Assembly (NCBI GenBank): GCA_016711285.1
Contig: JADJTG010000014.1
Coordinates: forward strand, 311,333 to 375,332
Reading direction: 5' to 3'
DNA from: Sphingobacteriales bacterium
GTDB lineage: Bacteria; Bacteroidota; Bacteroidia; Chitinophagales; UBA2359
DNA length: 64,000 bases
Under the pieces are notes generated by a model. It was given only the letters and a program-made list of their open reading frames with translations. It was not told the origin of the DNA and ran no database searches. A program made the position numbers and the translations under genes. This document shows, in pieces, positions 1-64,000 of the stretch; within the stretch, counting starts at the first letter, position 1, and every line of letters begins with the position of its first letter.

Positions 1-1886
1 AAATAAGCCGCTTCTTTCAGGCTCTCTACATTAATATATGCCAGCACTTTATCATCATTCGGTAGGTTGATGAGATTTTGAATGGCGCGCCCTTTGGATA
101 TTTTTGTACCTTCCGGCACCTGATAGGCTTTCATCCAAAAGCAACGTCCTTTCTCTGTAAACAGCAATAAGTAGTTGTGATTTTTGGCAATAAAGATGTT
201 TTCAATAAAATCTTCTTCGCGCGTGTTGCTGCCCTTTGAGCCTTTGCCGCCTCGGTTTTGTTCGCGGTATTCGGCGAGCAGGGTACGTTTTACATAGCCC
301 AAATGCGAAATGGTAATTGCTACCTCCTCATTCGGAATAATATCTTCCATAGAGATTTCGCCATCTTCGTAGTTGATTTCCGTGCGGCGAGCATCACCGT
401 AGTTGCTTTTGAGTTCCAGCAATTCTTTTTTGATAATCTCGGTGCGGAGGTGGCGGTGCTCCAATATATCTTTTAAATTGGAGATGAGGTTCAACAACTC
501 GGCATACTCATTGCGTATTTTATCGCGCTCCAATCCGGTGAGGCGTTGCAGACGCATTTCCAAAATCGCTTTGGCTTGGGCTTCCGACAAATAATAAATG
601 TCTTTGGCTTCTATTTTCATCATTTCCAATACCAAAGATTCGGTAGGATTAAAAGCCTTTGCCATCAAAGCTTCGCGGGCTTCGTCGGGCGTGCGCGAGC
701 GGCGAATCAGTTCTATTACTTCATCTAAATCATCTAAAGCCACCAAAAAACCCTCCAAAATATGTGCTCTTTCAAGAGCCTGACGCAATTCGTATTGGGT
801 GCGGCGCATCACTACTTCGTGCCGAAAATCCACGAAATACGAAATAAGTTCCTTCAAACTCAACTGACGCGGTCTGCCGTTCACCAAACATATATTGTTG
901 ATGCCATAAGAGGTTTGCAGCGAAGTAAAGCTATACAGTTGGTTCAGCACCACACTCGGCACGGCATCGCGTTTTAGTTCATACACAATGCGCATACCTT
1001 CGCGGTCGCTTTCGTCACGCAGGTCGCTGATACCTTCTATTTTTTTGTCGGTGATGAGTTCGGCTGTTTTTTGAATGAGTTGCGCCTTATTTACCTGATA
1101 CGGAATTTCGGTTACTACGATGCGCGAGCGTCCGTTGGCAGTTTCTTCAATTTCGGCTTTTCCGCGCAGCACCACACGACCGCGACCGGTTTTGTAAGCC
1201 TCTGCTATTTCACCTACACCCAAAATAATGCCGCCGGTCGGAAAATCAGGAGCCGGAATATGGCGCATCAATTCCATCAGCGATATATCTTCGTTGTCAA
1301 TATAGGCGATGATGCCGTTTATAATTTCGTTGAGGTTATGGGGCATCATATTGGTAGCCATACCTACGGCGATACCCGAAGCTCCGTTTACCAACAAATT
1401 GGGGAGGCGCGAAGGGAGTACGCTGGGTTCTTCGAGCGAGTCGTCGAAGTTGAGCGTAAAATCTACTGTTTCTTTGTCTATGTCTGATAAAATTTCTTCA
1501 GCGATGCGACTGAGACGGGCTTCGGTATAACGCATAGCGGCGGGGCTGTCGCCATCCACCGAGCCGAAGTTTCCCTGTCCGTCCACGAGCGTATAGCGCA
1601 AAGACCAGTCCTGTGCCATACGTACCATTGTATCATATACGGAGGCATCGCCGTGTGGGTGATATTTACCCAAAATTTCCCCTACAATACGCGCCGACTT
1701 TTTGTGCGGGCGGTTGTGATATACGGAAAGTTCGTTCATTCCGAACAATACGCGGCGATGCACCGGCTTCAAGCCATCGCGTACATCGGGCAATGCACGC
1801 GATACAATTACAGACATAGAATAATCAATATAGGCGGACTTCATTTCGTCTTCTATATTGACCGATATAATTTTATCTTCTGACAT
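1..1886 (-). CDS. gyrA: DNA gyrase subunit A, N-terminal ~628 codons (3' part lies beyond the window edge)
   Basis: The reverse-strand frame is open from the window edge to ATG at complement(1884..1886). It is absent from the ORF track, presumably because it is edge-truncated. My translation reads [50 protein letters not shown]...[26 protein letters not shown]...[23 protein letters not shown] (catalytic Tyr motif). The + strand ORFs 258..1883 are antisense shadows. Confidence 0.95.
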
Positions 1887-2264
1887 TCAGTTTATTAATT
1901 AGGAGGTCAAAGATATAAAAAAAATGTTTTTTTATCTAATAAGAAGCAGAGCAGAGTTTGAAAAATAATAGCACAGGCATCTTTTAAAGTAAAAACCCTT
2001 ACAGAAAAAGAACAGGAATTATGTTTAAAAGTTCTTTTTACAGATAGTCTAAAAAATGAAGCCCTCATTTTTCTTATTTTATACCTCTCCCCTCCTCCTT
2101 TTGAATTTCTATACCGTTTTTTGATTTTTAGAATTTTTTTATATTTTGTTCATTTTTAAAGTATGTTCAAAATTAATGAATTTATTAATTATTTGTTTTT
2201 AAATATATTTAAAGATTAGCAATAAAGAACTTTGTTCCGTCTTTTTATCCATACAATAAGTTAT

Positions 2265-2272
2265 TATCTTTG
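2265..2272 (+). promoter_or_regulatory. Candidate Bacteroidota -7 promoter box (TAtcTTTG) upstream of thrB
   Basis: Exact match to the TAnnTTTG consensus described for Bacteroidetes sigma-A promoters, 41 nt upstream of ATG 2313. Confidence 0.4.
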
Positions 2273-2312
2273 CAGCATAGATTTTTATATTATTAACATA
2301 ATATTATTTATC

Positions 2313-3266
2313 ATGACAATGCGTGTATGTGCTTTTGCTCCGGCATCGGTAGGTAATGTAACTTGCGGTTTTGACATTTTGGGTATGGCTCTGCAAGCTC
2401 CGGGTGATGTGGTTTCGGTTTCTTTCAGCAACACCAACGAAGTTCGTATTGTGTCGCTGCAAGGTGATGGCGGCAAGCTCTCGCGGGCGGCGGCAGAAAA
2501 TACGGGCAGCATCGCTGTGCTGGCAATGCAAAAATTCCTCCGCGAGCAACGCGGCGTGGATATAGCCATAGAAAAAAACATGCCGCTGGGCAGTGGTATG
2601 GGCAGCAGTGCCGCCACCGCCGTAGCTGCTGCTTTGGCTTATAATCATTTGCTGGGCACCCCCCTATCAAAACAAGAACTGATACCTTTTGTATTGGAAG
2701 CCGAAGCCTTTGCCAGTGGCAGCGTACACGGCGACAACGCCATTCCCGCGCTACTCGGCGGTATTGTGCTGATACGCAGTTGCGAGCCTTTAGATATAGT
2801 GTGTCTGCCCGCTCCCGAACAGTTGCATTATGCCCTCTCCCACCCCGATTTGGTGGTGCTGACCAAAACCGCCCGCCAACTCATTCCGCAGCAAATTAAT
2901 ATGTACGATACCCTCGCACAAATGGGAAATATTGCGGCTTTTGTAGATGCTCTCCACCGCGCTGACTACACACAGTTGGCGAGCAGCCTCCACGACCGCC
3001 TCGCCGAGCCGTACCGCACACCGCTTATTCGCGGGTTCGGCGCAGTAAAGGAAGCGGCTCTTGCAGCAGGAGCTTTACACTGCGGCATTTCGGGCAGCGG
3101 TCCTTCGGTTTTTTCTTTGTGCAATGATGCCGCCATTGCCCAACGCGCCGCCGAAGCAATGCAAAACGCTTTTGAACAAACGGGTATTGACAGCGAAATA
3201 TATTACGGAAAAGTAAATACGCAGGGGGCGTATATTTTGCCGACTCCCGCCCTATCGGATATTTAG
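2313..3266 (+). CDS. thrB: Homoserine kinase (GHMP kinase family)
   Basis: N-terminus MTMRVCAFAPASVGNVTCGFDILG and the GHMP motif PLGSGMGSSAATAVAAA. I prefer ATG 2313 over the extended track start at 2232, whose N-terminus is AT-rich and non-conserved-looking. Confidence 0.88.
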   Translation: MTMRVCAFAPASVGNVTCGFDILGMALQAPGDVVSVSFSNTNEVRIVSLQGDGGKLSRAAAENTGSIAVLAMQKFLREQRGVDIAIEKNMPLGSGMGSSAATAVAAALAYNHLLGTPLSKQELIPFVLEAEAFASGSVHGDNAIPALLGGIVLIRSCEPLDIVCLPAPEQLHYALSHPDLVVLTKTARQLIPQQINMYDTLAQMGNIAAFVDALHRADYTQLASSLHDRLAEPYRTPLIRGFGAVKEAALAAGALHCGISGSGPSVFSLCNDAAIAQRAAEAMQNAFEQTGIDSEIYYGKVNTQGAYILPTPALSDI

Positions 3267-3322
3267 CAAGCAGTTTTTTCTACCTTTATTGCAAATTAAT
3301 TTGTAAAATACACAAATTTGTG

Positions 3323-3330
3323 TATTTTTG
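3323..3330 (+). promoter_or_regulatory. Candidate -7 promoter box (TAttTTTG) upstream of rpmE
   Basis: TAnnTTTG match 73 nt upstream of ATG 3403. Confidence 0.35.
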
Positions 3331-3402
3331 CGCCCTCATTTCAGCCTATATTTCGTGTAGGCTGTTTGTTTTCTGATACAAAAATTTAAAAGCAATTATA
3401 CA

Positions 3403-3649
3403 ATGAAAAAGAATACACACCCCAAAAGTTATCGTCCGGTAATATTTAAGGACATTTCGTGCGATTATTCCTTTTTAGGTCGCTCTACGATGGATACTAA
3501 AGAAACCATCGTATGGGAAGACGGCAATGAATATCCTTTGATTAAATTGGAGATTTCGAGTGCCTCGCACCCTTCTTTACGGAAAAATGCAATTTATTGA
3601 TACAGCAGGACGTATCGACAAATTCAATAGAAAATACGGTAAAAAATAA
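3403..3649 (+). CDS. rpmE: 50S ribosomal protein L31 (type B-like), reading frame interrupted near 3575-3590
   Basis: [57 protein letters not shown] matches L31. The track ORF stops at 3600, but another frame continues [22 protein letters not shown] to 3649, which is the conserved L31 C-terminus. The total of 247 nt is not a multiple of 3. Restoring one T (TT to TTT) and one G (GG to GGG) gives HPFFTGK. Confidence 0.85.
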
Positions 3650-3680
3650 AAAAAAGTTTTTATCCGGTTTATTCATCTTA

Positions 3681-3720
3681 AAGAGCCTTTTTTGCTATGT
3701 TGGTAAAAAAGGCTCTTTTT
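3681..3720 (+). terminator. Rho-independent terminator after rpmE
   Basis: Inverted repeat AAGAGCCTTTTTT ... AAAAAAGGCTCTT followed by a T-run. Confidence 0.7.
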
Positions 3721-3767
3721 ATTTTGGTAGCTTAAATTTCAAACTCATGAATTATAGAAATTGATTA

Positions 3768-3960
3768 CTTCTTTGCAAAGCCCTATCACAGCTGGGAAAG
3801 AGGAGCAAATAAAAATTTTAATAGACTTGTAAGACAGTATTTTTCGAAAGATTACGACTTTTATCTAATTTTAGAAAAAATATTCCATATATATATGAAA
3901 TAAACGCAACAACAGACCAAGAAAAAAATTGGGATTCTTAACCCCGAATCAAGTACATTT
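3768..3960 (+). pseudogene. IS30-family transposase, C-terminal remnant only (stop and frameshift)
   Basis: Translation FFAKPYHSWERGANKNFNRLVRQYFSKDYDF resembles the IS30 block (PY.SWeRG.NEN.NGLiRqyfPK). A second frame gives TKKKIGILNPES, resembling the RPRKxLGfxTPxE tail. There is no upstream catalytic region. Confidence 0.6.
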
Positions 3961-4068
3961 ACATTTAATTATCAACAAAAGACAAGTTGCATTTATCACT
4001 TGAATCTACTTTTTTGGCTTAACGGCATTTCGTTTTATCCAAATTATGCAACTTATAATATTAGATTA

Positions 4069-6072
4069 ATGAAAAAAGAGTTATTAACTTTTATAGTGTT
4101 TTTTATAAGTTTTTTTGTAAAAGCACAAACACAATTTTGTGCCTCAACTGAAATTCATAATCATTTAAAAAATACAGATGTTAAGTATTTCAGTAAATAT
4201 AACGAAGCACAACAAAAAATGTATCAGTCTTTGGCTTCAAATAGAAATACAAACAATACAACAGTTTATACCATACCTGTTGTTGTACACGTTGTGCATA
4301 CTGGCGAAGCCATTGGTACTATTAACAATCCTTCGGATAGTCAAATTCAGAATTATATCACTATGCTCAACCAAGCATATTCGGCAACTTTTCCAAATTA
4401 TCCTGATACGTCAAGTGGTGGGTTAGATATTGGTATTCAGTTTGTTTTAGCACAAAGAACTCCAAATTGCACTGCTACTAACGGTATAAATAGAATAAAT
4501 GCTTCTGCCGATACAACCTATGCTACCTATGGCGTTAAATGGAATGATAATGACGCTGGCATTTCTCGCTTTGATTTAGCGAATATGGCATTTTGGGACA
4601 ATAGAGATTATTTGAATTTATGGTTAGTAAATAATATAACAGGTTGGATTGCTGGTTTTGGAATTTATCCAATATCTGGTTATAACTTTGCTGATGGTGT
4701 AGTTATAGAAAGTAATGATGTAAGTATTTCAAATCCTTATTTAGTAGCACACGAATTTGGACACGCTTTTGATTTAAGACACACATTTGAGGGGTCATAT
4801 AATAGTGTTTGTTCAATAAATAATAATTGCAGTACAGATGGAGATATGGTCTGTGATACAGCACCAGTTATTGAAAATTACAACTGTGATATTAATGAAA
4901 ATAATGTTTGTACTAATACTCCTATTGGTATGCTTTCATATAACTATATGAGTTACGCTTGTCACCAATTATTTACTCAAGGTCAAAAAGATAGAATGAG
5001 AAACGCCTTATTAATTTTAAGACCCACTTTGATAACTTCATTAGGAGGTTTACCTCCTCCTCAAGTTACTCCGAGCATTAATATCTCAACAAATAGTAAT
5101 ACCATTTGTCAAGGACAAACTATTACTTTTTCCACTAATATTTCAAATGGTGGTAGCTCCGCTACTTATCAATGGTATGTAAACAACAATATTGTGGGTT
5201 CTAATTCTAACACATTTTCATTCGTGCCAAATAATAATGATGTGGTTTATTGTAAATTAACTTCAAGCGATTTTTGTGTACTTTCTCAAAATGTAAATAG
5301 CAATTCAATAACCGTTAGTGTTAATCCAACCGTACAATTATCAGCAAATCTAACATCAAGTGCAACAACAGTATGTCAAGGAACACAAGCTACAGCAACA
5401 GTTTCAAGTAATGGTTTCAACAATCCTTCTTACACTTGGTATATTAATCTATCACCTATATCAACTACAACTATTCCCTCTTTTAGTTTTTATCCTACAA
5501 ACTATGAAACCTTGTTTTGTAAAATTACAGAAAACAATCCCACAAATTGCCAATCGGACACTTTTATAAATTCTAATCTTATATATTATGTAGCCATTCC
5601 GCAACCAACACAACCTTTAGTTCTCCAAATAGACAATTACCTTAAAGTTACAAACTATTTAGATGGTCAAGGTCAATGGTATAGTGGTAGTACAACTCAA
5701 CCAATAGCAGGTGCTACAAACCAAATTTACTATCCAACAGCATCAGACTTGTATTATTATGTCGTTAATAATAATGGTTGTTTTAATCAATCTCCTTATA
5801 TTCAATTTACCTACCTTTCAATTGATGAAGTAGAAATAAATAGTAATTTTAGAATTTATCCAAATCCATCTGATAACATTTTAAATATTGATGTGCTCAA
5901 TAAACAAATTTACAAAATAGAATTTTTTGATTTACAGGGTAGATTATTAAAAACAATAAAAGAAAATAAAGAAAAATATCAAATTGATATTTCAAATTTT
6001 ACATCGGCAACATATCTTTTAAAGATAAGTACCGAGAAAGGCAGTCAATCTGTAAAAATTATCAAAAAATAA
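4069..6072 (+). CDS. Secreted M43 (cytophagalysin/pappalysin-like) zinc metalloprotease with T9SS C-terminal sorting domain
   Basis: Signal peptide MKKELLTFIVFFISFFVKAQ, metzincin site VAHEFGHAFDLRHTF followed by GDMVCDTAP. C-terminus FRIYPNPSDNILNIDV...ATYLLKISTEKGSQSVKIIKK is typical of type A T9SS CTDs. The gene is visibly AT-richer than its neighbours. Start moved to ATG 4069 (in frame with the track ORF). Confidence 0.8.
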   Translation: MKKELLTFIVFFISFFVKAQTQFCASTEIHNHLKNTDVKYFSKYNEAQQKMYQSLASNRNTNNTTVYTIPVVVHVVHTGEAIGTINNPSDSQIQNYITMLNQAYSATFPNYPDTSSGGLDIGIQFVLAQRTPNCTATNGINRINASADTTYATYGVKWNDNDAGISRFDLANMAFWDNRDYLNLWLVNNITGWIAGFGIYPISGYNFADGVVIESNDVSISNPYLVAHEFGHAFDLRHTFEGSYNSVCSINNNCSTDGDMVCDTAPVIENYNCDINENNVCTNTPIGMLSYNYMSYACHQLFTQGQKDRMRNALLILRPTLITSLGGLPPPQVTPSINISTNSNTICQGQTITFSTNISNGGSSATYQWYVNNNIVGSNSNTFSFVPNNNDVVYCKLTSSDFCVLSQNVNSNSITVSVNPTVQLSANLTSSATTVCQGTQATATVSSNGFNNPSYTWYINLSPISTTTIPSFSFYPTNYETLFCKITENNPTNCQSDTFINSNLIYYVAIPQPTQPLVLQIDNYLKVTNYLDGQGQWYSGSTTQPIAGATNQIYYPTASDLYYYVVNNNGCFNQSPYIQFTYLSIDEVEINSNFRIYPNPSDNILNIDVLNKQIYKIEFFDLQGRLLKTIKENKEKYQIDISNFTSATYLLKISTEKGSQSVKIIKK

Positions 6073-6321
6073 ATATTTAAAGAATATTTCGTTATTTCGT
6101 CTATATAGAAAGAAATCAAACGCTTTAAGTCGGTTAATATTAAAGCGAGCTACGATTACTACCTCTCACCAATTTCACCACCTTACAAATATACGCAATT
6201 TACAAAATATTTACAACAACCCATTTTGTTTTTTTATTTTTCATTGAACGATAAACAGTTTCCGAAAAAAACTGTCCGGTTTTAGTGGATATTTCTAATT
6301 TTATGCTTAAATAAGAAAAAA

Positions 6322-7038
6322 ATGACCCGTTTAAGTGTAAATATCAACAAAATAGCTTTGCTGCGCAATGCGCGGGGCGGAAATGTACCCGATTTAATCG
6401 CCGCCGCCCTGAATTGTGAGCGTTTTGGCGCAGAGGGCATCACCGTACACCCGCGACCCGATGAACGACATATCCGCCGCAGCGATGTGTATGCCCTGAA
6501 AACGGTACTGCACACAGAATTTAATATAGAGGGCTATCCCGATCGCGCTTTTTTAGATATGTTGCGCGAGGTGCGTCCGGCGCAAGCTACTTTGGTGCCC
6601 GACCCACCGCAGGTACTCACTTCCAACGCTGGCTGGAACAGCATCGCACAGCAGGCATTTTTGAAAGATTGTGTAGCGGAACTGCACAGCTACGGCTGTC
6701 GGGTGTCTTTGTTTATAGAAACCGACCCGCACCTCTTAGATGCCGCCAAAAGCACCGGAGCCGACCGCGTGGAGTTTTACACCGGTCCTTACGCCGAACA
6801 ATATGATTCGCTATCGTCCGAAATTGCCGTAGCTCCCTATCGCGAAGCTGCCCGCCACGCCGAGCATATCGGCTTGGGCATCAATGCGGGGCACGACCTC
6901 AACTTGCGCAATTTGCGTTTTCTAAAACAACAGCTGCCCCATTTGCTGGAGGTTTCTATCGGACAGGCACTCATTGCCGATGCGCTGTATTATGGCTTGG
7001 AAAATACTATCCAAATGTACAAACGCTGTTTAGTTTAG
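6322..7038 (+). CDS. pdxJ: Pyridoxine 5'-phosphate synthase
   Basis: [22 protein letters not shown]...[13 protein letters not shown]...GINAGHDLN are hallmark PdxJ blocks; the length of 238 aa fits. Confidence 0.92.
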
Positions 7039-7050
7039 TTTTTTCTTACG

Positions 7051-7692
7051 ATGAATATTCCTTACATCGTCATTGACCGCCAACAGTGGCATCGCCGCGC
7101 TATCTTCGAGTTTTTCAGTACTTATCAAAATCCTTTTTTTCAGTATCACGGCACAGGTGCGTGCGGAGATTTTTATTATTTTTGTAAAAAAAGAAATTTT
7201 CCTTTCAGTTTGGCATTGGTGTATGCTTCCAACAAAAGTGCGGAGCGCGTGGCGGCTTTTCGGCAACGGGTGGCAGGAAACGAAATCAGAGAGTACGATT
7301 ATTTAGATGCGGGACTGACGAAATTGCGCGATGACGGCAGTTTTTATTTTTCGCACCTCAGCAGGCAGCCTTCTTTGGAGCAATTTGTGGCACAAAAGGC
7401 TGCTTTTCATACGCCCGCAGCAAATTTTGACGAAAATGGCGATGTAATGTCTATGATTCATTATACCATTTTGCCCTGGATTGCTTTTCAGTCTATGCAA
7501 CACGCCTACCGCGATGCACAGGATACTGTACCCAAAATAGCCTTCGGAAAACTGCACAGCAATACCGCAGATACTGCTGTTTTGTGTCTGCCGGTGTCGG
7601 TTCAGTTGCACCACAGTTTGGCTGATGGTTTGCATGTGGCGCAATATTTTGAAGAATTTGAAAAAATTATGTCGGAAATTGCAACAAATTAA
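7051..7692 (+). CDS. Chloramphenicol acetyltransferase (CAT, type A) family protein
   Basis: IDRQQWHRRAIFEFF at the N-terminus and LPVSVQLHHSLADGLHVAQYFEEF at the C-terminus (compare the HHAVCDGFHV catalytic-His block of CATs); 213 aa. The substrate cannot be inferred. Confidence 0.7.
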   Translation: MNIPYIVIDRQQWHRRAIFEFFSTYQNPFFQYHGTGACGDFYYFCKKRNFPFSLALVYASNKSAERVAAFRQRVAGNEIREYDYLDAGLTKLRDDGSFYFSHLSRQPSLEQFVAQKAAFHTPAANFDENGDVMSMIHYTILPWIAFQSMQHAYRDAQDTVPKIAFGKLHSNTADTAVLCLPVSVQLHHSLADGLHVAQYFEEFEKIMSEIATN

Positions 7693-7724
7693 GCATTTTT
7701 GTTCTTGATGAAGTATAGAAACTC

Positions 7725-8600
7725 ATGCCTTATTTACACGATTTTTTAATTATCCTCAGTGCTGCATTAGCGGCGGCTTGTTGCGGCTTGTTGGGCTGCT
7801 ACCTGATGCTACGCCGTATGGTGATGAGCGGCGATGCCATTTCGCATGCGGTGCTGCCGGGTATTGTGATAGCCTATTTGGTCAGTGGCTCGCGCACTTC
7901 TTTTTCGGCAATGCTGGGCGCAATGGTATTTGGTGTGTTGTGTACTTTTCTGATTGAATTTTTGCACCGCCGGCTGCGCATACAAGAAGATGCTTCTATC
8001 GGAGTGGTGTTTACGTTTTTATTTGCTGTGGGCATTATATTATTGTCTTTATTCGCGGGGCAAGTGGATTTAGACCAAGATTGCGTACTGAACGGCGAAC
8101 TGACTTTTGTGCCAATAGATGTGTGGATATATGAGGGCAATGTGATGGGTCCGCGTGCGGTATGGATTTTGGGTGCTTTGCTGGCGGCATTGATTATTTT
8201 TATCAAAATGGGCTATAAAGAGTTACTTATCACTACTTTTGATGCAGAATATGCAAGCTCTATCGGTATTAACACTACTTTGTGGCATTATTTGCTGATG
8301 GGTACAGTGTCGGCAACTACAGTGTTGTCGTTTGAGTTGCTGGGTTCTATTTTGGTAGTAGCTTTTATGACAATACCGCCGGCAACGGCTTATTTGCTCA
8401 CCAATAAATTATCGCTGATGTTTCTGATAACGATAGCCGTGGGCAGCATAGCGGCGGTGGCAGGATATGGACTTGCCAAAATGTGGGATACTTCGGTGGC
8501 GGGCAGCATTACAGTAGTCATGGGAATTATATTTGCCGCCGTGCTGCAAGTTCATCATATTGCACGCTCAAAAAAAGTAGTTTCGCCGGAAGAAACCTAG
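7725..8600 (+). CDS. ABC-3 family metal (Mn/Zn/Fe-type) ABC transporter permease
   Basis: Polytopic membrane protein with GDAISHAVLPGIVIAYL and other ZnuB/MntB-like blocks. No cognate ATPase or binding protein is adjacent. Confidence 0.75.
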   Translation: MPYLHDFLIILSAALAAACCGLLGCYLMLRRMVMSGDAISHAVLPGIVIAYLVSGSRTSFSAMLGAMVFGVLCTFLIEFLHRRLRIQEDASIGVVFTFLFAVGIILLSLFAGQVDLDQDCVLNGELTFVPIDVWIYEGNVMGPRAVWILGALLAALIIFIKMGYKELLITTFDAEYASSIGINTTLWHYLLMGTVSATTVLSFELLGSILVVAFMTIPPATAYLLTNKLSLMFLITIAVGSIAAVAGYGLAKMWDTSVAGSITVVMGIIFAAVLQVHHIARSKKVVSPEET

Positions 8601-8726
8601 TGTTTTTTTGTTGATGAACGAATTGAGTTTTTTTAAAAAAATAAACACTTTAAATACACCATATTTAATTTTTCTCTTTTTACTATTTTATCTTCATAAA
8701 AAAAAACAGATTTATAACGGCACTAT

Positions 8727-9704
8727 ATGGCGACACCTGCACCTTTCCGAACAACATTAACCGATATGCTGAATATTCAATATCCGATTATTGTAGCACC
8801 GATGTTTTTAATATCCAATACCGCTATGGTAAAAGCCGCCACCGATGCGGGTATCACGGCAGCCATTCCGGCTCTTAATTATCGCAGCGACCGCGAATTT
8901 CGGCAGGCGTTGGAGGAGTTGCGCCAATATTCCAATGCTCCCTTTGGCATCAACCTCATCACCAATCCTTCCAACCCGCGCTACCCCGAACAGCTGCAAA
9001 CCTGCATAGATTATAAAGTAGATTTTATTATTACCTCTTTGGGCAATCCGCAAAAAGTGATAGACGCTTGTCGTCCGCAGGGTATGCGGGTATTTTGCGA
9101 TGTGGTAAATGCCGAGCACGCCGAAAAAGCAGTAAAAGCAGGCTGCGATGCTCTCATTGCCGTAAATTCGGAAGCGGGCGGACACTTGGGCAATATGAAA
9201 GCAGCGGAGTTAATTCCCTTGCTGAAAAAGAACTTTGATGTTCCGGTTATATCGGCGGGCGGTGTAGGAACGGGCAGCGGTATTATGGAAAAAATAAAAA
9301 TGGGCGCAGCAGGTGTATCGATGGGCAGCATTTTTATTGCCACCAACGAAGCCCCTGTTACGCAAGCCTACAAACAAGCCTGTGTAGATTACAAAGCCAA
9401 AGACATCACCATAACGACCAAACTGTCGGGTACGCCCTGCACGGTTATCAATACCGACTATGTAAAAGAAATCGGCACGAAACAAAACTGGTTAGAAACC
9501 TTACTCAACCGCCACAAAAGTTTAAAGAAATACGCCAAAATGCTCACCTTTATGCGCGGTATGAAAAGCCTCGAAAAAGCGGCTTTCGGTGCTACCTACA
9601 AAAATGTATGGGTGGCGGGAGCGTCCATAGAGCATGTACACAACATAGAGCCGCTGCAAAAAGTGGTGGAAAGGTTGGTGCAAGAAATGAAAGCAAACGT
9701 ATAA
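8727..9704 (+). CDS. Nitronate monooxygenase / FabK-like FMN-dependent oxidoreductase (NPD family)
   Basis: YPIIVAPMFLISNTAMVKAATDAGITAAIPALNY, AVNSEAGGHLG and SAGGVGTGSG blocks are typical of the 2-nitropropane dioxygenase family. Confidence 0.75.
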   Translation: MATPAPFRTTLTDMLNIQYPIIVAPMFLISNTAMVKAATDAGITAAIPALNYRSDREFRQALEELRQYSNAPFGINLITNPSNPRYPEQLQTCIDYKVDFIITSLGNPQKVIDACRPQGMRVFCDVVNAEHAEKAVKAGCDALIAVNSEAGGHLGNMKAAELIPLLKKNFDVPVISAGGVGTGSGIMEKIKMGAAGVSMGSIFIATNEAPVTQAYKQACVDYKAKDITITTKLSGTPCTVINTDYVKEIGTKQNWLETLLNRHKSLKKYAKMLTFMRGMKSLEKAAFGATYKNVWVAGASIEHVHNIEPLQKVVERLVQEMKANV

Positions 9705-9733
9705 TAACATAATGATTTTAATAAAAAAGTAAA

Positions 9734-9741
9734 TACCTTTG
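9734..9741 (+). promoter_or_regulatory. Candidate -7 promoter box (TAccTTTG)
   Basis: TAnnTTTG match 80 nt upstream of ATG 9821. Confidence 0.3.
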
Positions 9742-9820
9742 CAAAGCCGTTTCAAAAAAAACGGTGACGTTTTATCTCATTTTTAAAAAAAATAACAACA
9801 ACATTATTCTACGAAGAACA

Positions 9821-10336
9821 ATGAAAAAAATACTTGCAATAGCTATACTCTGTATGTTGCCTTTGATAAGTGCAGCAGCGCAGGATACTAAAAGTTTTGC
9901 CGTGCGCGGCGATGTGGTCAGCCTCACACCTACAAGTTATACCATAGAATATTACTCCCTCAGCCAAGCCAACGAAGGAGAGCCTTTGGCGAAGATTTTT
10001 TTGAGTGGCAATGGCAAAGGCGAATTGTCTTTTTATAATGATAATGCGCGTTTGGCGGGCAAACAACTCAATGCCGATTTTGACAAAAATAGCACGATTC
10101 ATCTGGCATTGCCTTTGAGTCAGTTGGATAATATTCTGACGCATTTGGATAAAAGAGGTCGCCTTGAATTGTCGCTGAACCGCAGCAACAAAGAAGCGAG
10201 CCTTTCGGTACAAGGCAGTGTGGGCACGGGCAGCAATCCGTTTCAGGCTATCAATGGCAGCCGCCTCCCCTCCGCTTCGCCTTCCGGAAAACCCGCCGCC
10301 GCTCCCGCCAACTCGCTGAAACGCGAAGGAAAGTAA
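9821..10336 (+). CDS. Hypothetical secreted protein
   Basis: Signal peptide MKKILAIAILCMLPLISAAAQD and a Pro/Ala-rich C-terminus. Preferred over the fully overlapping antisense ORF 9809..10360, which has no signal or motif. Confidence 0.55.
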   Translation: MKKILAIAILCMLPLISAAAQDTKSFAVRGDVVSLTPTSYTIEYYSLSQANEGEPLAKIFLSGNGKGELSFYNDNARLAGKQLNADFDKNSTIHLALPLSQLDNILTHLDKRGRLELSLNRSNKEASLSVQGSVGTGSNPFQAINGSRLPSASPSGKPAAAPANSLKREGK

Positions 10337-10567
10337 GATTATCCGTTTATCTCTGCGCAACTCTTTTGAAACACAATTTTATTGGCAGCCACCTTCACCA
10401 AAATAAATGGCAGAAGGTGGCTGCTTTGCTTAAAATTTAAACAGTACATTTGCCGACAAAACATTATTTTTGTTGCTTTGTTATCCTAAAAATTGCCCCC
10501 AACAGCATTTTTTTTTATCTCAGAAAAAAACATTCCATTCAAAATAATAATATCCACCTGTACAAAG

Positions 10568-11308
10568 ATGCTTTTTGTTTATAAATTTCTATACCATTTC
10601 GGACGCTATGTAATGATGCTACGCACGATGCTGATGCGCCCCGAAAAATGGTTTATGTATTGGCGCGAAACATTGCGGCAAATGAACAATATCGGTGTGG
10701 GTTCTTTGGTGATTATTGCCATTGTATCTTTGTTTATCGGGGCAGTTACGGCACTCCAATTTGCTTATCAATTAGATACCATTCCCAAATATTATGTGGG
10801 CTACATTGTGCGCGATTCCATGATTATAGAGTTAGCTCCCACTTTTTCGTGTTTGATATTAGCGGGAAAAGTAGGGTCTAATATGGCTTCGGAGTTGGGA
10901 AGCATGCGTATTTCGGAACAAATTGATGCCTTAGATATTATGGGCGTAAATAGCATCGGGTATTTGGTGGGTCCCAAAATTATCGCCTCCTTATTTATCA
11001 CACCTGTTTTAGTAATTATTTCGGCTTTTTTGGGTATTATGGGCGGCTTGCTTGCCTGTGTCACAAATGGCATCGTAATGCAAACCTACATACGCGGCTT
11101 GCACTCTTGGTTTGAGCCTTTTAATGTAACAATGATGCTCATAAAATCTATTGTTTTTGCTTTTTTGCTCACCTCTATTTCTTGTTATCAGGGATATTAT
11201 GTAAAAGGCGGTGCTTTAGCCATCGGCGATGCCAGTACTCGTGCCGTAGTATATAGCAGCATTATGATTTTGATTGCCGACTATTTAATAGCACAGGTGT
11301 TGTTATAA
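10568..11308 (+). CDS. mlaE: MlaE/Ttg2B-family ABC transporter permease (lipid asymmetry maintenance type)
   Basis: Roughly 245-aa polytopic protein with MlaE-like blocks (QMNNIGVGSLVIIAIVSLFIGAV, ELGSMRISEQIDALDIMGVN). Start chosen at ATG 10568. No mlaF ATPase gene is adjacent. Confidence 0.75.
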   Translation: MLFVYKFLYHFGRYVMMLRTMLMRPEKWFMYWRETLRQMNNIGVGSLVIIAIVSLFIGAVTALQFAYQLDTIPKYYVGYIVRDSMIIELAPTFSCLILAGKVGSNMASELGSMRISEQIDALDIMGVNSIGYLVGPKIIASLFITPVLVIISAFLGIMGGLLACVTNGIVMQTYIRGLHSWFEPFNVTMMLIKSIVFAFLLTSISCYQGYYVKGGALAIGDASTRAVVYSSIMILIADYLIAQVLL

Positions 11309-11365
11309 TAAAAAAACTCCTTTTACAGCCAATAGCTCATTAATTTAATTATTATTTATATATAA

Positions 11366-11800
11366 ATGAAAATTTGGAAAACCCCCTCAACGCCTGAGAT
11401 ACTCAACCAAATGGGCAAACAGACAATGTCGGAGCATATTGGTATTGTGATTACCGAAGTGGGAGATGATTTTTTAGAAGGCACGATGCCCGTAGATGCG
11501 CGTACTGTGCAGCCCTATCGCGTATTGCACGGAGGAGCTTCTTTGGTATTGGCGGAAACACTCGGCAGCATCGCCTCCTCTATGTGCATTGACCTCAAAA
11601 CCCAACAATGTTTCGGTATGGAAATCAACGCCAACCATTTGCGCCCTGCTCTCGAAGGCAGTGTAGTACGCGGTGTTGCCACTGCCATTCATATCGGCAA
11701 AAAATCGCACGTTTGGGACATTAAAATTTATAATTCACACGAACAACTCCTGTGTATCAGCCGCCTGACGGTAGCAGTAGTGGAGCAACAAGCCCAATAA
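11366..11800 (+). CDS. Hotdog-fold acyl-CoA thioesterase (PaaI/YdiI/EntH family)
   Basis: EHIGIVITEVGDDFLEGTMPVDARTVQPYRVLHGGASLVLAETLGS is the characteristic PaaI-type block; 144 aa. Confidence 0.8.
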   Translation: MKIWKTPSTPEILNQMGKQTMSEHIGIVITEVGDDFLEGTMPVDARTVQPYRVLHGGASLVLAETLGSIASSMCIDLKTQQCFGMEINANHLRPALEGSVVRGVATAIHIGKKSHVWDIKIYNSHEQLLCISRLTVAVVEQQAQ

Positions 11801-11869
11801 AACAAATAAAATTATTTTTGTGTTATTGTTCTCTGTTTTTTACAGATTTTCAATCCGTTTTTTTCATCA

Positions 11870-12439
11870 ATGGAAAAATTTTTAATAGTCGGTTTGGGTA
11901 ATATCGGCAATGAATACGAACACACCCGTCATAATATCGGCTTTGATATATTGAACAGCATTGCTGCCCGCGAGCAATTATCTTTTATGCTAGATAGGCA
12001 CGCCCTGTATGCGCTGTGGAAATTTAAAGGAAAATACCTGCATCTTATCAAACCTACCACTTATATGAATTTGAGTGGCAAGGCGGTGCGCTATTGGAAA
12101 GAAAAATTTTCTTTGGAAAACGAGCAGATATTGGTATTGCACGATGATTTGGCTTTACCTTTCGGCAAATTACGTCTGCGCAAAAATGGCAGTGCCGGTG
12201 GGCACAACGGCTTAAAGAGTATAGAAGAATTGCTGCAAACTCAAAATTATGCCCGTTTAAAATTCGGCATCGGTGATGATTTTCCCAAAGGCAGACAGGC
12301 AGACTATGTCTTGAGCCGCTGGAACAAAAGCGAACAAGCCGATTTGGGGGATTATATAGAAAGAAGCATCACCGCCGTAGAAACTTTCGTGAGTATCGGC
12401 ATCGACCGCGCTATGAATGTTTATAACACAAAACAATAA
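11870..12439 (+). CDS. pth: Peptidyl-tRNA hydrolase
   Basis: FLIVGLGNIGNEYEHTRHNIGF and AGGHNGLKSI motifs; 189 aa. Confidence 0.93.
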   Translation: MEKFLIVGLGNIGNEYEHTRHNIGFDILNSIAAREQLSFMLDRHALYALWKFKGKYLHLIKPTTYMNLSGKAVRYWKEKFSLENEQILVLHDDLALPFGKLRLRKNGSAGGHNGLKSIEELLQTQNYARLKFGIGDDFPKGRQADYVLSRWNKSEQADLGDYIERSITAVETFVSIGIDRAMNVYNTKQ

Positions 12440-12451
12440 AAAAAGAGTTAT

Positions 12452-13669
12452 CTAAGACGGACTATATAAATCATTGATTTGCGACAATAAAGATATTACC
12501 AACTTTATTGTATTGTCAAATGCTAAAGAACCTTTACGAACAGATACTTTTTCTTTGCGTTCCCTACCTGTTTTTTTAATAGCTTCGAGGCGGTTCAATA
12601 TTTTTTCTTTATCAAGTGTGTTATTTTCCTGAACCAAGTTATATTGTGGAGGCTGCATCGTTTTAAAAAAAGAAAAATTCAACAGTTCCACTACCAACTT
12701 TAATACCTCGGTAATAACGGGCGGCAGGGCATACAAAAACAAAAGGTGCAAAGCGGTATATTCCAAAATAACACGCGCCAATGCTTCGTTTTTTGCATCA
12801 AAAGCACGCTGGGCAAGGCTTAATTCCTGTTGTAATAAAGAGGCCACATCTTCTATATACAAAGCACCGGATACGCCAAACGTAGAAACAGTAGTATAAA
12901 AATTCTTAATGATGTTTTCTTTGGGTGTAAGTCGGAGTCGCTCAAAGATTTGCATAATTTTGGCATTGCGCTCGGTTTCGCTGGCAGACAGCATATTGAA
13001 GAAAGCAGCATGTATCTGCTCCATTTCGTCCATCAATTTTCCTTCGGGCAACAGCAATACATCAATACGATAGGCAGTAGTCAGCAGCCGATACGAAATT
13101 TCGGCAGCGTTTTTAGCTGTATCCATTTGATTGACCTGTGCAAGAGCCTCATCTATCCATCTGCAAAAAAACTGATAGCGCAATTCTTTTTGCTCATCAC
13201 CGATGGGTGTTTTTTCTACCTGTTGGATATGTTGCAACGCTGCAAAACTATCTTTAAACAAATCCGTTTTTTTGTCCGCCTGCACCGCAAGTTCGCGCAA
13301 TGCCGTTTGCAACTTTTCGGGGGGAGTATCAATAACGGCAGCACTGAATTTCAATACAATTTCATTATTATCCTGCAAAGCAAAGCGAGTAAATTGCAGT
13401 TTATAATTACTCTCTAAGAGCAAACGCAGTACGGGTATATTCAACTGTGGCATAACAGCCAACACAGAATGAGCTTCAATATGCACCTGATTTGCCCACC
13501 CCACGATAATATTAGAGCCCTGAAGAAAAGAAAAACGAACGATATTCGTATCGCTGCTTGGCTGTATTTGAACATTATTTATGTCGGGATCATTCAAATA
13601 CTCCAACAAGAAACGATAGGAATCCAAATAACGATTTTCTTGATATGCCTGCAAAGAATGTTCCCACAA
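12452..13669 (-). CDS. Hypothetical protein (N-terminal part YbjN/chaperone-like by eye)
   Basis: Long uninterrupted ORF (405 aa) with non-repetitive composition. The track start is TTG. The frame stays open ~130 nt further upstream without an ATG, so the true start is uncertain. Confidence 0.55.
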   Translation of the reverse strand: MWEHSLQAYQENRYLDSYRFLLEYLNDPDINNVQIQPSSDTNIVRFSFLQGSNIIVGWANQVHIEAHSVLAVMPQLNIPVLRLLLESNYKLQFTRFALQDNNEIVLKFSAAVIDTPPEKLQTALRELAVQADKKTDLFKDSFAALQHIQQVEKTPIGDEQKELRYQFFCRWIDEALAQVNQMDTAKNAAEISYRLLTTAYRIDVLLLPEGKLMDEMEQIHAAFFNMLSASETERNAKIMQIFERLRLTPKENIIKNFYTTVSTFGVSGALYIEDVASLLQQELSLAQRAFDAKNEALARVILEYTALHLLFLYALPPVITEVLKLVVELLNFSFFKTMQPPQYNLVQENNTLDKEKILNRLEAIKKTGRERKEKVSVRKGSLAFDNTIKLVISLLSQINDLYSPS

Positions 13670-13934
13670 GATGCGCCTATCGGGAGCTTTGAATAAATCG
13701 TTATATCTGCCAAAATGATATGGTGCGGAACGGAAGCCTGCATAACAAGAACAAAAGGATATAAAGGCTACAAAAGTAATATTATTTTTTAATAAAAAAA
13801 TTTTTTATGGTATTGTTTTTAGCCCATAACAAGTATGATATTTATTTCAATTTATACAAAAAGCGTTGATAGATTTTTAGAACCTATCAACGCTTTTTTA
13901 AAAATATCTCCATCTTTTTTCTATTGAACTGCCA

Positions 13935-14978
13935 TTAGTCAATGGCATATTTAGATTTGACTCGTTTTTTATTCTTCTTATTCTTATCCAGCTGATCCGG
14001 ACGGTTTGGATTGAGTTGGGTTTCCTGCATTGTATCTAAAAATACGCGGTCTATGTGTTTCCACAAGCCGCCCTTGAACTGCAAGGCTTGATAAGTGCCA
14101 TCGGGTACATAAAATTCGTAATTGCCTTTGGCTTTTTCGTCTTCGGGTGCCAAGAAATCAAAAACTATCTGATCTTGTTGCGGATAATAATTGAGCGTGA
14201 CCCCTACCGTTTCTTTGTATTGCAAAAACAGACGATGTTTGAGTACCGGCGGCATATCGTCGCGCACTACTTCAATGATGGGTGCACCAAAAACCGGTTT
14301 TTTATCGGCATCAAAGTACAGGATTTCCATAATTTTGCGGTTGCTGTTGCCATTATTGCCGTCCCAGCCGAGCAAAGCATAATGTTTTTCGCCCTGCAAT
14401 TCTTTTTCTACTATTTTATAATATACGCAGCCGTACCAGTTTTCGTTGGAAAGCACCTGATCTTCGGGCTGATTGATTTCTTCGGATTTGTCGAACAAAG
14501 GAATGAGTTTGAGAGAATCGCTGTTCATTTGTATTGCTCCGAAATATTTGTAGGTTACATTTTCCAAAATACGGTTGTCGGGTATTCCGTCCAAGCGATT
14601 ACGGTCGGTGCTGTCCACACCAATCATATCCAATTGCTGGTCGCCGAGTGGTATCATCCACGAAAAGATGCGAAACTTATTGTCGGGGGCATATAATATT
14701 GACATACCCTCCAAGCCGGAGAGCGGATAATAAAAAGAGCCTTCAGTTTTCAGTGCTTTTACCAATTCTGGAATTAAATCATAATTGGCACTTACACGTT
14801 CTACTTCCAACTCGTGCTTCATTGCTGCCTGAAATTTTTTATTCAATAAAAATTCCTCTTTTTTTAATTGCTCCAAATGTTCGGGGGTAATATTTTTAAT
14901 ACTCTCTGCCTCAGTTTGAGCCGTTGCTGTAGCGGCGCACCAATAAATTGTTAATATGAAAAGAATTTTTTTTAACAT
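13935..14978 (-). CDS. Hypothetical secreted protein
   Basis: Signal peptide MLKKILFILTIYWCAATATAQ; 347 aa with a Lys-rich tail; no motif recognised. Confidence 0.6.
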   Translation of the reverse strand: MLKKILFILTIYWCAATATAQTEAESIKNITPEHLEQLKKEEFLLNKKFQAAMKHELEVERVSANYDLIPELVKALKTEGSFYYPLSGLEGMSILYAPDNKFRIFSWMIPLGDQQLDMIGVDSTDRNRLDGIPDNRILENVTYKYFGAIQMNSDSLKLIPLFDKSEEINQPEDQVLSNENWYGCVYYKIVEKELQGEKHYALLGWDGNNGNSNRKIMEILYFDADKKPVFGAPIIEVVRDDMPPVLKHRLFLQYKETVGVTLNYYPQQDQIVFDFLAPEDEKAKGNYEFYVPDGTYQALQFKGGLWKHIDRVFLDTMQETQLNPNRPDQLDKNKKNKKRVKSKYAID

Positions 14979-15243
14979 AATATTTTTTATAAAATTAGAT
15001 TTTTAATAATAAATAAGCAGTTTTATTGTCGCTTTAATGCTCATTAAGACAGTTTGCAGCGTGTAAAGTTTAAAATAAGGAATTTGCTGCCGAATATAAG
15101 ATGATAGTCATATAACGTTTTTGATAGGAATAAATTTTACTGCTGACAGTTTTATTTTGCAGCAAAAATAGCAAAAGATATAGCAATGTTTAAGGCTTCG
15201 GTGTAAATTTATGCCATAAATAGCAAAATAACAATTATAAGAT

Positions 15244-16386
15244 ATGTTGAGCTTTTGGGAACAGAACAGTTTTTTGAAATACGACTTTATTATTGTAGGC
15301 AGTGGCATTGTGGGCTTATCGGCTGCCGCCAACCTGAAAGAGCAACTACCCCATTGCAGCGTATTGGTATTGGAGCGCGGTATATTGCCCTCCGGAGCCA
15401 GCACCAAAAATGCGGGTTTTGCTTGTTTTGGCAGCCTCACCGAAATTCTGTCGGATTTCAAAACAATGGGCGAAGCTGCTTCTTTACAACTTATAACACA
15501 GCGTTGGCAGGGGCTGCAACAACTTCAAGAGCGTTTAGGAGTAGCAGCGATAGGTTTGCAAAATAAGGGCGGTTATGAACTCCTTGATGAGCAAGCAGCA
15601 GCAGCGTTGGAGCATATAGATGATATAAATAAAAAATTGCGGGATATTTTTGGGCAAAAAGTATTTGATTTGTGCGACGAAAAAATTGCAGAATTCGGTT
15701 TCAATGCGCAAGCTGTCAGGCATTTGGTGATGAATCCATTGGAGTCGCAGATTGACACCGGACTGATGATGCGCAGTTTGCTGGGGTATGTGCAAAGGCT
15801 CGGTGTGCAGGTGCTTACCGGCAGCGAAGTACTCGCTTTGGAAAACCTCGGAGTAGCGGTAGCCGTGCAAGTGCGCAACCCTATATCGGCAGCCGCACCA
15901 AATATTGAATTTAAAGCCGGACGGCAGGTATTAATTTGTGTAAATGCCTTTGCGCAGCAGTTGCTGCCTCATCTCAATTTGCGCCCGGGGCGCGGGCAGG
16001 TGCTGATGACAAAGCCTATCAAAAATTTGAAGATGAGCGGCACTTTCCACATGGACGAGGGTTTTTATTATTTCCGCGACTACGAAGGTCGTTTACTGTT
16101 GGGTGGCGGGCGCAATTTGGATTTTGAGGGCGAAGCCACCACCGAATTGGCGACTACAGAATACATCATGCAACATTTAGAAGAAAAATTACACAACGTT
16201 ATTATACCTCAAATACCTTTTCAAATTGAAAGTCGGTGGGCAGGGATTATGGCTTTCGGAGATACGAAGGCTTTCATTTGTGAGCGTATCAATCCCTTCA
16301 TGTCGGTGGGAGTTCGTTGCGGCGGTATGGGTATAGCTTTAGGCAGTGCCATAGGACAACAATTGGCAGCATTTGCAATAGATTGA
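15244..16386 (+). CDS. FAD-dependent oxidoreductase (DAO/glycine-oxidase-like family)
   Basis: N-terminal dinucleotide-binding fold DFIIVGSGIVGLSAAANL; 380 aa, typical for the family. Confidence 0.75.
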   Translation: MLSFWEQNSFLKYDFIIVGSGIVGLSAAANLKEQLPHCSVLVLERGILPSGASTKNAGFACFGSLTEILSDFKTMGEAASLQLITQRWQGLQQLQERLGVAAIGLQNKGGYELLDEQAAAALEHIDDINKKLRDIFGQKVFDLCDEKIAEFGFNAQAVRHLVMNPLESQIDTGLMMRSLLGYVQRLGVQVLTGSEVLALENLGVAVAVQVRNPISAAAPNIEFKAGRQVLICVNAFAQQLLPHLNLRPGRGQVLMTKPIKNLKMSGTFHMDEGFYYFRDYEGRLLLGGGRNLDFEGEATTELATTEYIMQHLEEKLHNVIIPQIPFQIESRWAGIMAFGDTKAFICERINPFMSVGVRCGGMGIALGSAIGQQLAAFAID

Positions 16387-16527
16387 TTTTCAGAAGGCTA
16401 TAAATAAAGGTCTTTTATTTACGACAATATATATATTTTAACGTATTTTTTAAGACATAAAATGCCGCAAAATCTATTTAATAGTTTATCTTTACCCTTG
16501 TGATAAATAACGAAGCCCTACAATTCG

Positions 16528-16545
16528 TGATAATAACAAGCAAAT
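16528..16545 (+). promoter_or_regulatory. Conserved 18-nt upstream motif TGATAATAACAAGCAAAT (copy 1)
   Basis: Identical 18-mer lies 61 nt before ATG 16589 and 60 nt before ATG 18462 of the paralog. The surrounding intergenic sequence is otherwise dissimilar. Confidence 0.45.
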
Positions 16546-16588
16546 ACTATCTAACGAATTGTTTCACTTCAATTTAAAAATTTAAAAA

Positions 16589-18130
16589 ATGAAAAAAATT
16601 TTTCTTTTTTTCATGCTTGCTTTTGTCGGTTTTAATACCGCACAATCGCAGGTATGTACGCAATACGCATCCGGATATGGTCCTTATACCAATCAGGGTA
16701 CAATTGATATAGCAGGCTGTAATGGACAGACTGTTGTTGCAGATTATCAGGCTTGGTGTCATGAAATTTATTATTCTGCTGTTGTTACAGGTGGTACTTA
16801 TAATTTTAAGTTGGGTACACCTGGTACTTGTAACAGCACTGCTTGGGGAGGTCCTCCTCACGTTACTGTTATTCAAGGAGGTACAGCTTCAGGTGGTACT
16901 GTAACAGGTGGTACTGTAATAGCAAATGGACCTTGCTGTGGTTTGGGTGTAAACTTTACTCCTACTGCTACAGGAACTGTATGGTTTATTTTAAATACTA
17001 CTACAGGTACGAATGCTTCTTGTACTGCACCTGCTGTAGCAACGGATAACGGAACTCCTACGGTAACTACAATTAGTGGTGTTTCTTGTGATGTATGCGG
17101 TAATGCCACTTGTGCTGCCGGTGAGGATTATTGCTCTTGCGATGCAGATTGCGCTTGCCCTACTATTTATGTAGATTATATTACTTATGCCTCTGGCTCT
17201 CCTGCATTTGACACTATTCCAAGTTTATATTGTGGCGGAGATTTCGGATTTCCAAACTCTGTTATTATGCCGGTAGCTATTTCTACTACTTTAGCTTGTG
17301 TAACCGAATACGATGTATCTACAGATTTGGGCACTTTGCGCCAATTAGATGGCAGCACTGTAACGACTATACCGGATTACACCATATTTTGGGTAGTATT
17401 AAACGATGCAGCTACGGCTACTGCCGATACTTTGGTTGATATCACCGTAACAGATGTTACCAACGGTCCTGGCGGCTGTGGCACTATCAATACTATGTTC
17501 AATGTATCCGGCTTTATACCTTCTTCTGTTTGTTTTTGCTCAGATACTTTAGTATTAAACTATGTAGAAACTTCCGAATTAGACTATGTAGCCAACAATA
17601 TTATTCAATCTACCGATACCATTGAAGCGGGTGCAAACATTGACCACGAAGCCGGTATTTTTGTAGATTTATTGGCGGGATTTTGGGCAAAAAGCGGCTG
17701 TACTTTTGCTGCTTTCATCGGTGCTTGCGACAGTGCCGGCGGTGTAGTGGCTAAAATGGCTCACTATTTAACCCCAAAAGCTTATGATGAAAATGTTCGC
17801 AACTACACAACAGTTGAAAAGAAAACACCTAAAAAAGTTGCTAAATTAGTAGGTAAAGCTTCTGCTTTGGTACAATTAAATGCAGGTACATTAAACGTGT
17901 CGCCTAACCCTGCTGCTGATATGGCGTGGGTACAATTCAGCTTGCCGCAAGCTACTAAAGCAACCGTTGAATTGTTTGATGTCCAAGGTCGTTTGGTGAA
18001 AACTTTATTCACAGGCGAGACTACAGGCACACAAGTATCAATCAATACAAGCGAGTTGACAAGTGGTTTATATTTGGTAAAAATGCAATCAGCTTACGGT
18101 CAAGAAAGCGTAAGATTGATGGTAAAATAA
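16589..18130 (+). CDS. Cys-rich secreted protein with T9SS C-terminal sorting domain (paralog A)
   Basis: Signal peptide MKKIFLFFMLAFVGFNTAQSQ, many Cys, an internal GFWAKSGCTFAAFIGAC module, and the C-terminus LNVSPNPAADMAWVQF...GLYLVKMQSAYGQESVRLMVK (type A CTD). Confidence 0.8.
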   Translation: MKKIFLFFMLAFVGFNTAQSQVCTQYASGYGPYTNQGTIDIAGCNGQTVVADYQAWCHEIYYSAVVTGGTYNFKLGTPGTCNSTAWGGPPHVTVIQGGTASGGTVTGGTVIANGPCCGLGVNFTPTATGTVWFILNTTTGTNASCTAPAVATDNGTPTVTTISGVSCDVCGNATCAAGEDYCSCDADCACPTIYVDYITYASGSPAFDTIPSLYCGGDFGFPNSVIMPVAISTTLACVTEYDVSTDLGTLRQLDGSTVTTIPDYTIFWVVLNDAATATADTLVDITVTDVTNGPGGCGTINTMFNVSGFIPSSVCFCSDTLVLNYVETSELDYVANNIIQSTDTIEAGANIDHEAGIFVDLLAGFWAKSGCTFAAFIGACDSAGGVVAKMAHYLTPKAYDENVRNYTTVEKKTPKKVAKLVGKASALVQLNAGTLNVSPNPAADMAWVQFSLPQATKATVELFDVQGRLVKTLFTGETTGTQVSINTSELTSGLYLVKMQSAYGQESVRLMVK

Positions 18131-18150
18131 AAAAATCTAACTTCTTTTTT

Positions 18151-18186
18151 AAAAGCCCACAGCATAATGCTGTGGGCTTTTTTTTA
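18151..18186 (+). terminator. Rho-independent terminator
   Basis: AAAAGCCCACAGCATAATGCTGTGGGCTTTTTTTT: GC-rich stem plus T-run, 20 nt after the stop codon. Confidence 0.8.
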
Positions 18187-18401
18187 TTTTAGTTTTTCAA
18201 GTACAAGTATTATTTTTCAGATCTATTTTACAAAAAAAGATACTCTTTGATTTAGCACAACACAATGTTAATCAATAGTGTGCAATTTTTACAAATGACA
18301 AAAAACAAAAATTGACAATCATTTTTAAAATTTATTTTTTTGATTATCATAAAATATTTATTATTGCGTGTTTATGTGTGATATTTAAACAGACAAACTC
18401 T

Positions 18402-18419
18402 GATAATAACAAGCAAATT
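18402..18419 (+). promoter_or_regulatory. Conserved 18-nt upstream motif TGATAATAACAAGCAAAT (copy 2)
   Basis: See copy 1; identical sequence and spacing relative to the paralog start. Confidence 0.45.
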
Positions 18420-18461
18420 ATTTATTAGAATTCATTTTAATTATAAAAAATGCTAAAAAAC

Positions 18462-20012
18462 ATGAGAAAAATTTTTTCTTTTTTATTCATTTATATTGGG
18501 TGGATAAGTGCGCTTCAGGCACAAGTATGTACACAATATGCAGCCGGACCATATAGCGATCAAGGCGCAATAAGCGAAGCGGGTTGTAATGCCCAAGTAG
18601 TACAAGCCGCTTATCAGGCTTGGTGCCACGAAATCTATTATTCAGATGTAGTAAGCGGTGGTACTTATAACATTAAACTAGCTGCTCCGGGTACTTGTGG
18701 CAATGGAGCTTGGGGTGGCGCACCTTTTGTTACGGTTATTCAAGGCGGCACGGCTTCGGGCGGACAAGTAACCGGCGGTACAGTTATTGCATCGGGCAAT
18801 TGCTGCGGCTTAGGTATTAATTTTACAGCAACAGTTACGGGTACAGTATGGTTTATTTTCAACACAGCTACAGGTACTAATTCAAATTGTACAGCTCCTG
18901 TAGTACAAACAGACAATGGCACACCCACGCTCACTACTATTAGCGGAGTAGCCTGCGGCGTTTGTGGAGATGCTACTTGTAATGTAGGCGAAAACTACTG
19001 CTCTTGCAATAGCGACTGTTTCAACGAATGTGATTTTATTTGGGTAGATTGGATAGGGTTCGATTCTATCGGTACTCCCTTTATAGACACTACTTTTTCG
19101 TTTTTCTGCGGTGGCGATTTGGGTTTTCCTAATTCGATAGTTATTCCAGTAGCTATCACTACCGATATTGCTTGTGTGGGAGCTTATGATGTTTCTATTG
19201 ACAACGGTTATCTGCGTCAGTTAGATGGTATGCCGGTGGATACTATCAGCGATTATTTTATTTTTTGGATGGTATTGAATGACGCTGCCACCTCCACTGC
19301 CGACTCTATCATTGACATTACCGTAACCGATGTAAGCACCGGCTTTGGCGGTTGCTCTTCAGTTAATTCTATGCTCAACGTTGCCGGCTTCTTACCTTCT
19401 TCCATTTGCACCTGCCCCGATACAATGGCTTTAAATTATATAGAAAGCTATACTTTAGATTATGTAGCCAATAATATTATCCAATCTACCGATACCATTG
19501 AAGCGGGTGCAAACATTGACCACGAAGCCGGTATTTTTGTAGATTTATTAGCCGGATTTTGGGCAAAAAGCGGCTGTACTTTTGCCGCTTTCATCGGTGC
19601 TTGCGACAGTGCCGGCGGTATTGTTGCCAAAATGGGTAATTTCCTGAGTCCTACTCCTTATCAGGAAGGACTGAAAGATGTAAAGAAAGTAAATGACAAA
19701 AAAATACCCAGAAAAATTGGCTCTAAGGCGGCTAAAAGCCATTCATCAAATGCGATTGCTGCTATTAGCACATTAAACGTATCGCCTAACCCTGTTGCTG
19801 ATATGGCGTGGGTACAATTCAGCTTACCGCAAACTACCAAAGCAAGCGTTGAATTGTTTGATATGCAAGGTCGTTTGGTGAAAACTTTATTCACAGGTGA
19901 GACTACAGGCACACAAGTATCAATCAATACAGGTGAATTGACAAGTGGTTTGTATTTGGTAAAAATGCAGTCAGCTTACGGTCAAGAGAGCGTAAGATTG
20001 ATGGTAAAATAA
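18462..20012 (+). CDS. Cys-rich secreted protein with T9SS C-terminal sorting domain (paralog B)
   Basis: Same architecture as 16589..18130. Start ATG 18462 (MRKIFSFLFIYIGWISALQAQ) gives the same motif-to-start spacing as paralog A; the track start is 18450. Confidence 0.8.
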   Translation: MRKIFSFLFIYIGWISALQAQVCTQYAAGPYSDQGAISEAGCNAQVVQAAYQAWCHEIYYSDVVSGGTYNIKLAAPGTCGNGAWGGAPFVTVIQGGTASGGQVTGGTVIASGNCCGLGINFTATVTGTVWFIFNTATGTNSNCTAPVVQTDNGTPTLTTISGVACGVCGDATCNVGENYCSCNSDCFNECDFIWVDWIGFDSIGTPFIDTTFSFFCGGDLGFPNSIVIPVAITTDIACVGAYDVSIDNGYLRQLDGMPVDTISDYFIFWMVLNDAATSTADSIIDITVTDVSTGFGGCSSVNSMLNVAGFLPSSICTCPDTMALNYIESYTLDYVANNIIQSTDTIEAGANIDHEAGIFVDLLAGFWAKSGCTFAAFIGACDSAGGIVAKMGNFLSPTPYQEGLKDVKKVNDKKIPRKIGSKAAKSHSSNAIAAISTLNVSPNPVADMAWVQFSLPQTTKASVELFDMQGRLVKTLFTGETTGTQVSINTGELTSGLYLVKMQSAYGQESVRLMVK

Positions 20013-20036
20013 TATTTATTTATTTTGATTATCAAA

Positions 20037-20066
20037 AACGCACGGCTGTTTGCCGTGCGTTTTTTT
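20037..20066 (+). terminator. Rho-independent terminator
   Basis: AACGCACGGCTGTTTGCCGTGCGTTTTTTT directly after the paralog B stop. Confidence 0.75.
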
Positions 20067-20144
20067 ATTGTAACAAAAGGTATTTTAAAAATATATAAAA
20101 TTCCTTTTCCTCAATTAAAATCAAAAATTTTATCTTTGTCTTTA

Positions 20145-20804
20145 ATGAAAGGCATACAACTCATTCAGCGTTGGCTGCGCAAAGGCGAAGGCACACAATT
20201 GGATTTTAAAACTACCATTGCCTCTCCCTGGAAAATAGCCAAAACCATTGCAGCTTTTGCCAACAGTCGCGGTGGATTGATTGTAGTGGGCATCGAAGAT
20301 AAAGGACACATTGTAGGCGTAGAAACAGAAGGCGAAAAATATGAACTGGAGCGTGCTGCCACCACATTCTGTCGTCCGGCAGTTCCTTTACAATTTGAGG
20401 AAATCATCTATCAAAACAAAAAAATATTGATAACAAGCATTGCTGAAAGCAAAAAAAAGCCTCACTATGTATTGGATAAAAATCACCAGCACGAAGAACT
20501 TTTAATACGCATACAAGATAAATGTGTAGAGCCGCCTGATTTCGTGCGTGAGCTACTCCTCAATGGCGAACTCAATGCGGGTGTACGCAGCAATGAATAT
20601 TATCAAACTCTGCGCAGTTTACCGCAACATTTCTCCAATAATACCCCCATTGACCAACAACAGTTTCAGCTATGGGCAAAAACCAGTGAGCGCAATGCAC
20701 TCCGTTTGTTAGCCGATTATCTGCTCGAAGGCGCGCTCGTTCTCAAAAGCAAAACCCCACCGCAGTTTGTCCTTAATAATGCCTTTTTTTATCCTGCCTT
20801 GTAA
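20145..20804 (+). CDS. AlbA_2/Schlafen-type (divergent AAA_4) putative nucleic-acid-binding protein
   Basis: EGTQLDFKTTIASPWKIAKTIAAFANSRGGLIVVGIEDKGHIVGV matches the AlbA_2 signature (E..FK...I.k.i.AfaN..GG.l.iGv.d.G). Start chosen at ATG 20145, because the upstream part of the track ORF overlaps the terminator. Confidence 0.65.
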   Translation: MKGIQLIQRWLRKGEGTQLDFKTTIASPWKIAKTIAAFANSRGGLIVVGIEDKGHIVGVETEGEKYELERAATTFCRPAVPLQFEEIIYQNKKILITSIAESKKKPHYVLDKNHQHEELLIRIQDKCVEPPDFVRELLLNGELNAGVRSNEYYQTLRSLPQHFSNNTPIDQQQFQLWAKTSERNALRLLADYLLEGALVLKSKTPPQFVLNNAFFYPAL

Positions 20805-22120
20805 GGGGACACCCATAAATGTGAGTCAGTATTTTATTCCTTTTATGACGATATTTTCGTATTGTTTTTTATTACAAATAATTAAAAATCAATATTTTAT
20901 ATGCGATTTTATCAATCAAAAGGGAATAATAAAGCTCAAGCATTGCAAGCATCAACAAAAAGTTTAAACTTTTCCTCGTATAAAACGAAATACCACCTCT
21001 TTAGAAAGCCCCAAACTTAGCAAGATATAAGATATTCTGTAATCTTGTAGTACTAATGCGAAATCAGATAAAATATGTTTACTTTTTGGGCAGGGTATTT
21101 TTATTTTTCAAACAATGGTTAGCTCTAATGTATTTTATATATCATAACAATATGAATATAGTTTTTTAAAATAAGAAACTTTGCGTTCCTATCTAAAATT
21201 ATGGCATATTCTCACATCTCTCCTATTTTTTGTTAGCTGTACAAAAATCAGAAATTGTCTCTTTCCTTCTTTTCAAAATAAAACACGAGAATATGTACCC
21301 AAACAGGACAGCTTTCGACAACAGCTTATGTGTTGCGAGGTTGAGTTATTTTTTGTTTTGATTTTTGTTCACTTACAATATAGTTCAATATTAATGATTA
21401 TTTTTGATAAATACATAAAAAACAGGATACTCTTATGTATTTATTTTGTTCAATATTATATCGTTCAATATTAATGATATAAAACATATTATAGCCTTTT
21501 TTAAAAGATTTTTGCATAGTAAATATAAATGCAAACATTTTTTTTTAAACTTCTTTTTACAAAACCACTTATTTTTTAGCAAAAAAACCAAAAAAGATGT
21601 CTTTCTGGCAAATTCCACACATTAAAAGGAAGCATTTTGAAATAAAAATCCACATAAACTCCCTTCTTTTAAGATTTATAGGTTATTATTGATAATCCCC
21701 CTTCCCTATAGGTATAAAGTCGCAAAAAAGCTATCTAACAAATTTGATTCTCTTAAAACACAAAAATCCTATTATTTTTTGGTATTACTTCTAAAAGAAA
21801 GAAGATGGAGTTTATTTTGGAGCAGCTATAAAGAATTAAAAATTTCGTCCTTCACAATGTGCCCTTTCATTCATCTGGGTTCGCGTTTTGATTTTATAAT
21901 TATAAGTGTTAGTTTTTTTTAAAAGCAGTATTTTTTATAAAATATAAATAAGAGTGAGCCTTCTTCTTGCAGGTATTTTATTTATTAAAAAGTTGATTTA
22001 AATTTTAATCTGGCATATCAAACAAATAAAAATCGAGCAGTTTTATAATCTTTCATCTTTTTAATTCAAACATTTATTTATATAACTGTATATACATTTG
22101 TATATACAATTATATAAATA

Positions 22121-22164
22121 AAAAATAACCCACTCTTATCTAAATTATTAAAAATGAGTGGGTT
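22121..22164 (-). terminator. Rho-independent terminator downstream of ribBA
   Basis: AACCCACTC / GAGTGGGTT inverted repeat with a T-run on the reverse strand, 10 nt past the ribBA stop. Confidence 0.6.
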
Positions 22165-22173
22165 ATAAATTTA

Positions 22174-23379
22174 CTATTTTAAAATTTCGTGATTGAGTTT
22201 ATCCCTTTTGGTGAGCAAATATTCTTTGTTGTGGGGATTTGGCAATACTTCGATGGGTACATTTTCAACGATTTGTAACCCATATCCAAGCAGCCCTACC
22301 CTTTTGCGCGGATTATTGGTCATTAAACGAATATTAGACACCTTTAAATCGCGTAAAATTTGTGCACCGATTCCATAATCGCGCTGATCTTTTTTGAAGC
22401 CCAGCTCCAAATTGGCTTCTACTGTATCTCTGCCATTTTCCTGTAATTGATAGGCGCGAAGTTTATTTAACAGACCAATACCTCGCCCCTCCTGATTCAT
22501 ATAGACAATAACTCCCTTGCCCTCGCGCTCGATAAGTTGCATAGCTCTGTGTAGCTGCTCACCGCAATCGCAGCGCAAAGAACCTAAAATATCTCCCGTC
22601 ACACAAGACGAATGCACACGAACTAATACCGCCTCATCAGGAGTCCACGAACCCTTTACCAATGCCAAATGCAAAGCACCACTTGTAATTTCGGAATAAG
22701 CTATTAACTGGAAATCGCCCCATTGTGTAGGCATTTTTACTTCTACCTCCCGATGAATCAGTTTTTCTTCTGCCAAACGATAAGCAACTAAATCACGGAT
22801 AGAAATGATTTTCATATCGTACTTTTCTGCCAGTTCCAACAACTGCGGCAAACGCGCCATGGTACCATCTTCATTCAAGATTTCGCAAAGAATACCAGCG
22901 GGTTTTAGTCCAGCTAAACGCGCCAAATCTACTGCCGCTTCAGTGTGACCAGTGCGACGCAACACGCCTCCATTGCGGGCACGAAGCGGAAAAATATGTC
23001 CAGGTTTGCCTAAATCCTCTTTTAGAGTATTTTTATCCGCCAATGCCAATACAGTTTTAGCCCGGTCGTGCGCCGAAATACCTGTTGTGCAACCGTGCCC
23101 CAACAAGTCCACCGATACTGTAAAAGGTGTTTCATGAAGGGCTGTATTTCGTGAGACCATCAAATTTAGGTCTAATTCATCACAACGACTTTCTTCCAAA
23201 GGCACACAAATCAAACCTCTGCCGTGCGTAGCCATAAAATTAATAAGTCTGGGTGTTGCCATTTCCGCAGCAGCTACAAAATCGCCTTCATTTTCACGAT
23301 CTTCATCATCTACCACAATTATCATTTTACCTGCCTTTATGTCAGCTATAGCAGCTTCTATTGAATTTAATTTATTCAT
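22174..23379 (-). CDS. ribBA: Bifunctional 3,4-dihydroxy-2-butanone-4-phosphate synthase / GTP cyclohydrolase II
   Basis: [26 protein letters not shown] (RibB half) and [29 protein letters not shown] (RibA half); 401 aa. Confidence 0.95.
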
Positions 23380-23410
23380 AAATAAAACAATATAAAATAT
23401 TGATTATCAA

Positions 23411-24616
23411 TTAGTTATTGCATTTTATTTCATTATAAAATTTAATTGCTTTTTTAATTATTTCAGACCATTGATAATGGTCTTTTACCCATTGTTGTCC
23501 TGCTAATGCCACTTGTTTTCTTTTTTCTTTATCTTTTAATGCCTGCACTGTTTTCTGTGCAAAGGCAACTGCTGTATCTGCCAACAGCAATTGTTTATCG
23601 GGCGTAATTAATAATCCCTCAGCTCCGATATTTGTACTGACGACACATTTTCCCCAAGCAAACGCCTCTATAATTTTAACGCGGATACCGGAGCCTGACA
23701 ACAAAGGCACTATCATTATATCAAAATCTTTTACAAACTCTATCGCCGAAGGCACTTCACCACGCATTTCTACCTGTTTTATTGAGAGGGAACGCAAAGA
23801 CTCTGGCGGATTTTTACCGGCAATTACAAACTGTGCATCGGGTATTTGTTCCAATATTTTATACCAAACTTCATGAATAAACCATAATACGCCTTCTTCA
23901 TTGGGAGCCCATTCCAAACTACCTAGAAAACAAATATGGTGGCGGCTATGTTCTGTAGGTTCTATAATTTGTTCATTGTCAATACCCAAAGGAATAACGG
24001 AAAGAGGCACTTCGGGGGCTACTTGATGAATAAGGGCGGCATCTACTTCACTCAGCGCAATAATACCATCAAACAAAGGAAAGTTTTCTTGCTCGAAACG
24101 CTGAATATGCTTGCTAATTAAATACAGATATTGTCTGCGCAACCAATTTTTTTCAGAGTTATACAAACGCTTCCATATCAAATACTCTATGTTGTGTGCA
24201 CGCAGTACAATTTTAGATTGGGGTGCATATTTTCGTATAAGCGGCAGGTATAAAGCTAAATAAACACCTTCTAACTGAACAATATCAAATATATTTTTTG
24301 CTAAAATTTGCTGTAATTTATGTTGTGCTTCAGGCGTAAAAAAGCGTTTAGCAACATAAGGCATCTTATGAAACAAGCCCACAAATGCACCAAAAACAGA
24401 AATAGGGGCTTCTACATATACATCATATACTTCCTGTGCCAACGCTTGCAACGGCTCTATAGATTGATAGTGTTTTTTGGTATTCAGGCAAAAAAGCGTC
24501 AATTCACAACCACTTTGCGAGAGATACTTACTCATATAATAAGTAGCAATATTGCCACCATCATTGAGCGGATAAGGCACTCTGTTAGTAATTTGAAGTA
24601 CTTTTAAAGGTAACAA
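23411..24616 (-). CDS. Glycosyltransferase, GT4 (GT-B fold) family
   Basis: 401 aa. The C-terminal half contains the GT1/GT4-like block PLLSGSGIRVKIIEAFAWGKCVVSTNIGAEGL. It lies 31 nt upstream of ribBA on the same strand. Confidence 0.7.
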   Translation of the reverse strand: MLPLKVLQITNRVPYPLNDGGNIATYYMSKYLSQSGCELTLFCLNTKKHYQSIEPLQALAQEVYDVYVEAPISVFGAFVGLFHKMPYVAKRFFTPEAQHKLQQILAKNIFDIVQLEGVYLALYLPLIRKYAPQSKIVLRAHNIEYLIWKRLYNSEKNWLRRQYLYLISKHIQRFEQENFPLFDGIIALSEVDAALIHQVAPEVPLSVIPLGIDNEQIIEPTEHSRHHICFLGSLEWAPNEEGVLWFIHEVWYKILEQIPDAQFVIAGKNPPESLRSLSIKQVEMRGEVPSAIEFVKDFDIMIVPLLSGSGIRVKIIEAFAWGKCVVSTNIGAEGLLITPDKQLLLADTAVAFAQKTVQALKDKEKRKQVALAGQQWVKDHYQWSEIIKKAIKFYNEIKCNN

Positions 24617-24737
24617 TTAAACTATATTTTAACTTAACTTAAATAATTATAAAACAATATTTATCAATAACTTATAATAATATATTTACTTTAAAATAAA
24701 ATCAACTTTAAACATCAAGGCACTGAGCATTTTTTTA

Positions 24738-26400
24738 TTAATGATAAAGAAAATACAATAATTTTTCTGCAAAATTAATATTTTTTGCAGATTCCTTATC
24801 AAGAACAATTGTTTTCCATTCAGTACCTACTTCTACCCTTTTCCACTGACCATTATCCGATGTATTATATAAAAGCGGCATACTGAAACCGTTTACTTCA
24901 CTATGCCAGCGCACTTGAACTTCACATTTATTAATAATACGTTTTTCTAAACGCGGCGGCAAAGGATACTCTATATATTGTTTAAAAATTTTGCTCAAAT
25001 CAAGTCCGGTTTTGCGGTTAAAATAATCCAACAGCGTTTTATAATCAATTTGTTGTAATCTAAATTCCGTTTGAATCCCTTTTATCAGTGTATCCCATTG
25101 TTCATCATTATTAATAATATGACGCAAAGTGTTTAAAAACAAAGCCCCTTTTACATACATATCTCCATTACCTTCTTCGTTTACACCATAAACACCCAAT
25201 ATGGGCGAGTCATTGGAAATACGTTTTTTTTGAGCGTTCAGGTAATCCATAGCCAGCGAATATCCATATTTACACTCTATATATAAACCTTCGGCATAGG
25301 TACAAAATGCTTCATGAATCCACATGTCTGCAATATCACTGCACCCTACATTATTACCCCACCACTCGTGTCCGGTTTCGTGCAGAATGATAAAATCTTC
25401 GGGCAGCCCCAATCCCCACAAATCCACACCACTATACCCCTTTTGATAGTTGTTGCCGTAAGCAACAGCCCCTTGGTGTTCCATACCCAAGTAGGGGGTT
25501 TCTACCAAAGCAAAACCATCTTTTGGAAAAGGATATGCACCACAGGTCGCCTCTAAGCATTTGATAATTTCAAAAGTTTGTTTAAAATGTTCGCGTGCTT
25601 TGGACAAATTTTGCCGGAGCGGGTAAAAATCCAATGCAATAGTATCTCCGGAAACAGAATAAAAAGACTCCTGCCAGTGGGCATAATCTCCCACATTCAA
25701 AGTTACATTATAATTATTAATAGGATAAGAAATCCACCATTCAAAACGTTTTTGAGTAGATGAAATCGGGGTAATAGACCGCAAATTACCATTACAAATA
25801 GCAGATAAATGCGCCTGGCACTGTAACTGCTATACGCATACTGTCGGGTTCGTCACTCAAATGATCTTTATTAGGCCACCACAAACTAGCTCCTGTGCCT
25901 TGGCAAGCAATACCGAGCCAATCCTGATTATTTTTATCTTTTCTCCATACAAAGCCGCCGTCCCAAGGGGCATTTTTAGCAATAATAGGACTTCCTCGAT
26001 AAAAAACCTGAATATTTACAGCTTGCTTTGGATACAAGAGCATTGGAAAGTTTATCATAGTAGCATTTCCGTCACGTATAAAAGCTAAAGGTTGCTCATT
26101 ATACCTTATACTATCTATCAGCATATTGGCAAATAAATCTATTTGTATTTGCTGAGTAGGTTTTAATAGTATAAAGTCTATGTTGCACCAACCATCAATA
26201 CTTCTTTGCTCAAAATTTACCTCTATATTCAGATCATAAAATTTCACATCAAAACAAGAACGCAAAGCAGAAAGCGAACCTCGTAGCGTATCTTGATGAG
26301 AGAATTGTGTTTTTTGATGGGTTAATTGAGCATAAAGTAAGTTTTTTTTACTTAAAAATAAGTTTAAAAGCAAAATAATAGTAAAAAAACGCTTATACAT
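24738..26400 (-). CDS. M1-family (aminopeptidase N-like) zinc metallopeptidase, split by one frameshift near 25826-25835
   Basis: Track ORFs 25792..26400 (signal peptide plus N-domain) and 24738..25784 (HETGHEWWGN-X-WIHEAF, i.e. HExxH-X18-E) are consecutive parts of one protein. Changing GG to G at ...GTGCCAGGCGCATTTA... gives VPAHLSAICNGNLRSITPIS, which joins them. Confidence 0.8.
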
Positions 26401-26725
26401 TTTATTAAATTTAATATAAATTAAAAATTAAAATAAAACTAAAATATAAACTAAAATACTATAATGAATTATAAATCAATTGTTTATAAACAAATAAATA
26501 AACAAATAAATAAACAACATACATTATTATATAGGATTCAAATTATCCTTTGAGTAATAATAGGCAAATGGATGATTAAAAAATACAATTAATTAAACAC
26601 TTTTTATTAACTTGATAAAGTTAAATATTTTTATTAAGTTTAGTATTAATCAAATACTAAATTTCATTTTTACTTTATTTTGCATTAATATTAAAAATTA
26701 ATTTTGCTAAATAAAAATTTAACTT

Positions 26726-26733
26726 TATCTTTG
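26726..26733 (+). promoter_or_regulatory. Candidate -7 promoter box (TAtcTTTG)
   Basis: TAnnTTTG match 23 nt upstream of ATG 26756. Confidence 0.35.
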
Positions 26734-26755
26734 CCTTTATACAATTTAAGTAATT

Positions 26756-27373
26756 ATGAAAGAAGTTATCAAACAAAAGTTTAAAGAATCCTTTGACTAT
26801 TTAAACGAAAATACAACGCTTTTTAAGAACAAAAAAGCATTTGCGGAAATCATGGGAATTACGCCACAATTTCTGAGTCAATTATTAAATGATAACACAC
26901 CAATCCCACTAGAATTTTTATCAACGTATTTTACAAGATTTCCGGTAAATCCAGGGTTCTTTTTTAAAGGAGAAAGTAATATATTCATTCAAAATGCACC
27001 AATGGGTACTCCTTACGGATATAGCAGTTTTGATATTAATTCTCCGAATAATAATAGCGGAAATTATGCTCATTCAACTGCCTTCCCTCCTCCTCCTGCC
27101 TCGCCTCCCAAACAGGGTGCTTCCTATAATATGAATATACATAAATCTGTTGCCGGAGTTAACAGAGATATTTCAACACCCTCCATAAACGGTTCCCATA
27201 TCTCTGCTCCTTATGAAAGGGCAGCGGCGAATTATGCCTCATCTTATTTAAAAGATCCAATTGATTTAAGAAGCCTTAAAGAGTCTTTAGAACGTTTGTC
27301 TGCTGCTCATCAAGATTTGATGAATGTGATTTTACAGTTTGTAGATCAACAAAATCGCAGAGAAAGCATCTGA
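26756..27373 (+). CDS. Hypothetical protein with N-terminal helix-turn-helix-like segment
   Basis: KKAFAEIMGITPQFLSQLLNDN resembles an XRE-type HTH; the rest is low-complexity (Pro/Ser/Asn). Its stop overlaps the next gene's start (TGAGATG), suggesting an operon with the GT9 gene. Confidence 0.5.
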   Translation: MKEVIKQKFKESFDYLNENTTLFKNKKAFAEIMGITPQFLSQLLNDNTPIPLEFLSTYFTRFPVNPGFFFKGESNIFIQNAPMGTPYGYSSFDINSPNNNSGNYAHSTAFPPPPASPPKQGASYNMNIHKSVAGVNRDISTPSINGSHISAPYERAAANYASSYLKDPIDLRSLKESLERLSAAHQDLMNVILQFVDQQNRRESI

Positions 27374-27374
27374 G

Positions 27375-28448
27375 ATGAATATTGCCATTTACTGCCCCAC
27401 TGGCATAGGGAATTATATTTTAAAGACACCATTTTTATACACACTCCAAAAAACATACCCCCACAACAATTTATTTTTATTGGTTGAAGATGGTTTTTTA
27501 TTGAAAAATAATTTAGAAAATGATGAATTTTTTAATTTTAAATTAATTTTTTTTAATCAAAAATCTAAATTAAGTAAAATAAAGTTAATATTTAGTTTAA
27601 ATAAATTAAATATAGATTGTTTAATTTTTCCATTTGATGCTTATTCTTCTTTAAGTGTGTTTTGTTCATTATTAATGTTTATTCCTTTTAGAGTAGTACA
27701 TTATCATCCCGAAAAAATTTCTCTGACACAAAAGGTATTGTTTTTTTTTTCAGGTATTCATTTATTGCCCGCTACGAAATGGGTGCCGACGATAGGGCAT
27801 CGTCATGAGATAGACCTGAATTATGATTTGCTTCAAGCTATACATCCCGCTTACTTCAAGCGCACTTATACAACTCGCTTATATTTGCAGCCTTCACCTT
27901 CCACCCCCTCGTCGTTGTTTGGGTTGCGCCCCAAAACATATATTATAATACAACCTGCGGCGGCTAACGGAAACTATACAGCAAAGATGTGGAATCCTCA
28001 AAGCACCATTGAATTGCTAAAAAAGATTTCTGAGGAAAATATATTTACGGTATTAGTTGGAGATAACGGAGATGCGAACCTGCTCCAACCCTATTTAAAA
28101 GACTTGCCGGAGAATACATTAAATTTGGTTGGGAAAACAAATTTTAATGAACTTTTAAATATTATATATTATTCTAATTTAGTTATTTGTCACGACTCCG
28201 GTGTAATGCACATTGCTGATGCTCTTGCAGTGCCGCTCATCGCGCTATACGGACCCACAGATTACCATCGTACCCGCCCACTAAAAAACACCTCTAAGGT
28301 TTTAATAAGCTCTACTGATTTTACAATGGCGATGTTTAATTTCCAAAAAACGGAGGCAGATTTGGAAACACACAATAAAAACTTTAAAATGATGGGAGGA
28401 ATTAGCGTAGAAGATGTGTTTTGTATAGTAAAAGACATATTAACATAA
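27375..28448 (+). CDS. Glycosyltransferase family 9 (heptosyltransferase-like)
   Basis: C-terminal block LVICHDSGVMHIADALAVPLIALYGPTD is the GT9 signature; 357 aa. Confidence 0.75.
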   Translation: MNIAIYCPTGIGNYILKTPFLYTLQKTYPHNNLFLLVEDGFLLKNNLENDEFFNFKLIFFNQKSKLSKIKLIFSLNKLNIDCLIFPFDAYSSLSVFCSLLMFIPFRVVHYHPEKISLTQKVLFFFSGIHLLPATKWVPTIGHRHEIDLNYDLLQAIHPAYFKRTYTTRLYLQPSPSTPSSLFGLRPKTYIIIQPAAANGNYTAKMWNPQSTIELLKKISEENIFTVLVGDNGDANLLQPYLKDLPENTLNLVGKTNFNELLNIIYYSNLVICHDSGVMHIADALAVPLIALYGPTDYHRTRPLKNTSKVLISSTDFTMAMFNFQKTEADLETHNKNFKMMGGISVEDVFCIVKDILT

Positions 28449-28961
28449 TATATTTTACAAAAAAATAAAAAATAAATTTTAGTTATTTTTTATTAACATA
28501 ATATATTTAATTATTAAAAACAAAAGTATCGTTTTTTTAACTTTCTTCCTCTATCCCTCCTTTCATACTTGTTTGCAAAAAAGGCGATTAAAACGTCTTT
28601 GAGTGGGTTTTTACGTTATTTTCAGGTATCTTGTATTCAGAAGTTATATATTAAATTTTTTATTCTTAAAAAAAAGAAGCCAAATATTTAAACAACGCTA
28701 CCTCCTCTTCTTCTGAAATATTTTTTATATCCATAACAAGTTTTTATTTGTGGGTACATTTTTTACTGGTATTTGGAAGCCTATCTTTCTATACCATATC
28801 ATATAAAAAGGCTTGTATTCATAAACCCTATTTTTTTGTAAAAATATTTTAGTCGGGTTTTTAAATTATTAATACAAAAACCTATTACAAAAATTTATCT
28901 ATTGTTTTTATTTCTTATATTTGACAATTATTATTTTTGTTCACTATATATAAGAGTCTTT

Positions 28962-31220
28962 ATGAAATACATTTATTTTATTCTATTGGGTTGGTTCTGT
29001 ATAGATCTGCATATTTATGCTCAATCTGTATCCGAACATAATTTTATAAAAGCACAAAAAGAGGAGTTTCCGGTCGGGTTGAAAGATTACTTTGAAACCG
29101 CTTCGGTGTATCGGTTGGATATTAGCGATTTTTTGGAAGCCTTAAAAAAGAACAGGACAGATGTTTTTTCTCTAAGTTTTGAAGAAACACCCAATATTCG
29201 TTTTTACCCTGTTTACAAAAACATAACAAACGAACGTACTGTTGTACGATTGTCCACCGATAACGGCATTATTGAAGATGCTCCCACCCACCCTGTTTGT
29301 ATAGCCGGAGACTTGAGTGATAATAGTGGCTCTTATACCTTAACAGTGAATGAGAATTTTTTAGCCGGAAAAATAAAGCAGAAGGATAAGGTTTTTTACA
29401 TAGAACCACTTTGGCATTATTTGAAAGAAGCAGATAACAACTTATATGTAATGTATGAACCACAATATAGTGTATCAAAGGAAACGATACATTGTGCGGT
29501 GGAAGCTCAACAACAGCGTCAGCAATATTTTATAGAAAAACAACAAATGATGCCTTCCGGCTGCAAAGTGGTGGATATTGCTCTTGCCAGTGATTATGGG
29601 TTTTATCAACAACACCAAGGTTCGCCGGCAAGTAGCACCAATGTTCAAAACTGGTTGGTGGCGATGATTAATTTGGTGGAAACGGACTATGATACAGATT
29701 TTACTTATACACTGGAATTTAATATTGTAGAATATTTTTTGGAAACCACCGCTACTTCGGCGTGGACAACGAGTACAGAAGTAGCTGTTCTGTTATATGG
29801 CAACGGCAGCTACCCTTTTCCGACTAATAGTTTCGCGGGGTGGGCACCTACCGGATTTACACAAACAAATGATTTGGGACAATTGTGGACTTCCCGTAAT
29901 CTGACCTCCTCCGGCTCTACCGGTGTCACAGGTTTTGCTTTCAGTGCCCCGGGAGTATGTAGCAACTTCAAATACAGCGTCATAGAAGATATGCCCTATA
30001 CCATATCGGCGACACTTAATGCTGCACGTCACAACACCTCGCACGAAATTGGACATAACTTTACCGCCCAACACGATGGAAGTTCAGGATTTATTATGTC
30101 AGCATCTTTTAATATTGCCTCGCCCTCCACTACCTGGTCTTCTACATCTGTATCTGCTATTAATACAAAACTCGCAGCTGTAACTTGCCTGACTACTTGT
30201 GTTTCAGACACAGATGGTGATGGTGTTGCAGATACCAACGACAACTGCCCCTCTTTATCCAATACCAACCAAACCGACAGTGATAATGACGGAATAGGTG
30301 ATGTGTGCGATAACTGCCCCTCTTTATCTAATACCAACCAAACCGACAGTGATAATGACGGAATAGGCAATGTCTGCGACAACTGCCCCTCTTTATCTAA
30401 TACCAACCAAACCGATAGCGATAATGACGGAATAGGTGATGTCTGCGACAACTGCCCCTCTTTATCCAATACCAACCAAACCGACAGCGATAATGACGGA
30501 ATAGGTGATGTGTGTGATAACTGCCCCTCTTTATCCAATACCAACCAAACCGACAGCGATAATGACGGAATAGGCAATGTCTGCGATAACTGCCCCTCTT
30601 TATCCAATACCAACCAAACCGACAGTGATAATGACGGAATAGGTGATGTCTGCGATAACTGCCCCTCTTTATCCAATACCAACCAAACCGACAGTGATAA
30701 TGACGGAATAGGTGATGTGTGCGACACAGGTACTTGTATAAACGACACAACCCTTACTACTACAATAGCTAGTAACGATATTGTATTTATTGAAGCAATA
30801 GGTACGATTTCTTGCAACAGTAAAATTCATACAGGAGCTACATTGAGCCTTCTGAGTGAGAATCTTACTTTTCTTACAGATGGTTTTTGGGCACAATCAG
30901 GGAGTGACGTATTAGTCGGTTATCAAGTCTGCAGCAGCAATAAAAATACAGAAATGCCGGAGCTTGCAGCTACGGATATTATGTTTCCAAGCGTATATAC
31001 CAATAATAAATATTTAATTTTCAATGAGTTAAACACCGATGAACTGTATGAATTATGGATATATGACACCATGAAACGACCTTTACTATACGAAAAAATC
31101 ATTCCCTATACAACACAGCAATCAATATTGCTTCCCTCAATTCAAAGTACTCAAATTATATGGATTGTATTAAAAAACAGACAAAACGTATTAAAATATT
31201 ACTCTATTTTAATTCCTTGA
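28962..31220 (+). CDS. Secreted reprolysin-like (M12B-type) metalloprotease with 7 thrombospondin type-3 (TSP3) Ca-binding repeats
   Basis: Signal peptide MKYIYFILLGWFCIDLHIYAQS, zinc site HEIGHNFTAQHDG (HExxHxxxxxHD), then 7 copies of DNCPSLSNTNQTDSDNDGIG(D/N)VC. These are followed by a GFWAQSGSD module and a beta-rich tail consistent with a T9SS CTD. Confidence 0.8.
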   Translation: MKYIYFILLGWFCIDLHIYAQSVSEHNFIKAQKEEFPVGLKDYFETASVYRLDISDFLEALKKNRTDVFSLSFEETPNIRFYPVYKNITNERTVVRLSTDNGIIEDAPTHPVCIAGDLSDNSGSYTLTVNENFLAGKIKQKDKVFYIEPLWHYLKEADNNLYVMYEPQYSVSKETIHCAVEAQQQRQQYFIEKQQMMPSGCKVVDIALASDYGFYQQHQGSPASSTNVQNWLVAMINLVETDYDTDFTYTLEFNIVEYFLETTATSAWTTSTEVAVLLYGNGSYPFPTNSFAGWAPTGFTQTNDLGQLWTSRNLTSSGSTGVTGFAFSAPGVCSNFKYSVIEDMPYTISATLNAARHNTSHEIGHNFTAQHDGSSGFIMSASFNIASPSTTWSSTSVSAINTKLAAVTCLTTCVSDTDGDGVADTNDNCPSLSNTNQTDSDNDGIGDVCDNCPSLSNTNQTDSDNDGIGNVCDNCPSLSNTNQTDSDNDGIGDVCDNCPSLSNTNQTDSDNDGIGDVCDNCPSLSNTNQTDSDNDGIGNVCDNCPSLSNTNQTDSDNDGIGDVCDNCPSLSNTNQTDSDNDGIGDVCDTGTCINDTTLTTTIASNDIVFIEAIGTISCNSKIHTGATLSLLSENLTFLTDGFWAQSGSDVLVGYQVCSSNKNTEMPELAATDIMFPSVYTNNKYLIFNELNTDELYELWIYDTMKRPLLYEKIIPYTTQQSILLPSIQSTQIIWIVLKNRQNVLKYYSILIP
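30240..30722. repeat. 7 tandem copies of a 69-bp unit (coding TSP3 repeats)
   Basis: Unit GACAACTGCCCCTCTTTATC(C/T)AATACCAACCAAACCGA(C/T)AG(T/C)GATAATGACGGAATAGG(T/C)(G/A)ATGT(G/C)TG(C/T). Copies differ at only a few positions. Confidence 0.95.
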
Positions 31221-31509
31221 GAATAAATTAAAACAATTAATAAAAAAAATTTTTTAAATAATTATTTTTTTATTCTCAGGCACATTTAATTATAGTTATA
31301 TTACAATATGTATAAAAACACAAATTACTCCAATAAATAAATAAAAAAATCACAATTAAATCCGACTAACAATACTTTAATATAAAAAATAATATCTGTT
31401 TTTATACCATTTAGTTTTTTTACTCATATAATTGGTATTGATTTTGCATATAATGATTTTATAAGATATATGCATATATGCAAACTTAACAATTTTTATA
31501 AACAATTAA

Positions 31510-34277
31510 ATGCTATGGGGTATGAAAAGCAAATATTATTGCATCGTTTTACTGCTTTGTTTTACAAGCACGTTGGCTCAGGATTATACGTCTTATCCTT
31601 ATCCGTTCTCAAAAGACAGTAGTATATTAGGTGATTGTTTTGTTAATGTGCAATTAAATAGTATCTCTACTACTCAGTTGTATTCGGCATTTAGTAATAA
31701 AAACATAACCTCCTTTACAATTGGTGATAAAAATATCTTAGCCTCTCAATTAATTCCTGTCTCTATTGTCAGTCCGCAAGCGACTGTTCGCATTAAAACA
31801 AATACGGGAATTATTGAAGATTTGCCATCACAACAAGTTCACCATTATAGAAGTAATAGCAGCGACAAATTGCGCTTTAGCATAGGAGAAAATTGGTTAG
31901 TAGCATCTTGGATAGAAAATGGTGATGAATATTATACAGAATCGGCAAAGCGGTTTGATGACAAATTAGCAGACAATGTATATATTACATATCGCAAACA
32001 AGACGTAATTAAAAATTATACGATCAGTTGTTTATCTCAAGAAACAGAAAAAGCACAGAAAGAAGTTATTGAGCAATTAGCTGCTAATGAAAAAGCCATA
32101 TTGGGTTGTAAAGTAGCAGAAGTGGCTATTGCCTGCGATTCCTTGTACTATCATTATCATAAAGGAGTTCCGGCTTCTACTGCTAATGTTCAAGATTGGG
32201 TGGCTTCTATATATAATCTTGTTGCCAGCGATTTTGACGACGTTTTTAATTATGCCATAGAGTGGCAATTGATAGAGTTTTTTATTGAAACCACCACTGC
32301 CTCTGTATGGTCAAGTACAACAGATATTTCAGGACTACTGACAGGTGGTGCATTTCCATTTGCTGCCAATAGTTTTGCGGGGTGGGCCTCACAAGGGGGT
32401 TTTACGCAGACACATGATATTGGGCAACTTTTGACAGGGCGAAACTTGACCTATAATGGCAACTCCAGTTATACGGGTTTGGCAATTACCAACCCGGGTA
32501 TTTGTAGTACATCGGGCAAATATAATTTGACAGAAGATATTGCGAGTACACTCGGAGCCACCCTGCAAGCAGTGCGCCATAATACCTCTCACGAAAATGG
32601 ACATAATTTTACTGTTACTCACGACGGTGCTAACAGTGGCTATATTATGTCGCCGAGTTTTAATTTGGCAAGCCCCTCCATCAACTGGTCTGCCGCTTCA
32701 ATTACAGCAGTAAATAATAAATTGAACCTGACAACCTGCTTAAATGATTGTGTTTCAGATGCTGATAATGATGGTATAACAGACTATTCCGACAACTGCC
32801 CTTTAATTTCAAACCCTTCGCAAGCCGATAATGATGGCGATGGCATAGGCAATGTGTGCGACAACTGCCCCAACACCGCCAACAACGACCAAGCCAATGC
32901 TGACGGCGACAACCTCGGAAATGTATGCGACAACTGCCCCAATACCGCCAACAACGACCAAGCCAATGCTGACGGTGACAACCTCGGAAATATATGTGAC
33001 AACTGCCCCAACACCGCCAACAACGACCAAGCCAATACTGACGGCGACAACCTCGGAAATGTGTGCGACAACTGCCCCAACATCGCCAACAACGACCAAG
33101 CCAATACTGACGGCGACAACCTCGGAAATATATGTGACAACTGCCCCAACACCGCCAACAACGACCAAGCCAATACTGACGGTGATAACCTCGGAAATGT
33201 ATGCGACAATTGCCCCAACACCGCCAACAACGACCAAGCCAATACTGACGGTGATAACCTCGGAAATGTATGCGACAATTGCCCCAACACCGCCAACAAT
33301 GACCAAGCCAATACTGACGGCGATAACTCGGAAATGTGTGCGACAACTGCCCCAACATCGCCAACAACGACCAAGCAGACTCAGATGGTGACGGCATAGG
33401 CGATGCGTGTGACAACTGCCCCAACACCGCCAACAATGACCAAGCAGACTCAGATGGTGACGGCATAGGCGATGCATGCAGCTCTCAACCGAACAATACT
33501 TACCATGTCAGTATTAGTCCAAAAGTAATTTTGCAAGGAGCTTATGTTGTATCTACCGGACTTATGCGCGATAATATTCGCACCTTAGAATTACTACCAC
33601 TACAACAACCTTATAATATAACTCCGTTCAACTATAATGCCAATCAGATTATTGAAGACACCAGCATTTTAAATATAACAGGCAGCGATGCCATAGTGGA
33701 TTGGATATTAGTAGAATTACGCGATAAAAACACCCCTTCTGTTATTATTGACAAAAAAGCAGTGCTCTTGCAGCGCGATGGTGATATAGTAGAAACTGAT
33801 GGAAATACGCCGATAATATTTAGTGTAATATCTGATGATTATTATGTTGCGGTGAGGCATCGGAATCATTTAGGAGTTATGACAGCTACCGCCATTTCTC
33901 TCAGTAATATTACACAAAATATTGATTTTACCGACCCTGAGACTCTCACCTACGGGCAAGGAGCACAACGACTTTTGTCTAACAATAAAACTGCATTAAG
34001 GGCGGGCAATACCAACGGCGACAAAAAACTTGTACTGGCAGGCAGTAACACCGATGTAAATCCGATTTCTACAAAAGTATTGATTGCCCCCGGCAACACC
34101 TTTTTTTCCAAAACTTATACCGTTACGGGGTATACCAGAGAAGATGTTGATTTAAACGGAAAGGTCGTTTTGGCAGGCTCACAAACGGAAGTAAACCTCA
34201 TCAGTAATAATATCTTAATGAACCCTCTAAATCCCTCATATAGCCCTACCTCTATTATTCAAGAGCAACTTCCATAA
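31510..34277 (+). CDS. Secreted reprolysin-like metalloprotease with 10 TSP3 repeats; frame broken by a 1-nt deletion near 33327
   Basis: Paralog of 28962..31220: signal peptide, [13 protein letters not shown], then [13 protein letters not shown](A/T)DGDNLGN(V/I)C repeats. Repeat 8 reads GATAACTCGGAAAT where the others read GATAACCTCGGAAAT. Track ORF 33336..34277 continues the same protein (2 more repeats plus a ~265-aa C-terminal domain). The start could also be ATG 31522. Confidence 0.8.
32791..33479. repeat. 10 tandem copies of a 69-bp unit (coding TSP3 repeats), one copy 68 bp
   Basis: Copies start at 32791, 32860, 32929, 32998, 33067, 33136, 33205, 33274, 33342 and 33411. The antisense and out-of-frame ORFs reported here are repeat artefacts. 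Confidence 0.95.
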
Positions 34278-34398
34278 TATACAAGCAAACATTTTTTAAT
34301 TATACATCTAAATAACATCAATATAAGCGCGATTAAAAAATTTTACACTTATGTAAGCAAAACATTTTTTTTCAATTATACATTTTAATAACAATTAT

Positions 34399-35061
34399 AT
34401 GAATACAATTAAAAGATTTTTATGCGCTGGAATTTTATTAATGAGTAGCTATTTGAACTTACAAGCGCAAGCTGATTTCTGCCTCTCATTAGAAAATGAA
34501 ACACTCACAGTTAATCTGTTGAGCCAAGCGGATTATATTACGCCTCCCAATAATTTTTGGAACAGCACTGTGTTTACTATCCGTTACCCTACTACAGCTA
34601 CTGTCGCTTGGTCGGGATTCACGGAGTCCACAGCACTTAGTTTGGGCGAAGATCTCTCCACTATTCCGGCAATAGACGGGGGCGATGGTTATTATTACAA
34701 AATGTTTTCTTCGGCTGATGTGGGCGCAGTGCAAAACTTTGCCACCGGCAGCAGTACGGCTTTGTTCAGTATTAATTTTACCAGCGACCAAACTGTTACA
34801 TTTGAGTTGGTAAACTCTAATACTTGGACGATGAATAACAACGGAGATTTGACATTTAATAATGCTGTAAGCAACAACATTGTAAATACGGTGGTTACTA
34901 CTTGCGGAACACAAACTTATACGGTGGCTGCCGCTATTGTGGACAACGATAATGATGGTGTACTCAGCGATACCGACCCTAACGACAACGACCCTTGTGT
35001 ACCCGTAGCGTGTCCTACTCCCTGCCCCTCCCTTTGCTTAAAAATTACGGTTATCAGATAA
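34399..35061 (+). CDS. Hypothetical secreted protein with C-terminal Asp-rich (DNDNDG..SDTDPNDND) Ca-binding-like motif
   Basis: Signal peptide MNTIKRFLCAGILLMSSYLNLQAQ; 220 aa. It follows the two TSP3 proteases on the same strand. Confidence 0.6.
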   Translation: MNTIKRFLCAGILLMSSYLNLQAQADFCLSLENETLTVNLLSQADYITPPNNFWNSTVFTIRYPTTATVAWSGFTESTALSLGEDLSTIPAIDGGDGYYYKMFSSADVGAVQNFATGSSTALFSINFTSDQTVTFELVNSNTWTMNNNGDLTFNNAVSNNIVNTVVTTCGTQTYTVAAAIVDNDNDGVLSDTDPNDNDPCVPVACPTPCPSLCLKITVIR

Positions 35062-35069
35062 GATAAGTA

Positions 35070-35215
35070 ATACCAAATAAATAAATATCTAAATGACACA
35101 GTATATAAAGTCTTCCATTTTGTAATGATGCGGCTGATATTATTGCTAATATCAGCCACTTTGAATGGAATTAAATCTGTAAAACAACTATGCCAAATAG
35201 ATATTTGAATGATAT
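35070..35215. mobile_element. MITE-like intergenic repeat, copy A (146 bp)
   Basis: Collinear with 63356..63486, including ~65 nt that are nearly identical (AGCCACTTTGAATGGAATTAAATCTGTAAAACAACTATGCCAAATAGATATTTGAATGATAT). Its ends are inverted repeats (ATACCAAATAAATAAATATCTA ... TAGATATTTGAATGATAT). It has an internal perfect hairpin GCTGATATTA-TTGC-TAATATCAGC. Confidence 0.5.
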
Positions 35216-35295
35216 AAATTAGTGCTTTTATAAATATTATTAGGCACGATATAATATCTTGCCGCCTCTATTTTAGTGGCGGTAATATTGTATTT

Positions 35296-35336
35296 ACAAG
35301 CGGTTTAACCCTATCAAGGTTAAACCGCTTGTTTTA
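35296..35336. terminator. Strong hairpin between convergent genes (14-bp perfect stem)
   Basis: CAAGCGGTTTAACC-CTATCAAG?-GGTTAAACCGCTTG followed by TTTT on the + strand. It lies between the 3' ends of 34399..35061 (+) and 35416..37197 (-). Confidence 0.55.
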
Positions 35337-35415
35337 AACGCTCGGACTTGTAGGTATATACCTGCAATTTGCTTCCCTGTTAAAACACTACCCTACTATT
35401 TATTTGGTATAATTA

Positions 35416-37197
35416 TCAGGGTTTTAACAGGGATTTTCGCAGTTGAAATTGTGCCTCGCTAAAATTATCGGTTTGTAGGAGAGCGTTGTTTATTTTTACT
35501 TCTATCTCCATGGCTACACCACGCAATTGCTGTGTTTTTCCTTTTCGCAGCACCTCCAACTCCACACTTTGTTCCGCCTGCGGATAACGAAGCAGCTCCA
35601 ATATTTGTTCGTAATTGCGGGCGTTTACAGCTTCGCCATTGACAGAGAGCAGTGCATCAGCTTCTTCCAAATTCAGGGTGTTTTGCCCTACATCGGTACA
35701 ATAAAAATAGCGTTTCCCCTCTGCTATATCAAAATTTCCGAAAGTATGAACGGTGGCTTTGCCGTTTTCTACAAAATTCCAGCCAACTTTTTCCAAAAAA
35801 TTATTGTAAGGCAATGTTGATTTTGATTTGAGAAGCATTTCTGACAGCAATGGCTTTTGTAAAGCTGCCATAGCGGGTTGTTGCGCCAGCGTATCCAAAA
35901 AATATTGCTCCGAAAAATAAACAACACTGTCATTTTTACTTCTTTCATGCCAAAAATCCAAAAGTAAGTGTTGTAAGCCGCGTTTGCCGCCGGAGGTTTC
36001 GCGCAGTGCAATATCCATACAAAAAGCTGCTATTGCTCCTTTAAAATAATAAGGCATTCGCGCCGCCGCATCGCCGCCCGCCGCTTGCTGTTCGCCGTAG
36101 CGCAGTAGCGGCACTTCGGGCATTTCGGTGTAAGTGGTCAATTTATGGCGCAGCATCTGCTCAAATTGCGCATCGCTCAACAGCCCCTGTTGCCACAGTG
36201 CCAACCAACTGAAGTATTCCGTTACTCCTTCGTAGAGCCACCAATGCTGCGAGTGCTGCACAATAGGAACATCGCTGCGGAGGGCATCGCTGCGGAGGCG
36301 GCGCGGAATAAAATTGTGCAAAAACTCGTGTGCAGCTACTTGTTGCAACAACATTTTTTCGGCTTGCCCGCTATGGAGTTCGGGGACTACGATTAGGCTG
36401 TTGTCGGCAAACGACAAAGCTCCGCTGCCGCCTTTGGCTGCCTGCTCTGCGGGTAATTGCACCACCACAAAACGATACGAAGGCACTGCTACCGCCGCAC
36501 CGCCGAATTTTTTGACGGCTTTGAGCGCAGGTTCTATGATGCGTTGCAGGCGTATAGCGGTGAGGGCAGGGTCGTTGCAAAAAGACTGAATTTCAAAATG
36601 TGTGTCGTCAATGCGGAAAGTGGTGCTGTCAAAAGGAGCAAAACAGATGCTTTCCTGAGCAATTTCGTCAAAAGAACCCTGACGGCAGTTGCGCTCCAAT
36701 AAAAAAGATGTTGCCGCCGCCGGTGCTTTAATGTGTAAATTGTATTGCACCAATTGTGGATTATTCTGAAAAAAACCGACAAAAAAATAAGGGTGAGCAA
36801 ATAGCACATTTTCTCTTTCGGTATAAAAAGCTGCCGTCATTGCTGCTTCGCCGCCCGTAATTTCGTAATATACCGAATCCAAAGGTGAGGGCGTATTCGG
36901 AAAAAGCAGCGTATTTCCTTCCAAAAGGCGATATTTTACTTTATTGCCGCGCTTGTCGTAAGCCGCAATATTTTTAATCCAACGGGTAATATCTGTGCCT
37001 TCGGGCAAGGCGAGTGTGTAATAAATATCAGGATAAGCATAAAAGGCGACAGGGTGCAAACTTATACTCAGCGGTGTATTTTTTTTAGGAAAAAGCTGAA
37101 TATCAACACTGCAACTTTGCGCCGTTATATGATGATAGCCGATGAGCCACCCTATAACAGCAATTATCCATATATTGATATATTGAAACACACACAC
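35416..37197 (-). CDS. M61-like zinc metallopeptidase with C-terminal PDZ domain
   Basis: N-terminal signal/anchor, HExxH site AAHEFLHNF, and a PDZ-like C-terminal segment (LLSVNGEAVNARNYEQILELL); 593 aa. Confidence 0.65.
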   Translation of the reverse strand: MCVFQYINIWIIAVIGWLIGYHHITAQSCSVDIQLFPKKNTPLSISLHPVAFYAYPDIYYTLALPEGTDITRWIKNIAAYDKRGNKVKYRLLEGNTLLFPNTPSPLDSVYYEITGGEAAMTAAFYTERENVLFAHPYFFVGFFQNNPQLVQYNLHIKAPAAATSFLLERNCRQGSFDEIAQESICFAPFDSTTFRIDDTHFEIQSFCNDPALTAIRLQRIIEPALKAVKKFGGAAVAVPSYRFVVVQLPAEQAAKGGSGALSFADNSLIVVPELHSGQAEKMLLQQVAAHEFLHNFIPRRLRSDALRSDVPIVQHSQHWWLYEGVTEYFSWLALWQQGLLSDAQFEQMLRHKLTTYTEMPEVPLLRYGEQQAAGGDAAARMPYYFKGAIAAFCMDIALRETSGGKRGLQHLLLDFWHERSKNDSVVYFSEQYFLDTLAQQPAMAALQKPLLSEMLLKSKSTLPYNNFLEKVGWNFVENGKATVHTFGNFDIAEGKRYFYCTDVGQNTLNLEEADALLSVNGEAVNARNYEQILELLRYPQAEQSVELEVLRKGKTQQLRGVAMEIEVKINNALLQTDNFSEAQFQLRKSLLKP

Positions 37198-37230
37198 AAG
37201 CGTAGCGGTAAATATTTTTTGGGTTTTTAT

Positions 37231-38707
37231 TTATTCTTCAAAATTAAAATCTTTTTGCAAATTTATCATACTGTCCAATAAATCTTTGAACTGTACGCCG
37301 CCCTGTACGATATTTTTATTGATTTTTGAAAATTCCGCCATTCCAAATAAGCAAAGTTCCATCAACAAATATTGCTCGTGCAGGCTTGTATCGGGGTGCA
37401 GTTTTTGTACGAATGTTTGCAAACCGCCTATGTTTTTTAATTTTTTTCATAATCGGTGTGGCTGTCGTCCACCATTAATTCTGTGGTATTTCCCTCGCCG
37501 AACCACGCCGCTATGGACGTGTAAGGGTCTTCTTTTTTCGTTTTTTAAATAATTCGGGGTCGGGAAAATAACTGAGGAATGTTTTTTTGAGACTGCTGTT
37601 GATTAAACTTTGCGCCACTAAAAAAGCCCCCTCCTGCTCGCCTTCATACACCAATTCTATTTTTCCGGTAATAGCAGGAACAATTCCCCAAAAATCGCTC
37701 CACCGCGCTTGTGTATGTGTTTCGCTATTGAGCAAAGCTCGCCGCTCGGCGGTACTGTACAAATTTTCCATCGCCGAAATGCTCAACCGCGCCGACACAC
37801 CGCTTTTGGCATCTACATATTCATTGTCGCGGGCTTCAAAAGCAATTTGTTCAATAGCTGTTTTGAGGCGTTCATTTACCGCTACCTGCGCCTCTTGTGC
37901 TATTGTATGTGCTTCTTGTTGGGTAATGCGTGCCGCCACCGCAATAGAAACAGGATAATGGGTAAGAATCTGGCTCTCAATGCGGTCTTTGAGCGGTGTC
38001 ACTATATTGCCGCGATTGGTATAATCTTCGGGATTGGCAGTAAATACAAATTGAATATCCAAAGGCAGACGCACTTTAAAACCTCGAATTTGAATATCTC
38101 CTTCCTGCAAAATATTGAATAAAGACACTTGAATACGCGCTTGTAAATCGGGCAATTCGTTGATAACGAAAATGCTGCGGTTGGAGCGCGGAATAAGTCC
38201 GTAGTGAATAACGCGCTCATCGGCATAAGACAGACGTAAGTTGGCAGCTTTGATGGGGTCAATGTCGCCGATGAGGTCGGCAACGGATACATCGGGTGTG
38301 GCTAATTTTTCGTTGTAGCGTTCGCTGCAGTGCAGCCACTCGATGGGAGTGGCATCGCCTTGTGCTTCGAGCAGTTGGCGGGTGCTGTGTAAAAGAGGCT
38401 GCAAGGGATCTTCGTACAATTCGCTGCCCGCCACATAAGGCACATATTCATCTAATAAATGTACCATCATTCGGGCGATGCGCGTTTTTGCCTGCCCACG
38501 CAAGCCGAGTAATAATATATTGTGCTGCGACAAAATGGCGCGTTCCAAATCAGGAATTACGCTGTGTTCGTAGCCGATGATACCTTCAAAGACGTTTTTT
38601 TTATGTTGAAGGGCGGCGAGCAAATTGGAGCGTAGCTCTTGTTTGATGCTCTTGGCACGATAACCACTCGCTTTGAGCGCACCCAAAGTATTAAAATCAG
38701 GTTTCAT
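37231..38707 (-). CDS. ChlI/BchI-like (magnesium-chelatase family) AAA+ ATPase, reconstructed across two poly-A frameshifts
   Basis: Track ORF 37511..38707 carries Walker A-like LLLGLRGQAKTRIARMM and AAA+ blocks. After ...PELFKKRKK a +1 shift continues DPYTSIAAWFGEGNTTELMVDDSHTDYEK. After the A7 run at ~37441-37447 a further +1 shift joins ORF 37231..37422 (LKNIGGLQTFVQKLHPD...). Together they give ~490 aa. Confidence 0.65.
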
Positions 38708-38953
38708 AAAAGAGGTGATGGATAATGAATATCAACGAACAACATAACAAATAAAAACGAGATAGGTTTGCTGAAACACCTGTTTAAATGATATAATTTT
38801 AATTCAATAATATTTGCAGTATAATCACCTGATTATGAATAAAATATTTAAAACGTTCTGTTTTGTTTTTTTATGTTTCACAATAAACTTAAAGATGAGT
38901 CGTTAGTCAAAACAACATTATTTTATTTTAAAAACATAATATCATTTTTATTT

Positions 38954-39769
38954 ATGAAGAAAGTAATTTTCGCGCTCCTGCTGATGATAAGTACCGTTTT
39001 AATGGCGCAAAACCGACAAGCCCCCGCACACGATATGCGTGCCGATGGCGAAAAGCAAATTCAAACCCTGATTAAACAATTAGGTTTGAACAAAGAACAG
39101 GCACAGCAAATGCGCACGCTGCAACAACAACTTAAAACCGACCGCCAAGCAGCCAAAGAAGGCGACAAAAGCGACCGCCAAGCCCTGAAAGACAAATATG
39201 AAACTGAATTAAAGAAAATATTGACCCCTCAGCAATTTGAAAAATACCAAAGCCTGCGCGAAGAACGCAAAGCTGAAATGAAAGAAAAACGCGAACAGCG
39301 CAAAGAACAACACCAAAGCCCCGAAGCCCGCGAACAGCGCAAAAAAATTCGCGAATATGTACAGAAAAATGTGATGCCCACCGTAAAAACTCAACGCGAA
39401 AAACTCAATCGCAACATATCCAAAAGCGACCAGCAACTCATTGAGCAGCTTCGCCGCCAAGCCGACCAAATGAAACAAAGCCGCCGCCAACTGAAAGATT
39501 TAAAAAATGCCGACGAGCGCAAAGCGGCGATGGAAAAATTGAAAAAACAAAAAGATGATTTGGTGAAAGAAAGTGCGGGGTTGGTGAAAAAATACGATGC
39601 CGATATAGAAAGATTGCGCAAAGAAGTAGAACCTCAAATTCAACAATGGAAAGGCGACTTGAAAAAAATGATGCAAGATGCAGACAAAGAAAAAATGTTT
39701 AAATTTGAACAACTGAAGCATCGTTTTTTGATAATGGATTTTGACGACACAGAAGATATAGATAACTAA
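38954..39769 (+). CDS. Periplasmic Lys/Glu/Gln-rich protein with LTXXQ motif (Spy/CpxP-like), long paralog
   Basis: Signal peptide MKKVIFALLLMISTVLMAQN; LNKEQAQQM and ILTPQQFEKYQ motifs; charged helical repeats. Confidence 0.65.
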   Translation: MKKVIFALLLMISTVLMAQNRQAPAHDMRADGEKQIQTLIKQLGLNKEQAQQMRTLQQQLKTDRQAAKEGDKSDRQALKDKYETELKKILTPQQFEKYQSLREERKAEMKEKREQRKEQHQSPEAREQRKKIREYVQKNVMPTVKTQREKLNRNISKSDQQLIEQLRRQADQMKQSRRQLKDLKNADERKAAMEKLKKQKDDLVKESAGLVKKYDADIERLRKEVEPQIQQWKGDLKKMMQDADKEKMFKFEQLKHRFLIMDFDDTEDIDN

Positions 39770-39872
39770 AAATATGATAGTATCTATTTAGCGCAATAAA
39801 AAACAGCTTACCTTTATTCGCAAAGACATTATTTTATTTGTAAATTTTAAAAAACACAGTATCAATTTTTTT

Positions 39873-40238
39873 ATGAAAAAAGTAATTTTTGTATTCCTGC
39901 TGATGATAAGCAGCAGTTTGATGGCACAAACTCAACAAGCCCCCACACGCGCTATGCGTGCCGATGGCGAAAAACGAATCCAAATGATGATAGAAGAATT
40001 GGGTTTGAGCAAAGAACAGGCACAGCAAGTGCGTACCTTGCAACAACAATTTAAAGACGACCGCCACGCTGCCAAAGAAGGCGACAAAAGCGATCGCCAA
40101 GCCGTAAAAGAAAAATTTGAAGCCGAATTAAAACAAATTCTGACTCCCGAACAATTTAAAAAGTTTGAAGCGATGCGCGAAGAACGCAAAGCCGAAATGA
40201 AAGAAAAACGTCAGGAACACAAAGCACCACGCAAGTAG
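39873..40238 (+). CDS. Periplasmic LTXXQ-motif (Spy/CpxP-like) protein, short paralog
   Basis: MKKVIFVFLLMISSSLMAQTQQAPTRAMRADGEKRIQ...ILTPEQFKKFEAMREERKAEMKEKR is collinear with the first ~120 aa of 38954..39769. Confidence 0.7.
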   Translation: MKKVIFVFLLMISSSLMAQTQQAPTRAMRADGEKRIQMMIEELGLSKEQAQQVRTLQQQFKDDRHAAKEGDKSDRQAVKEKFEAELKQILTPEQFKKFEAMREERKAEMKEKRQEHKAPRK

Positions 40239-40269
40239 TTTTTTGTGCTGTAAAAAAAACACCCTTTTG

Positions 40270-40307
40270 TCCCGCAAGAAAGCAATGCTCTTGCGGGGCA
40301 TTTTTTT
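40270..40307 (+). terminator. Rho-independent terminator (overlaps the 3' end of the convergent gene)
   Basis: CCCGCAAG-N11-CTTGCGGG followed by T7. Confidence 0.65.
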
Positions 40308-40921
40308 ATGATAAAGGCGGCGGCAAAGCAGCCGATAATATTTGATACCGTTGCCAGTCTTCGGGGGTGTCAATGTCGTGAAGCAGAGGCAGCAGGGTAA
40401 CACTTTTTTCGCTCAAATCCCAAAGTTGCCGCCAATACCTCATCGCTGCTCCAGCGTTTGTTGCAAAACAACCCTGCGTTCATCTCCTTGATTCCCAAAA
40501 GATAATAGCCGCCGTCAGCCGCTGCACCGACCACCGCATCGTGTTGTTGCAGTTGTTTAAAAGCAGCAGCAAGTACGGCGGTGTTTAATTCAAAAGTATC
40601 GCTGCCGATGATGACAATTTCCTGAAATCCCGCTTCAAAGCCTTCTCTGAACGCATTTTCCATACGCTGCCCCAAATCTGCCCCGCTTTGGGTATGTTTT
40701 TCATATACAGCATCGTTCCAAAGGTCGTTTTTTTCTATTTTATCCGAATAATACACCCATTTTTTGATGCTTGTTTCTAAAGTGGCGCAGATATTTGCCG
40801 TATGCCGGAGCAAAAACCGATACACTTCCAAAGCTGCCTCCGCACCGATGCCTTGTGCCAAGCGCGTTTTTACTGCTCCCAAGCGCATATTTTTTACAAA
40901 AATTATCAACAGGCGTTTCAT
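40306..40921 (-). CDS. DUF2064/TIGR04282-type nucleotidyltransferase-fold glycosyltransferase, frameshift at the A-run ~40406-40411
   Basis: MKRLLIIFVKNMRLGAVKTRLA... is typical of DUF2064. The track ORF ends at 40370. Removing one A from GAAAAAAG continues ...ERKSVTLLPLLHDIDTPEDWQRYQ..., the conserved LP.l.DID...DW C-terminus, ending at 40306. Confidence 0.65.
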
Positions 40922-41022
40922 AACAGCAAAATTTATTCTTATTCTAAAATAATCATTATTTTTGAAAAATAAATATTGACACTTTTTTAGTATTTAACCT
41001 CAAAAAACATATCTTTCTTAAA

Positions 41023-42591
41023 ATGCAGCTTTTTACTCGTTTTTTTTCAAAAATTGCACTATTTTTTTTGATAATAGTACAATTTGGTGCGCTTCAGGCA
41101 CAAAATTATCCCATCGGCAGCACTACTTTTACTTTTATCGGCAATGATGGCAGCACTTTTACAACCAATGTGTATTATCCGGCGATAACGGCGGGTACTA
41201 ATACAGCGGTCGCTGACGGGCAATTTCCGGTGGTAGCTTTCGGGCACGGCTTTACGATTAATGCTACGGCGTATTCGTATTTGAGCGATTTTTTAGCGAC
41301 AAAAGGTTTTATAGTGGCTCTCCCTACTTCCAATACCGGCACTTCGCCCAACCATACCCAATTTGCCGACCACCTGAAAGTGAGCGCGGAGCTGGTGACA
41401 GCGAAAGGCAATGATGCTTCCTCTATTTTTTTTGGTAAAATCAACGGAAAAACTGCTATCGGCGGACACTCTATGGGAGGCGGCTGCACTTATCTGGCAG
41501 CGGCAACTGCCCCCGATGTAGATTGTATTTTTACGTTGGCAGCAGCTCCCAACACCACGCCCACTACGGCGTTGAGCGTAGCTCCTTCGGTGGCGATGCC
41601 TTCTTTGGTGGTGGCAGGTGTGGAAGATTGTGTGGCAGATACCAGCAACCAGCGCAATTTGTATAATGCAACGGCTTCGGCTTGCAAAACATTTTTGAAA
41701 ATAGTGGGCGGCACGCATTGTCAGTTTACCGATGGTTCCGGTGAGGCAGGCTCTTGTTATTTTGGAGAAGGTTTCAGTTGCTTTGGCTACGGACCTTATA
41801 CTTCTATTGATAATCAGCACACGATTGCGCTGAATGTGGTATTGCCTTGGCTTCAATTTTATCTACAAAATGATTGCACAGCATGGCAAAACTGGGTGAA
41901 TTATGCCAATACCAATGCGGGTTTTTCGTGGTCTTCGCCCGATGTGTCCTGTGGTATTGATTTGAGCGATACCGACAATGACGGCGTATTGGCGCATTGC
42001 GATAACTGCCCGCTCGATGCCAACGCCGACCAACTCGATAGCGACCAAACCGGCATCGGCGATGCCTGCGAAATTGCGTTGTGTGTGGTGGATATGAATT
42101 TGAGCGGAAATGTGGCAAGCGGCAATAATGAAACTTATACCGTTTCGGATTATATTGCTTCTACTCAGCAAATCAACAGTGGTGCAACAGTACTCTACGA
42201 TGCAGGAGCCTATATACAACTCATTCAGAATTTTTGGGCGCAGCAGGGCAGCGATTTTACGGCACAGATAGGCGGCTGTGTAAACAAACAAGGGCAGACG
42301 GCGGCGACAGCAGGCAGACCATTCAGCAGCGAACTGTTTCCAAATCCGGCTGTCGGCGGCACGCTTCCTACTTTGCACCTTCTCAGCAACAAAGAGAATT
42401 TGCGGGTGGCGGTGATAGTATTGGATATACAGGGCAGGGTGGTATATGAAGAAAATGAAACCCTCCTGCAAATCGGCATAGCGAGAGATATGGTGTTGCC
42501 TTTGTCGCATTTGCAGACGGGCTTGTATTGGGTGGAGGTGCGCAGCGATAATGGCTGGCGCGGCGGACACAAATTGATGTGGAGCCGTTGA
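41023..42591 (+). CDS. Secreted alpha/beta hydrolase (cutinase/PETase/chlorophyllase-like) with TSP3-like motif, GFWA-type module and T9SS CTD
   Basis: Signal peptide, FPVVAFGHGFTINATAYSYLSDFLATKGFIVALP, nucleophile elbow IGGHSMGGG, later GGTHCQF. Then DTDNDGVLAHCDNCPLDANADQLDSDQTGIGDAC, NFWAQQGSDFTAQIGGC, and the C-terminal FPNPAV...GLYWVEVRSDNGWRGGHKLMW. Confidence 0.7.
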   Translation: MQLFTRFFSKIALFFLIIVQFGALQAQNYPIGSTTFTFIGNDGSTFTTNVYYPAITAGTNTAVADGQFPVVAFGHGFTINATAYSYLSDFLATKGFIVALPTSNTGTSPNHTQFADHLKVSAELVTAKGNDASSIFFGKINGKTAIGGHSMGGGCTYLAAATAPDVDCIFTLAAAPNTTPTTALSVAPSVAMPSLVVAGVEDCVADTSNQRNLYNATASACKTFLKIVGGTHCQFTDGSGEAGSCYFGEGFSCFGYGPYTSIDNQHTIALNVVLPWLQFYLQNDCTAWQNWVNYANTNAGFSWSSPDVSCGIDLSDTDNDGVLAHCDNCPLDANADQLDSDQTGIGDACEIALCVVDMNLSGNVASGNNETYTVSDYIASTQQINSGATVLYDAGAYIQLIQNFWAQQGSDFTAQIGGCVNKQGQTAATAGRPFSSELFPNPAVGGTLPTLHLLSNKENLRVAVIVLDIQGRVVYEENETLLQIGIARDMVLPLSHLQTGLYWVEVRSDNGWRGGHKLMWSR

Positions 42592-42630
42592 TATTGGGCG
42601 AGTTTTTTTTGAGCTTTTTTGAAAAAAATC

Positions 42631-42720
42631 ATAGCGCAGAGGCTAGCAAGGCTTTCGCGCTGTGTTTTTTTTGTTGTATTGATAATTTTTATAAAAATCG
42701 CACTTTGCGACTTTTATAAA
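42631..42720. repeat. Intergenic direct repeat, copy 1 (left half of a composite repeat)
   Basis: GCGCTGTGTTTTTTTTGTTGTATTGATAATTTTTATAAAAATCGCACTTTGCGACTTT is nearly identical to 43688..43748. It lies just after the hydrolase gene. Confidence 0.85.
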
Positions 42721-42753
42721 AAACCATTTTAATTACTTATAACCATTTGCAAT

Positions 42754-43658
42754 ATGAGTATTGAAAAAATACAGCAATCGGATTTTATTGCTGAAATTAA
42801 GCAAAAAGTAAGACAGGCTCAATACGAAGCCCTGAAAGCAGTGAATGTGCTGCTTATCAACTTATACTGGGAAATTGGTAAATCCATAGCCGAAAAACAG
42901 GCTGAAAGCTGGGGCAAAGCCATTGTTCCTGCTTTATCCAAAGAATTGCAACAGGAATTTCCGGGTGTGGGCGGATTCTCTACCACCAACTTATGGCTTA
43001 TGGCACAGTTTTATACTGAATATCATTCAGATATAAATCTCCAACCATTGGTTGGAGAAATTAGTTGGAGCAAACAGATTGTCATTCTGAATAAATGCAA
43101 TGATTCTCTTGAGCGCAAATTCTATATTTTGGCAACTAAAAAATTCGGTTGGACGAAGAATGTGCTTCATATTTTTGATTTTTGGAATTATCGGAGCAAC
43201 ACTCTGAACGGGAACTAGAAAATGCACTCATTCAAAATATAAGAAATTTTTTGCTCGAAATGGGACATCAATTCACGTTTATGGGCAATCAGTTTCGCTT
43301 AGAAGTAGATGAAAAAGAGTATTTTATAGACCTTTTGTTGTATCATCGTCAGTTGCGGTGTCTTGTAGCCATTGAACTCAAAGTAGGCGAATTTTTGCCG
43401 GAGTACAAAGGAAAAATGGAATTCTATCTTTCTGTTTTGAATGATAAAATCAAATTGCCAAATGAAAACGACAGCATTGGCATCATCATCTGCAAAGAAA
43501 AAAATAGAACCATTGTGGAGTATTCGCTAAAAACATCACAACTGCCTATTGGTGTTGCCACTTATACGCTCACCGATAAACTGCCCAAACCGTATCAAAA
43601 CCTGCTGCCGAGCAGCCAAGAGATTACTGATAAAATCAACAAATATTTTAGCAACTAA
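42754..43658 (+). pseudogene. YhcG/DUF1016-family PD-(D/E)xK nuclease, frameshifted and apparently internally deleted
   Basis: N-part AQYEALKAVNVLLINLYWEIGKSI...GFSTTNLWLMAQFY...GWTKNVL and C-part FLELSEQHSERELENALIQNIRNFLLEMGHQFTFMGNQFRLEVDEKEYFIDLLLYHRQLRCLVAIELKVG are in different frames (T-run near 43170-43185). The linker normally present between them appears ~45 aa too short. Confidence 0.65.
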
Positions 43659-43660
43659 TA

Positions 43661-43838
43661 ATAGCCAACCATTAGCTGGCGAGGCTTTTGCGCTGTGTTT
43701 TTTTTGTTGTATTGATAATTTTGCATAAAAATCGCACTTTGCGACTTTGCAGGTGCGTTAGTTTGCGCTCAAAAGGTGTGGCGGTGAGAAAAGTGTTTTT
43801 TTTGTTTGGGGAAATATGTGGATATTTGCGGAAACGGA
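43661..43838. repeat. Intergenic direct repeat, copy 2 (composite: left half = copy 1, right half = copy 3)
   Basis: 43661-43750 matches 42631-42720. 43735-43838 (GCGACTTTGCAGGTGCGTTAGTTTGCGCTCAAAAGGTGTGG...TTTGCGGAAACGGA) matches 61046-61153. Confidence 0.85.
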
Positions 43839-43886
43839 AAATGTAAGAAAATTGAATGAATTAAAAAACTAAAACCTTTGCTATCA

Positions 43887-46138
43887 ATGAAAGATATAAC
43901 AATAACAAAAGAGAAATTATTCGGAAAATTAGATTTTAAAAAAATTGCTGATGACCCTGATTTTAAAGAAGATAGTGTCAGGGAGGTGATAATCCTGCCA
44001 ATAATAAGAGAACTTGGCTACACACAAGAAAATATAGTCAGGAGCAAAACACTCCAACACCCTTTTTTGAAAATTGGCAGTAAAAAAAGACCAGTAAACC
44101 TCGTGCCTGATTATGCCCTGAAAGTTGAAAATAATTTTGCTTGGGTTTTAGATGCAAAAGCACCCAACCAAAAAATAATTAATAACGACAATGTTGAACA
44201 AGTTTACAGCTATGCTACACACCCCGAAATAAGAAGCAATTATTTTACGCTTTGCAATGGTGTAGAATTTTCTGTTTTCAGAACAGCCGACACCGATAAA
44301 CCTGTTCTGTTTTTTGAATTAGAAAACATTGAAAATCATTGGAAAAATTTAGAATTACTGCTTGCACCAACGAGTTTTCAGGTTGGAAAAAACTTTGTCT
44401 ATGAACCTCAAACTGCTTATAAAACAGGATTTGATTACAACAATAGACCACTACTTGAAGAAATTCCAGTAAGAAAACAACAAGCCAAAAGACATTTTGG
44501 TGTGCACGGTTATTTTACCAAACAAACTTGGAATGTAGTTGCCGAATACATCAAGAATTTTAGTAAGTCCGAGATTTAGTGCTTGACCCCTTTGGAGGTA
44601 GTGGTATTACTGCAATTGAAGCATTAATGAACAGCCGAAGTGCAATTAACATTGACCTAAATCCAATGGCTGTTTTTTTGGTTCAGTCTCTTATTGCACC
44701 AGTAAAGCAAGCTGACCTAACTCAAGCATTTAATGAAGTAAAAGAAGAATATTTAAAGAAGGAACCCAAAACAGATGACGAAATAAAGAAAGCCCTAAAG
44801 AAATATGAAGGACCCAAACCAATTCCTTTGCCAAAAGGCTCTGATGTGTCAACAGTTGACCAATTATTCAGTGACAAACAAACAGCACAATTGGGACTTC
44901 TTAAATCAATTATTCTCAAACAGTCCAACGAAAATATTAGGAATACTTTGTTATTAATGTTCTCTGGTTTAGTTACAAAAGCCAACTTAACTTATCATTC
45001 TTCTTCAACTCGTGGTGACGGTGGTGGTGATGCGGCTGCTTTTAGATATTACAGATATAGGATAGCACCAATACCAGTTAATTTAGATATTATGCAATTT
45101 TTTAAATTGAGATATAAAAAAGTTAGAGAAGCAAAAAAAGAAATGGAATATTTTATTAACAATAAAACTATTTCAAATGCACAAATTGTAAAAGGCACAG
45201 CAACCAATCTAAAGTTTATTCCAAAAGAAACAGTTGACTATATCTATACTGACCCACCTTATGGAAAGAAAATTCCTTATTTGGATTTATCTGCAATGTG
45301 GAACGCTTGGCTTGACTTGGAAGTTACCGAGCAAGATTTTAAAGACGAGGCAATAGAAGGTGGAGCGCACGATAAAAGCAAACATGAATACAACCAACTA
45401 ATGGCACAAAGCATTAAAGAAATGTATCGTGTTCTAAAATATGACCGTTGGCTTTCATTTGTTTTTGCTCATAAAGACCCAGAGTTTTGGCACTTAATAA
45501 TTGACACCGCAGAAAGTTGTGGTTTTGAATATGCGGGTGCTGTTGCACAAAAAAACGGGCAGACAAGTTTCAAGAAAAGACAAAACCCTTTTACAGTTCT
45601 ATCAGGACAATTAATAATTAATTTCCGTAAGGTTCGCAATCCAAAAGCAATAATGAAAGCCAACTTAGGGTTAGACATTGCAGAAATTGTAATGCAAACC
45701 ATTGAAGGAATCATTGCAAAATATAACGGTGCGACTTTAGAGCAAATCAATGACGAGCTTATCATTAAAGGCTTAGAACTTGGCTTCTTAGACTTACTGA
45801 AAAAAGAATATACCGACTTGACACCTATTCTACTTGACAAGTTTGATTATGATGAAAAAACAGAAAAATTTACCATCAAGAAAAATACAAAATTTGCAAC
45901 TCATATAGATGTAAGGCTTCGGATAAAATATTATTTAATCAGCTATTTGAGACGAATGGAAAGAGAAAACAAAAGTCCACATTTTGATGAAATTGTTTTA
46001 GCAATTTTACCACTTCTCAAAAACGGAACGACACCAGAAAGTCAGACTATTTTAAGTGTATTAGAGAATATTGCAGAACGTGTTGGACAAGATAGTTGGC
46101 GACTTAAAAAAGAGGGGCAAGCAGTATTATTTAACTGA
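43887..46138 (+). CDS. Fused HsdR_N-type PD-(D/E)xK nuclease-like domain and N6A/N4C DNA methyltransferase (Type IIG-like or solitary), one frameshift at ~44568
   Basis: N-part: VREVIILPIIRELGY...VPDYAL...WVLDAKAP...EQVYSY (restriction-endonuclease-like). C-part: VLDPFGGSGIT (motif I) and IYTDPPYG (motif IV). Inserting one G at TCCGAGATTTAG gives KSGDLVLDPFGGSG, the usual context of motif I, and joins ORFs 43878..44579 and 44579..46138. Confidence 0.7.
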
Positions 46139-46416
46139 TAAAGAAGATAACAGCATATTATCTTTATTTAGAGCATTGTTTTTTACAAAAAAATCACACC
46201 TACGGCGTTTAAGAGCTACTTTTTTATTTGGCACTAAAAAACCACATAAAACCGGATATTTTTTGAACAAAAGCACTTTGAGTGCCTGTTGGAGTGTAAA
46301 AACCCCTTATTTATAAGGCAAATATTAATAACTCATCTATGTATAAATGTTGTTGGAGGGGGTAGCTGAGGGGGGAGTTACCTAGGTACCCCCCCCACCT
46401 ATATAAGTACCCCCCT

Positions 46417-49400
46417 ACCTCTGAACTCGGTTAACTCTCCTCTGAACTCGACTAACTCACTTCTGAACTCCGCTAACTTACTTCTGAACTCCGCTAACTT
46501 ACTTCTGAACTCCGCTAACTTACCTCTGAACTCCGCTAACTTACCTCTGAACTCCGCTAACTTACCTCTGAACTCCGCTAACTTACCTCTGAACTCCGCT
46601 AACTTACCTCTGAACTCCGCTAACTTACCTCTGAACTCCGCTAACTTACTTCCAAACTCCGCTAACTTACCTCTGAACTCCGCTAACTTACCTCTGAACT
46701 CCGCTAACTTACCTCTGAACTCCGCTAACTTACCTCTGAACTCCGCTAACTTACCTCTGAACTCCGCTAACTTACCTCTGAACTCCGCTAACTTACCTCT
46801 GAACTCCGCTAACTTACCTCTGAACTCCGCTAACTTACCTCTGAACTCCGCTAACTTACTTCCAAACTCCGCTAACTCACTTCTGAACTCGACTAACTCA
46901 CTTCTGAACTCGACTAACTCACTTCTGAACTCGACTAACTCACTTCTGAACTCGACTAACTCACTTCTGAACTCGACTAACTCACTTCTGAACTCGACTA
47001 ACTCACTTCTGAACTCGACTAACTCACTTCTGAACTCGACTAACTCACTTCTGAACTCCGCTAACTCACCTCTGAACTCCGCTAACTCACCTCTGAACTC
47101 CGCTAACTCACCTCTGAACTCCGCTAACTCACCTCTGAACTCCGCTAACTTACCTCTGAACTCCGCTAACTCACCTCTGAACTCCGCTAACTCACCTCTG
47201 AACTCCGCTAACTTACCTCTGAACTCCGCTAACTGACTTCTGAACTCCGCTAACTGACTTCTGAACTCCGCTAACTTACCTCTGAACTCCGCTAACTTAC
47301 CTCTGAACTCCGCTAACACCTCTGAACTCCCCTAACTCACCTCTGAACTCCGCTAACTTACCTCTGAACTCCGCTAACTTACCTCTGAACTCCGCTAACT
47401 TACCTCTGAACTCCGCTAACTTACCTCTGAACTCCGCTAACTTACCTCTGAACTCCGCTAACTTACCTCTGAACTCCGCTAACTTACCTCTGAACTCCGC
47501 TAACTTACCTCTGAACTCCGCTAACTTACCTCTGAACTCCGCTAACTTACCTCTGAACTCCGCTAACTTACCTCTGAACTCCGCTAACTTACCTCTGAAC
47601 TCCGCTAACTTACCTCTGAACTCCGCTAACTTACCTCTGAACTCCGCTAACTTACCTCTGAACTCCGCTAACTTACCTCTGAACTCCGCTAACTTACCTC
47701 TGAACTCCGCTAACTTACCTCTGAACTCCGCTAACTTACCTCTGAACTCCGCTAACTTACCTCTGAACTCCGCTAACTTACCTCTGAACTCCGCTAACTT
47801 ACCTCTGAACGCCGCTAACTTACCTCGGAACTCCGCTAACTTACCTCTGAACTCCGCTAACTTACCTCTGAACTCCGCTAACTTACCTCTGAACTCCGCT
47901 AACTTACCTCTGAACTCCGCTAACTTACCTCTGAACTCCGCTAACTTACCTCTGAACTCCGCTAACTTACCTCTGAACTCCGCTAACTTACCTCTGAACT
48001 CCGCTAACTTACCTCTGAACTCCGCTAACTTACCTCTGAACTCCGCTAACTTACCTCTGAACTCCGCTAACTTACCTCTGAACTCCGCTAACTTACCTCT
48101 GAACTCCGCTAACTTACCTCTGAACTCCGCTAACTTACCTCTGAACTCCGCTAACTTACCTCTGAACTCCGCTAACTTACCTCTGAACTCCGCTAACTTA
48201 CCTCTGAACTCCGCTAACTTACCTCTGAACTCCGCTAACTTACCTCTGAACTCCGCTAACTTACCTCTGAACTCCGCTAACTTACCTCTGAACTCCGCTA
48301 ACTTACTTCTGAACTCCGCTAACTTACTTCTGAACTCCGCTAACTTACTTCTGAACTCCGCTAACTTACTTCTGAACTCCGCTAACTTACTTCTGAACTC
48401 CGCTAACTTACTTCTGAACTCCGCTAACTTACTTCTGAACTCCGCTAACTTACTTCTGAACTCCGCTAACTTACTTCTGAACTCCGCTAACTTACTTCTG
48501 AACTCCGCTAACTTACTTCTGAACTCCGCTAACTTACTTCTGAACTCCGCTAACTTACTTCTGAACTCCGCTAACTTACTTCTGAACTCCGCTAACTTAC
48601 TTCTGAACTCCGCTAACTTACTTCTGAACTCCGCTAACTTACTTCTGAACTCCGCTAACTTACTTCTGAACTCCGCTAACTTACTTCTGAACTCCGCTAA
48701 CTTACTTCTGAACTCCGCTAACTTACTTCTGAACTCCGCTAACTTACTTCTGAACTCCGCTAAACTTACTGAACTCCGCTAACTTACTTCTGAACTCCGC
48801 TAACTTACTTCTGAACTCCGCTAACTTACTTCTGAACTCCGCTAACTTACTTCTGAACTCCGCTAACTTACTTCTGAACTCCGCTAACTTACTTCTGAAC
48901 TCCGCTAACTTACTTCTGAACTCCGCTAACTTACTTCTGAACTCCGCTAACTTACTTCTGAACTCCGCTAACTTACTTCTGAACTCCGCTAACTTACTTC
49001 TGAACTCCGCTAACTTACTTCTGAACTCCGCTAACTTACTTCTGAACTCCGCTAACTTACTTCTGAACTCCGCTAACTTACTTCTGAACTCCGCTAACTT
49101 ACTTCTGAACTCCGCTAACTTACTTCTGAACTCCGCTAACTTACTTCTGAACTCCGCTAACTTACTTCTGAACTCCGCTAACTTACTTCTGAACTCCGCT
49201 AACTTACTCTGAACTCCGCTAACTTACTTCTGAACTCCGCTAACTTACTTCTGAACTCCGCTAACTTACTTCTGAACTCCGCTAACTTACTGAACTCCGC
49301 TAACTTACTTCTGAACTCCGCTAACTTACTTCTGAACTCCGCTAACTTACTTCTGAACTCCGCTAACTTACTTCTGAACTCCGCTAACTTACTTCTGAAC

Positions 49401-49793
49401 TCCGCTAACTTACTTCTGAACTCCGCTAACTTACTTCTGAACTCCGCTAACTTACTTCTGAACTCCGCTAACTTACTTCTGAACTCCGCTAACTTACTTC
49501 TGAACTCCGCTAACTTACTTCTGAACTCCGCTAACTTACTTCTGAACTCCGCTAACTTACTTCTGAACTCCGCTAACTTACTTCTGAACTCCGCTAACTT
49601 ACTTCTGAACTCCGCTAACTTACTTCTGAACTCCGCTAACTTACTTCTGAACTCCGCTAACTTACTTCTGAACTCCGCTAACTTACTTCTGAACTCCGCT
49701 AACTTACTTCTGAACTCCGCTAACTTACTTGAACTCCGCTAACTTACTTCTGAACTCCGCTAACTTACTTCTGAACTCCGCTAACTTACCTCT
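46417..49793. repeat. ~160-copy tandem array of a 21-bp unit (CTGAACTCCGCTAACTTACCT and variants), ~3.4 kb
   Basis: Direct reading shows head-to-tail copies without spacers. Variant blocks are ...CGACTAACTCACTT (46870-47045), ...TCACCT/...TGACTT (47046-47340), ~46 x ...TTACCT (47341-48300) and ~70 x ...TTACTT (48301-49780). Sporadic indels occur near 47316, 48765, 49207, 49290 and 49730. Confidence 0.97.
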
Positions 49794-49799
49794 TTTTAA

Positions 49800-49828
49800 C
49801 TTTGACAAATTTTTGAACTTTGTCAAAG
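49800..49828. other. Perfect 10-bp stem hairpin at the distal edge of the 21-bp array
   Basis: CTTTGACAAA-TTTTTGAAC-TTTGTCAAAG. Confidence 0.7.
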
Positions 49829-49845
49829 TGGTGGGCAACAAAAAA

Positions 49846-50040
49846 ATCCTGCCTATCCCTTAATCCCAAAAATCAAGGTTCTGACAAAATAGAAGTTGTG
49901 AAAAAAACAAAATAAAAATCCTGTCTATCCCCTAATCCTAAAAATCAAGGTTCAGACAAAATAGAAGTTGTAAAAAAACAAAATAAAATCCGTTCTATCC
50001 CCTAATCCCAAAAATCAAGGTTCAGACAAAATAGAAGTTG
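49846..50040. repeat. Three tandem ~70-bp repeats (72, 70 and a truncated 53 bp) abutting the stop codon of the S8 protease gene
   Basis: Unit ATCCTG(C/T)CTATCCC(C/T)TAATCC(C/T)AAAAATCAAGGTTC(T/A)GACAAAATAGAAGTTGT(G/A)AAAAAAACAAAATAAAA. Copies start at 49846, 49918 and 49988. Confidence 0.9.
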
Positions 50041-50042
50041 CA

Positions 50043-53000
50043 TCAACGCACCAAAGTCACGTTTCCTTTGAAATCAATGCGCTCGCCGTTGATGAGCTCT
50101 ACGGTACCAAAATAAACATATACGCCCACCTCCGCTTCTTTGCCTTCAAAAGTTCCGTTCCACAGGGGCGCAGCACTTTTTTCGCCAAATACGCGGTTGC
50201 CCCAACGGTTATATACATATAGCTCTACGGTGCTGATGCGGGCTGCATCTACAAATACACGAAAATTATCGTTCATTTGGTCGTTGTTGGGCGAAAAGGC
50301 GGTGGGGATATAAAAAGGTGCTTCTATTTTTACGTTCAGCGTAAAATCTGCCGTATCGCTGCACCCAAATTCATTGGATACCATCACCTGATAAGTGCCC
50401 GCCTGCGAAACCTCCAAAGTGGGATTGGCAGAGCCATCATTCCACAAATATTGTGCATAGGTGCTGTTGGTGCTCAAAGTAGTGCTTTCGCCCAAATTAA
50501 TTTCCGCTGTTCCGTTGATACTCACCTCCGGCGAAGGATAAAGCGTCACTGCTGCCACTGCTGTATCGGCGCAGTTGTTTTCGTCATACACGGTGAGTAT
50601 GTAAGTGCCGATGTCGTCAATGGTGATGCTTTGGGTGGTGTCGCCCGTGCTCCACACATAGCGTGCAAAGCCGTTTTCGCCGCTTAATACTAAGCTGCTG
50701 CCCGCACAAAAAGCAGTATCCGGCAAAGCGGTTTCCACGTCCACACTGCTGGCGTTCAGGTTGACGGTGATGGTGGTATCGCAGCCCGCCGCATTGGTGA
50801 CGGTGAGCGTGTAGGTGCGCGAAGCATCTAAGGTGACGGTGGGATTCGGGATAGTGGCATCATCTAAGCCGGTGGCAGGACTCCACTGATAAGTATAACC
50901 CCATACCGGCGACAAAGCACTGATTTGGTATTCAATGGCTTCGCCGGAGCAGATGGTGGTGTCGGTAACAATGGCGGGCAAAGCAGGCGGCGGTACTACA
51001 AATACCGTCATGTTATCTTCAGCCATACAGCCGTGTTCATCAACCGATTGTACGCCGAAGGTGGTAGTAACCGCAGGTGTGGCAACGGGATTATGAATAG
51101 TAGAATCGTTGAGGTATGGTGTATTTGACCAAATATAGCTGATGTTGTCGGCAGGTGTGGCATTGAGTTGTATGCTCTCGCCTTGGCAAATTTCTACATC
51201 TTCACCCGCATTTACCAGCACATTATCAATGATGAGCAAAATAACCGACACCGGAAAATTAGAGCAAGTACACTGAATATCATCAATATTTAATATAATT
51301 TCTTCAATGCCTTCGGTTTCGGTGTCTTGCAGGGCGTGTATTTCCAAAACAGCCGTAGCTTCGCCCGCCGGAATGACGATAGTTCCCGACAGAGGTTCGT
51401 AGTCCACACCGTTTTCGGCTAATCCTTCGAGGCTGTAATGAATTTCCATCGGCTCGGCATCATCTTCCAAATCGGGGCGCGAAAACTCAAAAAAAGCAGA
51501 TTCGCAGCCTTCATAGGTAGAGAATAAACCAGTGCCTTGGTCAAAAAAACCATTGGCTACCACATTGGGCGCATTGCCTTCGTCTGTAAAACTTTTCGCT
51601 TCCAAAAATACTCCCGAATCCAAAATTTCATCGCTCACATCGGCTACCGCTATTTTGATATGATACACCTGACAAGGCGTAAGCCCCAAAATACGCGCCG
51701 TGAGCGGAACGGTGAAACCATCAAATTCGCTTTGCGGGTCGCCTGTATTCAGTTGTACATGCAAATCGTCATAAGTATCTATACAATTGCCCGCAGGAGG
51801 TGTGCCATTGACGCTTGCCCAGGAATTTACATTATTGATAGTAACCGGCAAATTGGTGCCGGGAATGAGCGCGATATTAACGGCATTGTCGGTATAAGGA
51901 CCGCTGATGCCCGGACCACTGATAAAAAATCCGAATACATCATTAAAAGAACTGCACACATATTCAGGATACTCTTCGGAGGCAAATACATAGTTGAATT
52001 TGATATTGGGCGTGGAAGGAATAAAATCAAATTCCAAAACGGCGGCATCGTTGGTACATAAACCCGCACCCACCGACAAGTTCAAATCCAAATCACCGTC
52101 AGCACCCGCATTCCCCGGCGAGCAGGAGTTGTTGCCCGTCGGCGGCACGTTGAACGAAGTGCCGCCACTTTGGTTCGGTCCTTCCAACAACTCATTGGCA
52201 TTTCCTGTCACCAAATAAATTCCTTTATCAAAGCCTATATCCAAATTGCCGCTTTTTTCAAAACGCCCTATGCCCTGCGAAGAACCTTTGTAAGTGACAT
52301 TAAAAGCACTCACACAACCGCCGCCCAAAAAAGTATTTTGCACATAATCGTAAGGGCAATCCACACAAGCGTCTATATCCAAAACGGTAACAGTAGCCGT
52401 GCCGCTTATATTCATATCGCAATAGGCATCGGAAGCACTGACAAGCGTATATTGATATACCTGCGACTCTTCATCGGCGGCGGTGATGGTGGGATTAAGC
52501 GGCAGAAAAAAGGGATTTTCGGTAATATCGTTGATGGTGATATTGGAAGTTCCGTTGTTGTAGGTGAGTGAATAAGGCGGTGTGCCGTCAAAAGTAAACT
52601 GCAACTCCGTTCCCATTCCGTTGATGATGATGGTATCGCCGCTCAACACCGCACTCGGTTGCGCCACATGTACGGTGAGCGTTTGGCTGTCGCTGCCATA
52701 AGGATTGCTCACGGTGAGCGTAACGTTATAATCTCCGGCAGTATTGAAAGTAACAGTTGGGTTAGGAATATTGGAAACGGCAGGCTGCCCGCCCGCAAAA
52801 GTCCAGTTCCACGAATTAATATCAGGTCCATAAGAAGTATCCTGAAAAGTGATGCTCGCTCCCGGACAAATGGTGATGTTTTCTACCGTCAGGCTATCTG
52901 CCATAAAAAAAGCAAAGGGCGGGATATTTAAACATTTCAGTGCTTCTTCTGCATTGATACGTCCGGGGAGTATATAAGTGCTGTTCATTTCGTCGAGTGT

Positions 53001-54326
53001 TTCCGTGATGCACTTTCTGATTCTTTTGGGCGTTAAGTTGGGGTCGTGCGAGCGCATTAGTGCCGCCAGTGCCGATACCATCGCAGTTGCCGGCGAAGTG
53101 CCGCTATATGCGGTATAAGCATTATCGGAAGTAGCCGAACAACTGTATATATTTTCACCCGGCGCGAAGGCTTTTACGACGGGACCATAATTGGACGAGG
53201 CTTCTCGGGCATTATATTTATCCGAAGCACCAACGCCTAATACGGTGGGGTACGCACTCGGATAGGTAACGGCAATAGTGCCATCGTTACCCGAAGCACC
53301 TACCAACACAATGCCCGCATTTTCCGCTTCCTGACACAAAAACTGCAAAGTGAGCGAAAAAGGATAAAACGACCACGACATATTGATAACATCGGCACCG
53401 TTGGCAATTGCATATTCCATACCCTCGGCAACATTGGGTAAATTGTTGGGAGTGGCGGAGGCATCGGGGCTGCATTTAATGGGCATTAGCCGTACATTAA
53501 AACCCAAGGCTGCAATACCGGAGCCGTTATCCGTGCGTGCCGACACTACGCCGGCGCAGTGTGTGCCGTGCGAAAAATTGTTGTTGCTCGCCGAAGCGGG
53601 CGGATTGGGGTTGCCGTCATTATCGGCAGCATCCCAGCCGCTTTTGTCGTCTATATAGCCGTTGCCGTCATCATCTGCGCCGTTGCCCGCTATTTCGGCG
53701 GTATTTTGCCACAAATTGGGGGCGAGTTCTTGGTGGGTGGTGCGCACGGCATCATCAACAATGGCTACTGTAATGGCAGCACTCCCCTGCGAAATATCCC
53801 AAGCAGCAGGAGCAGAAATCATATTAAAATACCATTGTTGTTGTGTGGCAATATCGTTGGGCGTATAATTGGTGTGCGCCATCGGTACACGCTCTACATA
53901 TTCAAAGTAGCCGCTTGCCTCCAAAGCGCGGATAAAATCAGCCATATGCTGAGTAGATGCGGAAAACTGTATTTTATAAACAGACGACAAATTGCGGAGG
54001 CGCGGAAAAGCCTGACGACAGCTTTGTACTTCGTAGCGGTCGAAAATGGCGAGCAAAGGCTCTGCTCTTTCGTTGGTTTGGCGCAAAGGAAACTCAAAAG
54101 GAGCAATTCCCTGATTTTTCCACTGCACAAATAATTGCCCTGCTACATATTCATCTTCATCGGCTACCGCTACATTGCTCACGGTTTGAAAATATAAATA
54201 TTCCCCGTTTTTACATATCTCATAACCATATTGTTTATTACCGCCCCACAACCAAACAGGTATTGCTGATGCCACCAACAGCCCCAAGAGGCTAACAAAG
54301 ATGTGGCGATGTTTTGAAAACTTCAT
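50043..54326 (-). CDS. Giant secreted subtilisin-like (S8) serine protease with PKD and choice-of-anchor-L-like domains, Ig-like repeats and a T9SS type B (gliding-motility CHU_C) C-terminal domain
   Basis: Signal peptide; catalytic blocks AIVDDAV (Asp), HGTHCAGVVSA (His), SGTSPATAMVSALAAL (Ser). PKD-like TFQDTSYGPDINSWNWTFAGG...YNVTLTVSN. FNYVFASEEYPEYVCSSFNDVFGFFISGPG block. C-terminus PTAFSPNNDQMNDNFRVF...WNGTFEGKEAEVGVYVYF. Confidence 0.88.
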   Translation of the reverse strand: MKFSKHRHIFVSLLGLLVASAIPVWLWGGNKQYGYEICKNGEYLYFQTVSNVAVADEDEYVAGQLFVQWKNQGIAPFEFPLRQTNERAEPLLAIFDRYEVQSCRQAFPRLRNLSSVYKIQFSASTQHMADFIRALEASGYFEYVERVPMAHTNYTPNDIATQQQWYFNMISAPAAWDISQGSAAITVAIVDDAVRTTHQELAPNLWQNTAEIAGNGADDDGNGYIDDKSGWDAADNDGNPNPPASASNNNFSHGTHCAGVVSARTDNGSGIAALGFNVRLMPIKCSPDASATPNNLPNVAEGMEYAIANGADVINMSWSFYPFSLTLQFLCQEAENAGIVLVGASGNDGTIAVTYPSAYPTVLGVGASDKYNAREASSNYGPVVKAFAPGENIYSCSATSDNAYTAYSGTSPATAMVSALAALMRSHDPNLTPKRIRKCITETLDEMNSTYILPGRINAEEALKCLNIPPFAFFMADSLTVENITICPGASITFQDTSYGPDINSWNWTFAGGQPAVSNIPNPTVTFNTAGDYNVTLTVSNPYGSDSQTLTVHVAQPSAVLSGDTIIINGMGTELQFTFDGTPPYSLTYNNGTSNITINDITENPFFLPLNPTITAADEESQVYQYTLVSASDAYCDMNISGTATVTVLDIDACVDCPYDYVQNTFLGGGCVSAFNVTYKGSSQGIGRFEKSGNLDIGFDKGIYLVTGNANELLEGPNQSGGTSFNVPPTGNNSCSPGNAGADGDLDLNLSVGAGLCTNDAAVLEFDFIPSTPNIKFNYVFASEEYPEYVCSSFNDVFGFFISGPGISGPYTDNAVNIALIPGTNLPVTINNVNSWASVNGTPPAGNCIDTYDDLHVQLNTGDPQSEFDGFTVPLTARILGLTPCQVYHIKIAVADVSDEILDSGVFLEAKSFTDEGNAPNVVANGFFDQGTGLFSTYEGCESAFFEFSRPDLEDDAEPMEIHYSLEGLAENGVDYEPLSGTIVIPAGEATAVLEIHALQDTETEGIEEIILNIDDIQCTCSNFPVSVILLIIDNVLVNAGEDVEICQGESIQLNATPADNISYIWSNTPYLNDSTIHNPVATPAVTTTFGVQSVDEHGCMAEDNMTVFVVPPPALPAIVTDTTICSGEAIEYQISALSPVWGYTYQWSPATGLDDATIPNPTVTLDASRTYTLTVTNAAGCDTTITVNLNASSVDVETALPDTAFCAGSSLVLSGENGFARYVWSTGDTTQSITIDDIGTYILTVYDENNCADTAVAAVTLYPSPEVSINGTAEINLGESTTLSTNSTYAQYLWNDGSANPTLEVSQAGTYQVMVSNEFGCSDTADFTLNVKIEAPFYIPTAFSPNNDQMNDNFRVFVDAARISTVELYVYNRWGNRVFGEKSAAPLWNGTFEGKEAEVGVYVYFGTVELINGERIDFKGNVTLVR

Positions 54327-54710
54327 GTGTGTAAATGCTTATTTTTTGGTATCAAAAATAAAGATAGGGCAAATACTTTGAAAGTTGCCTGTATTACTGT
54401 TACAAAACCAAGAATTGTTTATAAAGTGACATTTTTTCACAAAACATAATATTTACGCAATTTTACTTTTTTTATAACATTCACAGATCTATATCAATTA
54501 TAAAGATATATGGCAACTATAAATAAAGTACTGACACATAAAATCACTTGTAATTAGTGATGAGTATTTTAGTTGCAAGATAGTGTGATACATAAACCTT
54601 TTCAAATCAAGTTTTGTGATAAAATCATCACCTTTGAAATCAAAAATCAAAAAAACTTCAGTTTATTAATACTCAACAAAATAAAATTTACAATTCTGCG
54701 TTGCAAAAAT

Positions 54711-55133
54711 GTGAGAAGATTCTATTATTATATAGTCATTTTTACGCTAATGGGTTTCTTTTTGATACCTGTCCAAAAAACCTATGCTTGTGGTACGAAA
54801 TCTGAAAACATTAAAACTTTATGCCACAAACAACCGGATTCCGAAGTGGAGAAAAGAGACTGCTGTAATAAAGAAAAAAGGCAATGTGATAAATGCACAA
54901 AAGACTGTAATGGTAAAGGTGGAAATCCAAATTGTCATTGCTCAACGAATTTCTCTAACTTTATAATTCCTCTTATTACTCAACTTTTACAAGCAAAAAT
55001 AATACGAGGTAAATTAAATTTTTTCTATCCAGAAACCCTTCATTCATCGGGTTTTACCTTTATTTGGTTACCGCCCAAAATAGGCCGATTTTTTTCCTTG
55101 ACAGCCGTAAATCTGTCAAATCGAGAGCATTGA
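54711..55133 (+). CDS. Small Cys/His-rich membrane-anchored protein, putative metal-binding partner of the copper cluster
   Basis: GTG start gives VRRFYYYIVIFTLMGFFLIPV (TM helix), then ACGTKS...RDCCNKEKRQCDKCTKDCNGKGGNPNCHCS...IWLPPK. I recall a Bacteroidota family near metal-resistance genes with Cys-His, CC and PP motifs, but cannot verify membership. Confidence 0.45.
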   Translation: MRRFYYYIVIFTLMGFFLIPVQKTYACGTKSENIKTLCHKQPDSEVEKRDCCNKEKRQCDKCTKDCNGKGGNPNCHCSTNFSNFIIPLITQLLQAKIIRGKLNFFYPETLHSSGFTFIWLPPKIGRFFSLTAVNLSNREH

Positions 55134-55177
55134 CTTACCTTTGAAATCAATTATTTTAATAACTCAAATATAATAAA

Positions 55178-56044
55178 ATGAAATCAACAAATATATTGAT
55201 AGTAATTGCCTTGTTACTATCCCTCACAGCGTGCAATGCACAAATCAAAAACCCTATTACCGAAAATGTAAAAATATATGGTAACTGTGGAATGTGCGAA
55301 AGAACCATTGAAAAAGCAGGAAATATTAAGAAAATAGCAAAAGTAGATTGGAATAAAGATACCAAAATAGCTACACTTACCTATGATACAAGTAAAATTA
55401 ATCAAGATGAAATATTGAAACGCATTGCATTGGTAGGTTACGACAGCGAAAAATTTCTTGCACCTGATGATGTGTATGCCAACCTTCCAGAATGTTGCCA
55501 ATACGACCGTGAGAAAAAAACAAAAACGATGAAAGCAGAAAATACCGTGGAAGGGTATTCTATACACAATCACGATGAAATACTAAATAAGCCGACAGAA
55601 ACAACACAAGATGTCAACGAATTAAAACCGGTTTTTGACAACTATTTTGCACTAAAAGATGCGCTGGTAAAAACAGATAAAAGTGAAGCTTCATTGAAAG
55701 CGAAAGATCTGCTAAAAGCAGTCAATACAGTAAAAATGGAGAAACTTTCAGTAGATGAACATGGGGTTTTTATGAAAGTATTAGATAATCTAAAGTCAAA
55801 TATCGAAAAAATTTCAACTACTGCCAATATAGAAGATCAACGTAAATTTTTTATGAATTTATCGGTGTCTTTTTATGATTTGGTCAAGGTTAGCCATCTA
55901 GAAAATCCCGTTTATTATCAACACTGTCCAATGGCTAATGATGGTAAAGGGGCAAACTGGTTGAGCAAGGAAAATAATATTAGAAACCCATACTTTGGTT
56001 CGCAGATGCTTACCTGTGGCAAAACAATAGAAACCATTAAGTAA
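55178..56044 (+). CDS. Lipoprotein with HMA-like metal-binding domain (CGMC) and DUF3347-like C-terminal domain
   Basis: Lipobox LSLTAC; KIYGNCGMCERTIEKAG...ATLTYD (ferredoxin-like HMA fold with a CxxC variant). The C-terminal HCPMANDGKGANWLS...NPYFGSQMLTCG is typical of DUF3347. Confidence 0.7.
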   Translation: MKSTNILIVIALLLSLTACNAQIKNPITENVKIYGNCGMCERTIEKAGNIKKIAKVDWNKDTKIATLTYDTSKINQDEILKRIALVGYDSEKFLAPDDVYANLPECCQYDREKKTKTMKAENTVEGYSIHNHDEILNKPTETTQDVNELKPVFDNYFALKDALVKTDKSEASLKAKDLLKAVNTVKMEKLSVDEHGVFMKVLDNLKSNIEKISTTANIEDQRKFFMNLSVSFYDLVKVSHLENPVYYQHCPMANDGKGANWLSKENNIRNPYFGSQMLTCGKTIETIK

Positions 56045-56117
56045 CCTCACATTATACCAGTATAATCTTACGGATTATACTGGTATTTTAGATATTGAAG
56101 AAAATGAAATTAATAAA

Positions 56118-58343
56118 ATGGATAATCAAAAAACTATTGGTAAAAAAGTGTTGCCGATAATCGTTTTACTGCTATTGGCATCGAATGTATATGCCCAAAA
56201 GGTAGTACGATATGATCTATATGTAAGAGACTCCCTCGTCAATTTTAGCGGAAAGGCAAAAAAAGCCATTGCAGTAAATGGTCAAATACCAATGCCTACA
56301 CTTACCTTTACAGAAGGTGACACAGCAGAAATTCATGTATATAATCAGCTCAAAGAAAGCACCTCCTTACATTGGCATGGGCTGTTTGTGCCCAACCAAG
56401 AAGATGGGGTTCCTTATTTAACACAAATGCCTATTGCGCCAAATACAGCCTATGTTTATCGGTTTCCTATTAAACAAAACGGAACTCATTGGTATCATAG
56501 TCATAGCGGATTGCAAGAACAAATAGGCATGTATGGATCTTTAATTTTAAAAAAGAGAATAAACGATCCTTATCTTAGAGAAGGTATTGACGATTTGCCT
56601 ACAATCCCCATTATTTTGAGGAATGGACAGACTATAAACCTGAGAAATATACACAGAATGTTGCATAATGCAACAGATTGGTTTGCAATCAAAAAAGGGG
56701 CTACTCAAAGCTATTCAGAAGCCATAAAAGAAGGTTATTTCAAAACCAAACTAACCAACGAGTGGAAACGCCTGTTGGCAATGGATGTGAGCGATATTTA
56801 TTATGATAAAATCCTAATAAACGGTAAAAATGAAAGCCAGATGTCGCAATTTCAAGCTGGAGACAGCGTGCGGTTGCGTGTCTCTAATGGAGGAGCTTCT
56901 ACCTATTTTTGGCTCACTTATGCCGGGGGCAAAATTACAGTAGTTGCAAATGATGGAAACGACGTACTTCCTGTGCAAGTAGATAGGTTGATAATAGGTG
57001 TTTCAGAAACCTACGATATTATCCTCACAATCCCGACAGAAAATACGTCCTTTGAATTGTTAGCCACCACAGAAGATCGCACCAAATCGGCTTCTATTTA
57101 TTTAGGTTCTGGTATCAAACAGTTGGCAAACCCGCTACCTCGATTACACTATTTTGAGGGAATGAAAATGATGAACAATATGATGAAAATGAATGGAAAA
57201 ATGAATGACATGGGTATGAATATGAGTCTGCAGAAAATGGATATGAATACAGTCATGTACCCTGAAATATCAGGTCATAGAAAGGCAATAAAAAGTACTT
57301 CTTCAAACCATTTCACAAGTAATGCAGATATAGTAACACTCAATTATTCTATGCTGAAATCACCTTTAAAAACCTCACTTTCTACAGATGCACCGTTGAG
57401 AGAATTTAAATTTGAATTAACCGGAAATATGAATCGTTATGTATGGAGCTTGAACAACAAAGTACTTTACGAATCCGATAAAATTCTAATTAAAAAAGGA
57501 GAAATAGTAAGAATTATACTTTACAACAATTCAATGATGCGTCATCCAATGCACTTACATGGGCATGACTTTAGAATTTTAAATGGAAAGGGGGAATATG
57601 CGCCACTAAAAAATGTTTTGGATATTATGCCAATGGAATCTGATACCATTGAGTTTGAAGCCAATCTTGATGGCGATTGGTTCTTTCATTGTCATATTCT
57701 ATATCACATGATGGCAGGTATGAATCGTGTATTTAGTTATGAAAATCAACCAATAAACACGTTATTACCCGACAAAACGTGGGCTTATAAGCAATTACAA
57801 AGAGAAAGTAATCGACTGCATTTTATGGCTCAAAATGATTTTGCCTCTAATGGAAATGATGGTATGGAAATGATCCAAAACACACGTTGGAGTTTTGGTA
57901 CAGAATGGCGTTTGGGGTACAACAGAATGCACGGTTATGAAAGTGAAACTCATATTGGCAGATATATCGGAAAAATGCAATGGTTAATGCCTTTTGTTGG
58001 GTTTGATTGGCGTTATCGTCAAATTACACAAAACGAATTTGAAGAAAACCTCTTTGGGCAAAAAAATACCAAAGACAATAGAACTCAATTTAGCATAGGA
58101 ATTGCCTACACTTTACCAATGCTTGTTATTCTACAAACAGAATTATACCATGATGGTAATTTAAGAATACAATTAAAACGGGAAGATATTCCTGTTTCGG
58201 AAAGATTGAGAGCTGCATTTATGGTAAATTCAGATCAGGAATACATGGTAGGTCTCAGCTATATTTTAACTAAAAATTCAGGTTTTAGGGCTCATTTTGA
58301 TAGTGATATGGGCTTTGGGCTTGGTTTGGTCTTGAATTATTAA
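56118..58343 (+). CDS. Multicopper oxidase (CopA/PcoA-like) with ~200-aa C-terminal extension
   Basis: Copper-ligand motifs LHWHGLF, HWYHSHSG, HPMHLHGHDF, FHCHILYHMMAGM; Met-rich segment MKMMNNMMKMNGKMNDMGMNMSLQKMDMN. The extension ends ...GFGLGLVLNY. Confidence 0.85.
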   Translation: MDNQKTIGKKVLPIIVLLLLASNVYAQKVVRYDLYVRDSLVNFSGKAKKAIAVNGQIPMPTLTFTEGDTAEIHVYNQLKESTSLHWHGLFVPNQEDGVPYLTQMPIAPNTAYVYRFPIKQNGTHWYHSHSGLQEQIGMYGSLILKKRINDPYLREGIDDLPTIPIILRNGQTINLRNIHRMLHNATDWFAIKKGATQSYSEAIKEGYFKTKLTNEWKRLLAMDVSDIYYDKILINGKNESQMSQFQAGDSVRLRVSNGGASTYFWLTYAGGKITVVANDGNDVLPVQVDRLIIGVSETYDIILTIPTENTSFELLATTEDRTKSASIYLGSGIKQLANPLPRLHYFEGMKMMNNMMKMNGKMNDMGMNMSLQKMDMNTVMYPEISGHRKAIKSTSSNHFTSNADIVTLNYSMLKSPLKTSLSTDAPLREFKFELTGNMNRYVWSLNNKVLYESDKILIKKGEIVRIILYNNSMMRHPMHLHGHDFRILNGKGEYAPLKNVLDIMPMESDTIEFEANLDGDWFFHCHILYHMMAGMNRVFSYENQPINTLLPDKTWAYKQLQRESNRLHFMAQNDFASNGNDGMEMIQNTRWSFGTEWRLGYNRMHGYESETHIGRYIGKMQWLMPFVGFDWRYRQITQNEFEENLFGQKNTKDNRTQFSIGIAYTLPMLVILQTELYHDGNLRIQLKREDIPVSERLRAAFMVNSDQEYMVGLSYILTKNSGFRAHFDSDMGFGLGLVLNY

Positions 58344-58398
58344 AATACAGGTGAATGTAATTTATTTTATTATTAGATTATAAAAAATACAAATATGA

Positions 58399-59000
58399 TT
58401 AATTGGGTGATAAAAAGCCGAATATTTTTCTTGGTCTGTTATTGAATTTGTCTTCTTCATCTTTAATATCATTTTCAGTGATTAGGTTAAAATCGCAATG
58501 TTTAGGAAAATATTGTTTGAGGAGTCTGAGAAAAGGGTTTCCAATCTATTAATATTTTCACTATTTTTCGGTTGGTTTCTTGAGAAAATTTGGTATTTAG
58601 GAGTGCGGTTTCAGCCATTCCTGTTACTCTGTCATTGGCTGTTAGTATGGCGGCTTTCTCATGATTTTTCCCTATCACCAAATCAATTTCTATATCTCCT
58701 ATTCTTATTTTTCATCCACTATTTTCGGGCGGTATTCAATGCTTACTTTATCGTAAACTTATCCTCCTTTATCTTTTGCCGCGCTTCTTTTCCGATAGCG
58801 TATTTGCACATTTCTGCCCGCTAATTCCGCTTTGTTCAAACCGCTCCTTTGGTCGCAGTTGCGCCTAACTCTCCGCTAACAACAGATGCGTGTTTCCCTG
58901 TTTTTTTCTATTGCCTTTTGTAAAAAACTTGCTTCTTTTAATGTTTGTATTTCGTATCTTTGAAAAAATATTTCTCTCTTGTCCATTACTTGAGTTGCAT
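58399..59000 (-). pseudogene. IS30-family transposase remnant (multiple stops, frameshifts and internal deletion)
   Basis: Reverse-strand frames give MDKREIFFQRYEIQTLKEA..., RRNCDQRSGLNKAELAG..., YRPKIVDEKIRIGDIEIDLVIGKNHEKAAILTANDRVTGMAE... and FNNRPRKIFGFLSPN*. These are the ordered IS30 blocks (HTH, RN..., GhWE.D.i.G, N.RPRK.LG..tP). At ~600 bp it is too short for an intact gene. Confidence 0.6.
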
Positions 59001-59253
59001 TTATTTGTTGAATTTAAGTTTAATTTTGACAGCCCTAATAATTTTTTATCAAAAAGTTGCATTTGTGACTTGAAACCTGCTTGTAAAAAAAACAGTTTGG
59101 TAAAAAAAGAGGAGCAGGAAAAAATTCATAATTAAAAATGAATTAAATTTGAAAAATCAGCTCTTTGACGGCGGAAAGGTATTGCTGCTGTTTTGCCGAA
59201 AAAAATATTGTAGCTCCTATTTATCAATGTAAAAACAAACTGTTTATATATAT

Positions 59254-60240
59254 ATGAATCCATTCTGGACACAAATAATCGTTCAAACCATTCTCAAACA
59301 TAAACGCAAAGAAAAAAACAATCATCAAGAGCAACATCGTTATTCTGACTTTGAGCTTGCCAAAGCCTACAGAGAATTTACAATAGCCTTAAAGCGTTAT
59401 ATCAAAGATTTTTTACTCATTACCATTGGTATATTTTCTGCTTCATTTGGCTTTAAAGGTTTTCTTTTAACCAACCATTTTATAGATGGCGGAGCAACGG
59501 GCATTTCTTTGCTTATTTCCGCATTGACGGAAATTCCCCTTTATCTTTTAATTATTGTGGTAAATATCCCGTTTATCATACTCGGCTATCATGTAATGGG
59601 TAGGGAGTTTGCCGTCAAAACAACACTTTCCATCGTCGGGCTTTCAATTGTGCTGGCAACGGTGGATTTCCCGAATGTAACCGATGATAAATTATTGGTG
59701 GCAGTTTTTGGCGGGTTCTTTTTGGGGGCGGGCATCGGCTTTGCCATTCGGGGAGGCTCGGTGATTGACGGAACGGAGGTGCTTGCCATTTTTTTAAGTC
59801 GCAAACTCGGAGCTACGATTGGCGATATCATTATCGTCATCAACGTTTTGATTTTTTTGGCTGCCACTTATCTATTAAGTATAGAGATAGCTTTATACTC
59901 TATGATTACTTACTTGGCAGCTTCCAAAACGCTCGATTTTATTGTAGAAGGCATTGAAGAATATATCGGCGTAATGATAGTTGCAACGCACAGCGAAGAA
60001 ATTCGCCTTATGATTATTCATACTATGGGGCGCGGCGCAACTATTTACAGGGGTAAGCGCGGCTATGGCAAACGTGGCGAAATCAAAGAAGTGGATATTA
60101 TTTATACAGTTATTACACGACTTGAACTCAGTAAGCTGAATACAGAAATTGAAAAAATTGAACCGACCGCTTTTGTGGTTATGAACAGCGTAATAGATAC
60201 CAAAGGCGGAATGATAAAAAAAAGACCCCTCAAACATTGA
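59254..60240 (+). CDS. YitT-family membrane protein (DUF2179 C-terminal domain)
   Basis: FLLITIGIFSASFGFKGFLLTNHFIDGGATGISLL and repeated TM segments, plus the C-terminal ATIYRGKRGYGKRGE...IYTVITRLE block. Confidence 0.75.
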   Translation: MNPFWTQIIVQTILKHKRKEKNNHQEQHRYSDFELAKAYREFTIALKRYIKDFLLITIGIFSASFGFKGFLLTNHFIDGGATGISLLISALTEIPLYLLIIVVNIPFIILGYHVMGREFAVKTTLSIVGLSIVLATVDFPNVTDDKLLVAVFGGFFLGAGIGFAIRGGSVIDGTEVLAIFLSRKLGATIGDIIIVINVLIFLAATYLLSIEIALYSMITYLAASKTLDFIVEGIEEYIGVMIVATHSEEIRLMIIHTMGRGATIYRGKRGYGKRGEIKEVDIIYTVITRLELSKLNTEIEKIEPTAFVVMNSVIDTKGGMIKKRPLKH

Positions 60241-60283
60241 ATAATAACAGCAACTCAGTGCAAGTACCGCAGAAAAATTACCT

Positions 60284-60291
60284 ATCTTTGC
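60284..60291 (+). promoter_or_regulatory. Candidate -7 promoter box (TAtcTTTG)
   Basis: TAnnTTTG match 126 nt upstream of ATG 60417. Confidence 0.3.
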
Positions 60292-60416
60292 CTCGCCTTT
60301 GGTGCTTTTGGGGTTTATAAACAGCCGTTCAAGATAAAAAAAGATTGATGACTTGACCCGAAAACATCAATACTGTTTGGTTTAACTTTTTTAAAAATAA
60401 ATATTTCGTTTTTATT

Positions 60417-60947
60417 ATGTCAGTACAAGAAAAATATAGCAAAGAAGAGTGGGATTTACTCACCACAGCCCCTATGTTGGTAGGTGCGGCGATGTCTGGT
60501 GCAGATGGTTCAGGATTATTTGGCACTTTGAAAGAGGCGTTTGCCAGTTCGCAGGCAGCGATGGCGGCGCGCTCCGAATTTGCCGACAATGCCCTCATTG
60601 CCGCTTTGATGCCCGTCATCAGCAGTTTCTCCGAAGCCCGCGAACAAGCGTCGGCACAGCAAGAAAAAATTAAAGCACGCCTGCAAGCTGCCAACGCCAA
60701 AGATGCTGCCGCCCTGCAAGCCGTAGCCATTGAGGATTTGAGCAAAGTTCAGGAATTGCTGGACTGCAAAGAAGATGCCGCCACCGCCACCGCTTACAAA
60801 AACTTTATCATTCAGCTCGCCGATAAAGTTGCCAACGCCGCTTCCGAAGGCGGATTCTTGGGCTTCGGCGGCACACGCTTCAGCGATGGAGAGAAATCGT
60901 TTTTGGAAAAAGTAAAAACCGCCCTCCAAACCGATTTGTTGTCGTAA
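60417..60947 (+). CDS. Hypothetical Ala-rich helical protein
   Basis: 176-aa ORF, GC-rich, followed by a strong terminator; no motif recognised with confidence. Antisense ORFs 60329..60745 and 60516..61013 are GC-driven shadows. Confidence 0.55.
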   Translation: MSVQEKYSKEEWDLLTTAPMLVGAAMSGADGSGLFGTLKEAFASSQAAMAARSEFADNALIAALMPVISSFSEAREQASAQQEKIKARLQAANAKDAAALQAVAIEDLSKVQELLDCKEDAATATAYKNFIIQLADKVANAASEGGFLGFGGTRFSDGEKSFLEKVKTALQTDLLS

Positions 60948-60974
60948 ACAACAAATACAGCAACTATCCAAAAA

Positions 60975-61008
60975 AAGCCTTGAACTGCACAGTTCAAGGC
61001 TTTTTTTT
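60975..61008. terminator. Bidirectional-looking rho-independent terminator
   Basis: AAAAAAGCCTTGAACTGCACAGTTCAAGGCTTTTTTTT. Confidence 0.8.
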
Positions 61009-61045
61009 GTCATTGTTCCGAAAGCACCGTTACTGCCGCCATTTT

Positions 61046-61153
61046 TCGTTTGCGATTTTATAAATGCGTTAGTTTGCGCTCAAAAGACGTGGTGAGGGAA
61101 AAAATGCAGATTTTTTGGGTGAAAAATGTTTGTTTTTTTGATATATATATATG
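61046..61153. repeat. Intergenic direct repeat, copy 3 (right half of the composite repeat)
   Basis: TTTGCGATTTTATAAATGCGTTAGTTTGCGCTCAAAAGACGTGGTGAGGGAAAAA...TTTGCAAAACGGA aligns with 43735-43838. Confidence 0.8.
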
Positions 61154-61463
61154 TTTGCAAAACGGATAAACAATTGGCATGATTTACATAAAAAATCTTT
61201 CGAATAAAGTAAAGGAATATTTATAGAGTGTATTACTCAGTAGATATAATAAGCCTCTCTCAAAAGTACTTTTAAGTAGTCAAATTTTGGATAAAACTAT
61301 CAAAGTTTAATGTAATTTATTTTCTTTTTATTGATAAAATTGCACAATTTATCAGCTATAAAATATTTATTTTTAATTATTTGCAATAAAAAATCAATAC
61401 AAAAGTATCGCAATAAAAGGAATAATCAAAATCGTGCTGTTTAAACCCTTAATTAATAAAAAA

Positions 61464-62455
61464 ATGGAACAACTAAAATTTAATATTCTCTGCTTTTTAA
61501 TTATTCTGCTTATGGTATTCGGATGTAATAACAGAGAAACTGTTATCAATGAACCAAGAGAGATAATTATAGAATGGAATAACAATTTAAATAAAAAGAA
61601 TTTTGATAATCTATCGGAATTATATGGTGAAAATGTTCTTTACTATGGTGAGAGGAAAAATAAAAACGCTTGTATTAGAGATAAAAACTTATTTATGAAA
61701 AAAAACAACAGCTTTTCTCAAAAAATTGATGTAAACAAAATTGATGTAGCAGAACAAAATCCTGGAATTTATGAATGCAAGTTTGAAAAAGAAGTTACTA
61801 TTAGTGGGATTTCAAAAATATACCCAAGCTATATCGTTCTTAAAGAATCAGATAATAAATTAAAGATAATAACCGAAAGTGATGAAATAACAGATTATTT
61901 TTTAGCAAGAAAATTTGTTAGCGAGCTATCAATTCAAGGCGACTTTAACGGTGATGGAAGAGTAGAAAAGCTATCTGAAGTTTTATTTGAACCAGAAAGT
62001 AAAAAAATATACCGAAAAAAAAACCAGATATTGAGATGCTTTATTCTTATGGAGATATAATTCATACCAAACTAAATTCTTCGGATAACATAATCCAGAC
62101 ACTATTTATTAAAAAATCTCCTTTAGGATTGTCTATACTTATCAATGAAGGAGATTTAGACGGAGATGGCGGAGATGAAATTTCTTTTTTACGAGAACAC
62201 ATGACAAGTTCTTGGCACTGTTTGCATTTATATACGATAAAAAACGATGAATGGAAAAATATTTATTCTGCGACTGTAATTACTACAGAAATGACTCGTT
62301 ATGACTACGATGAAGTATACAAAAAAGGAATAAATACAGGAGAAATAATCTCTATTGAATACGAAGATTGGGGAATAATGAGCAAAAAAATCATAAAGGA
62401 AATTAATAACAAGTATATAGTTACAGAGTTAACCAAGTTAAGAAAAAAAAGATAA
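61464..62455 (+). CDS. Hypothetical lipoprotein with two DxDGDG (FG-GAP/EF-hand-like) motifs, frameshift in the A9 run at 62015-62023
   Basis: Lipobox LLMVFGC. ORFs 61434..62060 and 62036..62455 join if one A is removed (…ESKKIYTEKKPDIEMLYSYGD…). Contains the motifs GDFNGDGRVE and GDLDGDGGDE. Confidence 0.55.
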
Positions 62456-62492
62456 CGTTAAATTTATAATTAATCTAATACAAAATATCATA

Positions 62493-63323
62493 ATGAAAAA
62501 ATATTTTACATTCTGTATTATCTTTTTGATTACAGTACAAGTATATTCTCAGCACATTTCAAATGCTAAAATGCTTTATGACCCGCGGGTTAATATCTTT
62601 GCTGTATCTGGTGTAGGCGGTGGAAATCTATATGAATTCACTGCAGAAAAATCTTCCTCATCAGGTCAAATATCAATAGACTGGAATATTGCACTTATGG
62701 GGATAAAAGGGAGAGACGAAAGATTACAAACCTTGACAACGGTTTTTAAATATAATCCTTTTATAGGAGCAAATTATGTTAATGAAGACAGCCTTGATAT
62801 AAGAAAAATAGCATTTGTTGATAATGAATTTCAAATAATGATAGGATTTCGCTATAATAAGTTAAGTTTATTTGGAAGTGAAAAATTAGCAAAATTTGTA
62901 AAATCTTATTTTATAGATTTTTCAACCGCCCCATATCAAATCCGAAACTCTCCCTCTAATAATACAGGTTTTCGTAATTTTAACATTAATATTGGGGGGC
63001 AATTCGGATATATGACAAATTTAGATTTTGGATTATTGGGTGTCACATTTAATCCTCAACTAAACTACATCTGGATATACGATAATGAAAATGGGGACAG
63101 GGGGTTTGAAGAAATTGTAAATTCAATAACCCCTCTAAAACGGAATTTCTTTGGCTTTGGAGGTAAAGTGATAGTCTATTTGAATGACTTTGCTATTTTT
63201 TTTGAAGGAAGAAAATATTTAACCTCTAAATCACAACCTAAAATTAACGGATTGACGGATAGAGCAATTTTTTCAATCGGAGGTGTCGCAACGGGAAATG
63301 TTTTCAAAAATAAAACTAATTAG
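62493..63323 (+). CDS. Hypothetical secreted (possibly outer-membrane) protein
   Basis: Signal peptide MKKYFTFCIIFLITVQVYSQ; alternating beta-like pattern rich in G/N/F/Y; no motif recognised. Confidence 0.5.
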   Translation: MKKYFTFCIIFLITVQVYSQHISNAKMLYDPRVNIFAVSGVGGGNLYEFTAEKSSSSGQISIDWNIALMGIKGRDERLQTLTTVFKYNPFIGANYVNEDSLDIRKIAFVDNEFQIMIGFRYNKLSLFGSEKLAKFVKSYFIDFSTAPYQIRNSPSNNTGFRNFNINIGGQFGYMTNLDFGLLGVTFNPQLNYIWIYDNENGDRGFEEIVNSITPLKRNFFGFGGKVIVYLNDFAIFFEGRKYLTSKSQPKINGLTDRAIFSIGGVATGNVFKNKTN

Positions 63324-63355
63324 GACAGTATATATAAGCATTTATTTGCGATTTA

Positions 63356-63486
63356 TACCAAATAAATATCTAATATAAAAAGGTTCTATTCTGTAACGAT
63401 GTTGCTGATATTAGCAATAATATAAGCCACTTTGAATGGAATTGAATCTGTAAAATAACTATGACAAATAGATATTTGAATGGTAT
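63356..63486. mobile_element. MITE-like intergenic repeat, copy B (131 bp)
   Basis: Collinear with 35070..35215. Terminal inverted repeats are ATACCAAATAAATATCTA ... TAGATATTTGAATGGTAT. The internal hairpin is degraded relative to copy A. Confidence 0.5.
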
Positions 63487-63537
63487 TATACTACCCCAAT
63501 TTGCATTTTTATATAACAAATACACACCCAACACAAA

Positions 63538-63573
63538 AAGCCCGCCAACTGCACAGTTGGCGGGCTTTTTTGC
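63538..63573. terminator. Bidirectional rho-independent terminator (serves ndk on the reverse strand)
   Basis: AAAAAGCCCGCCAACTGCACAGTTGGCGGGCTTTTTT: an A-run before and a T-run after a 13-bp GC-rich stem. Confidence 0.8.
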
Positions 63574-63612
63574 GTGTTGCGGCAAAAGAAAAATATCTAT
63601 TTCTCCTCCGCC

Positions 63613-64000
63613 CTAAAAACGCTCCAAACTACTAAAAAAGAAATCGCCTTCGATGCGGGCGTTTTCGTCAGAGTCAGAGCCGTGTACGGCATTTTCGCCG
63701 ATGCTCGTGGCGTATTTTTTGCGGATAGTGCCCTCTGCTGCCTGCGCCGGATTCGTAGCTCCGATGAGCGTGCGAAAATCTTCTACGGCATTGTCTTTTT
63801 CCAAAATCGCCGCCACAATCGGTCCCGAAGACATAAACTCCACCAATTCGCCATAAAAAGGACGCTCCTTGTGTACGGCATAAAATGCTCCCGCCTGCTC
63901 TTTGCTCAGGCGCAGATATTTCATCGCCACTATCCGAAAACCGCCCTCGTTCATCATCGCCAAAATACCGCCGATGTAGTTGTTGCGTACTGCATCGGGT
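63613..64000 (-). CDS. ndk: Nucleoside diphosphate kinase (5' end beyond the window edge)
   Basis: ...[72 protein letters not shown]...NAVHGSDS. The frame stays open upstream of the track Met to position 64000. Confidence 0.93.

Follow-up and report, generated by a model that had tools for sequence, protein, structure and literature searches.

Whether a long head-to-tail array of a 21-bp unit is a giant gene for a heptad-repeat coiled coil or a non-coding satellite is the question raised by the locus described here, which lies in a 64,000-nucleotide stretch of bacterial DNA (the whole stretch is hereafter called the window). An initial annotation, made from the sequence alone, left this choice open. 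The follow-up analysis favours the non-coding satellite, and the case made earlier for a coiled coil under selection is not borne out. Specifically, the array is probably the repeat core, non-coding and greatly expanded, of an intergenic element that occurs in several copies and consists of a leader, the array and a tail. Note that the leader, the presence or absence of the element among strains, its contact with terminators and the analogue BrickBuilt are all absent from the initial annotation.

Size and Internal Order of the Array

The head-to-tail array was confirmed by TRF at positions 46416-49793 (period 21, 161.3 copies, 98% matches, score 5809), and a unit parse divided it into 161 units with no spacers. 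The commonest units were GAACTCCGCTAACTTACTTCT (69 copies) and …TTACCTCT (63 copies), followed by GAACTCGACTAACTCACTTCT (9 copies), …CTCACCTCT (6 copies) and rarer variants. Two AACT motifs were invariant in every unit, and a sub-period of 10.5 or 7 nt was absent from the unit (autocorrelation at shift 7, 8/21). A 17-mer of the unit gave 158 matches inside the array and 0 elsewhere in the window, shuffled sequences giving 0.14. A search for the 21-mer in the rest of the genome and in relatives had been proposed initially; exact scans for the unit junction gave 0 matches in genome, metagenome and viral collections. A degenerate phased pattern was also run against genomes; it returned 59 loci, every one of which was an unrelated 21-bp repeat.

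As shown in Table 1, the unit parse reproduced the block layout described initially, in which a heterogeneous portion is followed by a TTACCT block and then by a TTACTT block. Within the heterogeneous portion, a 10-unit motif occurs at 46633 and again at 46843, and units at the array end (…TTAACCGAG…, …GTGAG…) look like the unit of a second locus, L069, described below. Five units were off length: three had 19 nt (at 47305, 48752 and 49712), one had 20 nt (49191) and one had 18 nt (49274); the four length changes not divisible by 3 that had been reported initially were thereby recovered, in addition to one in-frame deletion (the 18-nt unit). When the flanking DNA was compared with short-read (Logan) contigs, 1 gap was found in 4.5 kb. 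Copy number, block structure and indels as assembled are provisional, given that anomalies recur about every 480-520 bp, and they need read-level checking.

Table 1. Features of the array locus and its surroundings, with positions in the window.
Feature	Position	Strand	Description
S8 peptidase with PKD and CHU_C (T9SS) domains	50043..54326	-	Upstream neighbour; same orientation as leader and array
72-bp tandem repeat, 2.8 copies	49842..50040	-	Separates the leader from the stop codon of the peptidase; terminator-like, every unit having a hairpin and a U-tract
Leader	~49793-49850 (57 nt)	-	GGATTTTTTTGTTGCCCACCACTTTGACAAAGTTCAAAAATTTGTCAAAGTTAAAAAGA; identical to the L069 leader, single copy in the window
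Array core	46416..49793	-	~161 x 21 bp without spacers; minus-strand unit AG(A/G)GTAAGTTAGCGGAGTTCAG
Homogeneous TTACTT block	48290..49793	-	~72 units; four short (19, 20, 18, 19 nt); last unit is TTACCT
Homogeneous TTACCT block	47345..48289	-	45 units: 22 + 1 double-substituted + 22
Heterogeneous portion, tail side	46416..47344	-	~44 units, at least 10 variant types
Tail	46307..46415	-	2-3 degenerate 21-bp units with G6/C8/C6 runs, then an AT-rich stretch
Right flank	46290..46306	-	GGGGTTTTTACACTCCA; matches GGGGTTTTTA…CACTCC of the empty site
Terminator-like motif AAAGTAGCTCTTAAACGCCGTAGGTGTG plus T-run	46195..46222	-	Common to the empty-site strain; anchors the right-flank homology
N6/N4 DNA methylase-like ORF	44579..46138	+	Convergent neighbour

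Leader, Tail and Flanking Sequences

The leader contains a palindrome of 11-14 bp (49799-49829), of the perfect type TTTGACAAA-N9-TTTGTCAAA, together with an 18-bp near-duplication and a relaxed Bacteroidetes-type -7 box, AAAATTTG, at 49813-49806. Scans for sigma-70 promoters and terminators performed no better than on shuffled sequence. In both the window and L069, the leader sets in on the T-tract of the terminator-like hairpin before it. The 72-bp unit that forms this hairpin in the window is present as a single copy in related strains.

At the other end, the tail includes a G/C hairpin at 46371-46396, and its AT-rich end closes with a small hairpin, CCTTATAAATAAGG. It holds 3 of the window's 6 G/C runs of at least 6, and the stop codon of the minus-strand frame (46399-46401) falls within it. 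The tail is known from one locus only, that of the window, where comparison with the empty site would place its boundary at 46307. GG..TTTTT at the right flank and GGATTTTTTT at the leader end may represent an imperfect target duplication. No terminal inverted repeats were seen between the outer ends 49850 and 46307 in a by-eye comparison, the computed repeat search having covered the flanks separately.

As for the neighbouring genes, the methylase-like ORF belongs to a strain-specific island (42754-46138) that includes a YhcG/DUF1016 nuclease gene, split as assembled by a putative frameshift. The array adjoins no rep, par or regulator gene, and no tRNAs were detected. None of the Rfam models reached its gathering score, and the matches at E<1 were at chance level.

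A Second Locus and an Empty Site in Related Strains

The 57-nt leader was found at a different locus in an independent metagenome contig, L069 (6424-6480), where it is placed, together with its array, after an S46 peptidase gene and the terminator hairpin of that gene. After this leader come 10 units of a 21-bp array with diverged sequence (AAGTGAGCTAACCGAGTTCAG / AAGTAAGTTAGCCGAGTTCAG), in which variants are interspersed without long pure blocks, and the contig ends inside the array. The two leaders are 100% identical, whereas the arrays of the window and L069 differ by ~14%; the rest of L069 had no match to the window beyond leader and array. The Logan sample series DRR4384xx contained both peptidases, S46 (P0124) at 100% and S8 (P0001) at 99% identity, and the next relatives were only 57-59% identical, indicating that both loci come from one bacterial population.

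The leader was also present, with one SNP, in contigs L003 and L005, both of which stop exactly 31 nt past that SNP. Two further contigs, L070 and L072, stop 30 nt into the shared leader, and L071 has an equal length after the stop codon. Since short-read contigs from several samples break where a k=31 graph would branch at a repeat, these ends suggest that the leader is multi-copy. Note that two loci were seen directly, both in one population, and that further leader copies are deduced from contig breaks rather than counted. The leader had no match in viral contigs, plasmids or phages.

An empty site was found in contigs L001, L002 and L004, whose flanking DNA is ~98% identical to that of the window and which contain no leader, array or tail. 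Specifically, one 72-bp unit leads directly into GGGGTTTTTA…, which is followed by the shared terminator-like motif. Given this empty site in ~98% identical strains, an insertion or deletion spans ~46307-49848. However, a larger replacement, instead of a simple insertion or deletion, could also have produced the difference, as DNA beyond the right flank differs between the strains as well.

Coding Potential of the Array

The initial annotation stated that each strand has one stop-free frame. This was true of the consensus unit, but the plus-strand frame gains a TGA in two TGACTT units. ATG, GTG and TTG are indeed absent from the unit, and the only in-frame starts are TTG TTG at 49841-49836 in the leader, beside the palindrome. 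At both loci, these codons and the T-tract of the terminator overlap; the sequences ahead of the two leaders are unrelated. Because the leader begins on this T-tract in both loci, there is no room for a conserved promoter before TTG TTG. The longest intact ORF has 306 aa, and the frame is otherwise broken by four frameshifts, both in line with the initial annotation. Neither a signal peptide nor a non-repeat domain was found in the conceptual product.

The heptad pattern itself was confirmed, with Leu at position a and Phe at position d in every full-length unit. However, the claim that this pattern points to a coiled coil under selection was not borne out. When 13 distinct unit changes were pooled from the window and L069, a number of events too small to decide, synonymous changes amounted to 4-5/13 in the RSKLAEF frame and to as many as 6/13 in stop-containing frames (n = 2 at this value), so that the substitution pattern does not single out the RSKLAEF frame.

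A search for (LAEFRGK)n proteins had also been proposed; (LAEFRSK)n had no true homologue among 5.8 billion proteins or 1.84 billion representatives. The protein search with the 306-aa ORF gave 3 weak coiled-coil matches, and phmmer, run exhaustively with the leader peptide as query, gave none below 1e-10. The weak matches are ORFs called over other intergenic 21-bp arrays.

Some features of the locus are compatible with a coding origin. The lengths of the unit (21) and of the leader sub-repeat (18) are both multiples of 3, no stop closes the RSKLAEF frame in the leader or in any of the 10 units of L069, and Leu and Phe are kept partly by synonymous changes (TTA/CTA, TTC/TTT).

Discussion

We propose that three parts make up the element: a conserved leader of ~57 nt, a minisatellite with a 21-bp unit, and a degenerate tail with many G/C runs. 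Its copies would sit directly after intrinsic terminators at several chromosomal sites of a Chitinophagales-like species, each copy being present or absent depending on the strain. The arrays would evolve separately by replication slippage and unequal recombination, and these processes would homogenise variant blocks and would have inflated the present array to ~161 units, with the older units presumably at the tail end. The element may be dispersed or mobile. Its array may be selfish or neutral, and a weak promoter-like site in the leader could drive transcription of it.

Alternatively, the locus could be a giant, size-variable gene for a heptad-repeat coiled coil, M-LPTTLTKFKNLSKLKR-(GKLAEFR)n-GRGVLI, with the leader as its N-terminus and the frameshifts as consensus errors in a repeat that resists polishing, but we consider this quite unlikely. 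The 21-nt unit and the 18-nt leader sub-repeat agree with such a gene, and its frame runs without a stop from TTG 49841 across three units and, in L069, across all 10; nevertheless, the frame in the window is interrupted by four frameshifts, although accuracy in the flanks is high (1 gap in 4.5 kb). On the other hand, the anomalies every 480-520 bp resemble a processing artefact. The array offers no ATG, GTG or TTG, and the TTG TTG of the leader lies on the upstream terminator T-tract in both loci with unconserved sequence before it, which leaves no space for a promoter of its own. The residues at a and d are never altered, those at e and g are charged and some changes are synonymous, and many Pfam families of coiled coils give scores with the 306-aa piece; however, the synonymous fraction is no higher than in stop-containing frames, and signal peptide and non-repeat domain are lacking. 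The absence of homologues from the 5.8 billion and 1.84 billion proteins also speaks against a gene, yet it is weak evidence, because short reads fail to assemble such genes. Near-identical strains do without the element. It is also improbable that the leader-plus-array loci are a hidden expressed gene family, which would make giant coiled-coil rods of pure heptads, (LAEFRxK)n with variable n, from the leader TTG on read-through transcripts, with the frameshifts as polishing errors. If this were true, sequence databases would miss such genes, short reads being unable to assemble them.

A different doubt concerns the assembly, in that the array could be real while its length and architecture (copy number, two pure blocks, indels) are largely products of assembly and polishing. 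Anomalies lie at 46843, 47305-24, 47807, 48290, 48752-71, 49274-92 and 49793, where 48290 is the switch between variants and 49793 the end of the array. Their spacings are 481, 483, 483, 481, 521 and 501 bp, and some polishers work in windows of about such a length (~500 bp). Perfect units also come in runs of exactly 22 (three times) and of exactly 20 (twice), and the marks change from block to block, unlike those of true higher-order repeats. The interspersed variants of L069 likewise favour this explanation. We nonetheless regard this explanation as unlikely, since leader and 21-bp array are independently backed by L069, L003 and L005, the flanking sequence is accurate, and an identical compound variant (TTCC|AAAC) recurs 10 units apart and looks biological. 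If it were right, the true array could be longer or shorter, with interspersed variants.

We attach little probability to a functional array, be it of ~160 in-phase sites for a DNA-binding protein (21 bp corresponding to two helical turns) or a source of repeat RNA that titrates an RNA-binding factor, in which the leader palindrome would serve as operator or promoter. The 21-bp period would suit binding sites, but the unit has no 10.5-nt sub-period. The two AACT motifs are invariant, and the leader is 100% conserved while the arrays are ~14% apart; that same unit divergence between loci, however, counts against such a function. The leader has the perfect palindrome and the relaxed -7 box, and BrickBuilt segments may have promoter activity (PMC4596501), but the promoter scan here was no better than shuffles. 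Furthermore, no rep, par or regulator gene adjoins the array, there is no Rfam match, and the element is missing from near-identical strains. RNA folding gave a high z-score on the minus-strand array, but this reflects no more than weak, G-U-rich pairing of one unit with another, and the plus strand was unstructured.

If the reading as a non-coding intergenic element is right, a poorly sampled Chitinophagales-like lineage would carry a dispersed minisatellite family beside its terminators, with arrays that can reach kilobase size, ~7 times the maximum described for BrickBuilt in Bacteroidota. Elements of this kind would be invisible to short-read assemblies, whose contigs end at the leader, and they would be sites of strain-level structural variation as well as a source of spurious "coiled-coil" ORF calls. 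The leader sequence and the filled and empty alleles would provide a system for studying the spread and expansion of bacterial minisatellites and for asking whether these are transcribed.

Comparison with Known Repeat Systems

Size-variable repeat proteins such as those of the Mycoplasma Vlp/Vsa families are encoded by genes that have a conserved 5' segment at several loci. The tandem repeats after this segment differ from locus to locus, are multiples of 3 nt long and vary in copy number. Such genes possess a promoter, an ATG start, a lipoprotein signal peptide and an intact ORF, none of which was seen in the leader and array here. A CRISPR array was rejected because the units stand head to tail without unique spacers, as was an iteron or centromere-like array of a plasmid or chromosome (sopC / parC type), the neighbours being an S8 peptidase and a methylase and no plasmid or phage match having been found.

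According to the initial annotation, arrays of such size and purity are not known to have been described in Bacteroidota chromosomes. An analogue in this phylum does exist, although with far fewer copies than the ~161 of the window. It is BrickBuilt of Porphyromonas gingivalis, a minisatellite MITE with spacer-less 23-nt repeats, a leader and a tail, at 19 intergenic loci that vary by strain (PMC4596501); its arrays have at most 22.8 copies, and the element has IS5-like 12-nt terminal inverted repeats (PMC4596501). Annotation pipelines call spurious ORFs over its repeats (PMC4596501). BrickBuilt is the closest described analogue of the array: both belong to Bacteroidota, have spacer-less repeats of ~20-23 nt, a conserved leader and a tail, are strictly intergenic and possibly have promoter activity. 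Several loci per genome that vary by strain, as in BrickBuilt, are probable here too. The comparison is one of descriptions, with units of 23 and 21 nt. In contrast to BrickBuilt, terminal inverted repeats were not found here and the element is in contact with intrinsic terminators; in addition, two loci were seen directly here versus 19 there.

TAACTGA direct repeats occur in Beggiatoaceae, Cyanobacteria and a few Bacteroidetes, and some Bacteroidetes arrays reach 43 copies (PMC4679880). Like the present array, they are short intergenic direct repeats of which one strand is translatable as a repeat peptide, and they have a patchy phylogenetic spread and many loci per genome; however, they have a 7-nt unit and lie mostly just upstream of start codons, whereas the element here follows terminators. 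Membership in the TAACTGA / STRR heptamer repeats was rejected on unit length, as the unit is not 7 nt and the shift-7 autocorrelation is 8/21.

In metagenome contigs, other short arrays of intergenic 21-bp units have been mis-called as heptad ORFs, namely RLAEFRE x7 in L073, SKLTEPR x11 in L074 and KLGNFRP x14 in L075. These arrays and that of an Eubacteriales MAG, CAVGDP01, differ from the array of the window in having unit sequences that are unrelated or marginally similar, 7-14 assembled copies and no common leader, but they share its 21-bp period, intergenic position and pseudo-heptad translation. In CAVGDP01, the 21-bp array was found at the ends of dozens of contigs, indicating a dispersed family.

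The 21-bp array and its surroundings

A single array of period 21, with 161.3 copies and 98% matches, was reported by Tandem Repeats Finder, and parsing yielded 161 units that, on inspection of the sequence, run head to tail without spacers. This array is a real and very large bacterial minisatellite that probably belongs to a multi-locus, strain-variable element (leader, array and tail), and the element is most likely non-coding. Within the 64-kb window, all 158 matches of a 17-mer of the unit fell inside the array (0.14 in shuffles). The initial annotation had described mixed variant blocks followed by two long homogenised ones, interrupted by at least four frame-breaking length changes. Unit parsing bore out both descriptions, the leader-proximal two-thirds of the array being two nearly pure blocks.

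Features of the array, its element and the neighbouring DNA
Feature	Position	Strand	Details
S8 peptidase	50043-54326	minus	1427 aa; PKD and CHU_C (T9SS) domains
72-bp tandem unit	49842-50040		2.8 copies; between peptidase stop codon and array
Leader		minus	57 nt; 11-14 bp palindrome; between 72-bp units and array
Relaxed Bacteroidetes-type -7 box AAAATTTG	49813-49806		in leader
Array	46416-49793		period 21
Unit variant GAACTCCGCTAACTTACTTCT			69 copies (array parsing)
Unit variant …TTACCTCT			63 copies (array parsing)
Unit variant GAACTCGACTAACTCACTTCT			9 copies (array parsing)
Unit variant …CTCACCTCT			6 copies (array parsing)
Singleton unit variants			a few (array parsing)
Aberrant-length units (n=5)	47305; 48752; 49191; 49274; 49712		19; 19; 20; 18; 19 nt
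Array anomalies	46843; 47305-24; 47807; 48290; 48752-71; 49274-92; array end 49793		48290: switch TTACCT to TTACTT
Tail	far side of array		2-3 degenerate units with G6, C8 and C6 runs
Tail G/C tracts	46370-46415		G/C hairpin
Right flank GGGGTTTTTACACTCC	46306-46290		
Terminator-like AAAGTAGCTCTTAAACGCCGTAGGTGTG	46222-46195		
DNA-methylase-like ORF	44579-46138	plus	
Split methylase-like gene	region 43878-46138		split at 44564-44581
YhcG/DUF1016 nuclease gene	42754-43658		two T5 runs at 43170-43190
Copper-related segment	54473-59079		4.6 kb
69-bp tandem arrays	30239-30724; 32851-33445		7 and 8.6 copies

The array sits between two convergent genes. Each copy of the 72-bp unit folds into a hairpin followed by a U-tract and is therefore terminator-like. 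On the far side, the tail G6, C8 and C6 tracts are arranged as a hairpin, and three of the window's six G/C homopolymers of at least 6 nt fall here. Note that phase variation and slippage typically occur at such tracts, as do long-read errors. Given the leader palindrome and the relaxed -7 box, transcription may proceed into the array. The remainder of the window is ordinary chromosome, including pdxJ and genes for T9SS cargo proteins and an ABC permease; neither an Rfam match nor a tRNA was found in the window.

Filled and empty sites among relatives

Exact copies of the unit junction were absent from the genome, metagenome and viral collections. A protein 99% identical to the S8 peptidase (P0001) was present in Logan assemblies, and the next relative, from a Chitinophagales MAG, was 57% identical. 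The P0001-bearing contigs formed two classes, with the element absent or the leader present. Specifically, L001, L002 and L004 (DRR4384xx), ~98% identical to the window across 4.5 kb, carry one 72-bp unit, after which GGGATAGGCGGGGTTTTTATTTTG… leads to unrelated genes; leader, array and tail are all missing. The other class, L003 and L005 (SRR355665xx), carries one 72-bp unit followed by the window's leader (94% identity over 97 nt) and terminates 9 nt short of the array. Counterparts of the window's right flank and of the terminator-like sequence beyond it are present in the empty-site contig; therefore, the two site types differ over ~46307-49848, which is exactly leader, array and tail.

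Other variation was seen nearby. In the contigs of the 57%-identical MAGs (L006-L009), an unrelated ~100-bp tandem repeat of ~2-6 copies lies downstream of the orthologous peptidase gene (~14420-15030), and across the lineage the intergenic DNA 3' of this gene seems repeat-prone. The 4.6-kb segment carries genes for a multicopper oxidase and a DUF3347 protein as well as a 186-aa ORF; in its place the Logan contigs of 98% identity have 1.8 kb bearing a PQQ_2/Por_Secre_tail gene, and the segment looks like a strain-specific copper-related islet. The YhcG/DUF1016 nuclease gene is broken into two overlapping ORFs near the T5 runs, and the methylase-like gene is split just ahead of its DPFGGSG motif; either both have become pseudogenes within a decaying restriction-modification-like island, or the breaks are indel errors.

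A second leader locus

A metagenome search with the leader found the contig L069 (CXWK01009918.1), in which a 100% identical 57-nt leader precedes a diverged 21-bp array, whose 10 units run to the contig end. These units, AAGTGAGCTAACCGAGTTCAG and AAGTAAGTTAGCCGAGTTCAG, show ~86% identity to those of the window, with which L069 has nothing else in common. The L069 leader is preceded by an S46 peptidase gene and then a clean intrinsic terminator (CCCTCGTGT…ACACGAGGG and T7). The S46 protein (P0124, 100% identity) is present in the DRR4384xx sample series, as is P0001, and its next relatives are just 59% identical, indicating that L069 and the window represent two loci of one species-level population.

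The contigs L070 and L072 terminate 30 nt into the shared leader, as read directly, and L071 is equally long past the stop codon; L003 and L005 terminate exactly 31 nt past a leader SNP. A k=31 de Bruijn graph breaks where the following sequence occurs at more than one locus. The contig ends are as expected of such a graph, supporting a multi-copy leader, and they mark GGATTTTTTTG as the repeated element's 5' boundary.

Coding potential

Translated from the minus strand, the consensus unit gives R(S/G)KLAEF. Beginning with TTG TTG (49841), this frame stays open across the leader and three array units and is broken thereafter. That the array codes for a protein, one of two readings initially left open, would fit lengths that are multiples of 3 (unit 21, leader sub-repeat 18), the invariable Leu and Phe at positions a and d, the synonymous differences found among others (TTA/CTA, GCG/GCC, TTC/TTT, AGA/CGA, GGT/GGA) and the unbroken frame of L069. 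However, we consider it improbable. The array contains four frameshifts, although the flank of the assembly is accurate, with one gap in 4.5 kb against short-read (Logan) contigs and the 1427-aa ORF intact. The unit had been noted to contain no start codon; in fact, none occurs anywhere in the array, and the sole in-frame TTG codons coincide in part with the T-tract of the preceding terminator, in the window as well as in L069. Ahead of the leader these two loci carry unrelated DNA, so that there can be no conserved promoter before the start.

The putative product would have neither a signal peptide nor a non-repeat domain, and no homologue turned up in a search of 5.8 billion clustered proteins. 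When the leader peptide was compared exhaustively by phmmer with 1.84 billion representatives, no match fell below 1e-10, and three of the six weak matches, when checked, proved to be ORFs called on other intergenic 21-bp arrays (metagenome contigs L073, L074 and L075). The substitution pattern, first taken as that of a coiled coil under selection, does not discriminate, since the RSKLAEF frame has 4-5 synonymous changes among 13 distinct ones, versus 6 of 13 in two stop-containing frames. Furthermore, the element is dispensable in strains with ~98%-identical flanking DNA. In contrast to the 21-bp array, the two 69-bp arrays resemble ordinary coding repeats; they lie within large ORFs and, from consensus units read by eye, seem to specify Asp-rich repeats of the thrombospondin type 3-like kind.

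Proposed origin and regularity of the array

The array would represent a core that has expanded within a dispersed, non-coding element (leader, minisatellite and tail), with each locus's array evolving separately; between loci the leader is 100% conserved and the units are ~14% different. Units at the tail end are probably older, with recent amplification through slippage or unequal exchange; we infer this direction of growth from the tail-proximal units (…TTAACCGAG…, …GTGAG…), which are similar to the L069 unit, and from the pure leader-proximal blocks. The element start falls on a terminator T-tract in both loci. Terminal inverted repeats were not found at the element ends, only an imperfect direct GG..TTTTT at its two junctions.

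Anomalies in the array are spaced by 481, 483, 483, 481, 521 and 501 bp, and the runs of perfect units include three of exactly 22 and two of exactly 20. Unlike in true higher-order repeats, the anomaly marks vary from block to block. The ~500-bp regularity could be an artefact of window-wise consensus polishing, or could reflect an unusual expansion mode or real higher-order process. Copy number, block purity and indels should be treated as provisional, pending reads, whereas support for the existence of the leader and a 21-bp array is independent of this assembly.

Comparison with known systems

Among described systems, BrickBuilt of Porphyromonas gingivalis comes closest: its spacer-less repeats are 23 nt long, number from 1 to 22.8 copies and are accompanied by leader and tail segments, and it occupies 19 intergenic loci, varies between strains and has promoter activity (PMC4596501). 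The likeness is one of architecture, and the phylum is also shared. However, the unit here is 21 nt, the copy number is ~7 times the largest reported for BrickBuilt, the IS5-like terminal inverted repeats of BrickBuilt are undetectable in the window element, and the latter adjoins terminators. The TAACTGA heptamer arrays of some Bacteroidetes, with up to 43 copies (PMC4679880), are a looser analogue; the window unit has no 7-nt sub-period. The array lacks the defining features of a CRISPR, and likewise those of an iteron or centromere.

Other 21-bp arrays were also encountered. In an uncultured Eubacteriales MAG (CAVGDP0100…, among L010-L068 from a degenerate-pattern search), the array AATAACTTCAATAACTATTNN ends ~40 different contigs, which suggests a further dispersed family of 21-bp minisatellites, unrelated to this one, at which short-read assemblies break. 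The Bacteroidota-like contig L075 carries a 14-unit 21-bp array, AAGTTAGGTAACTTTCGYCCA, at 2650-3150 that was called as a 207-aa ORF and has ~70-nt direct repeats on both sides (…CAGAAGGAGGCAGTGAAGAGCGGACATTGCC…ATATAGAAATTTTACA…).
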